Source of the DNA: Desulfobacterales bacterium | GTDB taxonomy: Bacteria; Desulfobacterota; Desulfobacteria; Desulfobacterales; C00003060 | Reading direction: 5' to 3' | Assembly (NCBI GenBank): GCA_013375375.1 | Contig: JABXJX010000003.1 | Coordinates: 1-53,471 of the forward strand | DNA: 53,471 nt | Part shown: positions 1 to 53,471 of the stretch, one piece after another | How the letters are laid out: every line of letters starts with the position of its first letter | Position numbering within the stretch: the first letter of the stretch is position 1 | Notes under the pieces: generated by a model | Told to the model about the DNA's origin: nothing | The model's input: only the letters and a program-made list of their open reading frames with translations | The model's database searches: none | Translations under genes and position numbers: made by a program

Positions 1-1
1 C

Positions 2-928
2 CCGTGCCCGCCGGTTTCCATTGATCCGCCAACGATTTCAATTAACATCCTTCCCAATGATTCGCCCTTTGCAGGCAAAGAAGGAACTTTCGTGACATCT
101 CGCCATCTTGCCGAGCGTTTGCATCGGGAAACCCTGGCGGATGTCGCGTTGGTCGTAGAAGAGTTGGCCGAAGACGTGGGCTTCAAGGTCTCGGGCCGCG
201 GGGAACTGCATATAGCCATCTTGATTGAGAAGATGCGAAGAGAGGGCTACGAATTTCAGGTCTCTCGCCCCCAGGTTGTGATGAAACAGCAAGGTGACGA
301 CACCCTGGAGCCTTATGAGGAGCTGACCATTGACGTCGGCGAGGAGTACATGGGCGCGGTAATTGAAGCGCTCGGTCTGCGCAAGGGGAGGCTCATTGAT
401 ATGCAACAAGGAAACGGCCAGGCGCGCCTCAGGTACAAAATGCCTACCAGGGGCCTTATCGGCTACCGGTCTGAGTTCATGTCCAGCACCAAGGGCATGG
501 GCGTGATGAACTATGTTTTCCTGGAATACGGCCCCTACGCCGGCGAAATTCGCCATCGAAGAAACGGCGTCCTGATTTCCAAGTCCGTCTGCACAACCGT
601 GGCCTATGCCCTGTTTAACCTGCAGGCCAGGGGCAAGCTCTTTCACGGGCCCGGCGTTGAGGTCTATGAAGGACAGATCATCGGTGAGCACAGTAGAGAC
701 ACCGACCTGGTGGTGAACCCCGCCAAAGGAAAGAAGCTCACCAACATGCGCGCGGCAGGATCGGATGAAAACGTTATTCTCGCGCCGCCGTCGATCATGG
801 GCCTGGAAGAATGCATTTCCTACATCAACGACGATGAGCTGGTCGAGGTCACCCCCAAAAACATACGGCTCAGAAAATGCCGACAGGGGCCGACTTGCAC
901 GCCTGCGGCCCTGCAAAATGCTGCATGA
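2..928 (+). CDS. typA: translational GTPase TypA/BipA, C-terminal part (5' end outside window)
   Basis: The frame is open from the window edge. The translation (..DSPFAGKEGTFVTSRHL..GRGELHIAILIEKMRREGYEFQVSRPQVV..VNPAKGKKLTNMRA..) matches the C-terminal two thirds of BipA/TypA. Confidence 0.9.
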   Translation, partial: PCPPVSIDPPTISINILPNDSPFAGKEGTFVTSRHLAERLHRETLADVALVVEELAEDVGFKVSGRGELHIAILIEKMRREGYEFQVSRPQVVMKQQGDDTLEPYEELTIDVGEEYMGAVIEALGLRKGRLIDMQQGNGQARLRYKMPTRGLIGYRSEFMSSTKGMGVMNYVFLEYGPYAGEIRHRRNGVLISKSVCTTVAYALFNLQARGKLFHGPGVEVYEGQIIGEHSRDTDLVVNPAKGKKLTNMRAAGSDENVILAPPSIMGLEECISYINDDELVEVTPKNIRLRKCRQGPTCTPAALQNAA

Positions 929-1027
929 ACCAAGGAAAAGGAAATATTTATGAAAATCGGATTGATCGGTTTGCCGAATTCCGGGAAAACAACGATTTTC
1001 AGAACAAAAATTAACAAGGAAACTATT

Positions 1028-2344
1028 ATGTCTTTTAAAAATTTGAAGTTAGCTTCGCCTATCCTGAAAGCCATTGATGAATGCGGCTATGCCGCTCCGA
1101 CGCCCGTCCAGGTCCAGTCTATTCCGAAGGTCCTGGACGGCCACGATTTGATAGCCTCTGCCCGGACCGGCACCGGCAAGACCGCGGCATTCATACTGCC
1201 GGGTCTCCAGTGCCTGAGCGCTTCTTGTCCGGGCCGAAAACGCGGTCCGCGAGCGCTCGTGTTGACACCTACCCGCGAGTTAGCCGAGCAGATCACGCAG
1301 TCATCTCGCGTCTATGGCAAATACCTGCGTGTTAAAAGCACTACCATTGTCGGTGGCATGCCGTACCCCAAGCAGATCAAGGAATTGTCGAAGTCGCCCG
1401 ATCTGGTCATCGCAACACCGGGGCGCCTGCTTGATCACCTGGAGCACGGACGCATCAATCTCTCAGGTCTGGAACTATTGGTGCTGGATGAGGCCGACCG
1501 TATGCTCGATATGGGATTTATCGAGGATGTGGAGAAAATTGTGCGCAGTGCGCCGCCTCGACGACAGACGCTCTTGTTTGCGGCGACACTGAACAAGACC
1601 ATAGTCAAACTTGCGCGGCGTATCCTGAAGCATCCGGAGCGCGTTGAAATTGCAGCCGCAAAAACTACCCATGAACAAATCGAACAGCGCCTGCACGTGG
1701 CCGATAACCTTAAGCATAAGCGCCGTATGCTGAAACACCTCATCGCCGACCCCGACATGACCAAGGCAATTATCTTCTCAGCTACGAAAAGGGACGCTGA
1801 TAACCTGGCCCGCGAACTTTACGCCCAGGGCCATGCCGCAGCAGCACTGCACGGCGATATGAGCCAGGGCGCTCGAAATCGCACTATGAGAAGCATGCGG
1901 CGGGGCAATATCAGACTGTTGGTTGCAACGGATGTTGCCGCACGCGGTATTGACGTCGCCGGTATCAGCCACATCATTAATTTTGATCTGCCTAAATGTG
2001 CTGAAGATTACGTCCACCGCATAGGCCGTACCGGTAGGGCCGGCGCCTCAGGTATTGCTATCTCTTTTGCGTTGTCTAAAGAACTCAATGAGCTTTCCCG
2101 GATTCAACGCTATATAGGCGAGACCCTGCCCGTGCACGTAATCCCGGGATTTGAACCCACGTGTTCGCTACGGCACATGACAACGAAAAAGGAAAGTGGG
2201 TGGCGGAATGCCGTGACCGCAGGGTATTCCAGAGATAAAAAGTGGGGATCGACAAAGAAAAAGAAACTAATCGTAGAATACCGCAGCAGTAATGCAAGCC
2301 GGCAGGCGAGGCATAAACCGGCCCTCTCTCCCCTCCCTGACTAA
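1028..2344 (+). CDS. DEAD-box ATP-dependent RNA helicase with basic C-terminal tail
   Basis: Motifs present: Q motif (YAAPTPVQ), motif I (ARTGTGKT), PTRELA, motif II (DEADRM), SAT and motif VI (HRIGRTGRAG). I prefer the ATG at 1028 (MSFKNLKL.., AAGGAA RBS) over the ORF-track start at 950. Confidence 0.9.
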   Translation: MSFKNLKLASPILKAIDECGYAAPTPVQVQSIPKVLDGHDLIASARTGTGKTAAFILPGLQCLSASCPGRKRGPRALVLTPTRELAEQITQSSRVYGKYLRVKSTTIVGGMPYPKQIKELSKSPDLVIATPGRLLDHLEHGRINLSGLELLVLDEADRMLDMGFIEDVEKIVRSAPPRRQTLLFAATLNKTIVKLARRILKHPERVEIAAAKTTHEQIEQRLHVADNLKHKRRMLKHLIADPDMTKAIIFSATKRDADNLARELYAQGHAAAALHGDMSQGARNRTMRSMRRGNIRLLVATDVAARGIDVAGISHIINFDLPKCAEDYVHRIGRTGRAGASGIAISFALSKELNELSRIQRYIGETLPVHVIPGFEPTCSLRHMTTKKESGWRNAVTAGYSRDKKWGSTKKKKLIVEYRSSNASRQARHKPALSPLPD

Positions 2345-2463
2345 GAGTCAAACGTAGACTTGCCCTTTTACCCCCTGATCTTAACGGAAGACGTTTTTGA
2401 CAATTACGCGAATACACGATAGACTATATAGTTATACGTTTAGGGAAAGGGAATTTTGAAATC

Positions 2464-2961
2464 ATGAACAGATGCCATACAGCCTTTTTTACATTTGTAT
2501 TCATTTGCCTTGTTGCTACGGCGTCAATAGCGGCCGCGAACAAACTTATGAGCATCCAGGTAAAAAAAGGGCACCTTCGTACAGCCCCGTCTTTTCTTGG
2601 AAAAGTTATTGCCACCCTTGACTATGGAGACCGCGTTGATGTGATTGAAGAAAAAAATACCTGGTTCAGGGTAAGGGTTCCGGCTACCGGGACCTCGGGA
2701 TGGATACATGCTACGGCGTTAACCAGCAAGAAGATTGTTCTATCAGCCGGAGTCACAGATGTTGATCAAGCGGCCACCAGTGACGAACTGGCGCTTGCGG
2801 GCAAAGGTTTCAACAAAGAGGTCGAAGGGGAATTTAGGGCCAAAAACCGCCACCTTGATTATACTTGGATAGATAAAATGGAAGGGTTTGTGATGTCCCA
2901 GGCACAGATAGAGCAATTTATCAAACATGGCGACCTGTCTCCCCAGCGAGGTCACAAATGA
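2464..2961 (+). CDS. secreted bacterial SH3-domain protein
   Basis: It has an N-terminal signal peptide (FICLVATASIAAA) and an SH3b-like segment (GDRVDVIEEKNTWFRVRVPATGTSGWIHATAL). Its stop overlaps the next start (ATGA). Confidence 0.6.
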   Translation: MNRCHTAFFTFVFICLVATASIAAANKLMSIQVKKGHLRTAPSFLGKVIATLDYGDRVDVIEEKNTWFRVRVPATGTSGWIHATALTSKKIVLSAGVTDVDQAATSDELALAGKGFNKEVEGEFRAKNRHLDYTWIDKMEGFVMSQAQIEQFIKHGDLSPQRGHK

Positions 2962-3911
2962 AAACTTCGTCTATTCCGACTTGTATGAGCCTTGCTTTTA
3001 ACTCCGGCATATTATTCCTGTTTATTGCACTCTGCTTTTTGATTGTCCTTGGTGGGTGTAAAACAATGGAAGCAATGACTAATATGGGCATGACCTTCGG
3101 CGTCGCCACCGGTACGATTGACCAGGCCCGGGCTGAATCAATTAAAAAAAGCAGCATGGCCGTGGCCCGAACTTTCCGGGATATCACACCGGAACAGGAA
3201 TATTACATCGGACGGACCGTCGGTGCTGTTATCGTTAACAGATACAAACCTTATAATAACCCGGAAGCCAATCGTTATCTAAATCTATTGGGACAGACCT
3301 TGGCCCAGGCCTCTGATCTTCCGGAGACGTTCGGTGGCTACCATTTTCTAATTCTTGACTCCGATGAGATCAATGCATTTGCCGCCGCCGGAGGCCTCGT
3401 TTTTGTTACCAGGGGAATGCTTGGAAACTGCCGGAACGAAGACGCCCTTGCAGCGGTCCTGGCCCATGAAATCGGTCACGTCCAGCTCAGGCACGGCCTG
3501 CAGGCGATTAAAAAAGCAAGTATCACTACAGCCCTGACCACCCTTGCCCTTGAGGGCGCCAAAACCTTCAGCGGAAAGGATTTTGCCAACCTAATGGGCG
3601 CCTTTGAAGGTTCCATCGCGGATATTACCGCAACGATGATCAATAACGGCTACTCACGGTCGTTTGAACAGCAGGCAGACAAAGCGGCCGTTGCCATACT
3701 CCAGCGGGGAGGCTACAACCCGAACGGTTTAGTCGACATGCTCAGGGTCATGCAAGACAGACTTAAACCGGACGGTTTTGATTTTGCCAAAACGCATCCA
3801 GCCCCTGTAAGCCGTATTGCGGACATTCAAAAGAGTATCGGACCTTACAAGGTCATTAATACCCCCGCGTCAAGGCAGTCAAGGTTTATGGCATTTCTGG
3901 GAGGCATATAG
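2958..3911 (+). CDS. M48-family zinc metallopeptidase lipoprotein
   Basis: Lipobox LGGC after a hydrophobic N-terminus. HEIGHVQLRH supplies the HExxH zinc motif, and the layout is M48/Ste24-like. Confidence 0.8.
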   Translation: MKTSSIPTCMSLAFNSGILFLFIALCFLIVLGGCKTMEAMTNMGMTFGVATGTIDQARAESIKKSSMAVARTFRDITPEQEYYIGRTVGAVIVNRYKPYNNPEANRYLNLLGQTLAQASDLPETFGGYHFLILDSDEINAFAAAGGLVFVTRGMLGNCRNEDALAAVLAHEIGHVQLRHGLQAIKKASITTALTTLALEGAKTFSGKDFANLMGAFEGSIADITATMINNGYSRSFEQQADKAAVAILQRGGYNPNGLVDMLRVMQDRLKPDGFDFAKTHPAPVSRIADIQKSIGPYKVINTPASRQSRFMAFLGGI

Positions 3912-3919
3912 ACAAAAAC

Positions 3920-6067
3920 ATGGCCGAGCGTTTCAACGTCGCTTCCAAGCTCCGCCAAGGCCTCTTGGTGGGACTAGTTGCCGCTGTGCTCACCCTGACA
4001 TTATATGCCTTAAACTGGCTGAACACCTGGGAAGCCAAAACCTGGGATTGGCGCGCCACCCTCATGGCCAAACCGGGCAAGGCCACCGATGATATCCGTC
4101 TGATTCTACTTGACCAGAACAGCCTGGATTGGGCCCATAAAGAGAATGGGCTGACATGGCCCTGGCCCAGAGAGATTTATGGCGCCATTGTAAACTATTG
4201 TCAACGGAGCGGTGCAAAAGCTCTGGCGTTTGACGTCCTTTTTACTGAGCCTTCCAAGTACGGCGTAGCGGATGACGCTGCCTTTGGTTCAGCCGTCTCC
4301 CGTTTCGGCCGCTTTGCAGGAGCAGTGTTTCTGGGGCAGCGGTCGGGAAGTATAATTCAATGGCCGGCGGATATTCCCAAGCCCGAACTCAAAGTCAACG
4401 GCCTGCAAAAATGGCTGGCCCACACCCAAGCTGGGAAAACTACTTTTTTTCGCGCAACCTTGCCGGTTCCTGAACTGGCGAAAAATTCAGCCATCCTGTG
4501 TAACACCCATTTAGATGCCGATTCAGATGGAATCTACCGCCGGATAAAGCTTTTCAGTATCTTCGACAACAAGGTCCTCCCTTCCCTTGGGATTGGCACG
4601 TATCTGGCGGCGGACCCAAAAGAAAAAGCCTTCATTCTACCCGGCCGTCTCATGATCGGTGATACGTCCGTTCCCATCGACCAAAAGGGGCATGCTGTTT
4701 TACGCTTCCGCGGTCCATCAGGAACCCATAAAGCCTATAGCGCCGCCGCAGTATTGCAATCTGAAATTCGGATTTTAAATGGTGAAGAACCAACCATCCA
4801 GGATAAAAATACCTTTAAGGACAAATACGTGCTCTTCGGCTTCTCGGCACCCGGACTATATGATCTGCGCTCAGCAGCGGTCGGCGGCGTGTATACCGGC
4901 GTGGAAGTCCATGCCACCATGCTCGACAACTTTCTTTCCGGCGATTTCATTCAAAATGCACCGCGCTGGCTGGTTGTTACCCTTGTTATTTTTCTTGCTG
5001 TTTCCGGTGCGGTTGCCGGATCTTTATTCACCAGCCTGTGGGGAATCGCTGTCTTGAGTACCGCCTATATTGCCATCCCGGTTTTTCTTTCCCTATTCGC
5101 CTATGTGTATGGGTTTTGGCTGCCGCTGATTGTTCCGGAAACAGCCGTTGCGACTGCTATTGTCCTGGCACTGGCCGTTAATTTTGCAACCGAGGGTCGC
5201 CAAAAGCGTTTTATCAAGAACGCCTTTAAACAGTATCTCAGCTCCACGGTGATTGAACAGCTGCTGCAAAACCCCGCACGCCTGAAACTGGGCGGGGAAC
5301 GCAAAATTCTATCCATTTTCTTTTCGGATTTGCAGGGATTTACCTCGATCTCAGAGGACCTGGACCCGGAAGCGCTGACTAACCTTTTAAACGACTACCT
5401 GTCGGCCATGACCGACATCATCCATGCGGAGGGCGGCACGGTGGACAAGTATGAAGGTGATGCCATCATTGCCTTCTGGAACGCGCCGCTTGATGTACCC
5501 GACCACGCTATCCGCGTGATACGGGCGGCGCTCCTTTGTCAGGCCAAGCTGTCGGAACTGCGGCCGGAGTTTAAAAAGCTGATGGGTAAGGATATGCTCA
5601 TGCGAATCGGCGTCAACACCGGCCCGGCCGTGGTGGGCAACCTGGGTTCAAACACACGGTTTGACTATACCATGCTTGGCGACGCCGTAAACTTAGCCGC
5701 GCGGCTGGAAGGGGCCAACAAACAGTTCGGCACCTGCACCATGATGTCGCAATCCACCAGGGAGCTGGTCGGGGACGTCTTTGCAGCCCGGGAACTTGCC
5801 CGGGTTGCAGTTGTCGGTCGCAAGGAACCGGTAACGGTTTACGAACCCATGTTTCCGGACGAATATTACGCTAAGAAAAAAATCCTGGATGATTTCGCAA
5901 AGGCCCTGGATCTTTTTTATAAAGGCTGCTTTGCCCAGGCCCGGGAAATTTTCTCATCCATCCAGGATGTAGATCCCCCTGCGGCCGCGTATGCCAAAAA
6001 ATGTAACGAGCTAATGGATTCTGTCCCTGATAGCTGGCAGGGGGTATGGGTGGTGACCACCAAGTAG
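3920..6067 (+). CDS. CHASE2 sensor domain / class III adenylate-guanylate cyclase
   Basis: N-terminal TM helix, a periplasmic CHASE2-like region and a cluster of TM helices. The C-terminal cyclase core reads ILSIFFSDLQGFTSISE..YEGDAIIAFWNAP..RIGVNTGPAVVGNLGS..YTMLGDAVNLAARLEG. Confidence 0.85.
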   Translation: MAERFNVASKLRQGLLVGLVAAVLTLTLYALNWLNTWEAKTWDWRATLMAKPGKATDDIRLILLDQNSLDWAHKENGLTWPWPREIYGAIVNYCQRSGAKALAFDVLFTEPSKYGVADDAAFGSAVSRFGRFAGAVFLGQRSGSIIQWPADIPKPELKVNGLQKWLAHTQAGKTTFFRATLPVPELAKNSAILCNTHLDADSDGIYRRIKLFSIFDNKVLPSLGIGTYLAADPKEKAFILPGRLMIGDTSVPIDQKGHAVLRFRGPSGTHKAYSAAAVLQSEIRILNGEEPTIQDKNTFKDKYVLFGFSAPGLYDLRSAAVGGVYTGVEVHATMLDNFLSGDFIQNAPRWLVVTLVIFLAVSGAVAGSLFTSLWGIAVLSTAYIAIPVFLSLFAYVYGFWLPLIVPETAVATAIVLALAVNFATEGRQKRFIKNAFKQYLSSTVIEQLLQNPARLKLGGERKILSIFFSDLQGFTSISEDLDPEALTNLLNDYLSAMTDIIHAEGGTVDKYEGDAIIAFWNAPLDVPDHAIRVIRAALLCQAKLSELRPEFKKLMGKDMLMRIGVNTGPAVVGNLGSNTRFDYTMLGDAVNLAARLEGANKQFGTCTMMSQSTRELVGDVFAARELARVAVVGRKEPVTVYEPMFPDEYYAKKKILDDFAKALDLFYKGCFAQAREIFSSIQDVDPPAAAYAKKCNELMDSVPDSWQGVWVVTTK

Positions 6068-6122
6068 GGGAGAAGATAGGGCACGCTCGGAACGAACGTC
6101 CCCTATCTCCTTTGACATTTTT
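6068..6122 (+). terminator. putative intrinsic terminator after the cyclase gene
   Basis: AGATAGGG (6074-6081) pairs with CCCTATCT (6101-6108). A T-rich tract (tttgacatttttt) follows. Confidence 0.45.
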
Positions 6123-6275
6123 TACCACAAGTGGTACCGGGTATATTGAATATTGTCAATAGGCAAATTTACCTGTTCCTCGTTTAAATATCAACATATC
6201 GGGCAAGTTTACAAAATAATCAATTGTTCGGCGAAATATCCACTTACCTGAACGAAGAATACGGAGACTGATAAG

Positions 6276-6809
6276 GTGAACGACGAAATCAACCTGCCGC
6301 AGGGTCGGCAGGTCGCTATGGCTGGTATCATAGGCGCCTTCTTTGGGATTGCTCCAGCTTCCCTCCTGCTCTTGTGCACGAAACCGCTGTTGCCGAAGGC
6401 CGCCTCGATTATTCTATTCACTGGCTATGCCGTCCTCATCGGCTGGCCGTTCACTTACTGGTGGTCGAAATCAATCCACGACCGGATTAACGAGCTGCAT
6501 AGCCAACTCGAGAAACGAAACGAGTTGGATCCCATAGAGAGAGACTACCTGCCTCGACGTGTGCCCTGGATGCCTGCATGGCTCGGCATCTTCGAGCGGT
6601 TGTTCTATTGTCTGCTCGTAGGCTTCGACATCGCAAGTGGCGCCACGTTCATAGGAGTGTGGATTGGTATCAAGGTGGCGGGGGGCTGGCAACTGATGAG
6701 TAAGGGCACTACTCTTGGCCGGGCGGTTTTGTTTTCTGGCTTACTCGGCAATGCAATGTCGGTTCTCTTTGGTGTCGCCTGTGGGCTGGTGCTGAAGCAG
6801 TTTCTGTAG
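6276..6809 (+). CDS. hypothetical multi-pass membrane protein
   Basis: GTG-start ORF with about 4 hydrophobic helices and no recognisable family. GC is host-like. Confidence 0.5.
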   Translation: MNDEINLPQGRQVAMAGIIGAFFGIAPASLLLLCTKPLLPKAASIILFTGYAVLIGWPFTYWWSKSIHDRINELHSQLEKRNELDPIERDYLPRRVPWMPAWLGIFERLFYCLLVGFDIASGATFIGVWIGIKVAGGWQLMSKGTTLGRAVLFSGLLGNAMSVLFGVACGLVLKQFL

Positions 6810-7047
6810 CCGCGATAAACCCGGTTGCCGAACAATCGTTTGCACACGGAGTGGCTGTATCGCGCAGCTATTATTATTCTTAAATATGTGTACATCCAGA
6901 CACTTACTTAAATCTGTCGTTTTCAACCGCCACCCAGTGAAACGTACGTTATTCTAAAGGCAGAAAGGTGTAACCCATATATCGAATTATAGATAAAGCT
7001 CATATTTTCCTACATAGTAATGAAATATTGAATAAATAAGGTGGGCG

Positions 7048-7593
7048 ATGAAGTCGTATAAGATCACTATAGAAGGAGAACAGTTTAAGAAGAGCTATTT
7101 AATATACGTCATAAAGATACATAACGAAAAACATGGTAGCTTCTTTTATATTGGTCAAACTGGCGATAGAAATTATCTGACTGCTAGGCCTCCGTTTCGT
7201 CGCTTGGCAGGGCACCTGGAAGATCGGAAAAAATCAACCCAGAATCAATTGTATAAGGGAATTGTAGAACAGATATTGAAAATAGAATCTGATGGAAAAG
7301 ATAACTACACCGATATTACGAAAAATACCGTTTCCAAGTTCTTAGAAAACAGCACCATTGAAATGCTTGTTTTTAGCGTTATCGATTTTAATGAACTAAT
7401 TGAAAAGAATGAGCATAAGGAAAACGTTAGATACGTTGAAAATGTAGAAAAGCACTTAATTCAGAAGTTGTTAAAAGCGAAGGGTTCGAAGAATGTTCTG
7501 AATAAAAAGATTCTCAATCCATCTGATGATGAGAAAGCAAATGTAGTCGCTTCCGAAATCTTTTCAGAGGTTCTAGAGAAGTTAAAAGTATAG
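7048..7593 (+). CDS. integron-cassette ORF, GIY-YIG nuclease-like fold (tentative)
   Basis: RBS AAGGTGG. The pattern YLIYVIKI..(10 aa)..FYIGQTGD..RRLAGH....VENVEKHLIQKL fits GIY / YIG / Arg / Glu spacing. The ORF is low GC and is followed directly by an attC site. Confidence 0.55.
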   Translation: MKSYKITIEGEQFKKSYLIYVIKIHNEKHGSFFYIGQTGDRNYLTARPPFRRLAGHLEDRKKSTQNQLYKGIVEQILKIESDGKDNYTDITKNTVSKFLENSTIEMLVFSVIDFNELIEKNEHKENVRYVENVEKHLIQKLLKAKGSKNVLNKKILNPSDDEKANVVASEIFSEVLEKLKV

Positions 7594-7662
7594 AATATAA
7601 CAAAAGGTTGTACGAGGATGCGCGGCAAAATCGCCGCGCACCTGTAAACCTTACCGTTCGAA
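7594..7662 (+). mobile_element. integron attC recombination site (attC-a)
   Basis: R'' is AATATAAC, then a 5-nt spacer. L'' GTT(G)TAC(G)AGG pairs with L' CCTGTAAAC, leaving two bulged bases. The central 8-bp hairpin is TGCGCGGC/GCCGCGCA, and R' is GTTCGAA. Confidence 0.7.
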
Positions 7663-7696
7663 CCGCCTGCGGCGGCGCGAATGCGGGTGAGGAAAT

Positions 7697-8464
7697 TTGA
7701 GTAAGATAATAAAAAGAAAGTATGGTGCAGTTATTTTGCTTGATGCGTTAGGGGCTTCTGGATTTTCGGACACCCAAATAAAAGAGTTTTTATCTGCACG
7801 ATCAGAAATAAATGAAATAATCAAAGACCTTTCAACGAATATGAAAGGGTGGGGGAAGTTTCATTCCCCCAATATTTACACTTTCGGCGATACAATTGTT
7901 ATCACTTTTGTACTTAGGACCAAAAAATACATCCCAGAACATATCAAGGGCATTGTTATATTAATGAGAAGATATCTTTTCCATTCCATGGAGAACGGTA
8001 TTCTTTTTCGCGGCTCCTTTTCCTTTGGCCATTTTATTGAGGACCCAAAGACTAATACGGTAATGGGTAAAGCTCTTTCAGATGCGGCATCTTGGTACGA
8101 ATTATCAGATTGGATGGGTCTTAATAGCACCCCTAGTTCAAATTCTGTCCTAGAATACTATTTCAACCACGCACCACAGTTCATAAACGATGCAAAATGG
8201 ATTCACCCTTATGATGTACCATTAAAGACAGGTAAAACAATTAATCTGTACTCGATATCATGGCCTGCAGCATTTTTTGACCCTTACTGGCTGAAAGATA
8301 AAAAGAAAGATAATCCCTCAAAATGGTTCCTAGAAATCCTGAAAGACCTTCCTGTTCCCAAAGGAACTGAATCTAAATATGAAAATATGAAAAAATATTT
8401 TGAATTTATTGAAGATAAGATTGCTAACAATCAAATCCAGCCGACCGCTGAAAGCGGCGGCTGA
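7697..8464 (+). CDS. integron-cassette ORF, minimal nucleotidyl-cyclase/palm-domain-like protein (tentative)
   Basis: TTG start after GGTGAGGAAA. The segments GAVILLDALGASGF.., ..YTFGDTIVITF.. and ..FRGSFSFGHF..VMGKALSDAASWYELSD follow the class III cyclase / GGDEF-type palm pattern (D..G, GD, G..G..A.R-like). The stop codon lies inside attC-b. Confidence 0.5.
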   Translation: MSKIIKRKYGAVILLDALGASGFSDTQIKEFLSARSEINEIIKDLSTNMKGWGKFHSPNIYTFGDTIVITFVLRTKKYIPEHIKGIVILMRRYLFHSMENGILFRGSFSFGHFIEDPKTNTVMGKALSDAASWYELSDWMGLNSTPSSNSVLEYYFNHAPQFINDAKWIHPYDVPLKTGKTINLYSISWPAAFFDPYWLKDKKKDNPSKWFLEILKDLPVPKGTESKYENMKKYFEFIEDKIANNQIQPTAESGG

Positions 8465-8479
8465 TTTATAGCGTTGGGA
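8422..8479 (+). mobile_element. integron attC recombination site (attC-b)
   Basis: The sequence TGCTAAC-AATCA-AATC(C)AGCCG-ACCGCTGAAAGCGG-CGGCTGATTT-ATAGC-GTTGGGA has the same architecture as classical attC sites such as attC-aadA7, including the AAC/GTT boxes and a single bulged C in the L box. Confidence 0.75.
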
Positions 8480-8596
8480 GAGTCAAAGATGACAAAGCTA
8501 GGATATTTCAATGACGCTCCAATATTAACCCCCGATGATGTGGAAATCAGTGGAAATCAGGGTCACATCTTCATTTATCATTTACCACTTTCGGTG

Positions 8597-9154
8597 TCAT
8601 GCTCGACTCGTTTTCCTCTTTCTCTTCCCACCGTATGCAGCACGGCCTTCCTTGATATCAAAACCAATTTTCTTTCGCGGCTTTTCTGGTGGTGTCATGA
8701 GTTCGTCAATCGCCTCAAAGACAACCTTAAACTGCTTGTCATATTTCTTTTCTAATGCCGCCAACTTGCGTGCAAGATCCTTATGTGTAGCCAGCATTTG
8801 GCGAAGCTGAGCAAAGGCTCTCATAATCTGAATGTTTGCCTGAATCGCTCTATCACTGTTTAGGACACTTGAAAGCATAGCTACGCCCTGCTCTGTGAAG
8901 GCAAAGGGTAAATACTTCGAATGCTGTCCCCTTTTTAAGGTCACACATTGTGACCTTAAAGATTGGTTTTCCTCTTTTGTCAGCTCAAACATGAAATCAT
9001 CGGGGAACCGTTTCACATTTCTTCTAACTGCCTGCTTCAAGACTTTCGTTGCCACTCCGTAAAGCCCGGATAGGTCCCTATCCAGCATGACCTTTTTACC
9101 CCTTAGCAGGTATATTTTTTCTGTGATTCTTTCCACCGGTACAAGACCTGTCAT
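8597..9154 (-). CDS. ORF6N-domain (KilA-N-related) DNA-binding protein
   Basis: The segment [70 protein letters not shown] is the typical ORF6N signature. The gene is low GC and inverted relative to the two cassettes. Confidence 0.8.
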
Positions 9155-9196
9155 CCAATAAAATCTCCCATCTTGTAATTGGGCACTATAATTTGC

Positions 9197-9242
9197 GGTT
9201 TGACCAAGCTGCCCTCCGGGTTCGGGAAAACCTTGTCAAACC
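9197..9242. repeat. 46-bp hairpin at the right edge of the low-GC island (possible degenerate attC)
   Basis: Perfect 8-bp terminal inverted repeat, GGTTTGAC ... GTCAAACC. It reads as RYYY-GAC / GTC-RRRY, that is the attC R boxes with a compensatory A>G / T>C change. It is shorter than typical attC sites. Confidence 0.3.
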
Positions 9243-9244
9243 AC

Positions 9245-9276
9245 AAAACCCCGCATCTCTTTCTTGAGAAACGGGG
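9245..9276 (-). terminator. putative intrinsic terminator (minus strand)
   Basis: On the minus strand, CCCCGTTTCTCAAGAAAGAGATGCGGGG is followed by TTTTG. It lies downstream of the 9414-9860 gene. Confidence 0.45.
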
Positions 9277-9413
9277 TCGTAGTATTCAGATCATGGCACC
9301 CTCTGTGATTGGGTTTAACGGGACATAAGCGTCTTAGGGCTAAGTACCAGCAAGGTGTTGTTGTGTCAAGGATTTGCGGGGGTGATGTTTGTTGTTACAA
9401 CTCTACACACCTT

Positions 9414-9860
9414 TTAACTCAAGGCCGAAGCGGCATTCAGTGCCTCCTTGGGAGTGGAGACATATTGCACCCCATCCATGTCGGGCCAGGTGGAGAGCCC
9501 GATAACAGGCTTTTTCAGTTTGAGCGCAATACTTATTTCAGACAGGGTGCCGTATCCGCCGGAGATCGCTATGAGCAGGTCCGAGCTTCGCACGATCAGT
9601 ATATTTCTGGCATGGCCCAGGTCGGTCACGATAGGAATGGTGACATAGGGGTTGGCATGGGACCTGTCCGGGCCGGGAAGGATGCCAACGGTCTTTCCTC
9701 CTGCCTCAGAAGCACCCCGGCAGGCACCTCCCATGACACCACCAAGCCCGCCGCATACCAGAATGGCGCCCATTTTGGCTATGCCTTCCCCGACCTTTCT
9801 CGCCTGCTCGTAAACCTCTTTGTCGCAGCTGCCTGCCCCGATTACACCGATCATCTTCAT
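9414..9860 (-). CDS. TIGR00725 / LOG-family (Rossmann, lysine-decarboxylase-like) protein
   Basis: MKMIGVIGAGSCD..LVCGGLGGVMGGACRGA..GKTVGILPG..IAISGGYGTLSE. I chose the ATG at 9860 because AGGAGG lies 6 nt upstream. Confidence 0.8.
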   Translation of the reverse strand: MKMIGVIGAGSCDKEVYEQARKVGEGIAKMGAILVCGGLGGVMGGACRGASEAGGKTVGILPGPDRSHANPYVTIPIVTDLGHARNILIVRSSDLLIAISGGYGTLSEISIALKLKKPVIGLSTWPDMDGVQYVSTPKEALNAASALS

Positions 9861-9957
9861 GGCATACCTCCTAACCCGGACAAGCCGGGACAAAAAAAGA
9901 ACTAATCACGTCTCTTCTCAAGGCGAAAAGCCGCAAAACACGAAAGTTTGTCCCTTC

Positions 9958-10026
9958 GTGTCGGTGTCCGTTTCCCGTGTCCGAAAGAATGAGATCTACG
10001 GACACGAAACACGGACACGGGCACGT
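9958..10026. repeat. long imperfect inverted repeat built from GTGTCCG units
   Basis: Left arm CGTGTCGGTGTCCGTTTCCCGTGTCCG, a 15-nt spacer, then right arm CGGACACGAAACACGGACACGGGCACG. The arms are 27 nt with about 5 mismatches, and TTTT follows. It sits in a divergent intergenic region. Confidence 0.7.
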
Positions 10027-10165
10027 TTTCATGCATATTTTTTTTGTGATTATTTTTTAATTTTCTGTGATAGTTGCTAAGTTCTGGATGATATTATCTG
10101 CCTGATGATTGCAGAACCAATCTTTATATGATATCGGATAATGATCAGATATTAAAGGGGCTATC

Positions 10166-10678
10166 ATGGTTAACAAGCAAGAATCTCCAAACTCCGCAAA
10201 ATCCCGTCCCAAACTGGCCAAGGTTGAGAAAAAGATTATTTCATTGATTCAGGCGGATATCCCTGTGACAAAGCGCCCGTTTTTGGAGATCGCCGAACAG
10301 ATCGGCGTTGAAGAAGGGGTTGTTTTGGAGACCCTGCAAAAACTTTACGACGAGGGCACCATTCGCCGGTTCGGGGCCACGATTCGCCATCAGGTGTCCG
10401 GATTTGAGGCAAATGCCATGGTCGCCTGGCAGGTGGACGAAGACCAGATAGACGAGGTCGGAGAAATGATGGCCGCCTTTGAAGGGGTGTCGCATTGTTA
10501 CAACCGAAATCCGGTCAAAGGATGGCCGTATAATCTTTACACCATGATTCACGAAAAAACCGAGGAGGCCTGTTACAAGATGGCCGAAGCCATGGCCACC
10601 ATGACGTCGGTGAAAAACTACACACTCCTTTTCAGCCGCGAAGAGTTGAAAAAGACTTCCATGAACTACGTTCAATAG
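10166..10678 (+). CDS. siroheme decarboxylase subunit (AhbA/AhbB, NirD/G/H/L family; AsnC-type HTH N-terminus)
   Basis: IISLIQADIPVTKRPFLEIAEQIGVEEGVVLETLQKLYDEGTIRRFGATIRH..GFEANAMVAW..SHCYNR..WPYNLYTMIH is the typical Ahb/NirDL pattern. Confidence 0.8.
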   Translation: MVNKQESPNSAKSRPKLAKVEKKIISLIQADIPVTKRPFLEIAEQIGVEEGVVLETLQKLYDEGTIRRFGATIRHQVSGFEANAMVAWQVDEDQIDEVGEMMAAFEGVSHCYNRNPVKGWPYNLYTMIHEKTEEACYKMAEAMATMTSVKNYTLLFSREELKKTSMNYVQ

Positions 10679-10910
10679 ACTCCTTTTAGCATTCTTTCTT
10701 TTAATGATCTCAGGGTCAAAATGGCACGTCCCAAAATAGCATCAAGGCCTGTAACTGTATGATTAAACAGGCTTTTATTTTCCTGGTATGCCAACTTGGC
10801 CCCCCCCTGTTAATCCTATCCACCTCAAAATAATTCCGCACACAAAGCTTTCTGTCTTCAACATGCAGGATTTATAAGTTTTTCATTATTTTTCCGAAAA
10901 CATCTCCTTT

Positions 10911-10926
10911 CGGCACACTTAATGCA
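10911..10926 (+). promoter_or_regulatory. candidate sigma-54 (-24/-12) promoter
   Basis: cGGCACacttaaTGCAt has GG and GC at the canonical 10-nt separation (consensus TGGCAC-N5-TTGCA). It lies about 50 nt upstream of the small ORF at 10979. Confidence 0.4.
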
Positions 10927-10978
10927 TCAAGACAATTATTAAAAGGATATTAAACCGGGGGAGAAGGAGGCGAAAAAA

Positions 10979-11176
10979 ATGTTACAAGAAGATCTGAGTT
11001 TCCTGCAAATCGTATCAGTCGTAACTTCCCGGTTTGGATGCACGATAGATAGCGTTGATACCGAGGGGAGAACCATTTCGATTACTTGCCCCGGCGGCAA
11101 AGAGCAGGAGATTGAGTGCGCAATGGCTATAGGTGAGGTCATAGAAGGTAAACGCGACATCAAGAACATATTGTAG
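10979..11176 (+). CDS. small hypothetical protein (65 aa)
   Basis: Strong RBS (GGGGGAGAAGGAGG) 7-8 nt upstream of the ATG. No recognisable family. Confidence 0.45.
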   Translation: MLQEDLSFLQIVSVVTSRFGCTIDSVDTEGRTISITCPGGKEQEIECAMAIGEVIEGKRDIKNIL

Positions 11177-11222
11177 TGCAAGGCACGAAACAAGGACCTT
11201 ACCCCGAAGGGAGGTTAGGGGC

Positions 11223-11426
11223 ATGGCGCTCTGGAAGGTTAAAACAGGGGATGATTTTATTTCTTTTGGTGAAGAAACAAGGAGGAAGTTGACCCCGTCT
11301 GCATGCAATGAACCATTTAAAGGGCGTTTCTGGTGCCCCCGAAAACAGTGGTTCTTCAGGGAGCCGTGTCCGTTCATAAACAAGCGGGAGTGCTACAATT
11401 ATCGGCAAATATGCGGTTCATACTGA
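11223..11426 (+). CDS. small Cys/aromatic-rich hypothetical protein (67 aa)
   Basis: RBS GGGAGG upstream. Five Cys residues in the C-terminal 40 aa (CNEPF..WCPRK..CPF..ECYNYRQIC). No recognisable family. Confidence 0.4.
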   Translation: MALWKVKTGDDFISFGEETRRKLTPSACNEPFKGRFWCPRKQWFFREPCPFINKRECYNYRQICGSY

Positions 11427-11462
11427 GGTTGTGTTTTTTAAGAGACTTTTGGTTTTACGTAT

Positions 11463-12032
11463 TCAACCCACGATAATCTCATCAAGGGATCGCTTGGGCA
11501 CGTGGTGAACATCCTGGCTGTCGCGCCAGTACTTGATGTTTCCATCCGGCCCAACGGTATCGATAACAACGGCCTCTCTTGGCTTCCCAAGGGCAATCAC
11601 AAGTAAGATTTCCAGGTGTTCTGGAATGGAGATGGCCTGACGGAGCTCCTTGCGTCTGACCGATCCCACCATGCACCCTCCAAGACCCTTTTCAGCAGCA
11701 CCAAGCAGGATGGTCTGGCAGGAAATGCCGTGATCACAGCCGAACGACTTGGCAATGGTGGTATCGCCCAGCACGATGATATAGGCGGACGGCCTTTCGC
11801 CTTCTGCCGGACCTGCCCAGTCTTTTAAATACCCTGCCCATGCAAGGTGCTTGAAAACAAGGGCGTTTTTTTCAGCGTCACAGGAAATAGTATACTTTAG
11901 GGGCTGCAAGTTGGCGGCAGAGGCACAAAAACGGGTAAGGTCGACAAGTTCTTTTAAGGTTTCGAGTTCTATTGAAACCTCTTGATGAAACCTGCGATAG
12001 CTCCGGTTTTTGCGTACAACATCAGCGATCAT
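11463..12032 (-). CDS. nitroreductase-family protein
   Basis: RSYRRF.., ..AASAANLQP.. and ..DHGISCQTILLGAAEKGLGGC are typical of the FMN nitroreductase fold. Confidence 0.85.
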   Translation of the reverse strand: MIADVVRKNRSYRRFHQEVSIELETLKELVDLTRFCASAANLQPLKYTISCDAEKNALVFKHLAWAGYLKDWAGPAEGERPSAYIIVLGDTTIAKSFGCDHGISCQTILLGAAEKGLGGCMVGSVRRKELRQAISIPEHLEILLVIALGKPREAVVIDTVGPDGNIKYWRDSQDVHHVPKRSLDEIIVG

Positions 12033-12236
12033 GTTGACCTCCTTAATTGATTGTCGATTAATGTCCGACCGAAATGATAATCATTACCCAATATGTAATA
12101 TACTGAAATCCTGGTAGCCTTTCAATCCTAATCTCTCCATTTTGCCTTGACATCACGTACATCTACAAAGTACTTGCTACCCCATGGCGGCGTTGTGCAT
12201 TATCTGTAAGTCACCCGATAACCTGAGGAGGATCCC

Positions 12237-12449
12237 ATGAGAGAGATCTTTGGGCATTGGCCGGGGCGAATTTTTCTTTTTGTCCTGTTCCTATCTGTTG
12301 TAGGATTGTTTGCGGTCACCCCTTTGTTTTCCCGGCCCGTGATTATTATGGGATGGATCACCCTCCCGTTTGCTGTTGGCATCATCTTTCTGCTGGTCTG
12401 GCTTTGTGCTTACCTTGTTTACTATTTCAAGTACTGGCCCTTTCGTTGA
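12237..12449 (+). CDS. small two-helix membrane protein (DUF3311-like partner of SSS transporters)
   Basis: 70 aa with two hydrophobic helices and RBS GAGGAGGA. It sits upstream of a sodium:solute symporter, as is usual for DUF3311. Confidence 0.6.
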   Translation: MREIFGHWPGRIFLFVLFLSVVGLFAVTPLFSRPVIIMGWITLPFAVGIIFLLVWLCAYLVYYFKYWPFR

Positions 12450-12456
12450 CGGCTTC

Positions 12457-12563
12457 GTAAAAAGTCCATCTGCGGCGTTGCGCTTCATCTTTCGTCATTG
12501 CGATCCGCCTGAGGCGGACCTCATTCCTCAAGCTTCGCGCGCCTTGCATCTGGAGCTTTTTAC
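12457..12563. repeat. 107-bp imperfect palindromic (MITE/REP-like) intergenic element
   Basis: The termini GTAAAAAGTCCATCTGC and GCATCTGGAGCTTTTTAC are inverted repeats. The central hairpin is CCGCC-TGA-GGCGG. The element separates two genes that are normally tightly coupled. Confidence 0.6.
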
Positions 12564-12654
12564 TGTGCCGTCCATTTGATGACTTTTTGCGAGATCATTT
12601 TCGTTAGCCCGGATAATATGTTCGGGTTAGTCCCGTGGGTGTGCCGGAGAAACT

Positions 12655-14154
12655 ATGATAGTTGTTGCTTTAGCTGGATTCGGCGTAGTGATATTGCTTA
12701 TGGCTGTTTACGGTTACAAGGTTTCCGCCAAGACCGCCGAAGACTATATGCTTGCGGGAAGGGGTATCGGCATTGCGGTGATGTTTTTCTTTGCCCTCTT
12801 TGCCATCTCAAGCGTGTGGACCTTTTACGCGTATCCGAGCATCCTATACCAGCACGGGCCAGGGTTTGTTTATTTTATATGGGGCTGTGTCGTGGGCTTT
12901 GTCATTCTTTACATGTTCATCGGCCCGCGGCTTTGGGCAGTGTGCCGGTTGAATCGATTCTTGTCGCCCATCGAGGCGATAGCCGCAAGGTATGAGTCAC
13001 CCGGGTTGCGCATTATCGTGGCGATCGTGCTGCTCGGTTCGATTATCCCCTATATTGCCGATCAGTCTCTGGGTGTGGGCCTGGGGCTGAAGGCCATGCT
13101 GGGATTCCCGCCGGTTGTGGGCATTGCCTACATTTCTTTGCTTCTAATTCTTATTGTTATGCTGGGGGGCATGCGGATTACAGCCTGGGTCAACGTGCTT
13201 CTCGGCTTGATCTACGCGTTTGCCTTTCTTGGATCTCTTGTATTTGTCATAGCCAAGGTCTTTCCGGGAGGCCTCTCAGGGGCTGTGACCGTCCTCAAGG
13301 CCAATCAGCCCGCCCTTCTCACTACGCCCGGCCCTGCGGGGTTGTTCAGGCCGGTTGTGACCTCAATTGTGTTTTTAGTGGGGGCATTGGCCTTTACCTG
13401 GCCTCACATTGTCATCAGCACCATGACCGCACAGGACAAGACCATATTCAAATGGATGCCCGCCCTGGCCCTTATCGTGGCCGGCATGCTCTTTTATACG
13501 ATTCCCTTTATCTGGGGCTCTTTGGTGGCGCCCGCCGTCAGTCACATGCCCGGTACCCTGGTCCCTCCTGTTTCCGGTAAGGAGGCGGACAAGATTGTTC
13601 AGATGATTATTAGCGCGTATCTCCCCTCCTGGTTCTCTGCGTTTGTGTTTATGGGGGTTATTGCAGCGGCCGTTTCAACGGCCGCGGTCCAGCTCATGAC
13701 GGCAAGCATTGTCGTAGGAAGGGATGTCGTTCACGGCCTCTTTTTCCCACAGAGCAGCGACCAATTTCTCATCCGAACGACCAAGGTTTCCGTTATTGCC
13801 ATTTTATTGCTCAGCATGGGCATTGCCTTCTGGTACCCTGTTGAGCTGGCCCAATACTTAGTGGGGATTGCCATACCGGGGTTTGCCCAGTGGGCGCCTT
13901 GTCTGGTGGGGGGCATTCTCTGGAAAAGGGCTACCAAAGAGGGGGCACTGAGCGGTATTGTTGTGGGCTCGGCATACTTGATCGTGGGGTTTATCTATCG
14001 GCCTGTTTTGTTCGGCCTGCATCCGGCCGTCCCCACCCTGTTTGTAAATGTGACACTCTTTATAGTAGTCAGCTTGCTCACCAGCGCGTCACGTGACACG
14101 GTGATTCGGATGTTTTTTGATGAAGTGGAAGATTTTCTCTCGAAAAAAGCGTAA
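12655..14154 (+). CDS. sodium:solute symporter (SSS) family transporter
   Basis: 499 aa with about 13 TM helices and an SSS-like sequence throughout. Confidence 0.85.
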   Translation: MIVVALAGFGVVILLMAVYGYKVSAKTAEDYMLAGRGIGIAVMFFFALFAISSVWTFYAYPSILYQHGPGFVYFIWGCVVGFVILYMFIGPRLWAVCRLNRFLSPIEAIAARYESPGLRIIVAIVLLGSIIPYIADQSLGVGLGLKAMLGFPPVVGIAYISLLLILIVMLGGMRITAWVNVLLGLIYAFAFLGSLVFVIAKVFPGGLSGAVTVLKANQPALLTTPGPAGLFRPVVTSIVFLVGALAFTWPHIVISTMTAQDKTIFKWMPALALIVAGMLFYTIPFIWGSLVAPAVSHMPGTLVPPVSGKEADKIVQMIISAYLPSWFSAFVFMGVIAAAVSTAAVQLMTASIVVGRDVVHGLFFPQSSDQFLIRTTKVSVIAILLLSMGIAFWYPVELAQYLVGIAIPGFAQWAPCLVGGILWKRATKEGALSGIVVGSAYLIVGFIYRPVLFGLHPAVPTLFVNVTLFIVVSLLTSASRDTVIRMFFDEVEDFLSKKA

Positions 14155-15544
14155 GGAGCAATGGCGGCTCATCTTTCAACCTGACGGGGATGTGGCTGAT
14201 GTCATGGCCCTGCCGGGGGCCGTTATGGAGGGCCGTATCGCGGGGCGTTACCTGCTCGCATCCGGAGGGGCGCCCGGCACGGTAATCGTCCAAGGGGTTT
14301 GCCGAAAAGGGATCCTGGCAGGTGTGGACGTTGCAGTCGACCACGAGGAAGCGTCCGAGCATGACGTGGATGTGGCATATCAGCCCAGGGGAGGCCGGTC
14401 GAGCCTGCGGCCGGCCGAGACCGTCAACTTTGAGGAGATGATGCTCAATGCCGGCGACGAGCTTGTCTCCACTACGACTGATTCCGGAGACCTGGCCTGT
14501 CTCCTTTACACCTCGGGTACCACAGGACGACCCAAAGGGGTAAGGCTGACTGTGAAGAATTTCGTGTCCGAGCACCAGGCCACCCGAGAATTTATGGAGG
14601 TAACCCCTCAAGACAAGATCATCGGGGTGCTCCCTTTCTTTCATGTGTTCGGGCTTTCAAACGTGCTCTTTCTCGGGCTGGTTAATGGGGCAAGCATCCT
14701 CCTGATCCCTCAATACAGTCCCGGCAGCCTCCTAAAAGCCATCATAAAGAATGATCCTACCCTGATAATCGCCATCCCCACGATGTTTGTTCATCTTCTC
14801 ATGCTGCTTGAACGAAAAAAGACACGCCTGCCCGACAGCATCCGGTTGTGTATGTCAGGTGCGGCCCCATTGCCTAAAGAGATGATTGAGGCCTTTGAAA
14901 ATTGTTCAGGTTCCAGGATCCTTGAAGGGTACGGCCTGACCGAAACAGTGGCGGCCTGCTGTCTCAACCCACCGGACGGCGTTTGCAAGGCAGGCTCTAT
15001 CGGTTTGCCCATCCCGGGGTTTGAAATGAAGATCGTGGATACCAAAGGCAAAGACCTCTTGCCGGGTGAGGTCGGAGAGATCGCTGTAAGAGGCGAAGGG
15101 GTTACTACGGGCTATTATAACCTGACACAGGATACTGAAGAGGCATTCATAGACGGATGGTTTCTCACTGGTGATATGGGATATCAGGACCAGGACGGAT
15201 ATTTTTTTGTCACAGATCGCAAGAAGGAGATCATCATCAAGGGAGGGCTCAATATTTCCCCGAGAGAAGTCGAGGAAGTCCTCCTGAAGAATCCGTTAAT
15301 AAAGGAAGCCGCAGTCATCGGCAGGAAAAAGGGGGAACGGGAAGAGATCGTCGCCTTTGTCACAACTAAGGGAGAGGTTTCAACAAAGGACCTTATCAGA
15401 CACTGCAAAGAGTCCTTGTCAAACTTCAAGGTGCCGGATGAGATCTGTTTCATGGAGACCCTCCCCATGAGTGTTACCGGAAAAGTACTGAAAAAGGAAC
15501 TTGTAGGTGACTACCGGGATGAGCGCAGAATCGAACGGAAATAG
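14117..15544 (+). CDS. chimeric ORF: BPL/LplA-family N-terminal fragment fused to the central and C-terminal parts of an ANL acyl-CoA ligase
   Basis: Residues about 16-95 (WRLI..PGTVIVQGV..DVDVAYQPRGGRS) resemble the first strands of lipoate/biotin ligase-type domains. From about residue 100 there are ANL motifs: LLYTSGTTGRPKGV, GYGLTET, TGDMGYQDQDGYFFVTDRKKEIIIKGG and GKVLKKEL. The start overlaps the SSS gene by 38 nt. Confidence 0.7.
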   Translation: MMKWKIFSRKKRKEQWRLIFQPDGDVADVMALPGAVMEGRIAGRYLLASGGAPGTVIVQGVCRKGILAGVDVAVDHEEASEHDVDVAYQPRGGRSSLRPAETVNFEEMMLNAGDELVSTTTDSGDLACLLYTSGTTGRPKGVRLTVKNFVSEHQATREFMEVTPQDKIIGVLPFFHVFGLSNVLFLGLVNGASILLIPQYSPGSLLKAIIKNDPTLIIAIPTMFVHLLMLLERKKTRLPDSIRLCMSGAAPLPKEMIEAFENCSGSRILEGYGLTETVAACCLNPPDGVCKAGSIGLPIPGFEMKIVDTKGKDLLPGEVGEIAVRGEGVTTGYYNLTQDTEEAFIDGWFLTGDMGYQDQDGYFFVTDRKKEIIIKGGLNISPREVEEVLLKNPLIKEAAVIGRKKGEREEIVAFVTTKGEVSTKDLIRHCKESLSNFKVPDEICFMETLPMSVTGKVLKKELVGDYRDERRIERK

Positions 15545-16436
15545 ACCGGGGCTGGTTCAATCTATTGAAAGGTCGGCCGGATCCTATCCAGGGTCAACGG
15601 CGCTCTACTTTGAAGGGGAGGCCATAACATATAAGGAGCTGAACCTCCGGGCCAATCGGGTGGCCAATGGCCTCAAAGGACTGGGTGTAGAAAAAGGAGA
15701 CAGGGTTGCGATCATGCTCCCGAATATCCCGGAGTTTGTTTACGCCCTTCTCGGCACCCTGAAACTTGGGGCCGTGGCCGTGCCGTTTAACACACTTTAC
15801 AAGGGAGGAGAGATCCTTCATATCCTTAAAGACTCCGGCGCCAAAGTCCTCTTTGCCTTAATCAACTTTGCCCCAATGATCAATGAACTCCGGCCGGAGC
15901 TGCCGGCACTGGAGCAGGTAATCCTGACCGGGGAGCGCAATCTGCTCTTTGCCCACCCTGAAAGCACCGCCTTCATGCAGATAGTCCTTCCAGGGGATTT
16001 TATCAAAGACTTGGATGAGGCCTACCAGAAGACGGGTAACATCCTGTTGAAGGTCATGGAGGCGCTGGGAGTCAAGGAGGCCTGGTACAAGCATTGCGGG
16101 AGCATACGGGTGCGTGGAGAAAAAATCGCGACATTTGTTATTTCAGAGGTGGAAGGTATCGGGCTCATTAATGCGGTGATCTTTTTAGGTCCTTTGGATA
16201 CGCGAGATTTTTTACGCGTGGTATGGGTGCCGCCCGAGATCCGGGATAAGGTGCTGGAACCCCTCACGTCCGTGCAACAGGAGACCGGAACAATACCTTC
16301 GTGGGATCAGGTCAAGGAGACGGCAGTGGCGGCTATTGAGGAGGGGTTTCAAGTGGAGGTCAAGGGAGGCTCAATGGTAAGAGACGAACTCTTCGGCTAC
16401 GAGAAGCTTCGTTCTTTGGCTTATAAAGAGAGATAA
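15519..16436 (+). CDS. chimeric ORF: ANL acyl-CoA ligase N-terminal fragment fused to the C-terminal half of a BPL/LplA-family domain
   Basis: The first roughly 140 aa (TALYFEGEAITYKELNLRANRVANGLKGLGVEKGDRVAIMLPN..GAVAVPFN..) are the usual ANL N-terminus. The rest (LLFAHPESTAF..VRGEKIATFV..LINAVIFLGPLD..VPPEIRDK..) resembles the second half of LplA-type catalytic domains. I chose the ATG at 15519 because of the AGGTGA RBS; a GTG at 15507 is also possible. Confidence 0.7.
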   Translation: MSAESNGNRPGLVQSIERSAGSYPGSTALYFEGEAITYKELNLRANRVANGLKGLGVEKGDRVAIMLPNIPEFVYALLGTLKLGAVAVPFNTLYKGGEILHILKDSGAKVLFALINFAPMINELRPELPALEQVILTGERNLLFAHPESTAFMQIVLPGDFIKDLDEAYQKTGNILLKVMEALGVKEAWYKHCGSIRVRGEKIATFVISEVEGIGLINAVIFLGPLDTRDFLRVVWVPPEIRDKVLEPLTSVQQETGTIPSWDQVKETAVAAIEEGFQVEVKGGSMVRDELFGYEKLRSLAYKER

Positions 16437-16488
16437 AACACAACAAACAGTGATAACCCAATAAACTCAATGAACGGATAAGGGCGGT

Positions 16489-16680
16489 CTACGATACAAT
16501 GATTATCTCTTCATTTTTGATCTTTGCCCACTCTATGTTCTTTTTATGCTCGTCACGGTATTGTTGATTCGTGTCTTGAATATGTGCCATCTCGATCTCG
16601 TTGTTACATTCCGGGCAATGGTACCTGAAGCTTGAAGTGATCTTCATGTCACACCCGCATTGATCGCAAGTTACCTTCAT
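16489..16680 (-). CDS. small zinc-ribbon protein (63 aa)
   Basis: MKVTCDQCGC...YHCPECNN gives two CxxC pairs. RBS GGGGAG lies 7 nt upstream of the ATG at 16680. Confidence 0.5.
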   Translation of the reverse strand: MKVTCDQCGCDMKITSSFRYHCPECNNEIEMAHIQDTNQQYRDEHKKNIEWAKIKNEEIIIVS

Positions 16681-16819
16681 TTTATGCTCCCCGGTCTTTA
16701 TTTGGTTGGCTTGTAGCATGACGTGCCCTTTTAGCATCTTTGGGTTATTTTGTCAAAGTGTTGCCAGCCATGACATACTCGGAACAAGCCCCTGTTTTTC
16801 CTGCCATAATTACATGAAA

Positions 16820-16835
16820 ACACTATATATAGTGT
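16820..16835. promoter_or_regulatory. perfect 16-bp palindrome (operator-like)
   Basis: ACACTATATATAGTGT, in the divergent intergenic region between the zinc-ribbon gene and the response regulator gene. Confidence 0.5.
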
Positions 16836-16864
16836 CTCAGTGCAAGAAAATATACAATATTTAG

Positions 16865-16893
16865 TTGACTTTGCTAAATAAGCTTGATATATA
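16865..16893 (+). promoter_or_regulatory. sigma-70-like promoter for the response regulator gene
   Basis: TTGACT-N17-TATATA, about 65 nt upstream of the start at 16958. Confidence 0.4.
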
Positions 16894-16957
16894 AATGTAA
16901 TATTTTTGGACTCTTTTCTCCTTAAATCAAGCTTTCAACTATGTGGAGGGTGGAGAT

Positions 16958-17362
16958 ATGCTTAAGATCTTGCTGGTTGATGACGAGGGCATGGTTTCGG
17001 ACGTGCTTCAACAAATCTTAAGCCGGCTCGGGCATCATGTGGAAATTGCATCTGGCGGCAATGAAGGCCTTCGGATGTTTGATAGCCGAACCTATGATCT
17101 GGTGATAACGGATATTCTTATGCCAGGCATTGATGGGCGTAGTGTGGCCCTGCACATTCGTAAATCCAACAGGCCCTATACTCCAATTATAGGGATTTCA
17201 GGGACCCCATGGTTGCTTGAAGAAGAGATATTTGATTCCGTCATTCCCAAACCCTTCAGGATACAAGCCCTGACAAATGCTATCAGTAATGCCATGAAAG
17301 AAGGGTTAACGCCCCGGACACTTCCAATTCCCCGCTTCTCGCCACATGAAGCACTGCGGTAA
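16958..17362 (+). CDS. single-domain response regulator (CheY-like receiver)
   Basis: MLKILLVDDE..., ...DLVITDILMPGIDG.. and ..KPF. RBS GGAGGGTGGAG. Confidence 0.85.
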   Translation: MLKILLVDDEGMVSDVLQQILSRLGHHVEIASGGNEGLRMFDSRTYDLVITDILMPGIDGRSVALHIRKSNRPYTPIIGISGTPWLLEEEIFDSVIPKPFRIQALTNAISNAMKEGLTPRTLPIPRFSPHEALR

Positions 17363-17601
17363 AGCAGAACGCCAGCCTTTTACACACTTTTGCCCAAACC
17401 ACCACGGTTAATATTTTATTGATTCTATGATAGTTACAGGCGGCTGAATCCGGAGTTGTTTCGGCAGCAGCCTTTCAATATAAGGCCTGGGCAAGAAAAT
17501 AATTGACAGCAGCTATTTTTTTGTAATATGAAGATAAAAACGCATCAAGAAGGTGCGCTTTAGTCTTTTTTATACAACCTAATTTATAAAAAGAAATAGA
17601 A

Positions 17602-17653
17602 AGCCAGGAAGGCCGACAGGCAAGAAGCCCGTCATGTCTACCTGGCTTTTTTT
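17602..17653 (+). terminator. intrinsic terminator-like hairpin upstream of exbB
   Basis: AGCCAGG (17602-17608) pairs with CCTGGCT (17641-17647), with an inner GACAGG/CCCGTC stem. A 7-T run follows. Confidence 0.55.
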
Positions 17654-17739
17654 GTTGATGGTGCTTGTAAGGGTTTTCTTTATCAGGATAAAGAATCAAC
17701 AAATACGGTTTACAACAAAAACATAAATACAGGAGGCGT

Positions 17740-18408
17740 ATGGATATGATGGATTTTCTCGCAAAAGGAGGCGTTCTTGTTGGGCCTATCCTGCTTTGTT
17801 CTGTGCTGGCCATGGCCATTTTCCTGGAAAGATTGATCCGATTTGCCAGGGTGCGAATTCGAGGTTTTGGATTGGTGGAAAAGATCGCGCGGCATGTGAA
17901 AAACGGCGAGGACCACCAAGCATATGAACTTGCCGGCGCGAGCAACACGCCCATGGGGCGTGTCCTGGCACAAGCCATAGAGGTGAAGGATCAGGACAGG
18001 GAGACCCTGGAAACAGTTATTGTTCATGCTACGGACGAGGAACTGAGAGGGCTTTCTCGATATCTTCAGGCTCTCGCGACCATCGGCAATATTGCTCCCT
18101 TGCTCGGCCTGTTAGGAACGGTGCTGGGCATGATCAAGGCCTTTATGGTTATTCAAGAGATGGGAGGAAAGGTTAACGCTGCGGTTCTTGCTGGGGGCAT
18201 CTGGGAGGCCATGCTGACGACCGCCCTGGGCCTATCCATTGCCCTGCCCACCCTGGTGGCCCACAGTTACCTTGCCTCCCGCGTGGACAGATATGAGGCC
18301 CAACTCCAGGACGGAACGGTTACGTTTGTCAAAGCCATAGCCAATCGCATACACAGCGACACCGGACGGACTCATGCGCATGCCCACGCCCATGCTCGCA
18401 GTCATTAG
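17740..18408 (+). CDS. exbB: MotA/TolQ/ExbB proton-channel protein
   Basis: LSRYLQALATIGNIAPLLGLLGTVLGMI..AGGIWEAMLTTALGL is the ExbB/TolQ signature. The C-terminal tail is HAHAHAHARSH. Confidence 0.85.
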   Translation: MDMMDFLAKGGVLVGPILLCSVLAMAIFLERLIRFARVRIRGFGLVEKIARHVKNGEDHQAYELAGASNTPMGRVLAQAIEVKDQDRETLETVIVHATDEELRGLSRYLQALATIGNIAPLLGLLGTVLGMIKAFMVIQEMGGKVNAAVLAGGIWEAMLTTALGLSIALPTLVAHSYLASRVDRYEAQLQDGTVTFVKAIANRIHSDTGRTHAHAHAHARSH

Positions 18409-18419
18409 CAAAGGAGGCG

Positions 18420-18830
18420 ATGATGCTTGTTCATCCTAAACAAAGGACTCGGTTTCAGGTACAGGTGCCCCTGACCGCACTGATTGATATTGTCTTTCTC
18501 CTGTTGATCTATTTCCTTCTCACCACCAATTTTATGGTCGATGAAGGGATCAAGATCAAGCTGCCACAGGCCAAGGCTGCGGCACCCCAGACTGAGGAAG
18601 TAATTACCGTTTATGTGGACCGGCAAGGCAGGGCTTTTCTTGGAACCCAGGAGGTTCCCATTGCCGGGCTCTTTGACCGGCTCAAGGAGATGATCAGCAA
18701 CCGGGAGAACAAGCTGGTCGTTATTCGGGCCGACCGAGCCGTAATCCTGAACAAGGCCGTTAAAGTTATGGATATCGCCAAGGCGGCCGGTGCGAGCCGA
18801 TTGTGCCTGGCAACAGAAAAGGATTTTTAG
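18420..18830 (+). CDS. exbD: ExbD/TolR biopolymer transport protein
   Basis: The segment PLTALIDIVFLLLIYFLLT is followed by a periplasmic domain (V..V..DR...V..KAVKVMD.AK.AG). Confidence 0.85.
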   Translation: MMLVHPKQRTRFQVQVPLTALIDIVFLLLIYFLLTTNFMVDEGIKIKLPQAKAAAPQTEEVITVYVDRQGRAFLGTQEVPIAGLFDRLKEMISNRENKLVVIRADRAVILNKAVKVMDIAKAAGASRLCLATEKDF

Positions 18831-18876
18831 AAAAAGTCTGTGTGGGTCTGTGGCTAATTCAACAGTAGGCAAAACT

Positions 18877-19542
18877 ATGTCTAAAAGAAGTCCTAACTGG
18901 CTTTTGCGCGGCTTGGTATGTGTTTCGCTTGGCATACACCTGGTGATCTTCATGCATGTTTCCGGGCGTTACAGTTCAGACGCGCTGACTTACATCGAGT
19001 TAACATTGAAAGATGTATCGAAACCGCCCACAAAGAATATTCCCAGTCCGCGTCATAGACCGAAGCCGCCCCCCAGGCCACAGGATGTAAAAAGACCGAA
19101 GGTAGCTCAGCAGAAACCCCGGTTTAAACCGACTACTAAAGTAGAGCCTGTTAAAAGAGACCCGGCAGACAGCCCTGTGGAGAGAGTAAGCACGCCGGAT
19201 ATCCCTGCTGCCACCAGTTGGCATATTGATAAGCGAAGCCCGGAGGATATGGAGACCTCTATCAGCTATCTTGAAATGGTGAGACTCAAGATAGAAAGAC
19301 ATAAAGAGTATCCTGTCATGGCCAGGATCAGGCGCATCGAGGGACGTGTGACAATACGGTTTGTGATCACACCTGAGGGAGACATCAGGGCTACCAGGGT
19401 CGTGAAGGCCTCCGGGCACCCAACCCTGGATACTGCCGCACTAAGGGCTGTTCAGGATGCCGCACCTTTTCCCAAGCCGCCACCGCGTTTTTTTAAGGGA
19501 GAGATCCCTTTGGAGGTTACCATGATTTTTGAACTGAGCTGA
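18877..19542 (+). CDS. tonB: energy transducer TonB
   Basis: N-terminal TM anchor, a Pro/Lys-rich linker (PSPRHRPKPPPRPQDVKRPK) and a TonB C-terminal domain (YPVMARIRRIEGRVTIRFVI..G....V.KASGHPTLD.AAL.AV). I prefer the start at ATG 18877. Confidence 0.8.
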   Translation: MSKRSPNWLLRGLVCVSLGIHLVIFMHVSGRYSSDALTYIELTLKDVSKPPTKNIPSPRHRPKPPPRPQDVKRPKVAQQKPRFKPTTKVEPVKRDPADSPVERVSTPDIPAATSWHIDKRSPEDMETSISYLEMVRLKIERHKEYPVMARIRRIEGRVTIRFVITPEGDIRATRVVKASGHPTLDTAALRAVQDAAPFPKPPPRFFKGEIPLEVTMIFELS

Positions 19543-19654
19543 GGATAAGAGGGGGGTGATAGGAAAAAGCCGGGAAGTAAGAATCGAAAAAAAACAAGAA
19601 ACAAGGAGTCGAAAAGCTTAGTGAATACCAAATTAGGAAGGAGAATCAGTAACA

Positions 19655-21679
19655 ATGATGACGAAGTCACTAATAAGGAAAGCTAAACCGTCAAAGATCG
19701 TTGGGTTCTTAACCCATATGTCAAAAAGTCTTTTAACAATTGTTGTGATTGTGGCCCTGTCTGCATCAGTTACGTTTGCCCGGGCTGATGAACCCAGGGA
19801 AAGGGCCACAGCCAGACTGGAAGATATTGTGGTAACTGCCACCAAAACACCTCATGCCTTAAAAGATGTGCCGGTGGAAACTGTCGTGGTTACCAGGGAA
19901 GATATAGAGAGAACGAATGCGCAAAACGCAATGGATGTCTTGAAAAATGTTCCCGGAATTCAGACAGCTGTACATGATGATGTTTTCGGAACGTACACTT
20001 GGCGGGCTAAATTGCGGGGGTTGAATTTCAATGATGGTTATGGCCTGATCCTCATTGACGGGCAAAGGGCAATGGGCTGCGGCCAAAGCGGCGGCATGGG
20101 CGAATATGGCATCGGACTCAACCAGATTCCCGTGGATATGATCGAAAGGATCGAAGTGGTCAAGGGCCCCAGTTCGGCATTATACGGCAGCGATGCTATG
20201 GCTGGTGTGATCAATATTATCACGAAGAAGGTTCCAAGGAAGGCGACCGGAAGTGCTGGTGTAACGTATGGGTGGTACACGGTCAAAGAAAAAAAGAATA
20301 ATGGTACAATCACGAAACCTTCCGACGAAGGGAAAAGCCGGAATGTCTCTAAGCACTATGTTTTTTTTGGTGACAAGATCTCGGACCGGTTTGGCTATTT
20401 GCTGCATTACAATAATGACAGCGCCGAAGACATAAGTGAGGATCCGGTCAAATCTGATCGCCACTCTTTTATGGGCAAGCTAAATGCAGATCTTAGCGAG
20501 AGCGTTGATGTCTATCTGAGGTGTGAATTGAGTGATTATGAAAAGACAGATAACCGAGAGGAAGATAGCTATCGCGTTTCCGCCGGGATTGACTTTCGTC
20601 CAATGGATGACCATTTCTTTTCTTTAAAGGGATATACATATACCTGGGATTTCACGCACGGTTATCCTGGTTATTCCTATGGATATAAATATGGCGATGT
20701 AGGTTATGACCAGGGTGAGATTCAGTACACCTGGTATTTCAACGATTGGAATGCTCTCACCCTGGGTGGAGAAGTTCAAAAGCAAGGTATTAATTATATC
20801 ATAGAAAACGCAGATGGTAGTGTAGTTAAAGTTGAAGAAAACGTGGATACCTCCAGTCTGTATGTTCAGGACGAAATCACCCTGTTTAAGACTTTTACCC
20901 TGGTTGGAGGTCTCCGTTATGATGATCACTCCAACTTCGGAAGTGAGGTAAATCCTAAACTAAGCCTCATGTACAAGTTTTCTGAAGATACAACTTTTAG
21001 GGCTTCAGTAGGCAAGGCATTCAAATCGCCCACCATTCGTCAACTCTATTACGATACTCCATACAAGCATGGCGATTATTACTGCAAGTCCAATCGAGAT
21101 CTTCAGCCAGAAACAGCCGTTGGTTATTCTGCAAGCATAGAACAGTTTTTATTCGACCAGGGTATCATGGTGAATCTCGGTTATTTTCGTACGGACGTGG
21201 AAGACATGGTAATCCGAGAAGATACAGGCACCACATATAACGGCCTGCCGCTGAAAGTTTATAAGAATGTGGAAGAAGCCTGGACACAGGGCCTTGAACT
21301 CATGTGCAGGACGTATCTGGCCGAAGAATTTTCCACTTCCTTATCATATACTTATACTGATTCGGAAAATAAGGAGACCGGCAAGGAACTGACCTATACA
21401 CCAAAACACGTTTTTAGCATTTCGCCTGCATACGAACTGAAAAAATACGGTTTGGGCACAAGCGCTACCATCTCGTACATCGGCAAGCAATACAAAAACT
21501 CAGACAATACCACCCAGGTCGATGAGCATACTGTAGTAGATGCGAAGATCTACAAAAACCTTTCCGACAAGGCCAAACTGTCCTTTGAGGCAGACAACCT
21601 TTTTGACTCTGATAAAGGTGATGAAGGTAATTTCCGTACCGGGAGAACTTTTACGGTTAAATTCGACGTTTCCTTTTAA
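19655..21679 (+). CDS. TonB-dependent outer-membrane receptor
   Basis: Signal peptide, TonB box/plug (LEDIVVTATKTP..VPVETVVVTREDIE..GPSSALYGSDAMAGVINIITK), a beta-barrel and a C-terminal F. Confidence 0.85.
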   Translation: MMTKSLIRKAKPSKIVGFLTHMSKSLLTIVVIVALSASVTFARADEPRERATARLEDIVVTATKTPHALKDVPVETVVVTREDIERTNAQNAMDVLKNVPGIQTAVHDDVFGTYTWRAKLRGLNFNDGYGLILIDGQRAMGCGQSGGMGEYGIGLNQIPVDMIERIEVVKGPSSALYGSDAMAGVINIITKKVPRKATGSAGVTYGWYTVKEKKNNGTITKPSDEGKSRNVSKHYVFFGDKISDRFGYLLHYNNDSAEDISEDPVKSDRHSFMGKLNADLSESVDVYLRCELSDYEKTDNREEDSYRVSAGIDFRPMDDHFFSLKGYTYTWDFTHGYPGYSYGYKYGDVGYDQGEIQYTWYFNDWNALTLGGEVQKQGINYIIENADGSVVKVEENVDTSSLYVQDEITLFKTFTLVGGLRYDDHSNFGSEVNPKLSLMYKFSEDTTFRASVGKAFKSPTIRQLYYDTPYKHGDYYCKSNRDLQPETAVGYSASIEQFLFDQGIMVNLGYFRTDVEDMVIREDTGTTYNGLPLKVYKNVEEAWTQGLELMCRTYLAEEFSTSLSYTYTDSENKETGKELTYTPKHVFSISPAYELKKYGLGTSATISYIGKQYKNSDNTTQVDEHTVVDAKIYKNLSDKAKLSFEADNLFDSDKGDEGNFRTGRTFTVKFDVSF

Positions 21680-21703
21680 TTTCTTCAGATGAGAGGATAT
21701 GTT

Positions 21704-22489
21704 ATGAAAAAAAAGTATAAAACAAGGATGTTGCAGGTTATTAGTGTAAGCATTTTTGCCCTGGTGTGTCTTTGCACTCAGGCGTATGCTCATTATCCTT
21801 GGATAAATGTGGCCGATTATACGCCGGAGGTAGGGAGGAGCTTAAAGCTGACAATTGGTTGGGGACATTCGTTTCCGTTAGATGGTTTCCTGAAAAAAGA
21901 TGCCCTGGAAAGCATTTATCTTCTGGATTCTAAAGGGAAAAAGAGGACCATTCAGGCCTCTTCCGACTTGGAATTTCAATCAGAGGAAAGCATAAGTAAA
22001 CCGGGAGCCTATATTGTTGCAGCCAAAAGAAAAGCAGGATTTTATACCAAAACCACCGAAGGAGGAAAGAGACGTTCGAAAAAGGGTTTGAAGAACGTTA
22101 TCAAATGTTCCCACTCCCATATGTGCACCAAGGCCGTTGTCAATGTGGGGGAAAAGGGGGGGGAGGTGGACACCCGCATCGGCCATCCGATCGAAATCAT
22201 TCCCCTGGCAAATCCTGCTGATTTAAGAGTAGGTGATTATTTGCCCGTGCAGGTACTTTTGAAGGGCAAACCATTCAAAGGAGAGATTTACGCTACCTAT
22301 GTCGGTTTCTCCACAGAAAAAAACACATTTGCCTATGCCACATCAACCAATAAAAAAGGTAAAGGCAAAATAAAGATACTACATTCCGGTGTCTGGATGA
22401 TCAAGGCAGACCACGAGGAACCGTATCCGGACCAAAGTGAGTGTGATGTGGAGTCGTTTGTGACGACGCTTACCTTTGAAGTGAAGTAA
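21704..22489 (+). CDS. DUF4198-family periplasmic protein (Ni/Co-uptake associated)
   Basis: A signal peptide is followed by AHYPWINV...LKLTIGWGHSFP, which is typical of DUF4198. I prefer the ATG at 21704 because of the RBS GAGAGGA. Confidence 0.7.
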   Translation: MKKKYKTRMLQVISVSIFALVCLCTQAYAHYPWINVADYTPEVGRSLKLTIGWGHSFPLDGFLKKDALESIYLLDSKGKKRTIQASSDLEFQSEESISKPGAYIVAAKRKAGFYTKTTEGGKRRSKKGLKNVIKCSHSHMCTKAVVNVGEKGGEVDTRIGHPIEIIPLANPADLRVGDYLPVQVLLKGKPFKGEIYATYVGFSTEKNTFAYATSTNKKGKGKIKILHSGVWMIKADHEEPYPDQSECDVESFVTTLTFEVK

Positions 22490-22634
22490 ACATGTATTAG
22501 TATAACTCTAGTATATGGTTCGTTAAGAAGACCGGCTGACCCGAATTTTTTTGCAGACAAACAAAGATCACTAATGAATTGGTTATGAGGCAGTGAACAC
22601 TTATGATGCTTTTTGTCGGAGGAGAAGGTCACGA

Positions 22635-23138
22635 ATGAAATTCATCTCATTATGGTTGGGTATCACTATTGGCTTATTGGCAATAACAGGAAATGCCTGG
22701 TCTCATGGTGTGCTCGGGAGAATCAGCCCGGGAAAAGGAATTCTCGTCGAAGCTGAGTATGATGATGGTGAGCCCATGAGTTATTCGAGCATCGAAATAT
22801 TCGATTCAGGAGAAAGCCTCCCCTTTCAATCGGGAAGAACCGATAGAAATGGCCGGTTCCTTTTTTATCCGGATAAGATGGGGAACTGGAAAGTTGTTAT
22901 TAACGATGGGATGGGACATCGCCTTGTATTGAAGACAGCCATTGAAAAGACCCTTGATCTCAAAAAGACAAATGAACAACAAGCCAAAAGCATAGATGAG
23001 AGTTCCCTTCCCAAATACGTTAGGGGTTTAATAGGTATTTCCATCATCTTTGGTATTTCCGGGATTTTCTTTTGGTGGAGAAGCAGGAAGATCTATAGAA
23101 AGAGTGACGAAGGAAATTACGAGTCCCCGAAGCAATAA
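22635..23138 (+). CDS. secreted beta-sandwich (transthyretin / CarboxypepD_reg-like) protein with C-terminal TM anchor
   Basis: Signal peptide, then SHGV.. and ..TDRNGRFLFYPDKMGNWKVVINDGMGHR, and a C-terminal helix (LIGISIIFGISGIFFWW). RBS GGAGGAGAAGG. Confidence 0.45.
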   Translation: MKFISLWLGITIGLLAITGNAWSHGVLGRISPGKGILVEAEYDDGEPMSYSSIEIFDSGESLPFQSGRTDRNGRFLFYPDKMGNWKVVINDGMGHRLVLKTAIEKTLDLKKTNEQQAKSIDESSLPKYVRGLIGISIIFGISGIFFWWRSRKIYRKSDEGNYESPKQ

Positions 23139-23139
23139 C

Positions 23140-23200
23140 CCGCCGTCGCTAAAGCTATGGCGGGTCGCCACGCCATTCATCCCCGTGCTTCCGCACGGGG
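23140..23200. repeat. GC-rich structured intergenic element (two hairpins)
   Basis: First hairpin: CCGCC(23140-23144)...GGCGG(23159-23163). Second hairpin: a perfect 8-bp stem CCCCGTGC-TTCC-GCACGGGG (23181-23200). Confidence 0.45.
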
Positions 23201-23360
23201 CATTCTGGCGAAGGCGAGTAAATGTCCACGTCTTTAAAGGCAGGGCTTTTGAGACGCGAGGCTTGCCGATCTGAAAAATTCTGGTCTTTGTAGATTATTT
23301 GTAATATGATTTAAAAATGAGCAGTGTCCGTACCACAAACCAAAGGGGCAACGAAAAGCA

Positions 23361-23561
23361 GTGATGCGTGCTGTAGTCTGGCTGCATATTCTTGTCATAG
23401 TCTGCCTTCTGGGGTATTCTACTTACTCCCTTTTTAAGGGTAATTTTGAGCAAGCGTTTTTGCCGTACCCGATATTGATTATATATTACCTCCTGTTTGC
23501 GCGAAGCAAGGCCAAAACTACTTCATCCCGGGAAAGCCGGGATCAGAACATCAGGTATTGA
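23361..23561 (+). CDS. small membrane protein (66 aa), hypothetical
   Basis: Two hydrophobic helices. The stop overlaps the start of the GNAT gene, which suggests coupling. Confidence 0.4.
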   Translation: MMRAVVWLHILVIVCLLGYSTYSLFKGNFEQAFLPYPILIIYYLLFARSKAKTTSSRESRDQNIRY

Positions 23562-23562
23562 T

Positions 23563-24018
23563 ATGATACGCAAAGCCACTGTAAGAGATGTGGAGGCGAT
23601 TCACGGCCTTTTGAAAAAGCATGCCGACCGAGGGGAACTGTTACCGCGGGCCTTGAGTGACATCTATGATGACTTGAGAGACTTTAGCGTGTTTGAGGAA
23701 AAAAGCAACGGATCTATTGTCGGCGCCTGTGCCCTTCACGTCTGTTGGGAAGACCTGGCGGAGATACGTTCTCTGGCTGTTCGCGAGCAATATCAACGAA
23801 AGGGGATCGGATCTGCGCTGGTTACCGCGGCCATAGCCGAGGCCCACGCCCTTGGGATCAAGCGTATCTTTACCCTGACCTACAGGCCGGATTTTTTCAG
23901 CAAACATGAATTTGAGATAGTAGACAAGGCCACGCTTCCCCAGAAAGTATGGGCGGAGTGCATCAAGTGCGTGAAGTTTCCGGACTGCGATGAAATTGCA
24001 ATGCTGAAACCCCTGTAA
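23563..24018 (+). CDS. GNAT-family N-acetyltransferase
   Basis: The segments MIRKATVRDVEAIHGLL and LAVREQYQRKGIGSALV include the acetyl-CoA Q/RxxGxG/A motif. I prefer the start at 23563. Confidence 0.85.
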   Translation: MIRKATVRDVEAIHGLLKKHADRGELLPRALSDIYDDLRDFSVFEEKSNGSIVGACALHVCWEDLAEIRSLAVREQYQRKGIGSALVTAAIAEAHALGIKRIFTLTYRPDFFSKHEFEIVDKATLPQKVWAECIKCVKFPDCDEIAMLKPL

Positions 24019-24031
24019 CCGTGTAACCGAA

Positions 24032-25381
24032 ATGACCGATACTTTGTCGATTGTCGACCCGATCATGACCAGGCTCTCCCGTGAGGGCCTGGACGCTTAT
24101 GAAGTCTATATAGCTTGTTCCAGCGGCCTTACAATTGAAGTCAAGGATGGCGCTCTTGATGTCTTTGTAAAAAGTGAAAATACCGGCCTCGGCCTGAGAC
24201 TAATAAAAGAGCAACGACCGGGATTTGCTTTTTCTACCGACCTATCGCCAAAGGTTATTCCGGATCTGATCGAAAGGGTCATTCACGGGGCCGGTGCCAC
24301 GGACCCGGACCCCTTTGTTGGATTCCCATCGTCCCCCGCTGAAACGCCGCCCCAACTTGATCAATTCGATCATGACCTTCAAAGGATTTCCGCTGAAGAC
24401 AAAATCGACAGGGCCCGCAGCCTTGAAGCCGCGGCAAGATCGAGTGACCCACGTATCAAGAAGGTGCGCAAGGCGGCTTATGTTGAAACCACCGGTATTG
24501 TGACGATATGTAATCATGCGGGCCTTAAGCTTTCCTGCCATAAAACACTTGTGTCCGGGAGCATCATGGTAGTGGCAGAGGAAGGGGAAAATGCGGAAAC
24601 CGGGTGGGATTATGACTTTTCTCCATTTTTCAGCCGGCTCGACATGGGTTCAATCGGTGCTACGGCAGCCGGAAGAGCCGTCAGCATGCTCGGTGCCCGC
24701 CCTGTCAGGAGTACACAGGCCCCTGCCGTGTTGCCTCCCTGGGTTGCATCGGATGTCCTAAGTATCCTCTCCGCGTCTTTTATGGCCGACAACGTTCAGA
24801 AAGGAAAATCTATGCTCCTTGGGCGAGCAGGTGAGTCGGTCTTTTCACCTCACGTGACGATTGTAGACGATGGACTCTATCCTGGCGGCATTGCCTCCAA
24901 CCCGTTTGATGACGAGGGCTCTTTTCACGGCCGAAACGTATTAGTATCAGAAGGAGTTGTACAAGGATTTCTCTATGACCAATACACAGCCAACAAAGAG
25001 GGCCGCCGCTCAACGGGTAACGCCGGACGCCACGGAATAAAGGACCCCCCGTCTGTTCGTGCCACTAATTTTTACATCCAGGCAGGCCCCGTTGACCCAA
25101 ATGAGCTTTTGTCTTCCTTGCAGGAAGGTCTTATGGTGACGGAACTAATAGGGCTCCACACCGCAGACCCCATCTCAGGAGATTTCTCTGTTGGCGCGGC
25201 AGGATTATGGATCAAAGGCGGCGAAATACTACATCCAGTGAAGGGGATTGCCATATCGGGCAATCTGATTGATCTGTTCGGCAACGTGGACGGTGCTGGT
25301 ACAGACCTGAAATTCTACGGGCAATTCGGAGCCCCCAGCCTGAGAATTTCAGCCCTTAATATCGCCGGCCTTGGTACTTGA
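24032..25381 (+). CDS. TldD/PmbA-family metalloprotease
   Basis: 449 aa. The conserved C-terminal region (NFYIQAG..LQEGLMVTELIGLHTADPISGDFSVGAAGLWIKGGEI..PVKGIAISGN) is typical of PmbA/TldD. Confidence 0.85.
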   Translation: MTDTLSIVDPIMTRLSREGLDAYEVYIACSSGLTIEVKDGALDVFVKSENTGLGLRLIKEQRPGFAFSTDLSPKVIPDLIERVIHGAGATDPDPFVGFPSSPAETPPQLDQFDHDLQRISAEDKIDRARSLEAAARSSDPRIKKVRKAAYVETTGIVTICNHAGLKLSCHKTLVSGSIMVVAEEGENAETGWDYDFSPFFSRLDMGSIGATAAGRAVSMLGARPVRSTQAPAVLPPWVASDVLSILSASFMADNVQKGKSMLLGRAGESVFSPHVTIVDDGLYPGGIASNPFDDEGSFHGRNVLVSEGVVQGFLYDQYTANKEGRRSTGNAGRHGIKDPPSVRATNFYIQAGPVDPNELLSSLQEGLMVTELIGLHTADPISGDFSVGAAGLWIKGGEILHPVKGIAISGNLIDLFGNVDGAGTDLKFYGQFGAPSLRISALNIAGLGT

Positions 25382-25489
25382 GTCCTGCATGAAAACCGGG
25401 TTGAAAAAGGATAATAATAAAAGGGTATTAGCATAACAAAAATAACAAAATTTACTTATGTTTTCCGGTAAATATTCCGATAAATATAA

Positions 25490-25590
25490 AGGTAAAAAAG
25501 CAAACCGTTCGAAAGGATGGGACGCAAAGCCATCGGCCTAAGTTTCGAAGTATCGGGATAGGGCGGCAGGGTTGCCCGACTTTGAAGTAT
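25490..25590 (+). promoter_or_regulatory. c-di-GMP-I (GEMM-I) riboswitch aptamer
   Basis: GCAAACCGUUCGAAAGGAUGGGACGCAAAGCCAUCGGCCUAAG...GGGAUAGGGCGGCAGGGUUGCCCGAC reproduces the conserved GEMM-I core: the GNRA-capped P1a stem, GGGACGCAAAGCC, CGGCCUAA and the GGGUUnCC 3' element, as in V. cholerae Vc2. Confidence 0.85.
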
Positions 25591-25607
25591 TTAAACGCCT
25601 TGAGCAT

Positions 25608-25638
25608 GGCCCATTCTTTCGGGGGAGATGGGCCTTTT
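25608..25638 (+). terminator. intrinsic terminator (riboswitch expression platform)
   Basis: GGCCCAT(25608-25614) pairs with ATGGGCC(25628-25634), followed by TTTT. Confidence 0.7.
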
Positions 25639-25785
25639 AAATATTAAATATGCGCAGTTGCCAATATACAACTAAAATAGTACAAAGGTTCTTTCCATGG
25701 CCAAAAGTTCAATAAGGAACTCCGATGGCGTGTTATTTGCATATTGCATACCTGGCATCAAGAAGGGCTTTGCAGGACAAAAGCC

Positions 25786-25815
25786 TTGACAGGCCGGGAC
25801 GGCCTATGGTAAATA
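25786..25815 (+). promoter_or_regulatory. sigma-70-like promoter upstream of the M23 peptidase gene
   Basis: TTGACA-N18-TAAATA. Confidence 0.35.
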
Positions 25816-25824
25816 CTTGCAAAT

Positions 25825-25850
25825 GTTGTCATTATCATGACAATGACAAC
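25825..25850. promoter_or_regulatory. 9-bp perfect inverted repeat (operator-like)
   Basis: GTTGTCATT-N8-AATGACAAC, located between the promoter-like element and the M23 peptidase RBS. Confidence 0.5.
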
Positions 25851-25885
25851 TGTTGTCTTGTTACGTATGGTTGGAGGTGAGTGAC

Positions 25886-26794
25886 TTGACGGATCGAGAT
25901 GTAACATTTGTTATAATCCCTGAAAACACCTCCCATGTGAAGCAGTTTAAGTTTTCAAGGACTTTCATCATATTTGCTGCCTGCTTTATTGCCCTAGGCA
26001 TCACGGCGGTCTCTGTCATAGTCTATGATTATTGCAAGTTAAAAAGGGCATTACCGTCGATGCGTACCCTTGAGCGTGAAGCCACGGGGCAGCGTACCCA
26101 GATTCAAGCCTTTGCCAAGAAGATCAACACCCTTAGATCAGACATTGTTGCCCTGCAGGAATTTGAGAGAAAGATACGGGTCATTGCCAATGTTGAACGG
26201 CCTGCGGACCAGGATGCCGTCTTTGGCATCGGTGGGTCGATGCCCGAAGATTTGGATGCAAGTCTTCCGTTAACCGAGAAGCATAACAGGTTGCTTCGGC
26301 AAATGCACGCCCAAGCGGAGCATCTCCATGATGCCTCAGCAATCCAGAAGGTGGCGTTTGAGGAACTTCATAAGTACCTGCAAAGCCAAAAATCTTTGCT
26401 TGCGTCAACACCAGCTATTCGGCCGAGCATTGGATGGGTCTCCTCGGGGTTTGGCTATCGCATATCTCCTTTCACCGGCCTGAAAGAGTTTCACCAAGGC
26501 ATCGATATTGCCACCCGGATGGGCACCCCTGTTATTGCACCTGCCGATGGTACTGTTGCGTTTATAGGAACAAAAGGTGGGCTTGGCAAAGCGATGGTGG
26601 TCGACCATGGATACGGTATGGCAACACGATACGGTCACCTGAAAAAATATCTGGTAAAGCAGGGCACCCGAGTCAAGCGTGGAGACAAAATCGCCCTGGT
26701 AGGAAACAGCGGACGAAGCACGGCACCGCACCTGCATTACGAAGTCCACCTTAACGGCATCCCCGTGAATCCGTCAAAGTATATCCTCAACTAA
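25886..26794 (+). CDS. M23-family (LytM) peptidoglycan endopeptidase with N-terminal TM and coiled coil
   Basis: C-terminal HQGIDIA..GTPV.APADG.V...G....G..VVDHGYG..T.YGHL......G..V..GD.I..VG.SG.ST.PHLHYEV. I prefer the TTG start at 25886, 8 nt after GGAGG. Confidence 0.85.
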   Translation: MTDRDVTFVIIPENTSHVKQFKFSRTFIIFAACFIALGITAVSVIVYDYCKLKRALPSMRTLEREATGQRTQIQAFAKKINTLRSDIVALQEFERKIRVIANVERPADQDAVFGIGGSMPEDLDASLPLTEKHNRLLRQMHAQAEHLHDASAIQKVAFEELHKYLQSQKSLLASTPAIRPSIGWVSSGFGYRISPFTGLKEFHQGIDIATRMGTPVIAPADGTVAFIGTKGGLGKAMVVDHGYGMATRYGHLKKYLVKQGTRVKRGDKIALVGNSGRSTAPHLHYEVHLNGIPVNPSKYILN

Positions 26795-26929
26795 ATCCAC
26801 CCGGCATATCTCGCCGCTCAAAATTCCTTTGTTAGCATTAGGATTCTTTGGTATACTACTTTTTTAAATTAGAGTCGGCCGTGTTGATTGAAGTTTTAGT
26901 ATAACCGGAGCGAGGAAATTTTTTGTATT

Positions 26930-29770
26930 ATGCTCGGAAATGTATTGAAAAAAGTATTCGGGAGTAAGAACGAGCGGGAGCTTAACAAGCTTAAGCCGAT
27001 CGTTGAACAAATCAATGCCCTTGAGACGGAGATGCAGGCCCTGAGTGATGACCGGTTAAGGGCTAAGACCCATGCCTTCAAGGAAAGGATTGACCAGGGC
27101 GCCACCCTGGATGAAATCCTTCCAGAGGCCTTTGCCGTGGTCCGAGAAGCCTCGGTTCGCACGTTAAAGATGCGTCATTTTGACGTTCAACTGATTGGAG
27201 GCATTGTGCTCCACCAGGGGAAGATCGCAGAAATGAAGACCGGTGAGGGTAAGACCCTGGCCGCCACGCTCCCGGCATATCTGAATGCCCTGACCGGAAG
27301 AGGCGTGCACGTAGTGACCGTAAATGACTACCTGGCCCGACGGGATACCGAGTGGATGGGGAACATCTACCGTTTTTTGGGCCTGTCGGTCGCAACCATT
27401 ATCCATGGGCTGGACGACTCTCAACGCCAGGAAGCATACAACGCTGACATTACATACGGGACCAACAACGAGTTCGGATTTGACTATTTGCGTGATAATA
27501 TGAAGTTCTCATTGGAATCGATGGTTCAAAGGGATCTCCATTATGCCATCGTGGACGAGGTGGACAGTATCCTTATTGATGAAGCCCGGACTCCTCTGAT
27601 TATTTCGGGTCCGGTTGAACACACCGATGACAGACTGTACGAGGAAGTAAAACCGCAGGCCATAAAGCTGAGACAACACCAGGACCGCATCGTACGCGCA
27701 ATGCTGGATGATGCCTCAAAAGAACTTGTGGAGGAAGGTGAGACAGACGGCGCCCTTGAGCTTTTGCTGAAGGTCAAGCGTGGAGATCCCAAGAATTCGC
27801 GATTTCTAGACTTGGTTGCGAAGCGGCCGGCCTTGAAGAAAAAGCTGGATAAAATCGAGGGGCAGCTCTCCACTGAAAAATTGCTTCCACAAATTGACCA
27901 GGACCTTTTTTGCACGATTGACGAGAATCAAAATCTGGTAGAACTCACGGAGAAAGGTTTCAAGCTCATCTATGGGGGGCACGCTGATGATTATATTATA
28001 CCCGACCTTGACAGTGAGTTGCGAAAGATTGATGAAAGCGACCAGTTGACCGGCATGGAAAAAAAGAGCCAGCGCCGTAAATCCGAAGCTCTCTATCGTG
28101 AAGCTTCCGAGCGGTTTCACATCACACGGCAGTTGATCAAGGCCTACTGGTTATTTAATAAAGATGTGCACTATGTGGTCAAGGACGGGCAAGTCATCAT
28201 CGTGGATGAATTCACCGGTCGAATGATGCCGGGCAGACGCTGGAGCGACGGTTTGCACCAGGCCGTTGAGGCCAAAGAGGGAGTGACCGTGGCCGGGGAG
28301 AACCAGACCCTGGCTACCATCACCTTCCAGAATTACTTCAGGATGTACGACAAATTAGCTGGCATGACCGGCACTGCCGATACCGAGGCCGCGGAATTTA
28401 AGAAAATCTATAATCTGGATGTCATTGTCATCCCCACCAACGAACCAATGATTCGGATTGAGCATCCGGATGTTATTTACAAGACTGAGGCCGAAAAATT
28501 CAAGGCGGCGTTAGGGGAAATCAAGCAACTTCACAAGAAAGGGCAGCCGGTTTTAGTGGGGACCATCTCCATTGAAAGGTCGGAAAATCTGAGCCGAATG
28601 CTGACTAAAACCGGGATTAAGCACGAAGTCTTAAACGCCAAGAATCACGAACGGGAGGCCGATATTGTAGCCATGGCAGGACAAAAAGGACGCCTGACCA
28701 TATCTACCAACATGGCCGGCCGCGGTACCGACATTGTCCTCGGAGACGGGGTCAAGGAACTCGGAGGGCTTCACATCATCGGAACAGAACGGCATGAAAG
28801 CCGTCGTATCGACAACCAACTGAGGGGACGATCCGGCCGCCAGGGGGACCAGGGCTCCTCAAGATTTTATCTCTCCATGGAAGACGACCTCCTGCGTATA
28901 TTCGGGGGCGAGCGTATGTCCTCGATTATGGAACGGCTCGGCATGGAGGAAGGCGAGCCGATTGAACACGGCATGATCAGCAAAGCAATAGAGAGTGCTC
29001 AGCGCAAGGTAGAATCCCACAACTTTGAAATACGCAAACAGCTTCTCAAATATGATGATGTTATGAATCAGCAACGCGAGGTGATCTACAAGCAGCGCCG
29101 TGAGGCATTGACCGGAGAAAGCCTCAAACCCGCCATTGAAGAGATGATACGCGGGTTATCGGAAAAGATTGCCGACGGGTTTGCAGATGAAAAGGTCCTG
29201 CCCGAAGAATGGGATTGGAAAGGCCTAAGAGAGGTTGTTTACAACCAGTTTGGTTTCCGTCTCAACATGGACCGGGACACCATGGACGGCCTCAATCGAG
29301 ACGGGCTTGCCGAGGTGACCTTTGAATCAGCCATAAATGTATATGAAGAAAAGGAGAGGACCTTTGGTGCTGACGAGTTTCGGCAGTTGGAACAGATGAT
29401 TGTGCTTCAGGTCGTGGATAATCTCTGGAAGGAGCATCTCCTTGCCATGGATCACCTGAAAGAAGGCATAGGTCTCCGTGGCTATGCCCAGCAGGACCCG
29501 CTGGTGGTGTACAAGCAAGAAGGCTTCGAGATGTTCATGGACATGATTGAGCGCATCAAGGAAGAAACAGTGAGGTTTCTGTTTCGTGTTCAGGTCGCTC
29601 TGCCCGAGGAGATGGCCGCAAGGGAAAAAGCGAAGGTGGATCAGCTTGTTTGTTCACACGGTGACGAGGTTGCCGGACAACCTGTGCGCCGTTCCAAAAA
29701 GAAAGTCGGCCGCAATCAACCCTGTCCATGCGGGAGTGGAAAGAAGTATAAGAAGTGTTGCGGCAAATAG
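26930..29770 (+). CDS. secA: preprotein translocase ATPase SecA
   Basis: Full-length SecA: [17 protein letters not shown].., ..MKTGEGKTL.. and ..[19 protein letters not shown]... The C-terminal zinc finger is [14 protein letters not shown]. Confidence 0.95.
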
Positions 29771-29774
29771 GTTA

Positions 29775-29824
29775 CTCGTTGCTGGTTGCTCGTTAAAACC
29801 AGTAACGAGGAACGAGGAACGAGG
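29775..29824 (+). repeat. CTCGTT x2 / AACGAGG x3 complementary repeat cluster overlapping the argJ RBS
   Basis: CTCGTT occurs at 29775-29780 and 29789-29794. AACGAGG is tandem at 29804-29824. The last copy supplies the GAGGAA RBS of argJ. Confidence 0.6.
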
Positions 29825-29826
29825 AA

Positions 29827-31008
29827 ATGAAATTGCAAGTTCCGGGATTTAAGGCAGGTGCTGTTGCTGCCGGGCTTAAAAAGGACGGGAGCAAGGACCT
29901 GTGCATAATCTTCTCCGAGGTGCCTGCCTGTGCAGCCGGTGTTTTTACTACCAATCAGGTACAGGCGGCCCCTGTTCTTCTTAGCAAAGAGCGGATCAAA
30001 TCGGGACGTTGTCAGGCCGTTGTGGCAAACAGCGGCAGCGCCAATGCGTGTACAGGCAAACAAGGAATAGAAGATGCCGAGGCTGTGGCACGCGTAGCAG
30101 CAGAAGCCCTTGGGATACCGGAGGAGCTGGTGCAGGTGGCGTCAACTGGTGTCATTGGCCGGCCCCTGAATGTTTCTGCAATTAAGGCTGTCATGCCGAA
30201 GCTTGCCGACCAGCTCAGCCCCACAGGACTTTATGACGTCGCGCAGGCTATCATGACTACCGATACCGTTCCCAAGACCGTTTCAAAACAGGGTAGTATA
30301 GGTGACAAGACCTTTACCGTGGCTGCCGTGGCCAAAGGGGCCGGGATGATTCAACCGAATATGGCCACCATGCTCTGTTTTGTCTGCACGGACATAGGGG
30401 CAAATCTGGATCTTTTAGGGCAGGCCCTGAATGATGCGGTGGCGACATCGTTTAATACTATCACAGTCGACGGGGACACAAGCACTAATGATACAGTCCT
30501 TCTTCTTGCCAACGGCCTGTCCAGTTTAAGCCTGGACGAGGCTGCGTGTGCCACAGCCTTTCAGAAGATCTTGAATGAGATTCTCTTCACACTTGCCTTA
30601 CAGATCGTCAGGGACGGGGAAGGTGCTACCAAACTGGCGGACATTCGGGTGACAGGGGCATCAAGCAAGGCTGATGCTGCGAGGGTGGCTTACACGGTTG
30701 CCAATTCCCTTTTGGTGAAGACGGCCCTTTTTGGGGAGGATGCCAACTGGGGGCGCATCATGGCCGCCGTGGGCCGCTCAGGCGTACCGATTACTCAGGG
30801 GAGGATCGATATTTGTTTCGACAATGTATACATGGTCAAAAACGGGCAGGGCTGTGGAGAAGATGCCGAGGCGGCTGCTACCGGAGTCTTGAAGGCCGAT
30901 CGCTTCACGATTACTATTGATTTAAAGATGGGCAACAAGGCTGCAACCGTTCATACCTGCGATCTTTCCACGGATTATGTGAGGATTAATGCCGACTATC
31001 GGTCATAG
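29827..31008 (+). CDS. argJ: bifunctional glutamate N-acetyltransferase / amino-acid acetyltransferase ArgJ
   Basis: GFKAGAVAAGLKK.., ..ANSGSANACTG.., ..KGAGMIQPNMATML.. (autoprocessing site) and ..DYVRINADYRS. Confidence 0.9.
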   Translation: MKLQVPGFKAGAVAAGLKKDGSKDLCIIFSEVPACAAGVFTTNQVQAAPVLLSKERIKSGRCQAVVANSGSANACTGKQGIEDAEAVARVAAEALGIPEELVQVASTGVIGRPLNVSAIKAVMPKLADQLSPTGLYDVAQAIMTTDTVPKTVSKQGSIGDKTFTVAAVAKGAGMIQPNMATMLCFVCTDIGANLDLLGQALNDAVATSFNTITVDGDTSTNDTVLLLANGLSSLSLDEAACATAFQKILNEILFTLALQIVRDGEGATKLADIRVTGASSKADAARVAYTVANSLLVKTALFGEDANWGRIMAAVGRSGVPITQGRIDICFDNVYMVKNGQGCGEDAEAAATGVLKADRFTITIDLKMGNKAATVHTCDLSTDYVRINADYRS

Positions 31009-31026
31009 GGGAGTTATACGGACAAC

Positions 31027-31596
31027 ATGAAAATCAAGCGTTATAGCCTGACAGCGCTGATCATTTTTTGCATTCTTGCAGGGGGGCTCTTCGCTTATAG
31101 TTACAAAGTCTTTTTGTCGACAGCGGAGAAGGATGCGTCCGAAACCAGGCCCAGGAAGTTTCTTGCAAAACGAGCCAAGGTGAGGACTCATCTCTATTTT
31201 TTGGGCGCCAATCATCGATTTCTCAAGGCTGAGGAACGTAGCCTGGTGCAACAGGATAGCGTGGTTGAGCGCGCCAGAAGCATCATTTATGCCCTGATTG
31301 ATGGGCCAAAGGGTGAACTCCTGCCCACTGTTCCGGCTGAAACACGGCTTGTAGCTCTTTATGTAACCGAAGATGGTATCGCCTATGTCGATTTTGACAG
31401 GGCCATAAGAGAGAAGCACCCCGGTGGTAGTTTGAGCGAACTGTTCACGATATTTTCTATTGTCAACACCCTTACCCTCAATGTCCCTGAAATCAAGGCC
31501 GTAAAGATCCTGATCGAAGGGAACGAGGCCAAAACGCTGGCGGGCCATATCGATATTCGGTCTCCTTTTCGACCGGATATCCTTATGATCAAATAA
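31027..31596 (+). CDS. GerMN-domain protein (secreted or anchored)
   Basis: N-terminal hydrophobic anchor, then a GerMN-like segment (..[55 protein letters not shown]). Confidence 0.65.
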
Positions 31597-31637
31597 TATT
31601 TATAAAATTATCACGAAAGCACGAAAGAGGCAAATAC

Positions 31638-33692
31638 TTGGGGAAAAGTTTACCTATCAGCAAGATTCGAAACATCGGCATTATTGCCCATATTGATGCG
31701 GGCAAGACCACCATCACAGAGCGTATACTCTACTATACGGGGCGATCCTACAAGATGGGCGAAGTTCACAATGGTGAGGCGGTCATGGACTGGATGCCGG
31801 ATGAGCAGGAGCGCGGAATCACCATCACCTCGGCAGTGACAACTTGCCACTGGGAAGGTGCCGAGATCCACATCATTGACACGCCGGGGCATGTCGATTT
31901 TACCATTGAGGTGGAGCGGTCTCTCAGGGTTTTAGATGGTGCGATCGGTGTATTCTGTGCGGTCGGGGGGGTACAACCCCAGTCAGAGACGGTCTGGCAT
32001 CAGGCGGACAAATACCGTGTGCCGAAGATTGCCTTTGTAAACAAGTTGGATCGTGCCGGGGCCGATTTCTTTGGAACCGTTCGGATGATGTCTGATCGCC
32101 TGGGGGCCAACCCTCTCATAATGCAGATACCGGTTGGGATCGAGGACTCCTTTCAAGGGGTGATTGATCTGTTGAGCATGAAACGACTTGTCTGGGATGA
32201 AGAGACATTGGGGGCCACTTTCAGGGTCACGGAGATTCCAGAAGGTTTGAAGGAAAAAGCCGTTCAATACCAGGAAAAGCTGATTGAGTCAGTGGCGGAA
32301 TTCAACGACCAAATCATGGAAGCCTATCTGGCCGATGCCCCTGTGACGGACGAGATGCTTGTTCCCGGCATCCGAAAGGCCACCGCTTCTCTGAAGCTTG
32401 TCCCTGTGTTTTGCGGCGCTGCACTCAAGAATAGGGGGATACAGCCGCTTCTGGATGGTATTGTTGATTTTCTTCCGAGCCCCTTGGACGTGCCGCCTGT
32501 GGAGGGGGTAGACCCAAACACAGGGCAGGTAAAGAAGCCCCACCCCTCGGACCAGTCACCTTTGGCTGCGTTGGTGTTTAAGGTCATGATGGACCAGGGG
32601 CGGAGATTAAACTATGTGCGGATCTATTCAGGCCGGCTAAAGGCGGGCGACGAGGTTCTCAGCCCCGCAAAACAAACAAAAGAAAAAGTGGCAAGAATTC
32701 TTGCCATGCACGCCAACAAGCGCGAGCGTATCGATGAGGCGGGTGTCGGAAATATCGTGGGAGTTGTAGGCCTGAAGGCCTCCGTTACCGGCGACACCCT
32801 TTGTGATCCGTCAGACGCTATTGTGCTTGAACCGATCGATGCCTACGAGCCTGTGATCTCTGTGGCTGTGGAGCCCAAGACTCATGCTGATCAGGAAAAA
32901 ATTGATCTGGCCCTTAGCAAGCTGGAGGCCGAAGATCCTACATTTCGGGTCAAGCATGATGATGACACCGGCCAGGTTATCATCTCCGGTATGGGAGAGC
33001 TTCACCTTGAGATCCTGGTAGGACGTTTAAAACGTGAGTTTAATACACAAGTCAATGTTGGCAAGCCTCATGTTGTTTGTAAGGAAACCGTCAAACACGC
33101 GGTCCAGGCTACTGCCGTATTTGAAAAAGAGATTGGGGGTAATCGTCACTTTGGCGAGGTGGTACTCGATCTATCGCCCAGGGAGCGAGGCAGGGGGAAT
33201 CGGTTTATAAACAACTTGCCTGACGAATCGTTGCCCACGGACTTTGTTCCGGCTATTGAACAGGGTGTGATGGAATCGTTGGAAAGTGGTGTGCTCCAGG
33301 GATACCCTGTTGTTGATGTGGCGGTCGCCCTGGTTGGCGGCACGCACAGGGAATCTTTTTCCAGTGATTTGGCCTTCAAGGTAGCTGCCTCAATGGCTTG
33401 CAAGGACGCGCTTCAAAAGTCAACCCCGGTTCTGCTGGAACCGATTATGGCTGCGGAGATCCTGGCCCCTGAGGACTTTATGGGGGATGTTATCGGGGAT
33501 ATTAACGCACGAGGAGGCAAGGTTGAGAACTTAGAGCGAAGGGGTAAGATACAGATCATAAAAGCAATGATGCCTTTGTCTAAGATGTTCGGCTATTCAA
33601 CAGCCCTCCGGTCCGCCACCCAGGGGCGTGGGACCTTTACCATACACTTTTCTCATTACGATCGTGCCCTTGAGCCTTTGAAAGCTCTTTAA
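31638..33692 (+). CDS. fusA: elongation factor G (EF-G paralog)
   Basis: TTG start after AAGAGG. Motifs: [24 protein letters not shown] and NKLDR, followed by domains II-V of EF-G. Confidence 0.9.
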
Positions 33693-35079
33693 GGGCCTTC
33701 TCAATGACAAGCCTTTTTGCATGGTCTTTTGCCAGCAGATTAAGGGCACGATTCAGGTGGAACCCGGCATTTTTGGATCGCCCTTTTTCCTTATAGTAGA
33801 TCCCGAGGTAGTAGTGGGCCTCTCCGAGCTTGCCTAACTTTCCGTACGTTTCTCCGAGATAATAGGTGCCGGGCAAATAATCGGGCGCCGTATTCACCAG
33901 GGTTTTAAAACTCTCCAACGCCCCTTGCAGGTCCCTTGTTTCCATTTGTGCTCGGCCCAATAGAAACCATCCCTCCGGGTCCTTTGGGTTGAAGGCAAGA
34001 GCCCCCTTAAGGGCCTTTAAGGCATTGGCATAATCGCCCGCGTGAAAATAGGTCTTGCCCAGGTCGCGGAGAAAGTCTGAATCCAGGGGTCGCAATTGCA
34101 GGGCTCTTTTTAGGTTCTCTACCGCCTCTTTTTTATTACCGCCTCGGCCGAGAACAAGGCCTTTGCCATAATATGAGAAGGCGTCTTCAGGGTTTTTTCG
34201 GAGTTGAGAATCGAATGTGTTGTGAGCTGCCCCGGCATCACCATAAAGGGCGATCAACATGGTGTGGACCTTGCGGAAGTCTATCGGATCTATAGGCCGG
34301 TTCGATTTGATCCATTCGGGGTTGGCCTGGGCCCACGTGTCAAGGCAAGCCATCCTCGTCTCAATAGCCGGGTGGGTGCTCAAGTAAGAGGGAATATGTT
34401 CAGGGCCGAACCATCGTTTGGCGCGGATTTTTTGTAAAATCTTAAGGAGTCCCCCACCGCCGTATCCAGCCTTGGTAAGGTATTTGAGGCCGACCTGATC
34501 GGCCTCGGTTTCGTTCTCGCGGCTGTATTTCAGGGAAAGGGACTGGCCGGCCGCAATGGAACTCGAGGTAATAGCACCTGAGGCCGCGGGGCTTCCGCCC
34601 AGAAAGATTCCGGTCAGAACGCCGGCCAGCGTGACGAGCCCGATCTTTTTGGACCGTTCTATCTGTTTGGAGATATGACGGCACGATACATGAGCAATCT
34701 CGTGGGCAAGAATGCCGGCCAGTTCTTCTTCACTCTCCATGGCAGCGAGGAGCCCGCTGTTAATGAACACGTGGCCCGCAGGCGCGGCAAAAGCATTGTA
34801 AACATCTTCCTTAAGGATGTAGAAATGAAAATCAAAAAGGGGGGATGGGGACTGTGCCACAATGTGCCGGCCTATCCTGTTGACATAGTTTATGATAGAG
34901 GGATCTTCAATGAATACGCGGTGTTTTTTCACATAGAGCATGAGTTTCTTGCCCAGCTCCTTTTCTTGCTTGGTCGTCAAGTAGATATGAGACGAGGAAT
35001 ACGGATAGGCTTCGGGGACGCTCCTTATGACAATTACTGTTATAAGGAGAGCGACTATGGTCATTCTTGCAAAACGCAT
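33637..35079 (-). CDS. M48-family metalloprotease with C-terminal TPR repeats (BepA/YfgC-like)
   Basis: [10 protein letters not shown] (HExxH), ..NETEADQVG.. and about 5 TPR-like repeats. The start is uncertain: ATG 35079 gives a signal-peptide-like [12 protein letters not shown], and a GTG at 35127 is also open. Confidence 0.8.
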
Positions 35080-35247
35080 GATTGAATTGGTTGGTTGCGA
35101 GCCCCCATCAGGATGGACTAAGTACACTTTATTTCATAACATAACGATGGGCAATGAATAAATCAAGGTAAACCTGAACGCCCTCTTTTTCCTGGCCAAG
35201 GTGTTATAACTTTGAAAAAGGCCGATTTTATGGTAGAAATTTTTTCC

Positions 35248-36024
35248 ATGAGTCACATTATTTGCATAGCCAATCAAAAAGGGGGCGTGGGCAAAACCAC
35301 CACCGCGGTGAATCTTGGCGCTGCCCTTGCTATAGCCGAGCACAATACCCTGCTCATTGACTGCGACCCCCAGGGAAACGCTACGACCGGCGTGGGCATA
35401 AACAAGGCCGAGCTTACAAAGAACCTCTATCACGGCTTGATTCAAAAGGAGTCCGCTGAAGACCTTGTGGTAGATACGGATTTGGACTATCTAAAGGTCA
35501 TCCCTGCAGGTATCGACCTGATCGGAGCTGAGGTAGAGTTGATTTCACAGCCGAATCGGGAAACCTATCTCCAGGATCTCTTAAAACAGCTTGCCGACGA
35601 TTACGCTTACATACTGCTTGATTGTCCTCCTTCATTGAACATTCTTACTGTAAATGCCTTGACCGCAGCTCACACTTTGTTGGTTCCGCTACAGTGCGAA
35701 TTTTATGCCTTAGAAGGCCTGAGCCAACTCCTTCAGACCTTCAAGCGCATCAAGGGGTACCTGAACCCCGGGCTTGAGATTGAAGGGGTCCTCCTGACCA
35801 TGTTCGATAAGCGCAACAACCTTTCGCATCAGGTTGCGGAAGAGGCCGAGAAGTACTTTAAGAATTTGGTTTTCAAGACACGCATACCGAGAAACGTGAG
35901 GCTTGGAGAAGCCCCCAGTTTTGGCAAACCGATACTCCTTTACGATATCGCATCACAGGGGGCCCAGGGCTATCTGGCGCTGGGCAAAGAAATCATGAAT
36001 GGACGGAGGGAAAAGCATGCCTAA
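35248..36024 (+). CDS. parA: chromosome-partitioning ATPase ParA/Soj
   Basis: IICIANQKGGVGKTTTAVNL is the deviant Walker A, followed by DCDPQGN.. and ..LLDCPPSL. I prefer the ATG at 35248. Confidence 0.9.
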   Translation: MSHIICIANQKGGVGKTTTAVNLGAALAIAEHNTLLIDCDPQGNATTGVGINKAELTKNLYHGLIQKESAEDLVVDTDLDYLKVIPAGIDLIGAEVELISQPNRETYLQDLLKQLADDYAYILLDCPPSLNILTVNALTAAHTLLVPLQCEFYALEGLSQLLQTFKRIKGYLNPGLEIEGVLLTMFDKRNNLSHQVAEEAEKYFKNLVFKTRIPRNVRLGEAPSFGKPILLYDIASQGAQGYLALGKEIMNGRREKHA

Positions 36025-36877
36025 GAAACGCGTGTTGGGCCGGGGCCTGGACGCCCTCATACCTGATACGGAAAAATTGGACTTTGAGCCAAGGTCTTTT
36101 TTTGATTGTGAGATCGACTCGATTCGGCCCAACCCGTATCAGCCCAGGCGGCGTTTCTCCGATCAGGAGCTAAAGGACTTATCAGACTCCATCAAAGAGA
36201 AGGGTGTTATTCAGCCGCTTGTTGTGCGCACGGTTCCCACGGGCTATGAATTGATAGTTGGAGAGCGCAGATGGCGGGCAGCCCGTATGGCCGGGGTCAA
36301 ACAGGTGCCGGTGGTCGTCAAGGACGTCTCCACTTCCGAAATGCTGGAGATGGCTTTGGTTGAAAACATTCAACGGGAGGACCTGAATCCTTTGGAGAAG
36401 GCTGATGCATATTATCGCTTGATCAAGGAATTTGGCCTCACCCAGCAGGAGGTAGCCAAGCGCGTGGGGCAGGATCGTTCAACTGTGGCCAATTTTTTGC
36501 GGCTTCGCAATCTGCCGAAGCCCATCCAGGCCGATATAATTAATAACACCTTAAGTATGGGCCACGCGAGGGCGCTTCTAAGTGCTGAGACACCCGCGCA
36601 ACAAAAAGAGGCTTGGCGCCGCATCGTTTCCGGGAATATTTCCGTCAGGGCTGCCGAAGCCTTGATCAAAAGACTCAAAGACCACAAGCCCAAGGCTTTG
36701 AGGGCAAAGGATAAGACATCAGAGGACGTCTATGTTGAAAGCTTAGCCGATGATCTGACTATGCACCTTGGCACCAAGGTGCGTATCATACGGCGGGGGG
36801 AGAGGGGAAGGCTTGAGATTGAGTTTTACGGCAATGAGGACCTGGAACGGTTGATCGCCCGGCTGAAGGCTTTATAA
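36017..36877 (+). CDS. parB: chromosome-partitioning protein ParB/Spo0J
   Basis: LGRGLDALI, ..NPYQPRR.F, ..GVIQPLVVR, ..GERRWRAA and an HTH (QQEVAKRVGQDRSTVANFLRL). It overlaps parA by 8 nt. Confidence 0.9.
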   Translation: MPKKRVLGRGLDALIPDTEKLDFEPRSFFDCEIDSIRPNPYQPRRRFSDQELKDLSDSIKEKGVIQPLVVRTVPTGYELIVGERRWRAARMAGVKQVPVVVKDVSTSEMLEMALVENIQREDLNPLEKADAYYRLIKEFGLTQQEVAKRVGQDRSTVANFLRLRNLPKPIQADIINNTLSMGHARALLSAETPAQQKEAWRRIVSGNISVRAAEALIKRLKDHKPKALRAKDKTSEDVYVESLADDLTMHLGTKVRIIRRGERGRLEIEFYGNEDLERLIARLKAL

Positions 36878-36886
36878 CAATCTTTT

Positions 36887-37414
36887 ATGTCTGTTCACAT
36901 CGTGATAGATGGATACAACCTGATTCGTCAGTCTCCCACCTTGAGCACCATTGAATACAGCAGTTTGGAGAAAGGCCGGGAGGCGCTTCTCGAACGTCTG
37001 GTATTTTACAAGAGGATCAAGCATCACTCTATTACAGTGGTCTTTGACGGGGCAAATGCCGATACCCACATGGAACGAAGAACCCGCCGGAAGGGAATCA
37101 ATGTTGTCTTTTCGCGCCCGGGGGAGCTGGCCGACAGCGTGATCAAACGCATAGTGACCCGTGAACGGGAGCGGGCCGTTGTTGTGACATCCGACAGGGA
37201 GGTTGCCGATTTTGCCGCCAAAAAAGGGGCGGCGACTGTAGACTCAATAGAATTTGAAAACAAGATGAAGATGGCCACATACCCTGATATGAATGAAGTC
37301 GATTTTGCGGAGATAGAAGACAAGGGTTGGATACCCACCACAAAAAAGAAAGGACCGTCGCGCCGCCTATCAAAGCGACAGCGCAAGAAGAGTTCCAGGA
37401 CAAGAAAGCTTTAG
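36887..37414 (+). CDS. NYN-domain (YacP/Rae1-like) predicted RNase
   Basis: VIDGYNLI.., ..VVFDGA.. and ..VVFS..GELADSVI......VVVTSDREV, with a basic C-terminal tail. Confidence 0.75.
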   Translation: MSVHIVIDGYNLIRQSPTLSTIEYSSLEKGREALLERLVFYKRIKHHSITVVFDGANADTHMERRTRRKGINVVFSRPGELADSVIKRIVTRERERAVVVTSDREVADFAAKKGAATVDSIEFENKMKMATYPDMNEVDFAEIEDKGWIPTTKKKGPSRRLSKRQRKKSSRTRKL

Positions 37415-38200
37415 ATGAAAAACCGGACACTTTTATTTGGTGAAGGTCTGTTTGAAACGTTTCGTGTCTATGCGGGCAGAAAGCTTGTTTTTGTAGAGGA
37501 CCACCTGGACCGCATGGCTGATGGGTGCCGCTTTTTTGCTCTCCCATTCTCCGGAAAGAAAGGAATGGATGCCTTGGAATCCGCCCTGGCTGAGATTCCG
37601 GATAATACTGAGGCCCGTCTTCGGCTCAACCTTATCTCCTATGGGGATCAAGGCGTGGAGGAGACAGCCTTTCGGACAACCTGGGAGCCGTTGCAGGAGA
37701 TGGAGGCCCGGCAGAGTTCGGGAGTCAAGTTGACTTTAGCGCCTTTTCAGAGATTTTCCCGTTCTCCATTGGTGAGGTTTAAGACGACCTCCTACCTGGA
37801 AAATATTTCTGCTTTCAGGTTGGCCAGAGAGCGGGGATTTTTTGATGCTCTTTTTATTAACGAGCGCGGCGAGATCACCGAAGGGTGTATCACCAATATA
37901 TTTTTTTTGAGCAAGGGACATATCTTTACCCCTCCTACAGACGCAGGCCTCCTTCCGGGTATCACGCGCAAGCAGATCATAGAGGTTGCCCGGGTGCTTG
38001 GCTTATCGGTGGCGGAATCCACGATCACACCTGCGGATTTGAACCGATTTGACGGGGCCTTTGTTACCAACTCGGTCATTGAGATCCTGCCGGTGTGCAC
38101 GGCAGGCGACACGGATTACGGGATCCCTGAAATGGTCGAGGCGCTGCGAGGGGGATACCGGAAACGCTTGGAAGCCTCTTTATTTCCCCCTGGACCATAA
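37415..38200 (+). CDS. class IV aminotransferase-fold protein (aminodeoxychorismate lyase-like)
   Basis: GEGLFETFRV and ..EGCITNIFF...G.IFTPP...GLLPGITR are typical of PabC/IlvE fold type IV. The start abuts the previous stop (TAGATG). Confidence 0.75.
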   Translation: MKNRTLLFGEGLFETFRVYAGRKLVFVEDHLDRMADGCRFFALPFSGKKGMDALESALAEIPDNTEARLRLNLISYGDQGVEETAFRTTWEPLQEMEARQSSGVKLTLAPFQRFSRSPLVRFKTTSYLENISAFRLARERGFFDALFINERGEITEGCITNIFFLSKGHIFTPPTDAGLLPGITRKQIIEVARVLGLSVAESTITPADLNRFDGAFVTNSVIEILPVCTAGDTDYGIPEMVEALRGGYRKRLEASLFPPGP

Positions 38201-38222
38201 TCTCCGACCCTCAAAAATTGGC

Positions 38223-38251
38223 TTGACATGCATCCATATTTTGCGTAAAAT
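38223..38251 (+). promoter_or_regulatory. consensus-like sigma-70 promoter
   Basis: TTGACA-N17-TAAAAT. The -10 element overlaps the first ATG of the downstream ATPase ORF. Confidence 0.5.
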
Positions 38252-39524
38252 GGAGAGCATGATATCCATTTTTATAGAAAGAGAGATCGCCAAGTTCGCT
38301 TTTTCAGATGAGTGGCTGGACAGCACCATGCTCTTCATTGCCGGTCCGCGCCAGTGCGGGAAGACGTCGTTGGCCCGCAAATTCTTGGAAGAAAAAGGTT
38401 GTTCGTCTTTATATTACAACTGGGATATTGAAAAGGTCAGGAAGAGGTATCGTGGGGACCCGGATTTTTTTGTCAAAGATGCCTCGCAGTTACGAATTGA
38501 AAAACCTTATGTGGTCCTTGACGAAATCCATAAGGTTACCCGCTGGAAGAATATCCTTAAAGGCGTTTACGATGAATATCAGCATCTGATCAGCATCATT
38601 GTGACAGGCAGCGCCCGTCTTGACCTTTTTAGAAGAAGCGGCGATTCTCTGGTGGGGCGTTACACCATGGCTCATCTGTTTCCTTTTTCGCTGAGGGAAT
38701 GGGCCGGCGGCATCAATGATATACCCTCCTCCTGGCTGCACGAAGATGGCGACTGGAAAAATACGGCAAAAGCCCTCGATACCAAGCTCGCCGATTCTCC
38801 GTTCGTTTCAAAAGATCTGGCGGAATCCTACTACAGGTTTGGACCCTTTCCGGCTCCCCTTATTTCAGGGTCTGAAAAGCGGTCTCGGAAATGGCACAGA
38901 GATTATATCACTCTTCTGGTAAGAGAGGATCTGCGTGACCTGTCCGGTATTCGGGAACTGGACCGGGTTTCTCACCTGGTGGAATTGCTTCCCAGCCGTG
39001 TGGGGTCACCGCTTTCCCTTCGAAGTCTGGGAGAGGATCTTGAAGCCAACCACTCCACTGTAAGGAACTGGCTTGAAGCATTGCACAGGCTCTATTTGGT
39101 TTGGCCGCTTCGCCCCTATTCGGGCAAGCTGCATCGCACCCTCCGTAAAGAGCCCAAATGGTATTTTCTTGATTGGACCTTTGCCGGCAGTGAAAGCGGC
39201 CGGTTTGAAAACCTGATTGCAAGTGCATTATATCGGTTTGTCACCAGCCTTTATGATCGGGGTTGGCCGGAAGTGAAGCTTCATTATGTCAGAACATACG
39301 ATAAGAAAGAGATCGATTTTGTACTTACACTGGCCGAAAAACCTATTTTGGCGATTGAGGCCAAACTCGGTGATGCAAGATTCTCACCTCAACTAAGAAG
39401 GTTCTGCGAAGCTGTAGGGGGGAAATTCCCTATATTGCAGGTAGTCAGTCAGCCAGGAGTTTTTCTGAGGAAGGGTCCAGGTGAGTATTTGGTCGGTTAT
39501 GACAGGCTGCTGATGGTTCTTTAG
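38250..39524 (+). CDS. AAA-domain ATPase with DUF4143-type C-terminal region
   Basis: The segments IAGPRQCGKTSL (Walker A) and VVLDEIHK (Walker B) are followed by a C-terminal PD-(D/E)xK-like segment (EIDFVL..ILAIEAK). The start is either 38250 or 38259; the upstream part of the track ORF overlaps the pabC-like gene. Confidence 0.8.
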   Translation: MESMISIFIEREIAKFAFSDEWLDSTMLFIAGPRQCGKTSLARKFLEEKGCSSLYYNWDIEKVRKRYRGDPDFFVKDASQLRIEKPYVVLDEIHKVTRWKNILKGVYDEYQHLISIIVTGSARLDLFRRSGDSLVGRYTMAHLFPFSLREWAGGINDIPSSWLHEDGDWKNTAKALDTKLADSPFVSKDLAESYYRFGPFPAPLISGSEKRSRKWHRDYITLLVREDLRDLSGIRELDRVSHLVELLPSRVGSPLSLRSLGEDLEANHSTVRNWLEALHRLYLVWPLRPYSGKLHRTLRKEPKWYFLDWTFAGSESGRFENLIASALYRFVTSLYDRGWPEVKLHYVRTYDKKEIDFVLTLAEKPILAIEAKLGDARFSPQLRRFCEAVGGKFPILQVVSQPGVFLRKGPGEYLVGYDRLLMVL

Positions 39525-39644
39525 CACATTGGTTGAAAGATTCGTGTTGCCACTGGCATGGGATATTTTTCAAATTCTTTAGTGAATGTCTTCTGAAAAG
39601 AAAGGTTGCATAAGGGCCTGAAAATAGTATCAACCGCTTCTCGT

Positions 39645-39672
39645 TTGACAAATCGCTGTTATTCTATATGAT
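39645..39672 (+). promoter_or_regulatory. sigma-70-like promoter upstream of the mod gene
   Basis: TTGACA-N16-TATGAT, about 30 nt upstream of the mod ATG. Confidence 0.4.
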
Positions 39673-39702
39673 TGTGGATGGACACAAACCAGGGAACTGA
39701 TT

Positions 39703-41625
39703 ATGGATAAGAATAGCTTGAGGACAAACGAGGTAAATCAAACTGGGCTTTACTGGCCCACCAAAAGGACAGAAGTTGAGAGGGTAATCCTTCCTTTCCA
39801 GACAGTAGAGACTATAAATGAGTCCAAGGCGGACAGGGATGAACTGACCCTCTTCAGGCAAAGGGGTAAGCCCGCCCCTGGCTGGAGGAACAAGCTCATC
39901 TGGGGCGATAACAAATACATCCTCGCAAGCCTCCTGCCTGAATTTGCGGGAAAGATCAACCTCATTTACATTGACCCACCGTTTGCTACCGGAGCAGACT
40001 TCTCCATCAATATCAAACTCGGTGATCTGAAATGGACAAAAGAGGCATCGGTCATTGAGGAAAAAGCATATCGGGATACCTGGGGCAGGGGCCTGGATTC
40101 TTATCTCCAGATGATGTATGACCGGGTGGTGCTGATGCGGGAACTATTAGCGGACAATGGTTCTATTTATGTCCACCTTGATTGGCATGTTGGACATTAC
40201 ATAAAGATTATTCTGGATGATGTGTTTGGGAAAGAGAATTTTGTTAATGAGGTGATTTGGCAAAAGATTAGATCTTCAAAGGGGCAAAGCAGAGGGTACG
40301 GAAATGTACACGATATAGTTTTGTTTTATGCCAAAGCAGCGGGCTATCAATTCAACAAGCCTTATGTGGAACTGGATCAGAAGTTACTAAAGACTCATTA
40401 CAAGTATGTTGAGGAAAAAACTGGGCGTGTGTATCAGTTATGTGATCTTACTCAGAGTGGGGCGGGACCAGCGAGAAAATTTGGGAAAAATAAATTGCTG
40501 GAACCACCACCAGGTAAGCACTGGATCTGGTCTCAACATAAGATAGATGAGGCAATGGGCAACGGGCGCATAGTCTTTACAACAGGGAAGATGCCAAGGT
40601 TAAAGAGGTATTTAGACGAGTCTAAAGGCAATCCAGTGGAAGATATTTGGAGCGATATTTATCCTATTAATTCGATGGCGAAAGAAAGGTTGGACTATCC
40701 TACACAAAAACCTGAGACTCTTTTAGAACGTATCATTAAAGCCTCTTCAAACGAAGGCGACCTCGTAGCCGATTTTTTCTGTGGCTCCGGCACTGCTGCG
40801 GCTGTTGCCGAAAAACTTGGTAGGCGGTGGATCGCAGCAGACCTCTCCAAATTTGCTATCCACACCAGCCGCAAGCGGCTTCTGGACATTCCGGACTGTA
40901 AGCCATTTGAAGTCTTGAACCTTGGCAAATATCAGAAGGCGAAACTCAAGGAGAACGGAGTTAGTGGCTACGTTGACTTTATCCTGAAACTCTATCGGGC
41001 TGAACCTCTCTCCGGTTATACCATCCTACATGGCAAGAAGGCGGGGCGAATGGTGCATATTGGTGACGTGGACTCCATTGTCACCGAGCGGGAGATAAGG
41101 GAGACGGTCAAAGAATGTGCCTCAACCGGCGTAAAATCAGTTGACATCCTGGGGTGGGATTTTGAGATGGGACTGCATGATTTAGTTGATAGGATTGGGG
41201 ACGAGCATTCTGTCAAGATTCGCCTGGTACAGATCCCCAGGGAAGCTCTTGAGGTCAGGGATGTGGCAAGGGAAGAGGTAAAGTTCTTTGATCTAAATTA
41301 TCTTGAGATAGCCCACAAATTGAAGAGGGAAACGTTAACTATTATGCTGAAAGACTTTGTCATCTCCAATCCGGAGTATCTGCCCGAAGAGGTGAGAGGG
41401 AAGGTCAAAAAGTTCTCCGACTATATTGACTACTGGGCAGTGGACTTTCATTACAAAGACGACACCTTCCACAATATGTGGCAGTCCTTCCGCACACGAA
41501 AGCATCCTAGTCTTGAGACAAAATGTTCTCATACCTATGAGAAGGCCGGGAAGTATCAAGTTCTGGTCAAGGTGGTGGATATTTTTGGAAATGACACGAA
41601 TAAGTTGCTTGAAATAAAGGTTTAA
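39703..41625 (+). CDS. mod: Type III-like DNA methyltransferase (Mod; beta-class N6A/N4C MTase) with long C-terminal extension
   Basis: Motif IV ([11 protein letters not shown]) precedes motif I ([25 protein letters not shown]), which is the beta permutation. The C-terminal extension is about 250 aa and ends in a PKD-like strand pattern ([17 protein letters not shown]). Confidence 0.85.
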
Positions 41626-41629
41626 TACG

Positions 41630-42661
41630 ATGGCTCGTGGTGATCTATTAAAAAGGCTTTTTCTTACTTACCTCCAGCGGAATGATGATGCCTTCCGGAG
41701 TGTTGCTATGGAGATTATAGCAGAGGAACAAAAGAAGAACCACACACTTCTTGCAGGGGAACTTCAGAGAATCCTTTCTAATAGTGCGATGAACAACTCA
41801 ACAGTTGAACCACGATATGACCTTTCTTCGCTACCCAAAGATCGGGAACGTCATGCCCTTTTAGTAGAAATACGAAAGGCTGAACGGTACTTCCCAGATA
41901 TTATTCTCTCAAAAGAAAACCAGAAAACAATCGAGGAAATCATGGAGGAATTCCGACGGGGCGAGATTCTACGGTCTCATGGCATAAACCGTAGAACGAA
42001 GTTATTGTTCTGTGGCCCCCCCGGATGTGGCAAGACGCTTCTCGGAGAAGTTATAGCGGCAGAATTGGGACTGCCGATTCTATATACGAGGTTTGACACT
42101 ATAGTTTCTTCGTATCTCGGCGAAACATCAGCCAATTTACGCAAGGTATTTGATTATGCAACAAGGGGTACATGGGTTATTTTTTTTGACGAGTTTGATG
42201 CTATTGGAAAAAGCCGGGATGATCTCACAGAGCATGGTGAACTAAAGCGTGTCATCAACAGTTTTTTGCAGCTTTTGGATGGATTTAGAAGTGAAAGCTT
42301 GGTTATAGCCGCAACAAATCACGAGCATCTTTTAGATACTGCTCTATGGAGAAGATTTGATGAGATTTTGCGATTGGAACGTCCATCCGTACAGGATATT
42401 CGAATCCTGCTAACCAAGAAACTTGCCAGCATTCCGCATCCTCAAATAAAGCCAGAAGCAATTGCTTCTAGCCTGAAAGGTTTATCTCATGCTGAAGTTG
42501 AGCGTGTTTGTTATGATGCAATTCGACTTTGTGTACTTCGTGATTCTTCAGAAGTTACACCTGAATTGTTTGAAGAATCCATGGAGAGGGAAAAGCAGCG
42601 CCTAAAAATTATTCGTACAGCAGACAAACGGATTAAAAATTCCGTGAAGGCGTCTAAGTAA
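41630..42661 (+). CDS. classical AAA ATPase (IetA-like)
   Basis: Walker A (GPPGCGKTLL), Walker B (VIFFDEFDAIG), sensor-1 (VIAATNH) and Arg finger (ALWRRFD). It starts 4 nt after the mod stop. Confidence 0.8.
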   Translation: MARGDLLKRLFLTYLQRNDDAFRSVAMEIIAEEQKKNHTLLAGELQRILSNSAMNNSTVEPRYDLSSLPKDRERHALLVEIRKAERYFPDIILSKENQKTIEEIMEEFRRGEILRSHGINRRTKLLFCGPPGCGKTLLGEVIAAELGLPILYTRFDTIVSSYLGETSANLRKVFDYATRGTWVIFFDEFDAIGKSRDDLTEHGELKRVINSFLQLLDGFRSESLVIAATNHEHLLDTALWRRFDEILRLERPSVQDIRILLTKKLASIPHPQIKPEAIASSLKGLSHAEVERVCYDAIRLCVLRDSSEVTPELFEESMEREKQRLKIIRTADKRIKNSVKASK

Positions 42662-42664
42662 GTT

Positions 42665-45280
42665 ATGGCTGACGAAAACGTTAAAAGATATGCTCATCTT
42701 CTTCTTCCTCGTGCCGAGGTTGAACTGGAAAGAAGGCAACGGCGAGGCTTCAGTGTCGTATCACCTAAGCCATTTGCTGAGCATGGGTCACAGATAAACA
42801 CGCAAGTTGGTTCCGCACTCCAGCAATTTCAATCCCGTGCACAAAGGCGACCTCCTGGCATAGATCCAAAACTGCTTCTTCGGATCCGTCTTGAGAGAGC
42901 AGGAGCTATCCCAGATGACGAATGGCGCAAAAACGGTCTTATTCTTGTTTCTGAAGAACGTGATGGGGTGACAGTTCTTTTGGCCGGTGAACCCGAATTG
43001 CTTGCCTTCCAGCACCGTCTTCGCGATTATCAACACGGCCCACGACCACAGAAAAAGACGTCTGCAAAACAAGAAATTTTGCCAGAAGGAATGAAATTTC
43101 CTGATCTTCTGAAGGATAAAATTCAATACGATGCTGACAAAAAGCAACTGATCTTTGAAGGCGTTATGTCCCAGGAAGAGAAGGATGAATTATTAAAACT
43201 GTCACCGGACGACCGGTATCAAAAAGCTGTAGAAGCACTCTTCCAGAATTCCCAGAAACCACCATATGCGTCATTATTTGATGCAATCTTAAAAGTTCGG
43301 GAATACGGACCAGAAGATCGGAAAGGTAAACTGTTGCAAGAGGCCACACTTGAATCAACGAAAGAATATGCGTTGGATTTGGAGCTTTGGCATCCAGGGG
43401 ATACCAATGTAGCCCGTCAATCCCTTTCGCAAGTTGAGACATTTATCTCCCAGCAAGGCGGAAGGGTTGTGGATCGCTATATTGGAACATCGGTTTGTCT
43501 TGCACGAGTGATTGTGCAAGGAAATATAATAGACCAACTCCTTCAACTGGAGCCTGTTGCCAAACTGGATTTGCCACCGAGACCCACCTTAACGGTTGCT
43601 GAGGTATCGCGACTGACCTTGGAGGATTTCCCTCCCATTACAAGACCTCCTTCCGAGGCTCCCCGTGTTTGTGTGTTGGATAGTGGGATTGCAACTGGAC
43701 ATCCAATGCTATCTCCGGCAGTAGGCGATTCAATTTCTGTTCCCTCTTCTCTTGGCTCATCTATTGATGAACATGGTCATGGAACACAGGTGGCTGGACT
43801 TGCTCTCTACAACGATATTTCAGAATGCATTCGAACCCGCCAGTTTAGTCCTTCTCTGTGGGTTATGAGTGCGAAGGTCACCAAAATGGAGGATGGACCT
43901 TTTGGTCGCGAGATAAGGTTCCCCGATGAAAAACTTATCTCCACCCAAATGCGTGAAGCCATTGAATATTTCTACAGAGAACACGAATGTAGGGTTTTTA
44001 ATATTTCTCTCGGTGATGACCGATTAGTTTATGATGGGGGCAAACCTTCTATCTGGGCATGGACACTTGATGACATAGCGAGAGAGTTAGATGTAATAAT
44101 CATTGTATCATCTGGCAATTCGCCAGTTTTACAGACTGACGATCCAAAGGATAATCTTGATGGATATCCAAAATATCTTCTGTGCGCAGAAAACAGGATA
44201 GTTGAACCCTCAACGGCAGCGATACCTCTTACAGTAGGCTCGCTGGCTCATTCGGAAGCCCCTCGTGGAGCCGGTGGTCGAGATGATATAGCGTTAAGAG
44301 CAGTTGCTCAAAAGGATATGCCATCGCCATTTACTCGAATAGGCCCTGGAATTGGGGGTGCTGTGAAGCCTGAACTCTGTGAGTATGGGGGTAACCTTGT
44401 TTTTGATCACCGTCTAAACAGGCTACAGGATAAAAATCTTGAAGTTGAAATTGTTTCCTTCTGCCATGATTATGCAACCGGAAGACTTTTTGCTTGGGAC
44501 AAGGGAACTAGCTTGGCTGCTCCCAAGGTTACTCATTATGCGGCCCAGCTTTTATCTATTTTTCCCCGGTCTTCTGTAAATTTGGTTCGTGCGCTTTTGG
44601 TCAGTTCGGCCTCAATTCCTGAAGTAGCAAAGGAAGTTCTTTCAGTTTCGGGTAACGATGAATACCTCAAAGTCTGCGGCTATGGTAAACCAAATTTCAA
44701 TGTAGCTGCCTACTCATTTGATAATAGAGTCACCTTGTTTGCAGAAAATGAACTTTTGGGGGATCGTTTTCATGTTTATGAAATCCCCCTGCCAGATATT
44801 TTTAGACACACAAGGGGCAAGCGGAGTATAACCGTTACGTTGGCATTTGATCCCCCTACCCGTCATACCCGAAAAGATTACCTTGGATTTACCATGAAAT
44901 TCTGGCTAGTCAGAGGGAAAACTTTAAAGGAAGTAGAGAGAATTTTTGTAAAAACTAAACCAAGGGAAGAAACAGTGCAGGGTATTTCTGGCGCACGTTT
45001 TGAGTGTGATTTAAAACCTGGTCATAGGATAAGAGAGCGAGGGACGCTGCAAAAGGGTATATTTTCCATGAGCAGAAATCCTGACGAGACATATGGGGAC
45101 ACCTATTACCTTGTGGTGCAGTGTGTCAGAAATTGGAGCTATGAAGAAAAGCAACGCTACGCAGTCGTTGTAGCTCTGGAACACTTAAGTTTGGAAGCTA
45201 CATTATTTGAAAGAGTTAGCCTTTATCAGGCGGTTCAAGAGCAAATTGAAGCAAGGGAGCGCATTCTCATAAGGCATTAA
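42665..45280 (+). CDS. S8-family subtilisin-like serine protease (IetS-like), 871 aa
   Basis: The catalytic triad is intact: Asp (RVCVLDSGI), His (DEHGHGTQVAGLA) and Ser (DKGTSLAAPKVTHYAAQL), plus the oxyanion Asn (SSGNS). It starts 3 nt after the AAA stop. Confidence 0.8.
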   Translation: MADENVKRYAHLLLPRAEVELERRQRRGFSVVSPKPFAEHGSQINTQVGSALQQFQSRAQRRPPGIDPKLLLRIRLERAGAIPDDEWRKNGLILVSEERDGVTVLLAGEPELLAFQHRLRDYQHGPRPQKKTSAKQEILPEGMKFPDLLKDKIQYDADKKQLIFEGVMSQEEKDELLKLSPDDRYQKAVEALFQNSQKPPYASLFDAILKVREYGPEDRKGKLLQEATLESTKEYALDLELWHPGDTNVARQSLSQVETFISQQGGRVVDRYIGTSVCLARVIVQGNIIDQLLQLEPVAKLDLPPRPTLTVAEVSRLTLEDFPPITRPPSEAPRVCVLDSGIATGHPMLSPAVGDSISVPSSLGSSIDEHGHGTQVAGLALYNDISECIRTRQFSPSLWVMSAKVTKMEDGPFGREIRFPDEKLISTQMREAIEYFYREHECRVFNISLGDDRLVYDGGKPSIWAWTLDDIARELDVIIIVSSGNSPVLQTDDPKDNLDGYPKYLLCAENRIVEPSTAAIPLTVGSLAHSEAPRGAGGRDDIALRAVAQKDMPSPFTRIGPGIGGAVKPELCEYGGNLVFDHRLNRLQDKNLEVEIVSFCHDYATGRLFAWDKGTSLAAPKVTHYAAQLLSIFPRSSVNLVRALLVSSASIPEVAKEVLSVSGNDEYLKVCGYGKPNFNVAAYSFDNRVTLFAENELLGDRFHVYEIPLPDIFRHTRGKRSITVTLAFDPPTRHTRKDYLGFTMKFWLVRGKTLKEVERIFVKTKPREETVQGISGARFECDLKPGHRIRERGTLQKGIFSMSRNPDETYGDTYYLVVQCVRNWSYEEKQRYAVVVALEHLSLEATLFERVSLYQAVQEQIEARERILIRH

Positions 45281-45318
45281 GAATTAAGACTGAGTACCGC
45301 TATTACGGCGAAGTAATT

Positions 45319-47826
45319 ATGGCAGCCATCGACTTAGACCAAAAAGTCAAACAGGTTCTCCAGGCGTGGCGAGAAAGGGACTACGAAGGGGCAAGCCTTG
45401 TTACAAGAAGGCTCCTTGAGTTCTGGTTCAAGGAGGAGCATATCTTACCTAATGGCTCACGCTTTGAGTTCTGGCAATGTCAACGGGAAGGGATTGAGGC
45501 CCTGATCTATGTGTATGAGGTCTGCAAATACCAAAGCCTTTATGAGTTAGCGAGGGGCTTTGAAGTGAGTATCCCGGTTGACCCTACCAAAGACCTCTGG
45601 CCCAAATATTGTTTCAAGATGGCTACCGGCTCGGGAAAGACCTGGGTGATGGCTCTGGCGATGGTCTGGCAGTATTTCAACAAGCTTTTCGGCACTGATA
45701 ATGGTGTCCGCTACTCCAGCAATTTTCTTCTCCTTGCCCCCAACCTAATTGTGCTGGACAGGCTATATGGAATATCAGTGGAAGGGGATATAGATAAAAG
45801 TGGTTTTGCTAACAACGCCGTTTTCTCCAATTTTCCTTTTATTCCCCCTGAGTGGCAGGCAGATCTTGATTTAGAACTCATTTTCCAGAGTGAGGTCATT
45901 CCAAGAACCGCAAGGGGTATCCTTCATCTTACCAATATCCAGCAACTTTACGAAAGAGAGCTGGAAGGTGCGGTTAATCCCGTGGATGAGGCCGTTGGTC
46001 CCAAGCCAAAGCGGGAAGAAGAGGCCATATACGATTCCTTGCGGGTCGAGCTTTCTAACTATGATGACCTGATGGTCTTAAATGATGAGGCCCACCATGT
46101 CCACAGCGATGACCTTGAGTGGAACAAGGCAATTGCCTATCTGGATTCAACTCTCAACGAGGGGAACGGCAATGGGTTAGTTATGCAACTTGATTTTACG
46201 GCAACCCCCAAGGACCTCCAGGGCAACCTCTTTCCTCACATCATATACGACTATCCCCTGGCAGAGGCCATCGGAGACAAAATTGTTAAACGTCCCTGCA
46301 TTGGAGAGATTGAGAATGTCCCTGAGCCTCTGGGTAAGGATTTTGTCAAAAAAAACCGTCTCCAGATTGATACGGGTGTGGAGATTCTCAAAGAGTTTCA
46401 AAAGGAGTTCAAGCATTCAGGTAAGAAGCCTGTTCTTTTCATTATGACGGACGTGACAAGAAATGCCAAGAAGGTAAGGGAGTATTTGGAGAAGCAGGGA
46501 TTTGTAGGGAAGGTTCTGGAAATCCATACTGATAAGAAAGGCGAACTCACCAAAAAAGGTCTAAAAGAGGCAAGATCGGCAGCCAGTAAGATTGACAAGC
46601 CTGAAAATCCTTATGAAATCATCGTCAGCGTTATGATGCTCAAGGAAGGTTGGGATGTCAGAAATGTCTGTGTCATTGTCCCTCTGAGAGCCTTTGATTC
46701 TCCGGTTCTGCCTGAGCAGACCTTAGGAAGAGGTTTACGGCGGATGGCCCCCCAGGATGAAGCTTGGGAGGAGAAGCTTATCGTCGTTGACCATCCACGC
46801 TTTCGCCAACTCTGGCAGGCGGAAATTGATAAAGGGGAACTGGTGGCAGACTTTACCTCTGCTAAGAAAGCCTATGAACCAAGTAACCTTGTAATGGTCA
46901 GCCCTGAAAAACTTCAGTTTGATATTGAGATTCCGGTTGTGGAAGGCGGACTTACGAGGGCAGTGCCGGATTTGGCGAGATTCGATATAGCACGACTTCC
47001 CTCAAAGCTCTTTAGGCTGTCGGAGATTAAATTGCCAAAGATGAGGTATCGGGAAAGGGATTTAATAGAGCAAAAGATTGTCAGGGAAAAGATTCTGGCC
47101 TTTGACTATACAGAAAATTTTTCTCTATATCTCTCATACATCTGCAAAGCCATTACATCCAAGACAGGGACCTCAAGCATCTTTGTAGAGCTTGTTCCAA
47201 AGGTAAGAGCATATATCGAAAATTACCTTTTTGACCAGAAGGTAAATGGTGAGAACCTGGAAGTCACAAAGAAGCTCAACTACATCCCTATCAGAGACAA
47301 ACTGGTGGAGACTTTTTCCAGAGAAATCAACGCCCTTTCCAAGAAGGAAGAAAAGCTCAGTATCCATAGACACTTTAGGTTAAGTGAAACACAACCCCTT
47401 CATACCTCTGAGCCCATCACAAAGGCAAGAAAGACCGTCTTTCAAGCGTTGCCTTATCCCAAACGCAGTGCCTTTGAAAAGGAATTTATCCGCTATCTGG
47501 ACGAGAAGGATGAGGTGCTGGCATTTACCAAGATGCTGTCCAGGCATCCGCTCCATATCCCTTACTACAACCAGGAGGGGTGTTTACGCTACTACCTGCC
47601 TGATTTTGTTGTTAGGGAAGAACGGGCGATGTATCTTGTAGAGACCAAAGGGATGGAGGGAGCGGAGGTGCCAATAAAGGACAGAGAGGCCCTGCGCTGG
47701 TGTGACAATGTGCAAAAGCTGTCTGGGAATTACTGGAAGTATTTGAAAGTAAGGCCACAAGACCTTGAGGCTTATAGAGCCCAAGATTTTAGAACTTTGG
47801 TTGAAGGAACCCTTGTGAGGAGTTGA
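45319..47826 (+). CDS. res: Type III restriction enzyme Res subunit-like SF2 helicase-nuclease
   Basis: Motif I (KMATGSGKTWVMA), motif II (LNDEAHHV), motif V region (MLKEGWDVRNV) and motif VI (QTLGRGLRR). The C-terminal PD-(D/E)xK is YLPDFVV..MYLVETKG. Confidence 0.85.
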   Translation: MAAIDLDQKVKQVLQAWRERDYEGASLVTRRLLEFWFKEEHILPNGSRFEFWQCQREGIEALIYVYEVCKYQSLYELARGFEVSIPVDPTKDLWPKYCFKMATGSGKTWVMALAMVWQYFNKLFGTDNGVRYSSNFLLLAPNLIVLDRLYGISVEGDIDKSGFANNAVFSNFPFIPPEWQADLDLELIFQSEVIPRTARGILHLTNIQQLYERELEGAVNPVDEAVGPKPKREEEAIYDSLRVELSNYDDLMVLNDEAHHVHSDDLEWNKAIAYLDSTLNEGNGNGLVMQLDFTATPKDLQGNLFPHIIYDYPLAEAIGDKIVKRPCIGEIENVPEPLGKDFVKKNRLQIDTGVEILKEFQKEFKHSGKKPVLFIMTDVTRNAKKVREYLEKQGFVGKVLEIHTDKKGELTKKGLKEARSAASKIDKPENPYEIIVSVMMLKEGWDVRNVCVIVPLRAFDSPVLPEQTLGRGLRRMAPQDEAWEEKLIVVDHPRFRQLWQAEIDKGELVADFTSAKKAYEPSNLVMVSPEKLQFDIEIPVVEGGLTRAVPDLARFDIARLPSKLFRLSEIKLPKMRYRERDLIEQKIVREKILAFDYTENFSLYLSYICKAITSKTGTSSIFVELVPKVRAYIENYLFDQKVNGENLEVTKKLNYIPIRDKLVETFSREINALSKKEEKLSIHRHFRLSETQPLHTSEPITKARKTVFQALPYPKRSAFEKEFIRYLDEKDEVLAFTKMLSRHPLHIPYYNQEGCLRYYLPDFVVREERAMYLVETKGMEGAEVPIKDREALRWCDNVQKLSGNYWKYLKVRPQDLEAYRAQDFRTLVEGTLVRS

Positions 47827-47863
47827 ATGAATTACACGCCATAGTCTGTCAGGATCGGTTAAC

Positions 47864-48970
47864 ATGCAGAAAATTTTTTGTGTAGAAGACAAATTGATCA
47901 ATGAGATTTTAGATCGGCATAAGCGTAAAAAGGGACAAATCTATATCCATTTCAGTGAAATTATCAAAGAGGTCCTCGAGTTTGCCGACAGATTTATTGC
48001 TCCTTCCCGTGGAGGCACGATCTACATAGACGACCCGTCATCCCGCGTTTATTATGAAGACGGAAACCTTGATTATAGTAAAACAGAACTCGTTTTTGCA
48101 GCGTGTTTTGGTTATAAGTCGGAAGGCTTAGTCGGTCGTTCCATCACCGCCGACAAAGGCATAGTAGGACATGTCTATAGAACCAGCGAGCCCCTGCTGG
48201 TTGACGATGTCGCCAATAATCCGTTTTTTGATCCAGGGTACAGCCGTGAGCTTGGCCTGGTTTCAGACAGCATTCTTGCCGTTCCGATAATTATTGAAAA
48301 TACGACCATAGGCGTTCTTCAATTAATCAATAAAAAAGGAAAGGGTCTCTACTCAAAACAGGACCTCGATCTTGTCAACTACTTTTGCGAACGATATATA
48401 GCCAATAATATTATCCGGGCCATAGAGTTCAAAAAAGATTCTCTCACAGGGCTGTTTAATCAAAAACACTTTGAACCCCGCCTTAAAGATAAGCTCGACC
48501 ATTTAAAAACAAGAAAGAAAGACGGCTATCTCTATTTTATAGATTTGGATTCATTCAAGGCGGTCAACGACACCTTTGGGCACAGAACCGGGAGCAGGGC
48601 AATTGTCCTGGTAGCCGGTTTTCTTGGTAAATATATTTTTGATAGATACGAAAGAAAAGCATTGGCGGCGCGATACGGCGGCGACGAATATGAAGTCTTT
48701 ATTCCTGACATAGAACAAAAAAAGGCGATCGAATTGGCAAAAGAGATTCGCGATGGAATCGCCAGGCTCAAGATGAATGTAATTGACGAGAACGGAAAAG
48801 AGATAAACGCATTAGAAGGCGTGACAGCAAGTATAGGAGTTGCTTCAACATCCAACAAGTTTGCAACAGCAGAGGAATATATAAGACTTGCAGACAAGGC
48901 CATGTATCAGGCCAAGATGTTGAAAAACAGTATTTGCTTCCTCCACAATGATCAATATACTATCATATAA
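47864..48970 (+). CDS. GAF-domain diguanylate cyclase (GGDEF)
   Basis: GAF-like N-terminal half (GIVGHVYRTSEPLLVDDV..SILAVPII..IGVLQLINK). The GGDEF domain reads DSLTGLFNQ..FIDLDSFKAVNDTFGH..ARYGGDEYEVF. Confidence 0.85.
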   Translation: MQKIFCVEDKLINEILDRHKRKKGQIYIHFSEIIKEVLEFADRFIAPSRGGTIYIDDPSSRVYYEDGNLDYSKTELVFAACFGYKSEGLVGRSITADKGIVGHVYRTSEPLLVDDVANNPFFDPGYSRELGLVSDSILAVPIIIENTTIGVLQLINKKGKGLYSKQDLDLVNYFCERYIANNIIRAIEFKKDSLTGLFNQKHFEPRLKDKLDHLKTRKKDGYLYFIDLDSFKAVNDTFGHRTGSRAIVLVAGFLGKYIFDRYERKALAARYGGDEYEVFIPDIEQKKAIELAKEIRDGIARLKMNVIDENGKEINALEGVTASIGVASTSNKFATAEEYIRLADKAMYQAKMLKNSICFLHNDQYTII

Positions 48971-49055
48971 TCTTACCGGCCGGTCCGGCCATTAATCCCA
49001 ACAAGATATGTTCCATCTAATACACTTTTTGAGAGCTTTGCATAGCTCCTTTTCA

Positions 49056-49853
49056 CTACAATGGCTGAGGCCCTGCCTCGGTGTAAGCATAGGCGCTGTG
49101 GTTGTGAATGCTTTCAAAGTTTTCCGCTTCTACACTAAACGAGATAAATCTCGGGTCTTTTTTCAATTTATCAGTAACCTCTCTCACGACATCTTCCACG
49201 AACATCGGTCGGCTGTATGCCTGTTCCGTGATAAATTTTTCATCCTCCCTTTTCAAGAGCGCAAAAACCTCACTGCTTGCCGAGCCTTCAACGATTTCAA
49301 TGATTTCCTCAATCCAAAAGAACTCCTTAAAGAGGAGGGTTACCGAAACAACGCCCCGCTGGTTGTGGGCCCCTTGAGAGCTGATCTCTTTTGAGCATGG
49401 ACAAAGGGTACAGACCGGCACCTTGACGCCAATTAAGAGCTTGCGTTCAGTTCCATTTATTTCCCCTATGTATTTGCATGTGTACTGCATCATGCTGGGC
49501 ACGCCTGACACAGGCGCATTCTTTTTGATAAAATAGGGGAATCTGATCTCCAGATTGGCAGCCGGGGCATCAAGACTATTTTTTATTCTGTCAAGCATTT
49601 CAAAGAAGGTTTTTAGATTCAAGTCGGCACAATAATCGTTCAGGACCTCCACAAACCTGCTCATGTGAGTCCCTTTGAAGCGGTGGGGCAGGTGTACATA
49701 CATGTTGACCGTTGCCACGGTAGCCTGAGTCTTGTTGGTCCTGTCCAGGACATTTATCGGATACTTGATTCCTTTGATGCCGACCCTGGTAAGATCAATG
49801 TTGCGGTCATCAGGTTCGTTTTGAACGTCTTTTAAATTCGTAATTCCCTGCAT
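49056..49853 (-). CDS. folE2: GTP cyclohydrolase I type 2 (FolE2/MptA)
   Basis: DVQNEPDDRNIDLTRVGIKGIKYPI.., ..HMSRF.E.L.. and ..CTLCPCSKEIS..GAHNQR are characteristic of FolE2. Confidence 0.85.
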   Translation of the reverse strand: MQGITNLKDVQNEPDDRNIDLTRVGIKGIKYPINVLDRTNKTQATVATVNMYVHLPHRFKGTHMSRFVEVLNDYCADLNLKTFFEMLDRIKNSLDAPAANLEIRFPYFIKKNAPVSGVPSMMQYTCKYIGEINGTERKLLIGVKVPVCTLCPCSKEISSQGAHNQRGVVSVTLLFKEFFWIEEIIEIVEGSASSEVFALLKREDEKFITEQAYSRPMFVEDVVREVTDKLKKDPRFISFSVEAENFESIHNHSAYAYTEAGPQPL

Positions 49854-49888
49854 TTCACCATTTCATTAAATAAACGCGCAAACGTGTC

Positions 49889-50731
49889 TTAGCGCCGTGC
49901 CCTTGCAGCTTTCGCAGCCTTTTTGGCATTTTCTTTGTAAGTGTTCAGTGCGTGGTCTTTTAGCTTCACCTTGTTCGCCCCAAAAAGGGCGCTTTGGAGC
50001 CAGTTAAAGCCGAACTTGAGCAAGGCGACTTCATCGGTTTTGATCTGTTCAAGGAGGTCTTTTTCAACATCATATTTGTCCAGGAAGCTGCTTTCAAATA
50101 CAAAGCGCCCGAGCCTGTCTACATTGGAGCTTACCATAAAGAACATTCCACGGCTTTCTTCGCTGAGATCCGCCTGAAATCCAAATGACTTTTTTCTCAG
50201 CATAAACTCCATCCAGCCCTGGTTTGCATCGTCATACACTTCAACACCCTGATCTTTCCGCCACTCGCCCACGGTCCACTCATTGTCTGCTTGAAAGCCG
50301 AGGCAATGGGATTCTCTGACCATGAAATAGAAATCTTCTCCGGTGGGCTGGATCTCCTGTTCCCTGAATGCGGCTATGCCCAAAGGATAGTATCGGCAGC
50401 TTAACGGACGGTCCTCATATATCGTGCACCCCTCCGGCGTGATAAAGGGACAGCTCTTTTTGTCGTCATCGAGCATCTTTAGTGTGGCCACCGGGAGCTT
50501 GGTCCTGGCCAGCATTTCCGGTTTTGTGTATATGGCCAGGAACTGGTCACAGGTCAGCCCGAGCCTGTTTTTCATCTGGATGATATCATAGGGCGTCAGG
50601 ATCATATTGAGATCACTGCAACAATGGGTGTAACATTCCATACCTTTATGGCAGGCGAACTTGAATTTGCTCTCTATGGTATATTTCCTTGGCTCAATTC
50701 CGTCTTGATACGTTTCACCAGGGATATTCAT
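49889..50731 (-). CDS. YkgJ-family (CxxCxxCC) cysteine-cluster protein
   Basis: FACHKGMECYTHCCSD..ILTPYDI and a second Cys cluster (SCPF..EGCTIYEDRPLSCRYYP). I prefer the ATG at 50731 because of the RBS AAGGA. Confidence 0.75.
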   Translation of the reverse strand: MNIPGETYQDGIEPRKYTIESKFKFACHKGMECYTHCCSDLNMILTPYDIIQMKNRLGLTCDQFLAIYTKPEMLARTKLPVATLKMLDDDKKSCPFITPEGCTIYEDRPLSCRYYPLGIAAFREQEIQPTGEDFYFMVRESHCLGFQADNEWTVGEWRKDQGVEVYDDANQGWMEFMLRKKSFGFQADLSEESRGMFFMVSSNVDRLGRFVFESSFLDKYDVEKDLLEQIKTDEVALLKFGFNWLQSALFGANKVKLKDHALNTYKENAKKAAKAARARR

Positions 50732-50988
50732 GTTGAATCCTTTCTTTGTTAAAATCAATGGAATATTTTATTTGCGTTTGCCCTATCTTGGGCTGTTCCG
50801 GCCGGACATTTCACCACATTTTATAGGGGCAACTATTATCATGTACACTTAAGCTGTCAATCCTTAATTATTCAAGCCGGTCCAGGGGTCTGTAAGCGCC
50901 GAAAAAACCACGTCTTGGAAACATATTGACTTTTCAGGACAAGGTATTATTCTGGGATAAAATTCAGAAAGACTTTAGGGGATCAAAT

Positions 50989-51675
50989 ATGGCAATTCTT
51001 ACACGGGAAGATGTATATAACAAAATGGTCAGTGATAATAGGCCGGTATGCCCGCATTGCGGCCAAGAAATGGTCATATGGGAATGCCCGCCAGTGAGTT
51101 TTTCGGATGGGTTGGGCTGGGGCACGCCATATCTTTATGTGTGCTTCAATGATGATTGTCCCCCGTACATTAAAGGCTGGGAAAACGTCATGGAACACTA
51201 TGCAAACGTTGCTTCCTACCGATGTATATGTGATCCAATGTCAGGAAAAATGGACTGCATGCCCGTATTCAGCCGGGACGGGGGCAGGGGCTATATTATT
51301 GATGAAGAGATCAAGGCAAGGGAAAAGGCGAGGAAAGCCGAAGAAAAGAAGGGCCTTGAAGAGTTAGAGGCGTATTATGAGGCCGGGGATGTTGATGCCA
51401 TGCTCAAGGTCCTTTTGGCTAAAGAGTCACTGCCGAGGGTTCGGCTAAAAGCTGCTGAAATGACAGGAGAAGTTGGAGGGCTGGATGTTGTTGAACCGCT
51501 CAGAAATCATGACTTTAAAAACGACCTGATCAGGGCAAGGGTTGAGAAGAGCATTGAGCTCATTCACAAACGAAATTACACTAAGGAATGTCCATTCTGT
51601 GCCGAGATTATCAAGGCACGAGCTGTTGTTTGCAAACACTGTGGCAAGGATTTGTCCGGGGGTAAAACCGCATAG
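50989..51675 (+). CDS. zinc-ribbon protein with HEAT-like helical middle
   Basis: N-terminal CPHCG...CFNDDCP and C-terminal CPFC...CKHCG zinc ribbons. I prefer the ATG at 50989 because of the RBS AGGGGA. Confidence 0.55.
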   Translation: MAILTREDVYNKMVSDNRPVCPHCGQEMVIWECPPVSFSDGLGWGTPYLYVCFNDDCPPYIKGWENVMEHYANVASYRCICDPMSGKMDCMPVFSRDGGRGYIIDEEIKAREKARKAEEKKGLEELEAYYEAGDVDAMLKVLLAKESLPRVRLKAAEMTGEVGGLDVVEPLRNHDFKNDLIRARVEKSIELIHKRNYTKECPFCAEIIKARAVVCKHCGKDLSGGKTA

Positions 51676-51714
51676 GGCATAGTGCATGGAGCATAGAACT
51701 GTTTGCCCTTTGCG

Positions 51715-52275
51715 CTATGCGCTTTGCCCTTTGCCCTGTAGCTTCCTTTGAACATTTATGTTCATTTCGTCGTAGGACCTGAAAATAATCTTCTCCCGCT
51801 CCAACCGCTCTTGCGGAAAAGACTGAAGTTTTACTCCTTTCATGCGTTCAACAGCTTCCTCCCTGGAAGGAATCCCTTCCATGTCGCGATCAAGGACCTC
51901 GCCGGTGACGGTATCGAGTAGTTCCGCGTCCTTTCCGTCCGTGACTACAGAAAATGGGATTTGGTAGGCATCCAGCAACCTGGCTGCGGCCAGGGTTTCT
52001 CGTTGCCTCGATACCAGGGACCCCGGCACGCATTTCAGTATCATGAACCTTTTTCCCTGAACGCTGACAACAAGGTCTACATTGGAACGGACCTCCTCGT
52101 CTCCGATGCTGAACTTAAGATCCGCATCCACTTCAATATCATCTTTGCTGTAACCCTTTGTTTTTACCAGAAAGCGTTCCACCTGCTGTCTGTTTTCTTC
52201 AGCCCCGATGTTCGGGATCTCACTTCCTGTCACAAAATCGGTAATCATTTCATAAGGCTTTGGCTTTTCTATCAT
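51715..52275 (-). CDS. HsdR-N-terminal-like (PD-(D/E)xK fold) domain protein
   Basis: E.NRQQVERFLV...GY....I.....F......SNVDLVV..QGKRFMILKC...SL resembles type I restriction enzyme R N-terminal domain proteins. RBS AAGGAGA. Confidence 0.55.
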   Translation of the reverse strand: MIEKPKPYEMITDFVTGSEIPNIGAEENRQQVERFLVKTKGYSKDDIEVDADLKFSIGDEEVRSNVDLVVSVQGKRFMILKCVPGSLVSRQRETLAAARLLDAYQIPFSVVTDGKDAELLDTVTGEVLDRDMEGIPSREEAVERMKGVKLQSFPQERLEREKIIFRSYDEMNINVQRKLQGKGQSA

Positions 52276-52315
52276 TGTTATCTCCTTATGTATGCTGAAG
52301 CTGAAAGAACAGCGT

Positions 52316-53317
52316 TCAGTTTTCAGGATTGATCTCTTTCTTCAACAGACAACAGGCAATCTTATATTTCGGTTTTCCCTGTTTATCGTAGCTCAGGTTG
52401 CCGGGTTGAATAAGCTTGTTCATCACACAGCCCTCTGGAATTGAGAGCTGAAACAAATCCTTTTCATTAACAGGATGGGTCGGCACGGGCTTGTTTTTCT
52501 CAAAGACGTAGGAATGGAGCGGAAAATCTTCGCACAGGGGACATTGATAAACCCTGCCGTTGGGAAAGATAAAGTAGTTTTCCGCAACCAGGCCCGCACA
52601 TTCAAAATGTTCCGAGTTGTCCAAGAACACTTTAGGATAGGTGACGTGGATACCGAGTCGTGCTGCTCCGGCTGCCACTCTCGGCACAACAGCGCCCCAT
52701 TCCTTTCTGGTTAGCTGGGACTTTCGTTTTTTGCCCTGTACTGATTTCCCTCTAATTCCAATAACTTGAATGAAAAACCTATCGATGCCGAGGGCCTTTA
52801 AAAAATTCGGCATGTTTTTCAAATCATGGATATTCGATCGGCTGACTGTGTAGATTAAGCTGATCTTAAATCCCTTTGAAAGGGCCTTCTCTATACCGGC
52901 AACACACTTGTCGTAACTCCCCCTCCCACGGATAAGGTCGTTGACCTCCTTGCAAGAACCGTCCAGGCCGACACTAAAATAGTCGAGTTCTTCAGGAGTC
53001 ACTTTTTTAAGGATGTGGTTCAAGAAGAACCCGTTCGTGTCCACGGTGATCGAAGCGTAACCCATCTTCCTGGCGGCCTTGATCATGATGTGAAGGTCAG
53101 GGTGCAGCGTGGGCTCGCCGCCTATGAAGATGAGGTTAGATTCCCTTTTTTCATGGCTCAGCGCCTTTAACCACTTTTTTGTGGTCTCGAGCGGAAGGGT
53201 TTGTTTGCCGTGCTGCTCGGGGTTGATATAGCAATGCCGGCATTTTAGATTGCATCGGGTCAATATATGAAAGAATATGTTCCTTGCGTTTTTATGAAAG
53301 GCTACGGTCTTTGTCAT
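52316..53317 (-). CDS. radical SAM protein with C-terminal Cys-rich (SPASM/twitch-like) region
   Basis: The CNLKCRHC segment is the CxxxCxxC motif, followed by IFIGGEPTLHPD. C-terminal cysteines occur in HFECAG..YQCPLCE..IACC. Confidence 0.8.
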   Translation of the reverse strand: MTKTVAFHKNARNIFFHILTRCNLKCRHCYINPEQHGKQTLPLETTKKWLKALSHEKRESNLIFIGGEPTLHPDLHIMIKAARKMGYASITVDTNGFFLNHILKKVTPEELDYFSVGLDGSCKEVNDLIRGRGSYDKCVAGIEKALSKGFKISLIYTVSRSNIHDLKNMPNFLKALGIDRFFIQVIGIRGKSVQGKKRKSQLTRKEWGAVVPRVAAGAARLGIHVTYPKVFLDNSEHFECAGLVAENYFIFPNGRVYQCPLCEDFPLHSYVFEKNKPVPTHPVNEKDLFQLSIPEGCVMNKLIQPGNLSYDKQGKPKYKIACCLLKKEINPEN

Positions 53318-53471
53318 GCTGGCAAGTCCTACTAATGCGAAAGTTTTATGCCCGACATTGGTTTGGGCTCATGATGTTTTTTCTTTCGTTCCGAGTCTCC
53401 CGGGCTGGTGTTTTTAGTAACTTGTCTGCGGGGGATTCTCACCCCCTCCGCATTCTCCCGCAAGCGGGAGC

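Follow-up and report, generated by a model that had tools for sequence, protein, structure and literature searches.

The question raised by this locus is whether a low-GC segment of an environmental bacterial chromosome, in which structured elements follow co-oriented genes, is an array of integron gene cassettes that lacks an integrase, and, if so, where the array begins and ends and how it came to be there. The window (the whole stretch of DNA analysed, 53,471 nt) is one contig of a Desulfobacterales metagenome-assembled genome (MAG) that is 87% complete and comprises 197 contigs and 2.18 Mb. We conclude that positions 6226–8479 are a cluster of integron gene cassettes without an integron integrase (CALIN) containing two genuine attC sites, with a probability of about 0.9, a figure that covers the identity of the array (integrase-less, with two genuine attC sites) and excludes both its origin and its leftmost cassette. 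Two cassettes of the array are well supported, one pairing ORF1 with attC-a and the other ORF2 with attC-b, and a third probably lies upstream of them. In the mechanism considered here, a cassette is a discrete unit that starts with the TT of an R′ core and ends with the G of the following one, and an attC site folds as single-stranded DNA into a hairpin of R boxes and L boxes with extrahelical bases, which the IntI tyrosine recombinase recognises.

The two ORFs (7048–7593, 181 aa; 7697–8464, 255 aa) are co-oriented, and each is followed by an attC-type hairpin, as the original prediction had proposed and as the ORF list, folding, and covariance models bear out. In particular, attC-a (7594–7662, plus strand) comprises R″ AATATAAC, spacer AAAAG, L″ GTT[G]TAC, a GC-rich central stem, L′ GTAAAC, spacer CTTACC, and R′ GTTCGAA, while attC-b (8422–8479, plus strand) comprises R″ TGCTAAC, spacer AATCA, L″ AATCCAGCCGAC, L′ GCGGCTGATTT, spacer (T)ATAGC, and R′ GTTGGGA. 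The arms of attC-b read AATC[C]AGCCG[A]CCGC (L″) and GCGGCGGCTGATT (L′) around a TGAAA loop. The spacers to the L boxes are 5 nt and 6 nt in attC-a, and 5 nt and about 5 nt in attC-b. The folds of both hairpins are far more stable than those of shuffled sequences (z = −4.4 to −5.2, with 0 of 200 shuffles as good); specifically, the DNA fold of attC-a has an energy of −18 to −20 kcal/mol (z = −4.4 to −4.7), and the fold of attC-b has z = −4.8 to −5.2. The extrahelical bases (G7610, G7614, and A7618 in attC-a; C8438 and A8444 in attC-b) all lie in the 5′ arm of the plus strand, and the right arms are bulge-free at both sites. The predicted box architecture, namely R″ ending in AAC, spacers, bulged L arms, and R′ beginning with GTT, is therefore borne out by box order, fold, and one-sided bulges. 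The R′ boxes GTTCGAA and GTTGGGA depart from the GTTRRRY consensus, a departure that is partly expected after the GTT, since in an array the bases there come from the next unit.

Covariance models gave the same picture. We used two home-made models trained on attC sites at other loci, R1 on 7 sites and R2 on 34, whose source arrays share a "CAGCCGAC..GCGGCTG" flavour of attC. Both predicted sites score with both models: attC-b with 39.2 bits for R1 (E = 9e-9) and 59.1 bits for R2, and attC-a with 16.4 bits for R1 and 25.1 bits for R2 over the full model (E = 3e-5); by R1 alone, the 16.4 bits of attC-a lie below genome-wide significance, under the E = 1 listing for the MAG. When both strands of the 53-kb contig were scanned with R1, the only matches were these two, both on the plus strand and each directly 3′ of ORF1 or ORF2. 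The base pairs of the model covary strongly: 120 cells changed on both sides, whereas shuffling gave 44 and sliding the pairing partners about 20. Both hairpins are genuine attC sites, for which recombination by IntI is predicted from sequence.

Copies of the two units in other arrays define their boundaries. Cassette 1 (6949–7656, plus strand, 708 nt, GC 35.2%, carrying ORF1) is 94% identical in DNA to a unit in an unrelated metagenome array (L017), in which other cassettes surround the ORF1 unit; the homology spans GTTAT.. to ..AATATAACA. Cassette 2 (7657–8473, plus strand, 817 nt, GC 38.4%, carrying ORF2) is 87% identical to a unit in another unrelated metagenome array (L007), where a different cassette stands ahead of it; the homology starts at the TT of the R′ before the unit and stops at AGCG|TTG. 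When circularised, the L017 copy has R″ and R′ boxes (AATATAAC and GTTATATT) that are complementary at 8 of 8 positions, as are those of the L007 copy (8/8), and complementarity is 5 of 7 for cassette 1 and 5 of 7 for cassette 2 of the window. The presence of G|TT-bounded copies with different neighbours in other arrays marks the ORF1 and ORF2 units as separately mobile cassettes.

ORF2 belongs to a widespread cassette family. Relatives of ORF2 lie beside attC sites at at least seven further loci in several phyla, being flanked by attC in L019, L023, L030, L037, L039, and L043, with one followed by attC in L041. The ORF2 stop codon (8462–8464) lies inside attC-b, and among family members the tail ..QPTA(E/K)SGG is confined to those with the same type of attC, which bears out the proposal that this ORF runs into its attC site in the manner typical of cassette genes. 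ORF2 has a class III nucleotidyl-cyclase fold; its family is a divergent one with this fold and occurs as cassette cargo across many phyla. ORF1 has no known fold. We considered ORF1 as a GIY-YIG nuclease, and this assignment is not established: only 4 of 31 family members gave a weak match, with a best E of 0.016, and the predicted structure, which is confident (pLDDT 93.6), has no match in the PDB.

The similarity of the ORF1 unit to its L017 copy stops just after the R″ box (..AATATAAC A), and the attC bodies beyond that point are unrelated, with lengths of 69 and 88 nt. It is conceivable, if rather improbable, that this break records a natural exchange event at R″, the inverse core. Such a break might have arisen by recombination on the top strand or at the left-hand site or, alternatively, by an R″-to-R″ deletion that would have fused the gene to the attC of the next cassette. 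If exchange at R″ did occur, genes and attC bodies would have been re-paired, which would bear on the unsolved origin of the attC sites of cassettes.

The left edge of the array probably lies further upstream than had been thought. The 177-aa membrane ORF at 6276–6809, which had been taken as native flank, looks instead like the cargo of a third cassette. Specifically, the left junction (6226–6232, plus strand) reads GTTCGGC, with the crossover at G|TT, and is a perfect 7/7 reverse complement of an R″ box, GCCGAAC, at 6827–6833, so that the R″ and R′ boxes of this probable cassette 0 (6227–6948, plus strand, 722 nt, GC 52.6%) would be complementary at 7 of 7 positions on circularisation. The candidate site attC-0 (6827–6954, plus strand, 128 nt) is decayed and comprises GCCGAAC, AAT, CGTTT[G]CAC ... 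GTGAAACG, TAC, and GTTATTC; its R′ falls, to the exact nucleotide, on the independently found boundary of the ORF1 cassette, and its left arm resembles the attC in locus L112. Homologues of the 177-aa ORF in L112 and L113 (51–61% identity) have a strong attC (40.2 bits) about 22 nt past the stop codon. On the other side, the centre of attC-0 is AT-rich and pairs poorly, its R2 score is 11.4 bits (E = 0.035–0.098), and a 13-nt motif within it, AACCGCCACCCAG, recurs upstream of an ORF1 homologue in L128/L129, which counts against the site. We consider attC-0 only probable because its fold is no better than that of shuffled sequence. With R2 run with its filters off, no attC was found upstream of the left junction in 5900–6226. 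The boxes and homologues together suggest that the 177-aa ORF is probably a third cassette with a decayed attC and that the array probably starts at 6226. The low-GC island that first drew attention to the locus is real, with GC of 34–44% from about 6900 to 9000 against a MAG mean of 48.2%, but it does not serve as the border of the array, since a probable cassette with GC of 52.6% lies to its left.

To the right, the array ends at attC-b. The adjoining unit (8480–9237, minus strand) carries an inverted ORF6N gene (8597–9154, minus strand; Pfam ORF6N, E = 8e-34) that matches the PADLOC candidate family PDC-S05; a 44-nt hairpin with GTTTGAC/GTCAAAC termini lies at 9198–9241. The original prediction of a third unit with an inverted ORF6N gene and a terminal hairpin was right about the gene and about the hairpin, which does fold, though weakly (z = −1.8 to −2.8); neither the unit as a cassette nor the hairpin as a third attC could be sustained. 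Specifically, we rejected the unit as a cassette, as neither R1 nor R2 found an attC at it on either strand, it contains no R″ box complementary to TTGGGAG, and its homologues share the coding part only; an attC lies within about 1 kb of an ORF6N homologue at only one scanned locus (G011). We likewise rejected the hairpin as an attC, as it scores 7.4 and 4.8 bits with R1 (E = 0.9 to 5), has GAC/GTC in place of the required AAC/GTT, and is 44 nt long. On the right, the variable segment is bounded by a copy of a repeat of about 160 nt with a terminator-like end (9238–9400, minus strand); every copy of the repeat starts at the counterpart of base 9238, and no match to it was found in Rfam; a conserved LOG gene (9414–9893) lies just past it. 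The ORF6N gene and the right-hand repeat are neighbours of the array and not members of it.

No integron integrase was found on the 53-kb contig, including by a six-frame TIGR02249 search that read through stop codons, and the same search revealed no intI pseudogene. The predicted absence of both intI and attI from the window thus holds, with the qualification that attI has no general model and that the sole test for it was similarity to intI-proximal regions of same-genus integrons, which the left junction does not resemble. The proposed search of the whole genome likewise gave no integrase above the cut-off, with a best TIGR02249 score of 82 bits versus a cut-off of 265 in the 87% complete MAG, and an intI gene may lie in its unassembled part. 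A longer scaffold from the same population adds 1.4 kb upstream, which contains housekeeping genes only and no integron integrase. As a fragment of intI we also considered a 970-nt contig of the MAG (C165) that encodes an 80-aa tyrosine-recombinase C-terminus 48–52% identical to the C-termini of same-genus IntI proteins, and judged the evidence too thin. By eye, the neighbouring ORF on that contig resembles an IS91-type transposase, with zinc-binding CxxC motifs.

Among the relatives, 9 of 31 genomes, including 4 of 18 from the same genus, encode an IntI above the TIGR02249 cut-off, and in three of the same-genus intI loci that we fetched, attC sites matched by R1 adjoin IntI (strongly in G016 and G004, weakly in G010). 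In G016, for example, intI (C44, 3273–4208) is accompanied by divergent attC sites at 1957–2009 and 1163–1285. These chromosomal integrons resemble the array in the window in that their attC sites are matched by R1 and their cassettes are co-oriented, and differ from it in that an IntI above the cut-off stands beside the array. The suggested comparison of cassette presence and absence among relatives could be made only in part: the flanking gene blocks are conserved, and no empty site was found, the region being a synteny breakpoint. Relatives keep SH3-M48-cyclase and LOG-ahbAB as separate blocks, with sequence beyond each that differs from genome to genome. Since the breakpoint leaves no empty site, the mode of arrival is one that we infer.

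Several explanations of the locus were weighed. That the hairpins are intrinsic terminators or genome-wide palindromic repeats, and the low-GC stretch a generic acquired islet unrelated to integrons, appears very improbable. Their position just past stop codons would suit such elements, and the centre of attC-b is picked up in a simple scan for terminators, but neither full hairpin is followed by a T-run; the hairpins share with attC sites their AAC..GTT cores, their spacers, and bulges confined to one arm; the covariance models match these sites and no others convincingly in the window; and homology to other arrays stops at G|TT. Nor are the elements a genome-wide repeat, the possibility that the prediction had named as its own refutation: R1 lists eight matches in 2.18 Mb, attC-b included, and six of the seven others, which lie on five other contigs of the MAG, are directly 3′ of a same-strand ORF (GC 33–43%). 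A chimeric join of cassette DNA with chromosome during assembly is just as improbable. The fragmentation of the source MAG into 197 contigs and the separation of the flanking gene blocks in relatives would allow for it, but two other assemblies are 100% identical over the whole segment, namely an ENA scaffold of 93.5 kb and a 6.9-kb Logan contig running from the cyclase gene to the LOG gene inclusive.

The array is thus best read as genuine and integrase-less, and the alternatives that matter concern its origin. An insertion of one or more cassettes by an IntI acting in trans at a non-att G|TT (an attG or secondary site) is the account we slightly favour, at odds near even. The attG route, its GWT consensus, and the proposal that small CALINs may be such insertions have been described (Loot et al., 10.1101/2022.09.11.507474). 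Like those insertions and SALINs, the array is short, its bare G|TT left junction fits 5′-GWT-3′, and the same genome has several further isolated attC loci; unlike them, the insertion here is one we infer, and a GTT at the junction would be equally expected for attI or attC. Alternatively, and with a somewhat lower but still substantial probability, the array may be the stump of a complete integron, the intI and attI of which were lost, rearranged, or separated, with 6111–6226 as leftover attI and Pc. Its position where synteny breaks, with a conserved gene block on either side, is consistent with this, as are complete integrons in same-genus genomes, a solitary motif resembling a terminal inverted repeat at the left edge (6083–6110; a hint of past transposon activity), and a weak promoter-like site (6191–6220) directed into the array. 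Against it, the six-frame read-through of the 53-kb contig gave no intI pseudogene, the left junction has no similarity to same-genus intI-proximal regions, promoter-like sites occur at chance level, and the MAG has attC sites scattered over five further loci, which would be hard to derive from a single decayed integron. The original description of an "integron cassette array remnant (CALIN-like)" therefore stands as to an integrase-less array, while "remnant", which implies a lost integrase, is unproven: with no intI pseudogene and no recognisable attI, attG-type insertion is an equally good or better account of origin, and we regard it as at least as likely as integrase loss.

The array is an ordinary example of an arrangement that is common and already described. 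CALINs, as defined and counted in the IntegronFinder study (2016; 10.1101/030866), comprise at least two attC sites on one strand, less than 4 kb apart, with no integron integrase nearby. Here the plus strand carries both sites, with attC-a ending at 7662 and attC-b beginning at 8422, the contig that carries them (C117) has no TIGR02249 match, and the pairing of intI and attI beside the array that makes a complete integron is not found. As in other CALINs, there is no nearby intI pseudogene, cassettes are few, and the cargo is of unknown function and includes no resistance genes; nothing essential differs, the particulars of this case being a decayed first attC and an incomplete MAG as host genome. 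The attC-b site also resembles a classical attC. The original prediction aligned it box for box with a site named as the attC of aadA7; the alignment holds, and the site that could be verified is another. A 60-nt attC sequence corresponding to that quotation occurs verbatim in about 2000 plasmids, and in R100 it lies directly 3′ of aadA1, beside intI1, making the verified site that of aadA1 (In2/Tn21; NC_002134.1, 13475–13534). The two sites share CTAAC, AATNN, NNTC(A/C)AGCCGAC ... GCGGCT, 10 nt, and GTT, with equal spacings and two extra bases on the same arm, whereas attC-b differs in its shorter central loop, its R′ GTTGGGA, its non-resistance cargo, and its host, an environmental bacterium that the source names of ORF6N homologues indicate to be probably of Desulfobacterota type.

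With no integrase present, the array would be a passive store, and an IntI provided in trans could still excise or capture the cassettes whose sites, attC-a and attC-b, are intact. Current understanding of integrons is unchanged by the array, which is of modest interest as a known kind of arrangement. In annotation terms, integron cassette cargo is now an appropriate label for three "hypothetical" genes, and the 177-aa ORF should not be counted as core genome; the ORF2 family would be a sensible choice for functional work. For the organism, the MAG is an environmental case of cassettes scattered over several chromosomal loci with no detectable integrase, and scattered attC sites without an integrase, in a lineage with some integron-bearing members, are the pattern that the attG route predicts.

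The segment ~6900–9000 of the window (all of contig C117, one of 197 contigs of a 2.18-Mb, 87% complete MAG) has a GC content of 34–44%, versus a MAG mean of 48.2%. The GC drop was predicted to contain two co-oriented ORFs, each with a structured element at its 3′ side, and this is what is found: ORF1 (7048–7593, +, 181 aa) and ORF2 (7697–8464, +, 255 aa) are each followed directly by an imperfect hairpin. The hairpin at ORF1, attC-a (7594–7662, +), has the box order AATATAAC / AAAAG / GTT[G]TAC ... GTAAAC / CTTACC / GTTCGAA, and the hairpin at ORF2, attC-b (8422–8479, +), has the box order TGCTAAC / AATCA / AATC[C]AGCCG[A]CC ... GGCGGCTGATT / TATAGC / GTTGGGA. As single-stranded DNA, both fold at −17 to −20 kcal/mol (z = −4.4 to −5.2), better than any of 200 shuffles, and their unpaired stem bases are confined to the 5′ arm of the plus strand. 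The coordinates and architecture originally described were correct.

Rfam gave no match at the hairpins. A home-made attC covariance model (R1), comprising seven attC sites from other loci (L007, L019, and L043) and none from the window, with one training site (L043:1933–2003) located 3′ of a distant ORF2 relative (32% identity), returned exactly two matches in the whole window on both strands at E ≤ 10, both on the plus strand: attC-b (8422–8479; 39.2 bits, E = 9e-9) and 7599–7658, in attC-a (16.4 bits, E = 0.037). A second home-made model (R2), comprising 34 sites, including other contigs of the MAG and same-genus attC sites adjoining real integrases, scores attC-b at 59.1 bits, a figure inflated by two attC-b homologues among the training sites, and attC-a at 25.1 bits over the full model, a figure not inflated in this way. 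Both predicted sites therefore score as attC. The model pairs covary strongly, with 120 cells altered on both sides versus 44 in shuffles and ~20 with partners slid, a count biased in the model's favour because the sequences had been aligned to that same model. A 60-nt attC sequence, which we take to be the one quoted as aadA7 in the original prediction, occurs verbatim in ~2000 plasmids; the site verified is that in R100, directly 3′ of aadA1 and adjoining intI1. The boxes of this attC align one-to-one with those of attC-b, bearing out the proposed box-for-box match.

The strongest evidence that the units are mobile cassettes is their recurrence elsewhere. In particular, the closest relative of ORF2 (87%) is on Logan contig L007, where a Trypsin_2 cassette lies on one side of it and a unit of two genes (109-aa ORF and RelA_SpoT gene) on the other, with DNA homology extending from just after the preceding R′ box to AGCG|TTG and with unrelated sequence beyond; the L007 cassette ends, TTGCTAAC and GTTAGCAA, are perfect complements. 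The closest relative of ORF1 (91% at the amino-acid level) is on Logan contig L017, with a different ORF on either side and with homology that starts at G|TTAT and stops at AATATAAC-A; the L017 unit ends, AATATAAC and GTTATATT, are likewise perfect complements. Perfectly complementary cassette ends are what a once-circular unit would show. Further ORF2 relatives have attC on both flanks, on the gene strand (L019, L023, L030, L037, L039, and L043), or 3′ (L041), and the attC-associated relatives are from Acidobacteriota, Syntrophaceae, Methylomirabilota, and beta- and deltaproteobacterial MAGs. Because the ORF1 and ORF2 units recur separately, with other neighbours, they represent two independent cassette cargoes, adjacent here by chance. 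Relative to the L007 copy, the ORF2 cassette has a GC-rich palindromic insert of ~15 nt (CCGCCTGCGGCGGCGC, 7663–7678) at its 5′ end.

The ORF1 units of the window and L017 are 94% identical in nucleotide sequence, yet have unrelated attC bodies (7594–7662 versus L017:1515–1604), with homology breaking immediately past the R″ box, AATATAAC; L130 carries an ORF1 homologue (60% identity) with yet another attC body (after 1250). Canonical crossover at G|TT cannot yield an ORF1 unit with differing attC bodies; inverse-core exchange or deletion could have re-paired them.

Upstream, R2 with filters off gives a weak match at 6827–6954 (attC-0; 128 nt, 11.4 bits, E = 0.035–0.098). The R′ box of attC-0 is at the same base as the GTT where L017 homology begins, and its R″ box (GCCGAAC) starts 18 nt past the stop codon of an ORF (6276–6809) for a 177-aa membrane protein having no family match. 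Relatives of this ORF (51–61% identity) on two metagenome contigs have a strong attC (40.2 bits) starting ~22 nt past their stop codons, its left arm similar to that of attC-0, and GTTCGGC (6226–6232), 50 nt 5′ of the ORF start, is the exact reverse complement of GCCGAAC. Taken together, these features suggest that 6227–6948 (+, GC 52.6%) is a cassette, cassette 0, with a long, decayed attC, a reading to which we assign a probability of about 70%. The 177-aa ORF had been regarded as native flank; the relatives' 3′ attC and the complementary R″ and R′ boxes make it probable cassette cargo instead. The probability is held at this level because the attC-0 fold is no better than that of shuffled sequence and because a 13-nt motif inside attC-0, AACCGCCACCCAG (6925–6937), recurs only 5′ of a 58%-identical ORF1 homologue (L128/L129). 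The ~20-nt sequence TTTT(C)AACCGCCACCCAG(T/C)GA is common to window 6920–6941, L128:2469–2490, and L129:61–82, is absent elsewhere in the MAG and fetched loci, and is conserved better than coding sequence. R2 found no attC 5′ of 6226. The array thus probably extends left past the GC dip, to a third cassette.

To the right, an ORF6N gene (8597–9154, −; Pfam E = 8e-34; PADLOC candidate family PDC-S05) belongs to a family with at least 8000 scored hits, multi-copy within the genus, and its homology to relatives is limited to coding sequence. No attC was found 3′ of the gene on either strand, and no R″ box complementary to TTGGGAG was found for the unit; the proposal that it is a third cassette unit was not borne out. 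The hairpin with GTTTGAC/GTCAAAC termini, proposed as the terminal element, scores 7.4 bits and has GAC/GTC in place of the required AAC/GTT, and was rejected as an attC. Rightward from 9238 lie a ~160-nt repeat copy (9238–9400, −) and then a conserved LOG gene, kept with ahbAB in relatives. The array therefore ends at attC-b.

Several copies of the repeat, some of 65–80 nt, are present in the MAG (also C97:695–856, C131:19060–19224, C42:21325–21392 and 22057–22133, and C17:6373–6448) and in same-genus genomes, every copy beginning at the same base. Read on the minus strand, a TTGACA-type promoter-like sequence is followed by ~100 nt and a sequence resembling a strong intrinsic terminator (GACCCCG..CGGGGTTTT). 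The repeat may represent a small RNA gene in several copies, although Rfam gave no match to it at E ≤ 1. Another integrase-less array, in a same-genus genome (L108, on G011:C63; attC at 1772–1830 and 4178–4235), has an inverted ORF6N gene (5192–5803) ~950 nt past its last attC, flanked by ~95-nt direct repeats (~5025–5120 and ~5900–5995); the two cases of ORF6N at a far array end may be coincidence.

A confident structure prediction for ORF2 (pLDDT 89) resembles the catalytic domains of class III adenylyl and guanylyl cyclases (Foldseek E = 9e-6, TM 0.46–0.65), and D16, D65, and R105-G106, within LDALGA, FGDT, and FRG motifs, are invariant in the family. ORF2, having no Pfam, NCBIfam, or PADLOC family match, represents an unannotated ~250-aa family with a predicted class III nucleotidyl-cyclase fold. 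The family occurs as cassette cargo across many phyla (L007, L019, L023, L030, L037, L039, L041, and L043) and also in some lineages, such as the WWE3 contexts (L008–L013), where attC was undetected or not sought. The confident ORF1 model (pLDDT 93.6) has no PDB match, and 4 of 31 ORF1 family members have sub-threshold GIY-YIG matches.

A six-frame TIGR02249 search of the MAG gave a best score of 82 bits versus a cut-off of 265; the matches skip the IntI-specific region, and none is on C117, in agreement with the earlier statement that no intI is visible there. Two other assemblies from the same population, a scaffold of 93.5 kb and a Logan contig of 6.9 kb, are 100% identical over the region and add only housekeeping genes; their identity also argues against a chimeric assembly. 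IntI above the cut-off is present in 9 of 31 relatives, including 4 of 18 same-genus genomes, and at three of the same-genus loci fetched the IntI gene is adjoined by attC sites that R1 recognises, strongly in G016 and G004 and weakly in G010. Elsewhere in the MAG are seven more attC matches on five contigs, C178 (2441–2503 and 4239–4297), C189 (353–418 and 24354–24428), C187 (7864–7922), C141 (9424–9481), and C144 (28065–28139); all except that on C187 are directly 3′ of a same-strand ORF (GC 33–43%), and C178 is a second CALIN of 3–4 cassettes. A 970-nt contig, C165, encodes (761–961, −) an 80-aa tyrosine recombinase C-terminus, 48–52% identical to same-genus IntI C-termini and too short for assignment as an integron integrase, followed by an ORF resembling, by eye, an IS91-type transposase.

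With two attC sites on one strand and no intI on the contig, the array is a CALIN as defined in 10.1101/030866, as predicted. Integron integrases also insert cassettes at non-att sites with consensus GWT (attG sites; 10.1101/2022.09.11.507474), and arrival through an IntI acting in trans on a non-att G|TT site has slightly better than even odds, the bare left junction, the short array, the lack of an intI pseudogene, and the several dispersed attC loci pointing to this route. Descent from a decayed or separated integron, a serious contender somewhat short of even odds, would fit the location of the array at a synteny breakpoint and the solitary inverted-repeat-like motif at its left edge. No empty site was found in the relatives examined, and the label 'remnant' is unproven.

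The motif ACGCTCGGAACGAACGTCCCC(TAT), similar to the GGGG.. termini of transposons of the Tn3 family, has seven copies in the MAG: a single copy in the window (6083–6110), at the left boundary of the variable segment, and copies in C178 (3242–3262, 3404–3430, and 4983–5009), C1 (7288–7305 and 7454–7479), and C138 (9385–9406), with those in C178 and C1 forming inverted pairs spaced by ~190 nt, as would the termini of a miniature inverted-repeat element.

CALINs number in the thousands across sequenced genomes, and the array in this bacterium is thus a further case of a known arrangement.

Follow-up and report, generated by a model that had tools for sequence, protein, structure and literature searches.

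An IetAS-like cassette nested between the mod and res genes of a Type III-like restriction-modification operon

Described systems closest to the locus

IetAS was first described as a toxin-antitoxin pair on pTiC58. The combination of an AAA ATPase (IetA) with an S8 protease (IetS) was reportedly described as an anti-phage system by Gao et al. in 2020. Its first report as a plasmid-stabilising toxin-antitoxin pair is cited in PMC13069673 and PMC3339403, and the toxin is the IetS protease, the antitoxin the IetA ATPase (PMC13069673). By itself IetAS acts through abortive infection, the trigger being SPbeta YosG (bioRxiv 10.1101/2022.08.27.505566). In ietHAS (Liu-DS4), IetAS comes with an essential SNF2 helicase, and mutating this added helicase unleashes toxicity (PMC13069673).

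Defence genes nested in other defence systems were described in general terms by Payne et al., only for Hma, BREX, DISARM and Type I restriction-modification (R-M) hosts, and 96.7% of the embedded genes were oriented like the host system (bioRxiv 10.1101/2024.01.29.577857). Examples of this “guilt by embedding” (Payne et al. 2024) are TgvAB in the Type I R-M system of V. cholerae and BrxU in BREX. PrrC is nested in the Type Ic EcoprrI locus as an R-M guardian (PMC12707154). For E. coli, Wu et al. reported Type III R-M and ietAS as a non-randomly co-localising pair (bioRxiv 10.1101/2022.08.21.504612). We found no literature report of IetAS as embedded cargo. A preliminary description of the locus analysed here had stated that no described system with its organisation was known. 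This was half true: the co-localisation in E. coli and embedding as a general phenomenon had both been published, the latter only for the four host types named above.

The four-gene locus and its flanks

We analysed a stretch of 53,471 nucleotides from a Desulfobacterales bacterium (contig JABXJX010000003.1), hereafter called the window. In the list of open reading frames (ORFs), mod, ietA, ietS and res follow one another at 39703-47826, all on the + strand, with intergenic gaps of 4, 3 and 38 nt. The catalytic motifs of all four genes were intact when read from the sequence. The features of the locus are:

38049..39524, + strand: candidate defence ATPase PDC-S01, with AAA_14 and DUF4143 (PADLOC PDC-S01, 5.8e-57; Pfam)
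39645..39672, + strand: sigma-70-like promoter candidate TTGACA-N16-TATGAT, 5' of mod (consensus match)
39703..41625, + strand: mod, Type III beta-class N6/N4 DNA methyltransferase, 640 aa (PADLOC MTase_III, 1.1e-125)
40260..40684, + strand: variable target-recognition region in mod, without DNA homology to L083, the closest nested relative
41615..45289, + strand: ietAS cassette as a putative mobile unit, comprising ribosome-binding site, ietA and ietS (homology limits in standalone loci)
41630..42661, + strand: ietA, classical-clade AAA+ ATPase, 343 aa, antitoxin-like partner (PADLOC IetA, 1.5e-96)
42665..45280, + strand: ietS, S8 subtilase, 871 aa, predicted toxin/effector (PADLOC IetS PDLC02198, 5.6e-148; Pfam Peptidase_S8)
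45319..47826, + strand: res, Type III-like restriction subunit, 835 aa, SF2 helicase with C-terminal PD-(D/E)xK nuclease
47864..48970, + strand: GAF-GGDEF diguanylate cyclase (Pfam GGDEF and GAF)

The outer genes resembled Type III R-M systems such as EcoP15I and EcoP1I. Mod (Pfam N6_N4_Mtase, 9.5e-43) is of the beta class, with DPPF91 (motif IV) ahead of FCGSG359 (motif I) and a variable region between them, where the target-recognition region of those enzymes lies. Compared with L083, the Mod protein was 7-35% identical between the two methylase motifs and 82-95% elsewhere. In the PDB it matched Type III Mod 6k0w (4e-23) and EcoP15I Mod 4zcf_A (1.7e-17). Res shares with EcoP15I/EcoP1I an SF2 DEAH helicase and a C-terminal PD-(D/E)xK nuclease (GSGKT104, DEAH256, TAT294, QTLGRGLR467, P761-D762 ... 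E775-x-K777). It matched PADLOC REase_III (4.7e-29) and Pfam ResIII (2e-14); Pfam RE_endonuc matched at 8e-5, its 22.9 bits being marginally under the 23.4 cut-off. A PDB search with the single Res sequence gave no match; the family profile matched EcoP15I Res (4zcf_C) at 1.5e-10. The protein is of a divergent “BPTD_3080-like” family (NCBIfam BPTD_3080-family restriction endonuclease, 2.3e-76, under that model's cut-off) and shorter than the EcoP15I type (835 aa vs 970). Together, these matches support a Type III-like mod/res assignment for the outer pair. As in EcoP15I/EcoP1I, mod precedes res in one operon, but here the two genes are neither adjacent nor overlapping; they lie 3.7 kb apart, and the 3693 nt between them hold ietA and ietS.

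The match of IetA to the PADLOC profile PDLC02196 spanned residues 8-324 of 343. Further evidence came from Pfam AAA (5e-32), from the motifs GPPGCGKT129, VIFFDEFD183 and RRFD241 (Walker A K135, Walker B D187/E188), and from a resemblance to the p97/Cdc48 D2 domain (2.6e-50). IetS had Y4kK domains at its N-terminus, as in its homologues, and a C-terminal beta domain; PF27160 and PF27210 are present in IetS homologues. Residues D339, H372, N485 and S616 were invariant across 47 homologues, and the AF2 model (pLDDT 85) had pro-form subtilases as its best structural matches. Like known IetAS, the two genes are adjacent and co-directional, ietA first, with strong PADLOC profiles, intact Walker A/B motifs and an intact D-H-S triad, which supports an IetAS-like pair that is truly nested. 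The NCBIfam scores fell below the equivalog cut-offs for the E. coli type (IteA, 261 bits vs 510; IteS, 112 bits vs 900), indicating that the pair belongs to a divergent subfamily and is no equivalog of the E. coli one. Two further differences from IetAS as known are an extra segment of ~70 aa (residues ~125-195) in the IetS of the window's clade, and the position inside another system's operon, where ietAS lacks its own regulator and promoter-like site.

The promoter candidate matched the consensus at 11 of 12 positions and was the top-scoring site within 39300-49100, on the assumption of a sigma-70-type consensus that may not be the host's. A sequence scan gave no convincing terminators between mod, ietA, ietS and res. 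The locus is packed tightly, like an operon, behind a single good promoter match. The preliminary description had given the same layout, with the four co-directional ORFs and their gaps, the promoter-like element, a beta-class Mod with DPPF before motif I, a DEAH helicase/nuclease Res, and an IetAS-like middle pair carrying GPPGCGKT, FFDEFD and RRFD and a complete triad. All of these points agreed with the ORF coordinates, motif readings and profile searches, and each of the four proteins matched its PADLOC profile (MTase_III, IetA, IetS, REase_III).

Two flanking genes lie outside the conserved four-gene block. The PDC-S01 ATPase gene is directly 5' of mod and is missing from L083, which has the block. 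The GAF-GGDEF gene is a fifth co-directional gene, starting 37 nt past the end of res, and read-through from res is possible. The preliminary description had mentioned neither gene.

Occurrence of the two modules together and apart

Of 80 species genomes, 11-12 had Type III mod/res genes flanking ietAS. These cases comprised three gene orders and at least seven separate lineages, from bacteria and one archaeal metagenome-assembled genome (MAG). On viral contigs, Type III genes were near 1-2 of 19 ietAS loci. The gene most often found immediately next to ietAS was a Type III-type methylase (8 of 75 neighbours), and ietAS was enriched beside Type III mod/res over the more frequent Type I and II systems. 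The arrangement of the window, with ietAS nested, recurred in L083/L084, L175, L057 and L063. Within the window's IetS clade (>=65% identity), 8 of 12 distinct loci are, or once were, next to Type III genes; three different mod/res lineages and two gene orders are involved, and the partner Mod/Res proteins were as low as 24-32% identical to one another. Judged from these neighbourhoods, whose tabulation the preliminary description had proposed, the juxtaposition of the two modules is recurrent and lineage-independent, and a non-random linkage is supported. The Type III link is more specific than simple defence-island clustering predicts, and the 8 of 12 clade loci hint at a functional tie beyond co-regulation; both points count against an embedded cassette that is separable from its host operon.

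Each module also exists without the other, as far as gene order can tell. About 68 of the 80 ietAS loci had no Type III R-M inside 10 kb. L085 and L174 have an HTH gene in place of mod 5' of ietAS, and in L087 the pair is directly 3' of a UvrA-like gene. It lies within a mobile element in L082 and L086. In L176-178, cobU is on one side of it and a CbiA-family gene on the other; L176, in this cob operon, still has 36 nt from the mod 3' end. Stubs of res persist in L081 and L085, where ietAS is intact beside the decayed mod/res. Plasmids carry the pair abundantly (422 records, most of them conjugative), and standalone copies were present on plasmids as well as in E. coli prophages or an ICE. The ~70-aa IetS insert was present in the standalone L085 and L174 and missing in the nested L175; among the loci compared, no IetS or IetA domain or insertion tracked with R-M linkage.

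From the side of the restriction genes, 79 of the 80 nearest Res relatives lacked ietAS. Nearly all were plain mod-res, one was ietA-ietS-mod-res, and none among the 80 had ietAS nested. Mod and res were adjacent in about 60 of 77 related pairs, which bears out the earlier expectation that they normally are. Other co-directional cargo sat at the junction in 14-17 of about 75 related mod-res pairs (~1/5): DUF3800, NYN/HEC-09, YhcG/PDC-S02, Bro-N/PDC-S13, a Schlafen-like protein and a proteasome-like protein. In L063, ietAS lies between mod and res together with an ATPase and a ubiquitin-like Bil set. By its observed contents, the mod-res junction is a general insertion site. Candidates of Payne et al. 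that overlap with its cargo are PDC-S02, PDC-S13, PDC-M19A and HEC-09.

Composition and divergence add that ietAS has, by these measures, an evolutionary history separate from that of mod/res. The third-codon-position GC content (GC3) was 0.36 in ietAS vs 0.52 in mod/res, and it was lower in ietAS also at 9 of 10 other linked loci compared. With L083 as the reference, synonymous divergence (dS) was 0.40-0.44 for ietAS, about half that of res (0.97), and 1.78 for mod; codon or composition constraints, instead of recent exchange, could partly account for the low ietAS values. The dN/dS ratios were 0.09-0.18 across all four genes, indicating purifying selection. DNA homology to L083 spanned 39727-47777 with different flanks, which supports movement of the four genes as one block in that relative. 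In standalone ietAS loci, homology to the window began 14-40 nt 5' of the ietA ATG (at 41615 in L085 and L174, 41616 in L086 and 41590 in L176) and ended at or just past the ietS stop (45289 in L174). These 5' limits recurred in unrelated contexts.

Explanations for the nested arrangement

The locus is probably a canonical Type III R-M operon whose mod-res junction has received a self-contained IetAS cassette. What it adds is a new case of nesting between defence systems, and no new kind of machine. The preliminary description had suggested one composite unit. An embedded, separately mobile cassette is favoured over such a co-evolved machine by the GC3 difference, the lower dS of ietAS, the cassette found alone, the host operon found without it and the other junction cargo; moreover, IetAS functions in abortive infection by itself (bioRxiv 10.1101/2022.08.27.505566). 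The locus shares with the embedding of Payne et al. a nested cargo in the same orientation, and cargo and host that are each found independently elsewhere. It differs in that the host is a Type III R-M system.

In such an embedded arrangement, the mod promoter would drive transcription of all four genes. Mod would methylate the host DNA, and Mod-Res would cut unmethylated incoming DNA as a first line. IetAS would form a second, toxin-antitoxin-like line, in which the p97-like ATPase IetA keeps the IetS subtilase inactive until a phage protein or another infection cue frees it, leading to proteolysis of targets and aborted infection. Nesting would provide co-regulation and co-inheritance of two complementary layers, and the addictive behaviour of IetAS may also stabilise the locus. 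The layers would be functionally separable, with IetAS no obligate subunit of the restriction enzyme.

A closer tie is conceivable if, like PrrC with EcoprrI, IetAS were functionally coupled to the Type III enzyme, monitoring Mod/Res and unleashing its protease once the restriction complex stalls or is put out of action by a phage anti-restriction factor. In both cases a suicidal effector gene is nested in a restriction operon as a plausible backup once restriction is defeated (PMC12707154). The recurrent, polyphyletic linkage in three gene orders, the three mod/res lineages beside close ietAS relatives and the co-localisation in E. coli (bioRxiv 10.1101/2022.08.21.504612) fit this idea. So does ietHAS, whose essential helicase unleashes toxicity when mutated and thus indicates that coupling of IetAS to a helicase is possible (PMC13069673). 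The ietHAS operon likewise combines IetAS with a helicase-family ATPase, but that helicase is SNF2/DrmD-like and has no methylase, whereas the partners in the window are a complete Type III Mod and a Res matching Pfam ResIII, not SNF2-rel_dom. PrrC, in turn, is embedded in Type I R-M in nearly all its occurrences, and R-M proteins keep it latent, whereas IetAS is mostly standalone, far from exclusively linked to Type III (11-12 of 80 genome and 1-2 of 19 viral-contig loci), active alone and shows no sign of sensing R-M inhibition. Its trigger is a phage protein with no known restriction link (bioRxiv 10.1101/2022.08.27.505566), the ~70-aa insert does not follow the linkage, ietAS stays intact beside decayed mod/res, and partners as little as 24-32% identical argue against a conserved protein interface. 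We regard such wiring as rather unlikely.

At the other extreme, ietAS could be a toxin-antitoxin cassette with addictive properties that entered a permissive gap between cistrons where transcription was already under way, and was kept since it is hard to lose, without benefit to restriction. This would agree with its first report as a plasmid-stabilising pair (as cited in PMC13069673 and PMC3339403), its abundance on mostly conjugative plasmids, its presence in unrelated operons such as the cobU/CbiA-family gap, its foreign composition and the many other cargoes at the same junction. Neutral insertion alone, however, fails to explain the enrichment beside Type III over commoner Type I and II systems, leaves the three gene orders unexplained, and sits poorly with purifying selection on the four-gene block in the different genomic context of L083; we consider it quite improbable. 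Control of Res or Mod levels by the unfoldase and protease, as ClpXP controls Type I HsdR (PMC12707154), would alleviate restriction or let the system establish itself safely in a new host. The p97/Cdc48-like nature of IetA and a cassette position that delays res relative to mod would suit such a role. It is nevertheless very improbable: nothing observed points to an interaction, IetAS is functional in the absence of R-M (bioRxiv 10.1101/2022.08.27.505566), the great majority of the window's Res family lacks IetAS, and IetS acts as a toxin and no housekeeping regulator (PMC13069673).

Beyond the embedded-cassette reading, IetAS, or the window's clade of it, might be a dedicated Type III partner, a protease guardian that senses inhibition or stalling of Mod/Res and then kills the cell, with the mod-res junction as an uncatalogued embedding hotspot. 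We consider this combination unlikely. If it were true, unannotated cargo at the junction would represent new defence genes; L135, with its three unknown genes, and L095, with a proteasome-like one, would be examples.

Genes and signals of the operon

Four co-directional ORFs of 640, 343, 871 and 835 aa occupy 39703–47826 of the window, with gaps of 4, 3 and 38 nt. Judging by their profile matches and motifs, all four are members of known families, IetAS and Type III restriction-modification (R-M).

Genes of the operon, with profile matches and motifs.
39703–41625, forward strand: mod, Type III methylase subunit gene; PADLOC MTase_III (1.1e-125), Pfam N6_N4_Mtase; DPPF91 before FCGSG359
41630–42661, forward strand: ietA, AAA ATPase gene; PADLOC IetA (1.5e-96), Pfam AAA; GPPGCGKT129, VIFFDEFD183, RRFD241
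42665–45280, forward strand: ietS, S8 protease gene; PADLOC IetS (5.6e-148), Pfam Peptidase_S8; D339, H372, N485, S616
45319–47826, forward strand: res, Type III restriction subunit gene; PADLOC REase_III (4.7e-29), Pfam ResIII and a marginal RE_endonuc; GSGKT104, DEAH256, TAT294, QTLGRGLR467, PD761-762...E775xK777

These coordinates and matches agree with the preliminary description, which had proposed four tightly packed genes, a beta-class Mod with DPPF preceding motif I, a Res made of an SF2 DEAH helicase and a C-terminal PD-(D/E)xK, and an IetAS-like AAA/S8 pair. The pair matched the PADLOC profiles, but did not reach the NCBIfam equivalog cut-offs. The catalytic residues of IetS showed no variation across 47 homologues. 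In the PDB, Mod matched solved Type III Mods, EcoP15I among them. Res gave no PDB match as a single sequence, and the EcoP15I Res was found at 1.5e-10 with a Res-family profile; its nearest NCBIfam was the "BPTD_3080 family restriction endonuclease".

The promoter-like element TTGACA-N16-TATGAT (39645–39672), also described earlier just 5' of mod, was the top match in 39300–49100, and no convincing terminators were recognized between the four genes; both scans are consensus matches, and the consensus may not be that of the host.

Recurrence and history of the ietAS and Type III linkage

The closest IetS relative (86% identical; L083 and L084, in two assemblies) lies in an operon of identical gene content and spacing (4, 3 and 38 nt). 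DNA homology between the window and L083 spanned the entire unit (39727–47777), and the flanks differed. The sole break was found mid-mod (40260–40684), in the target-recognition region, where protein identity was 7–35%, compared with 82–95% in the rest of Mod. Specificity swapping is usual in Type III Mod genes. The dN/dS values against L083 (0.09–0.18) point to purifying selection on all four genes. In L175 (IetS 74% identical) the order is mod-ietA-ietS, the contig end falling exactly at the start of res. A Methanophagales MAG (L057) had the nested order with 37–40% identity in all four genes, its ietS and res being broken or frameshifted. In L063, mod-ietA-ietS is followed by five further genes (an AAA_15/21 ATPase, an unknown gene, a multi-ubiquitin protein, a prokaryotic E2 and a JAB-E1 fusion) and then by res, so that the mod to res interval amounts to a small defence island within the restriction operon. 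The ubiquitin set of this locus (L063:6028-19710) is Bil-like (Multi_ubiq, Prok-E2_E, JAB-ThiF), with a RloB-like gene upstream. As far as the gene orders of these contigs can be trusted, the nesting in the window is not a one-off; ORFs were called mechanically, and many of the related loci are MAG or metagenome contigs with possible assembly errors.

A tabulation of ietAS homologues, as proposed earlier, placed Type III-like mod and/or res beside ietAS in 11–12 of the 80 best IetS loci, drawn from one-genome-per-species contigs; like the other enrichment figures here, this count is uncorrected for phylogeny. Three gene orders occurred: nested (L057, L063), mod-res-ietAS (L001) and ietAS-mod-res (L047, L048, L053, L056, L060, L062, L068, L078). 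With IetS clustered at 50% identity, the linked loci occupied 5 of 16 clusters, implying seven or more separate linkage events. The gene directly beside ietAS on the same strand was most often of the Type III-type methylase family (8/75), compared with 3/75 for the N6_Mtase family (Type I/IIG-type). Of the 12 distinct loci in the window's own IetS cluster, 8 adjoin Type III genes or once did; these involve three mod/res lineages, with Mod identities to the window of 61–72% (first), 45% (L001) and 32% (L089). Linkage was scarcer in predicted viral contigs (1–2/19). Taken from these counts, the linkage of ietAS to Type III R-M is non-random, and "RM III and ietAS" is among the few non-randomly co-localising defence pairs in E. 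coli (Wu et al., bioRxiv 10.1101/2022.08.21.504612). The operon had no megablast match in 5,426 E. coli genomes, and no RM III-linked ietAS was found in E. coli, where all variants reached were standalone, in lambdoid, Rac or P2 prophages or an ICE. A scan of species genomes with the single IetS protein found nothing; the loci came from an alignment-based scan. An R-M-specific IetS domain was also considered and rejected, because a ~70-aa insert in IetS does not follow R-M linkage.

Base composition and divergence set ietAS apart from its host operon. The GC3 of ietA and ietS was 0.36, that of mod and res 0.52 and that of host genes 0.58–0.62, and in nine of ten other linked loci compared, ietAS also had a lower GC3 than the adjacent mod/res. 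Against L083, dS was 0.40 (ietA), 0.44 (ietS), 0.97 (res) and 1.78 (mod), and in 100-codon windows the low values were restricted to ietAS. The low dS is supporting rather than decisive for a separate history, as codon-usage constraint could contribute. In standalone close relatives, homology to the window starts 14–40 nt 5' of the ietA start codon.

Standalone relatives of ietAS, with the extent of homology in window positions (forward strand).
41615–45607: L085; HTH gene upstream, 288-nt res stub kept
41615–45289: L174; HTH gene upstream
41014–45536: L081; mod C-terminal stub and res N-terminal stub, with a Type ISP enzyme next door
from 41590: L176-178; within a cobalamin operon, final 36 nt of mod kept

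The stubs beside standalone ietAS indicate that the standalone copies of the window's clade descend from nested ones, and show, at the level of gene remnants, that ietAS remains intact while the restriction genes decay. In L176-L178 (e.g., L176:808-5695) the close relative sits between cobU and a CbiA-family gene, seen in nine contigs. In L085 (2279-2482) and L174 (586-789) the place of mod is taken by a small Xre-type HTH gene ~12 nt 5' of ietA, which suggests that outside a restriction operon the cassette acquires its own regulator. In L082 and L086 a phage-like replication module contains ietAS, with a WYL regulator after it; in L087 ietAS comes after a UvrA-like gene, and relatives were also found on plasmids. 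The modules of L082 (2604-13445) and L086 (1117-9519), with IetS 67% identical and ietAS at the end, combine phage- or mobile-element-like replication and recombination genes (sliding-clamp and Rad52 homologues and a PD-(D/E)xK nuclease in both; in L082 also a DNA polymerase A domain and DNA ligase). Past the WYL regulator, L086 had GmrSD and several TIR-domain genes. The cassette is not flanked by direct or inverted repeats, and insertion scars were rejected on this ground; mod carries no phase-variable repeat.

The preliminary description had suggested that the operon was one composite unit. This stands for the shared block and the real nesting, as in L083, but not for ietAS itself, whose GC3, dS and standalone copies point to a separate and mobile cassette. 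An ancient, co-diverging four-gene unit was rejected as a general explanation, since in almost all loci ietAS stands apart from mod/res in GC3 and dS; L057 fits it, but with two frameshifted genes.

From a Res-profile scan of metagenome contigs we retained the 80 nearest relatives (32–76% identity). Almost all were simple mod-res pairs, in which the stop codon of one gene often overlapped the start codon of the next; none had nested ietAS, and a single locus was ietA-ietS-mod-res (L170). The mod-res gap exceeded 350 nt in 17 of 77 related pairs, with co-directional ORFs inside in about 14, so that ~1 in 5 pairs of this Res family carry other co-directional genes at the junction. The cargo included three DUF3800 genes (PADLOC DUF3800_VII), a HEC-09-like NYN nuclease, a YhcG/DUF1016 PD-(D/E)xK nuclease (PDC-S02, 8e-131), a Bro-N protein (PDC-S13, 3e-117), a Schlafen AlbA_2/HATPase_c_4 protein, a PIN-like DUF5615 protein, and a proteasome-subunit-like protein adjoining a PDC-M19A-like ORF; three junction genes in L135 had no Pfam or PADLOC match. 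Examples of such Res-centred loci are L135:415-2302, L095:440-1614 and L154:8318-9757. Several of these families are among those that Payne et al. reported inside Type I R-M, BREX and DISARM systems (bioRxiv 10.1101/2024.01.29.577857). To judge from these gene neighbourhoods, the Type III mod/res junction is a general insertion site, and it looks like an uncatalogued embedding hotspot.

Proposed layered defence and alternative readings

IetAS was originally reported as a toxin-antitoxin (TA) pair, in which the protease is the toxin and the ATPase its antitoxin (PMC13069673; PMC3339403), and its molecular mechanism is called unknown (PMC13069673). A B. cereus IetAS is sufficient alone and acts by abortive infection, with the SPbeta protein YosG as its trigger (bioRxiv 10.1101/2022.08.27.505566). 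The PDB holds no IetAS structure except the subtilisin core. IetA was similar to the D2 ring of p97/Cdc48 unfoldases, and the best matches of an IetS AlphaFold model (pLDDT 85) were pro-form subtilases retaining the propeptide plus a C-terminal beta domain. We infer from these matches that IetS may be a latent, zymogen-like protease restrained by an unfoldase.

The reading that we favour, and hold to be somewhat probable, is that the operon encodes two mechanistically separable defence layers on one transcript from the mod promoter. Mod/Res would act first, cleaving unmethylated DNA, and IetAS would be the backup, aborting infections that get past restriction. Nested, the two layers would be regulated and inherited together, and addiction to the IetAS TA pair may stabilise the locus. 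The specific and recurrent linkage favours another reading, in which IetAS would guard the Type III enzyme as PrrC does its host; against it stand the standalone majority of ietAS and the lack of a linkage-specific feature in IetA or IetS, and we regard it as unlikely. Somewhat less likely still, ietAS would be a selfish TA hitch-hiker without synergy with restriction, and we give very little credence to IetAS as a dedicated protease setting the levels of Res or Mod.

The nesting of defence genes in defence systems is established, with PrrC in EcoprrI, TgvAB in Type I R-M (PMC11411939), BrxU in BREX, and the survey of embedded defence genes by Payne et al. (bioRxiv 10.1101/2024.01.29.577857). 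The survey likewise describes defence cargo inside a defence host; Type III R-M, the host here, was not among its hosts. The earlier statement that no such system had been described holds in part: no account of mod-ietAS-res nesting came up in the literature searched, but RM III/ietAS co-localisation and embedding are already published. What appears to be new is the combination of host and cargo, and the evidence for the mod/res junction as an embedding hotspot. This extends the embedding principle to a Type III host, and new systems could be sought at the junction, as was done for Type I, BREX and DISARM. The recurrent, fairly specific pairing offers a testable hypothesis, layered or guarded defence, for the unsolved IetAS mechanism, and the operon is a natural four-gene construct for testing it. 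Should the two modules be fully separable, they would be one more case of defence-island modularity.

Surroundings of the operon

The window, a metagenome contig, is chromosomal, and the operon and its neighbours have a lower GC than the housekeeping genes. On the 5' side are SecA, ArgJ, EF-G, ParA/ParB, a YacP nuclease, a class IV aminotransferase, and a PDC-S01 candidate defence ATPase; on the 3' side of res a GAF-GGDEF gene and folE2. An adjacent tRNA integration site was rejected, as the window has no tRNA genes. The PDC-S01 gene (AAA_14 + DUF4143; 38049–39524) is directly 5' of mod; its listed TTG start lies ~150 nt inside the aminotransferase gene, and the real start is probably further downstream. 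The GAF-GGDEF diguanylate cyclase gene (47864–48970) begins 37 nt past the res stop and is not conserved in L083; without a terminator in between, it may be reached by read-through from the operon. A c-di-GMP-I riboswitch (25489–25579; 67 bits, gathering score 35) is located 5' of an M23 peptidase gene (25853–26794). On the reverse strand, 51715–52275 encodes a small protein that carries HSDR_N_2, the N-terminal domain of Type I restriction R subunits, adjoining a radical SAM gene (52316–53317). The strongly negative AT skew (about -0.30) at 12001–14000, across a sodium:solute symporter gene, is probably an effect of membrane-protein codon content.
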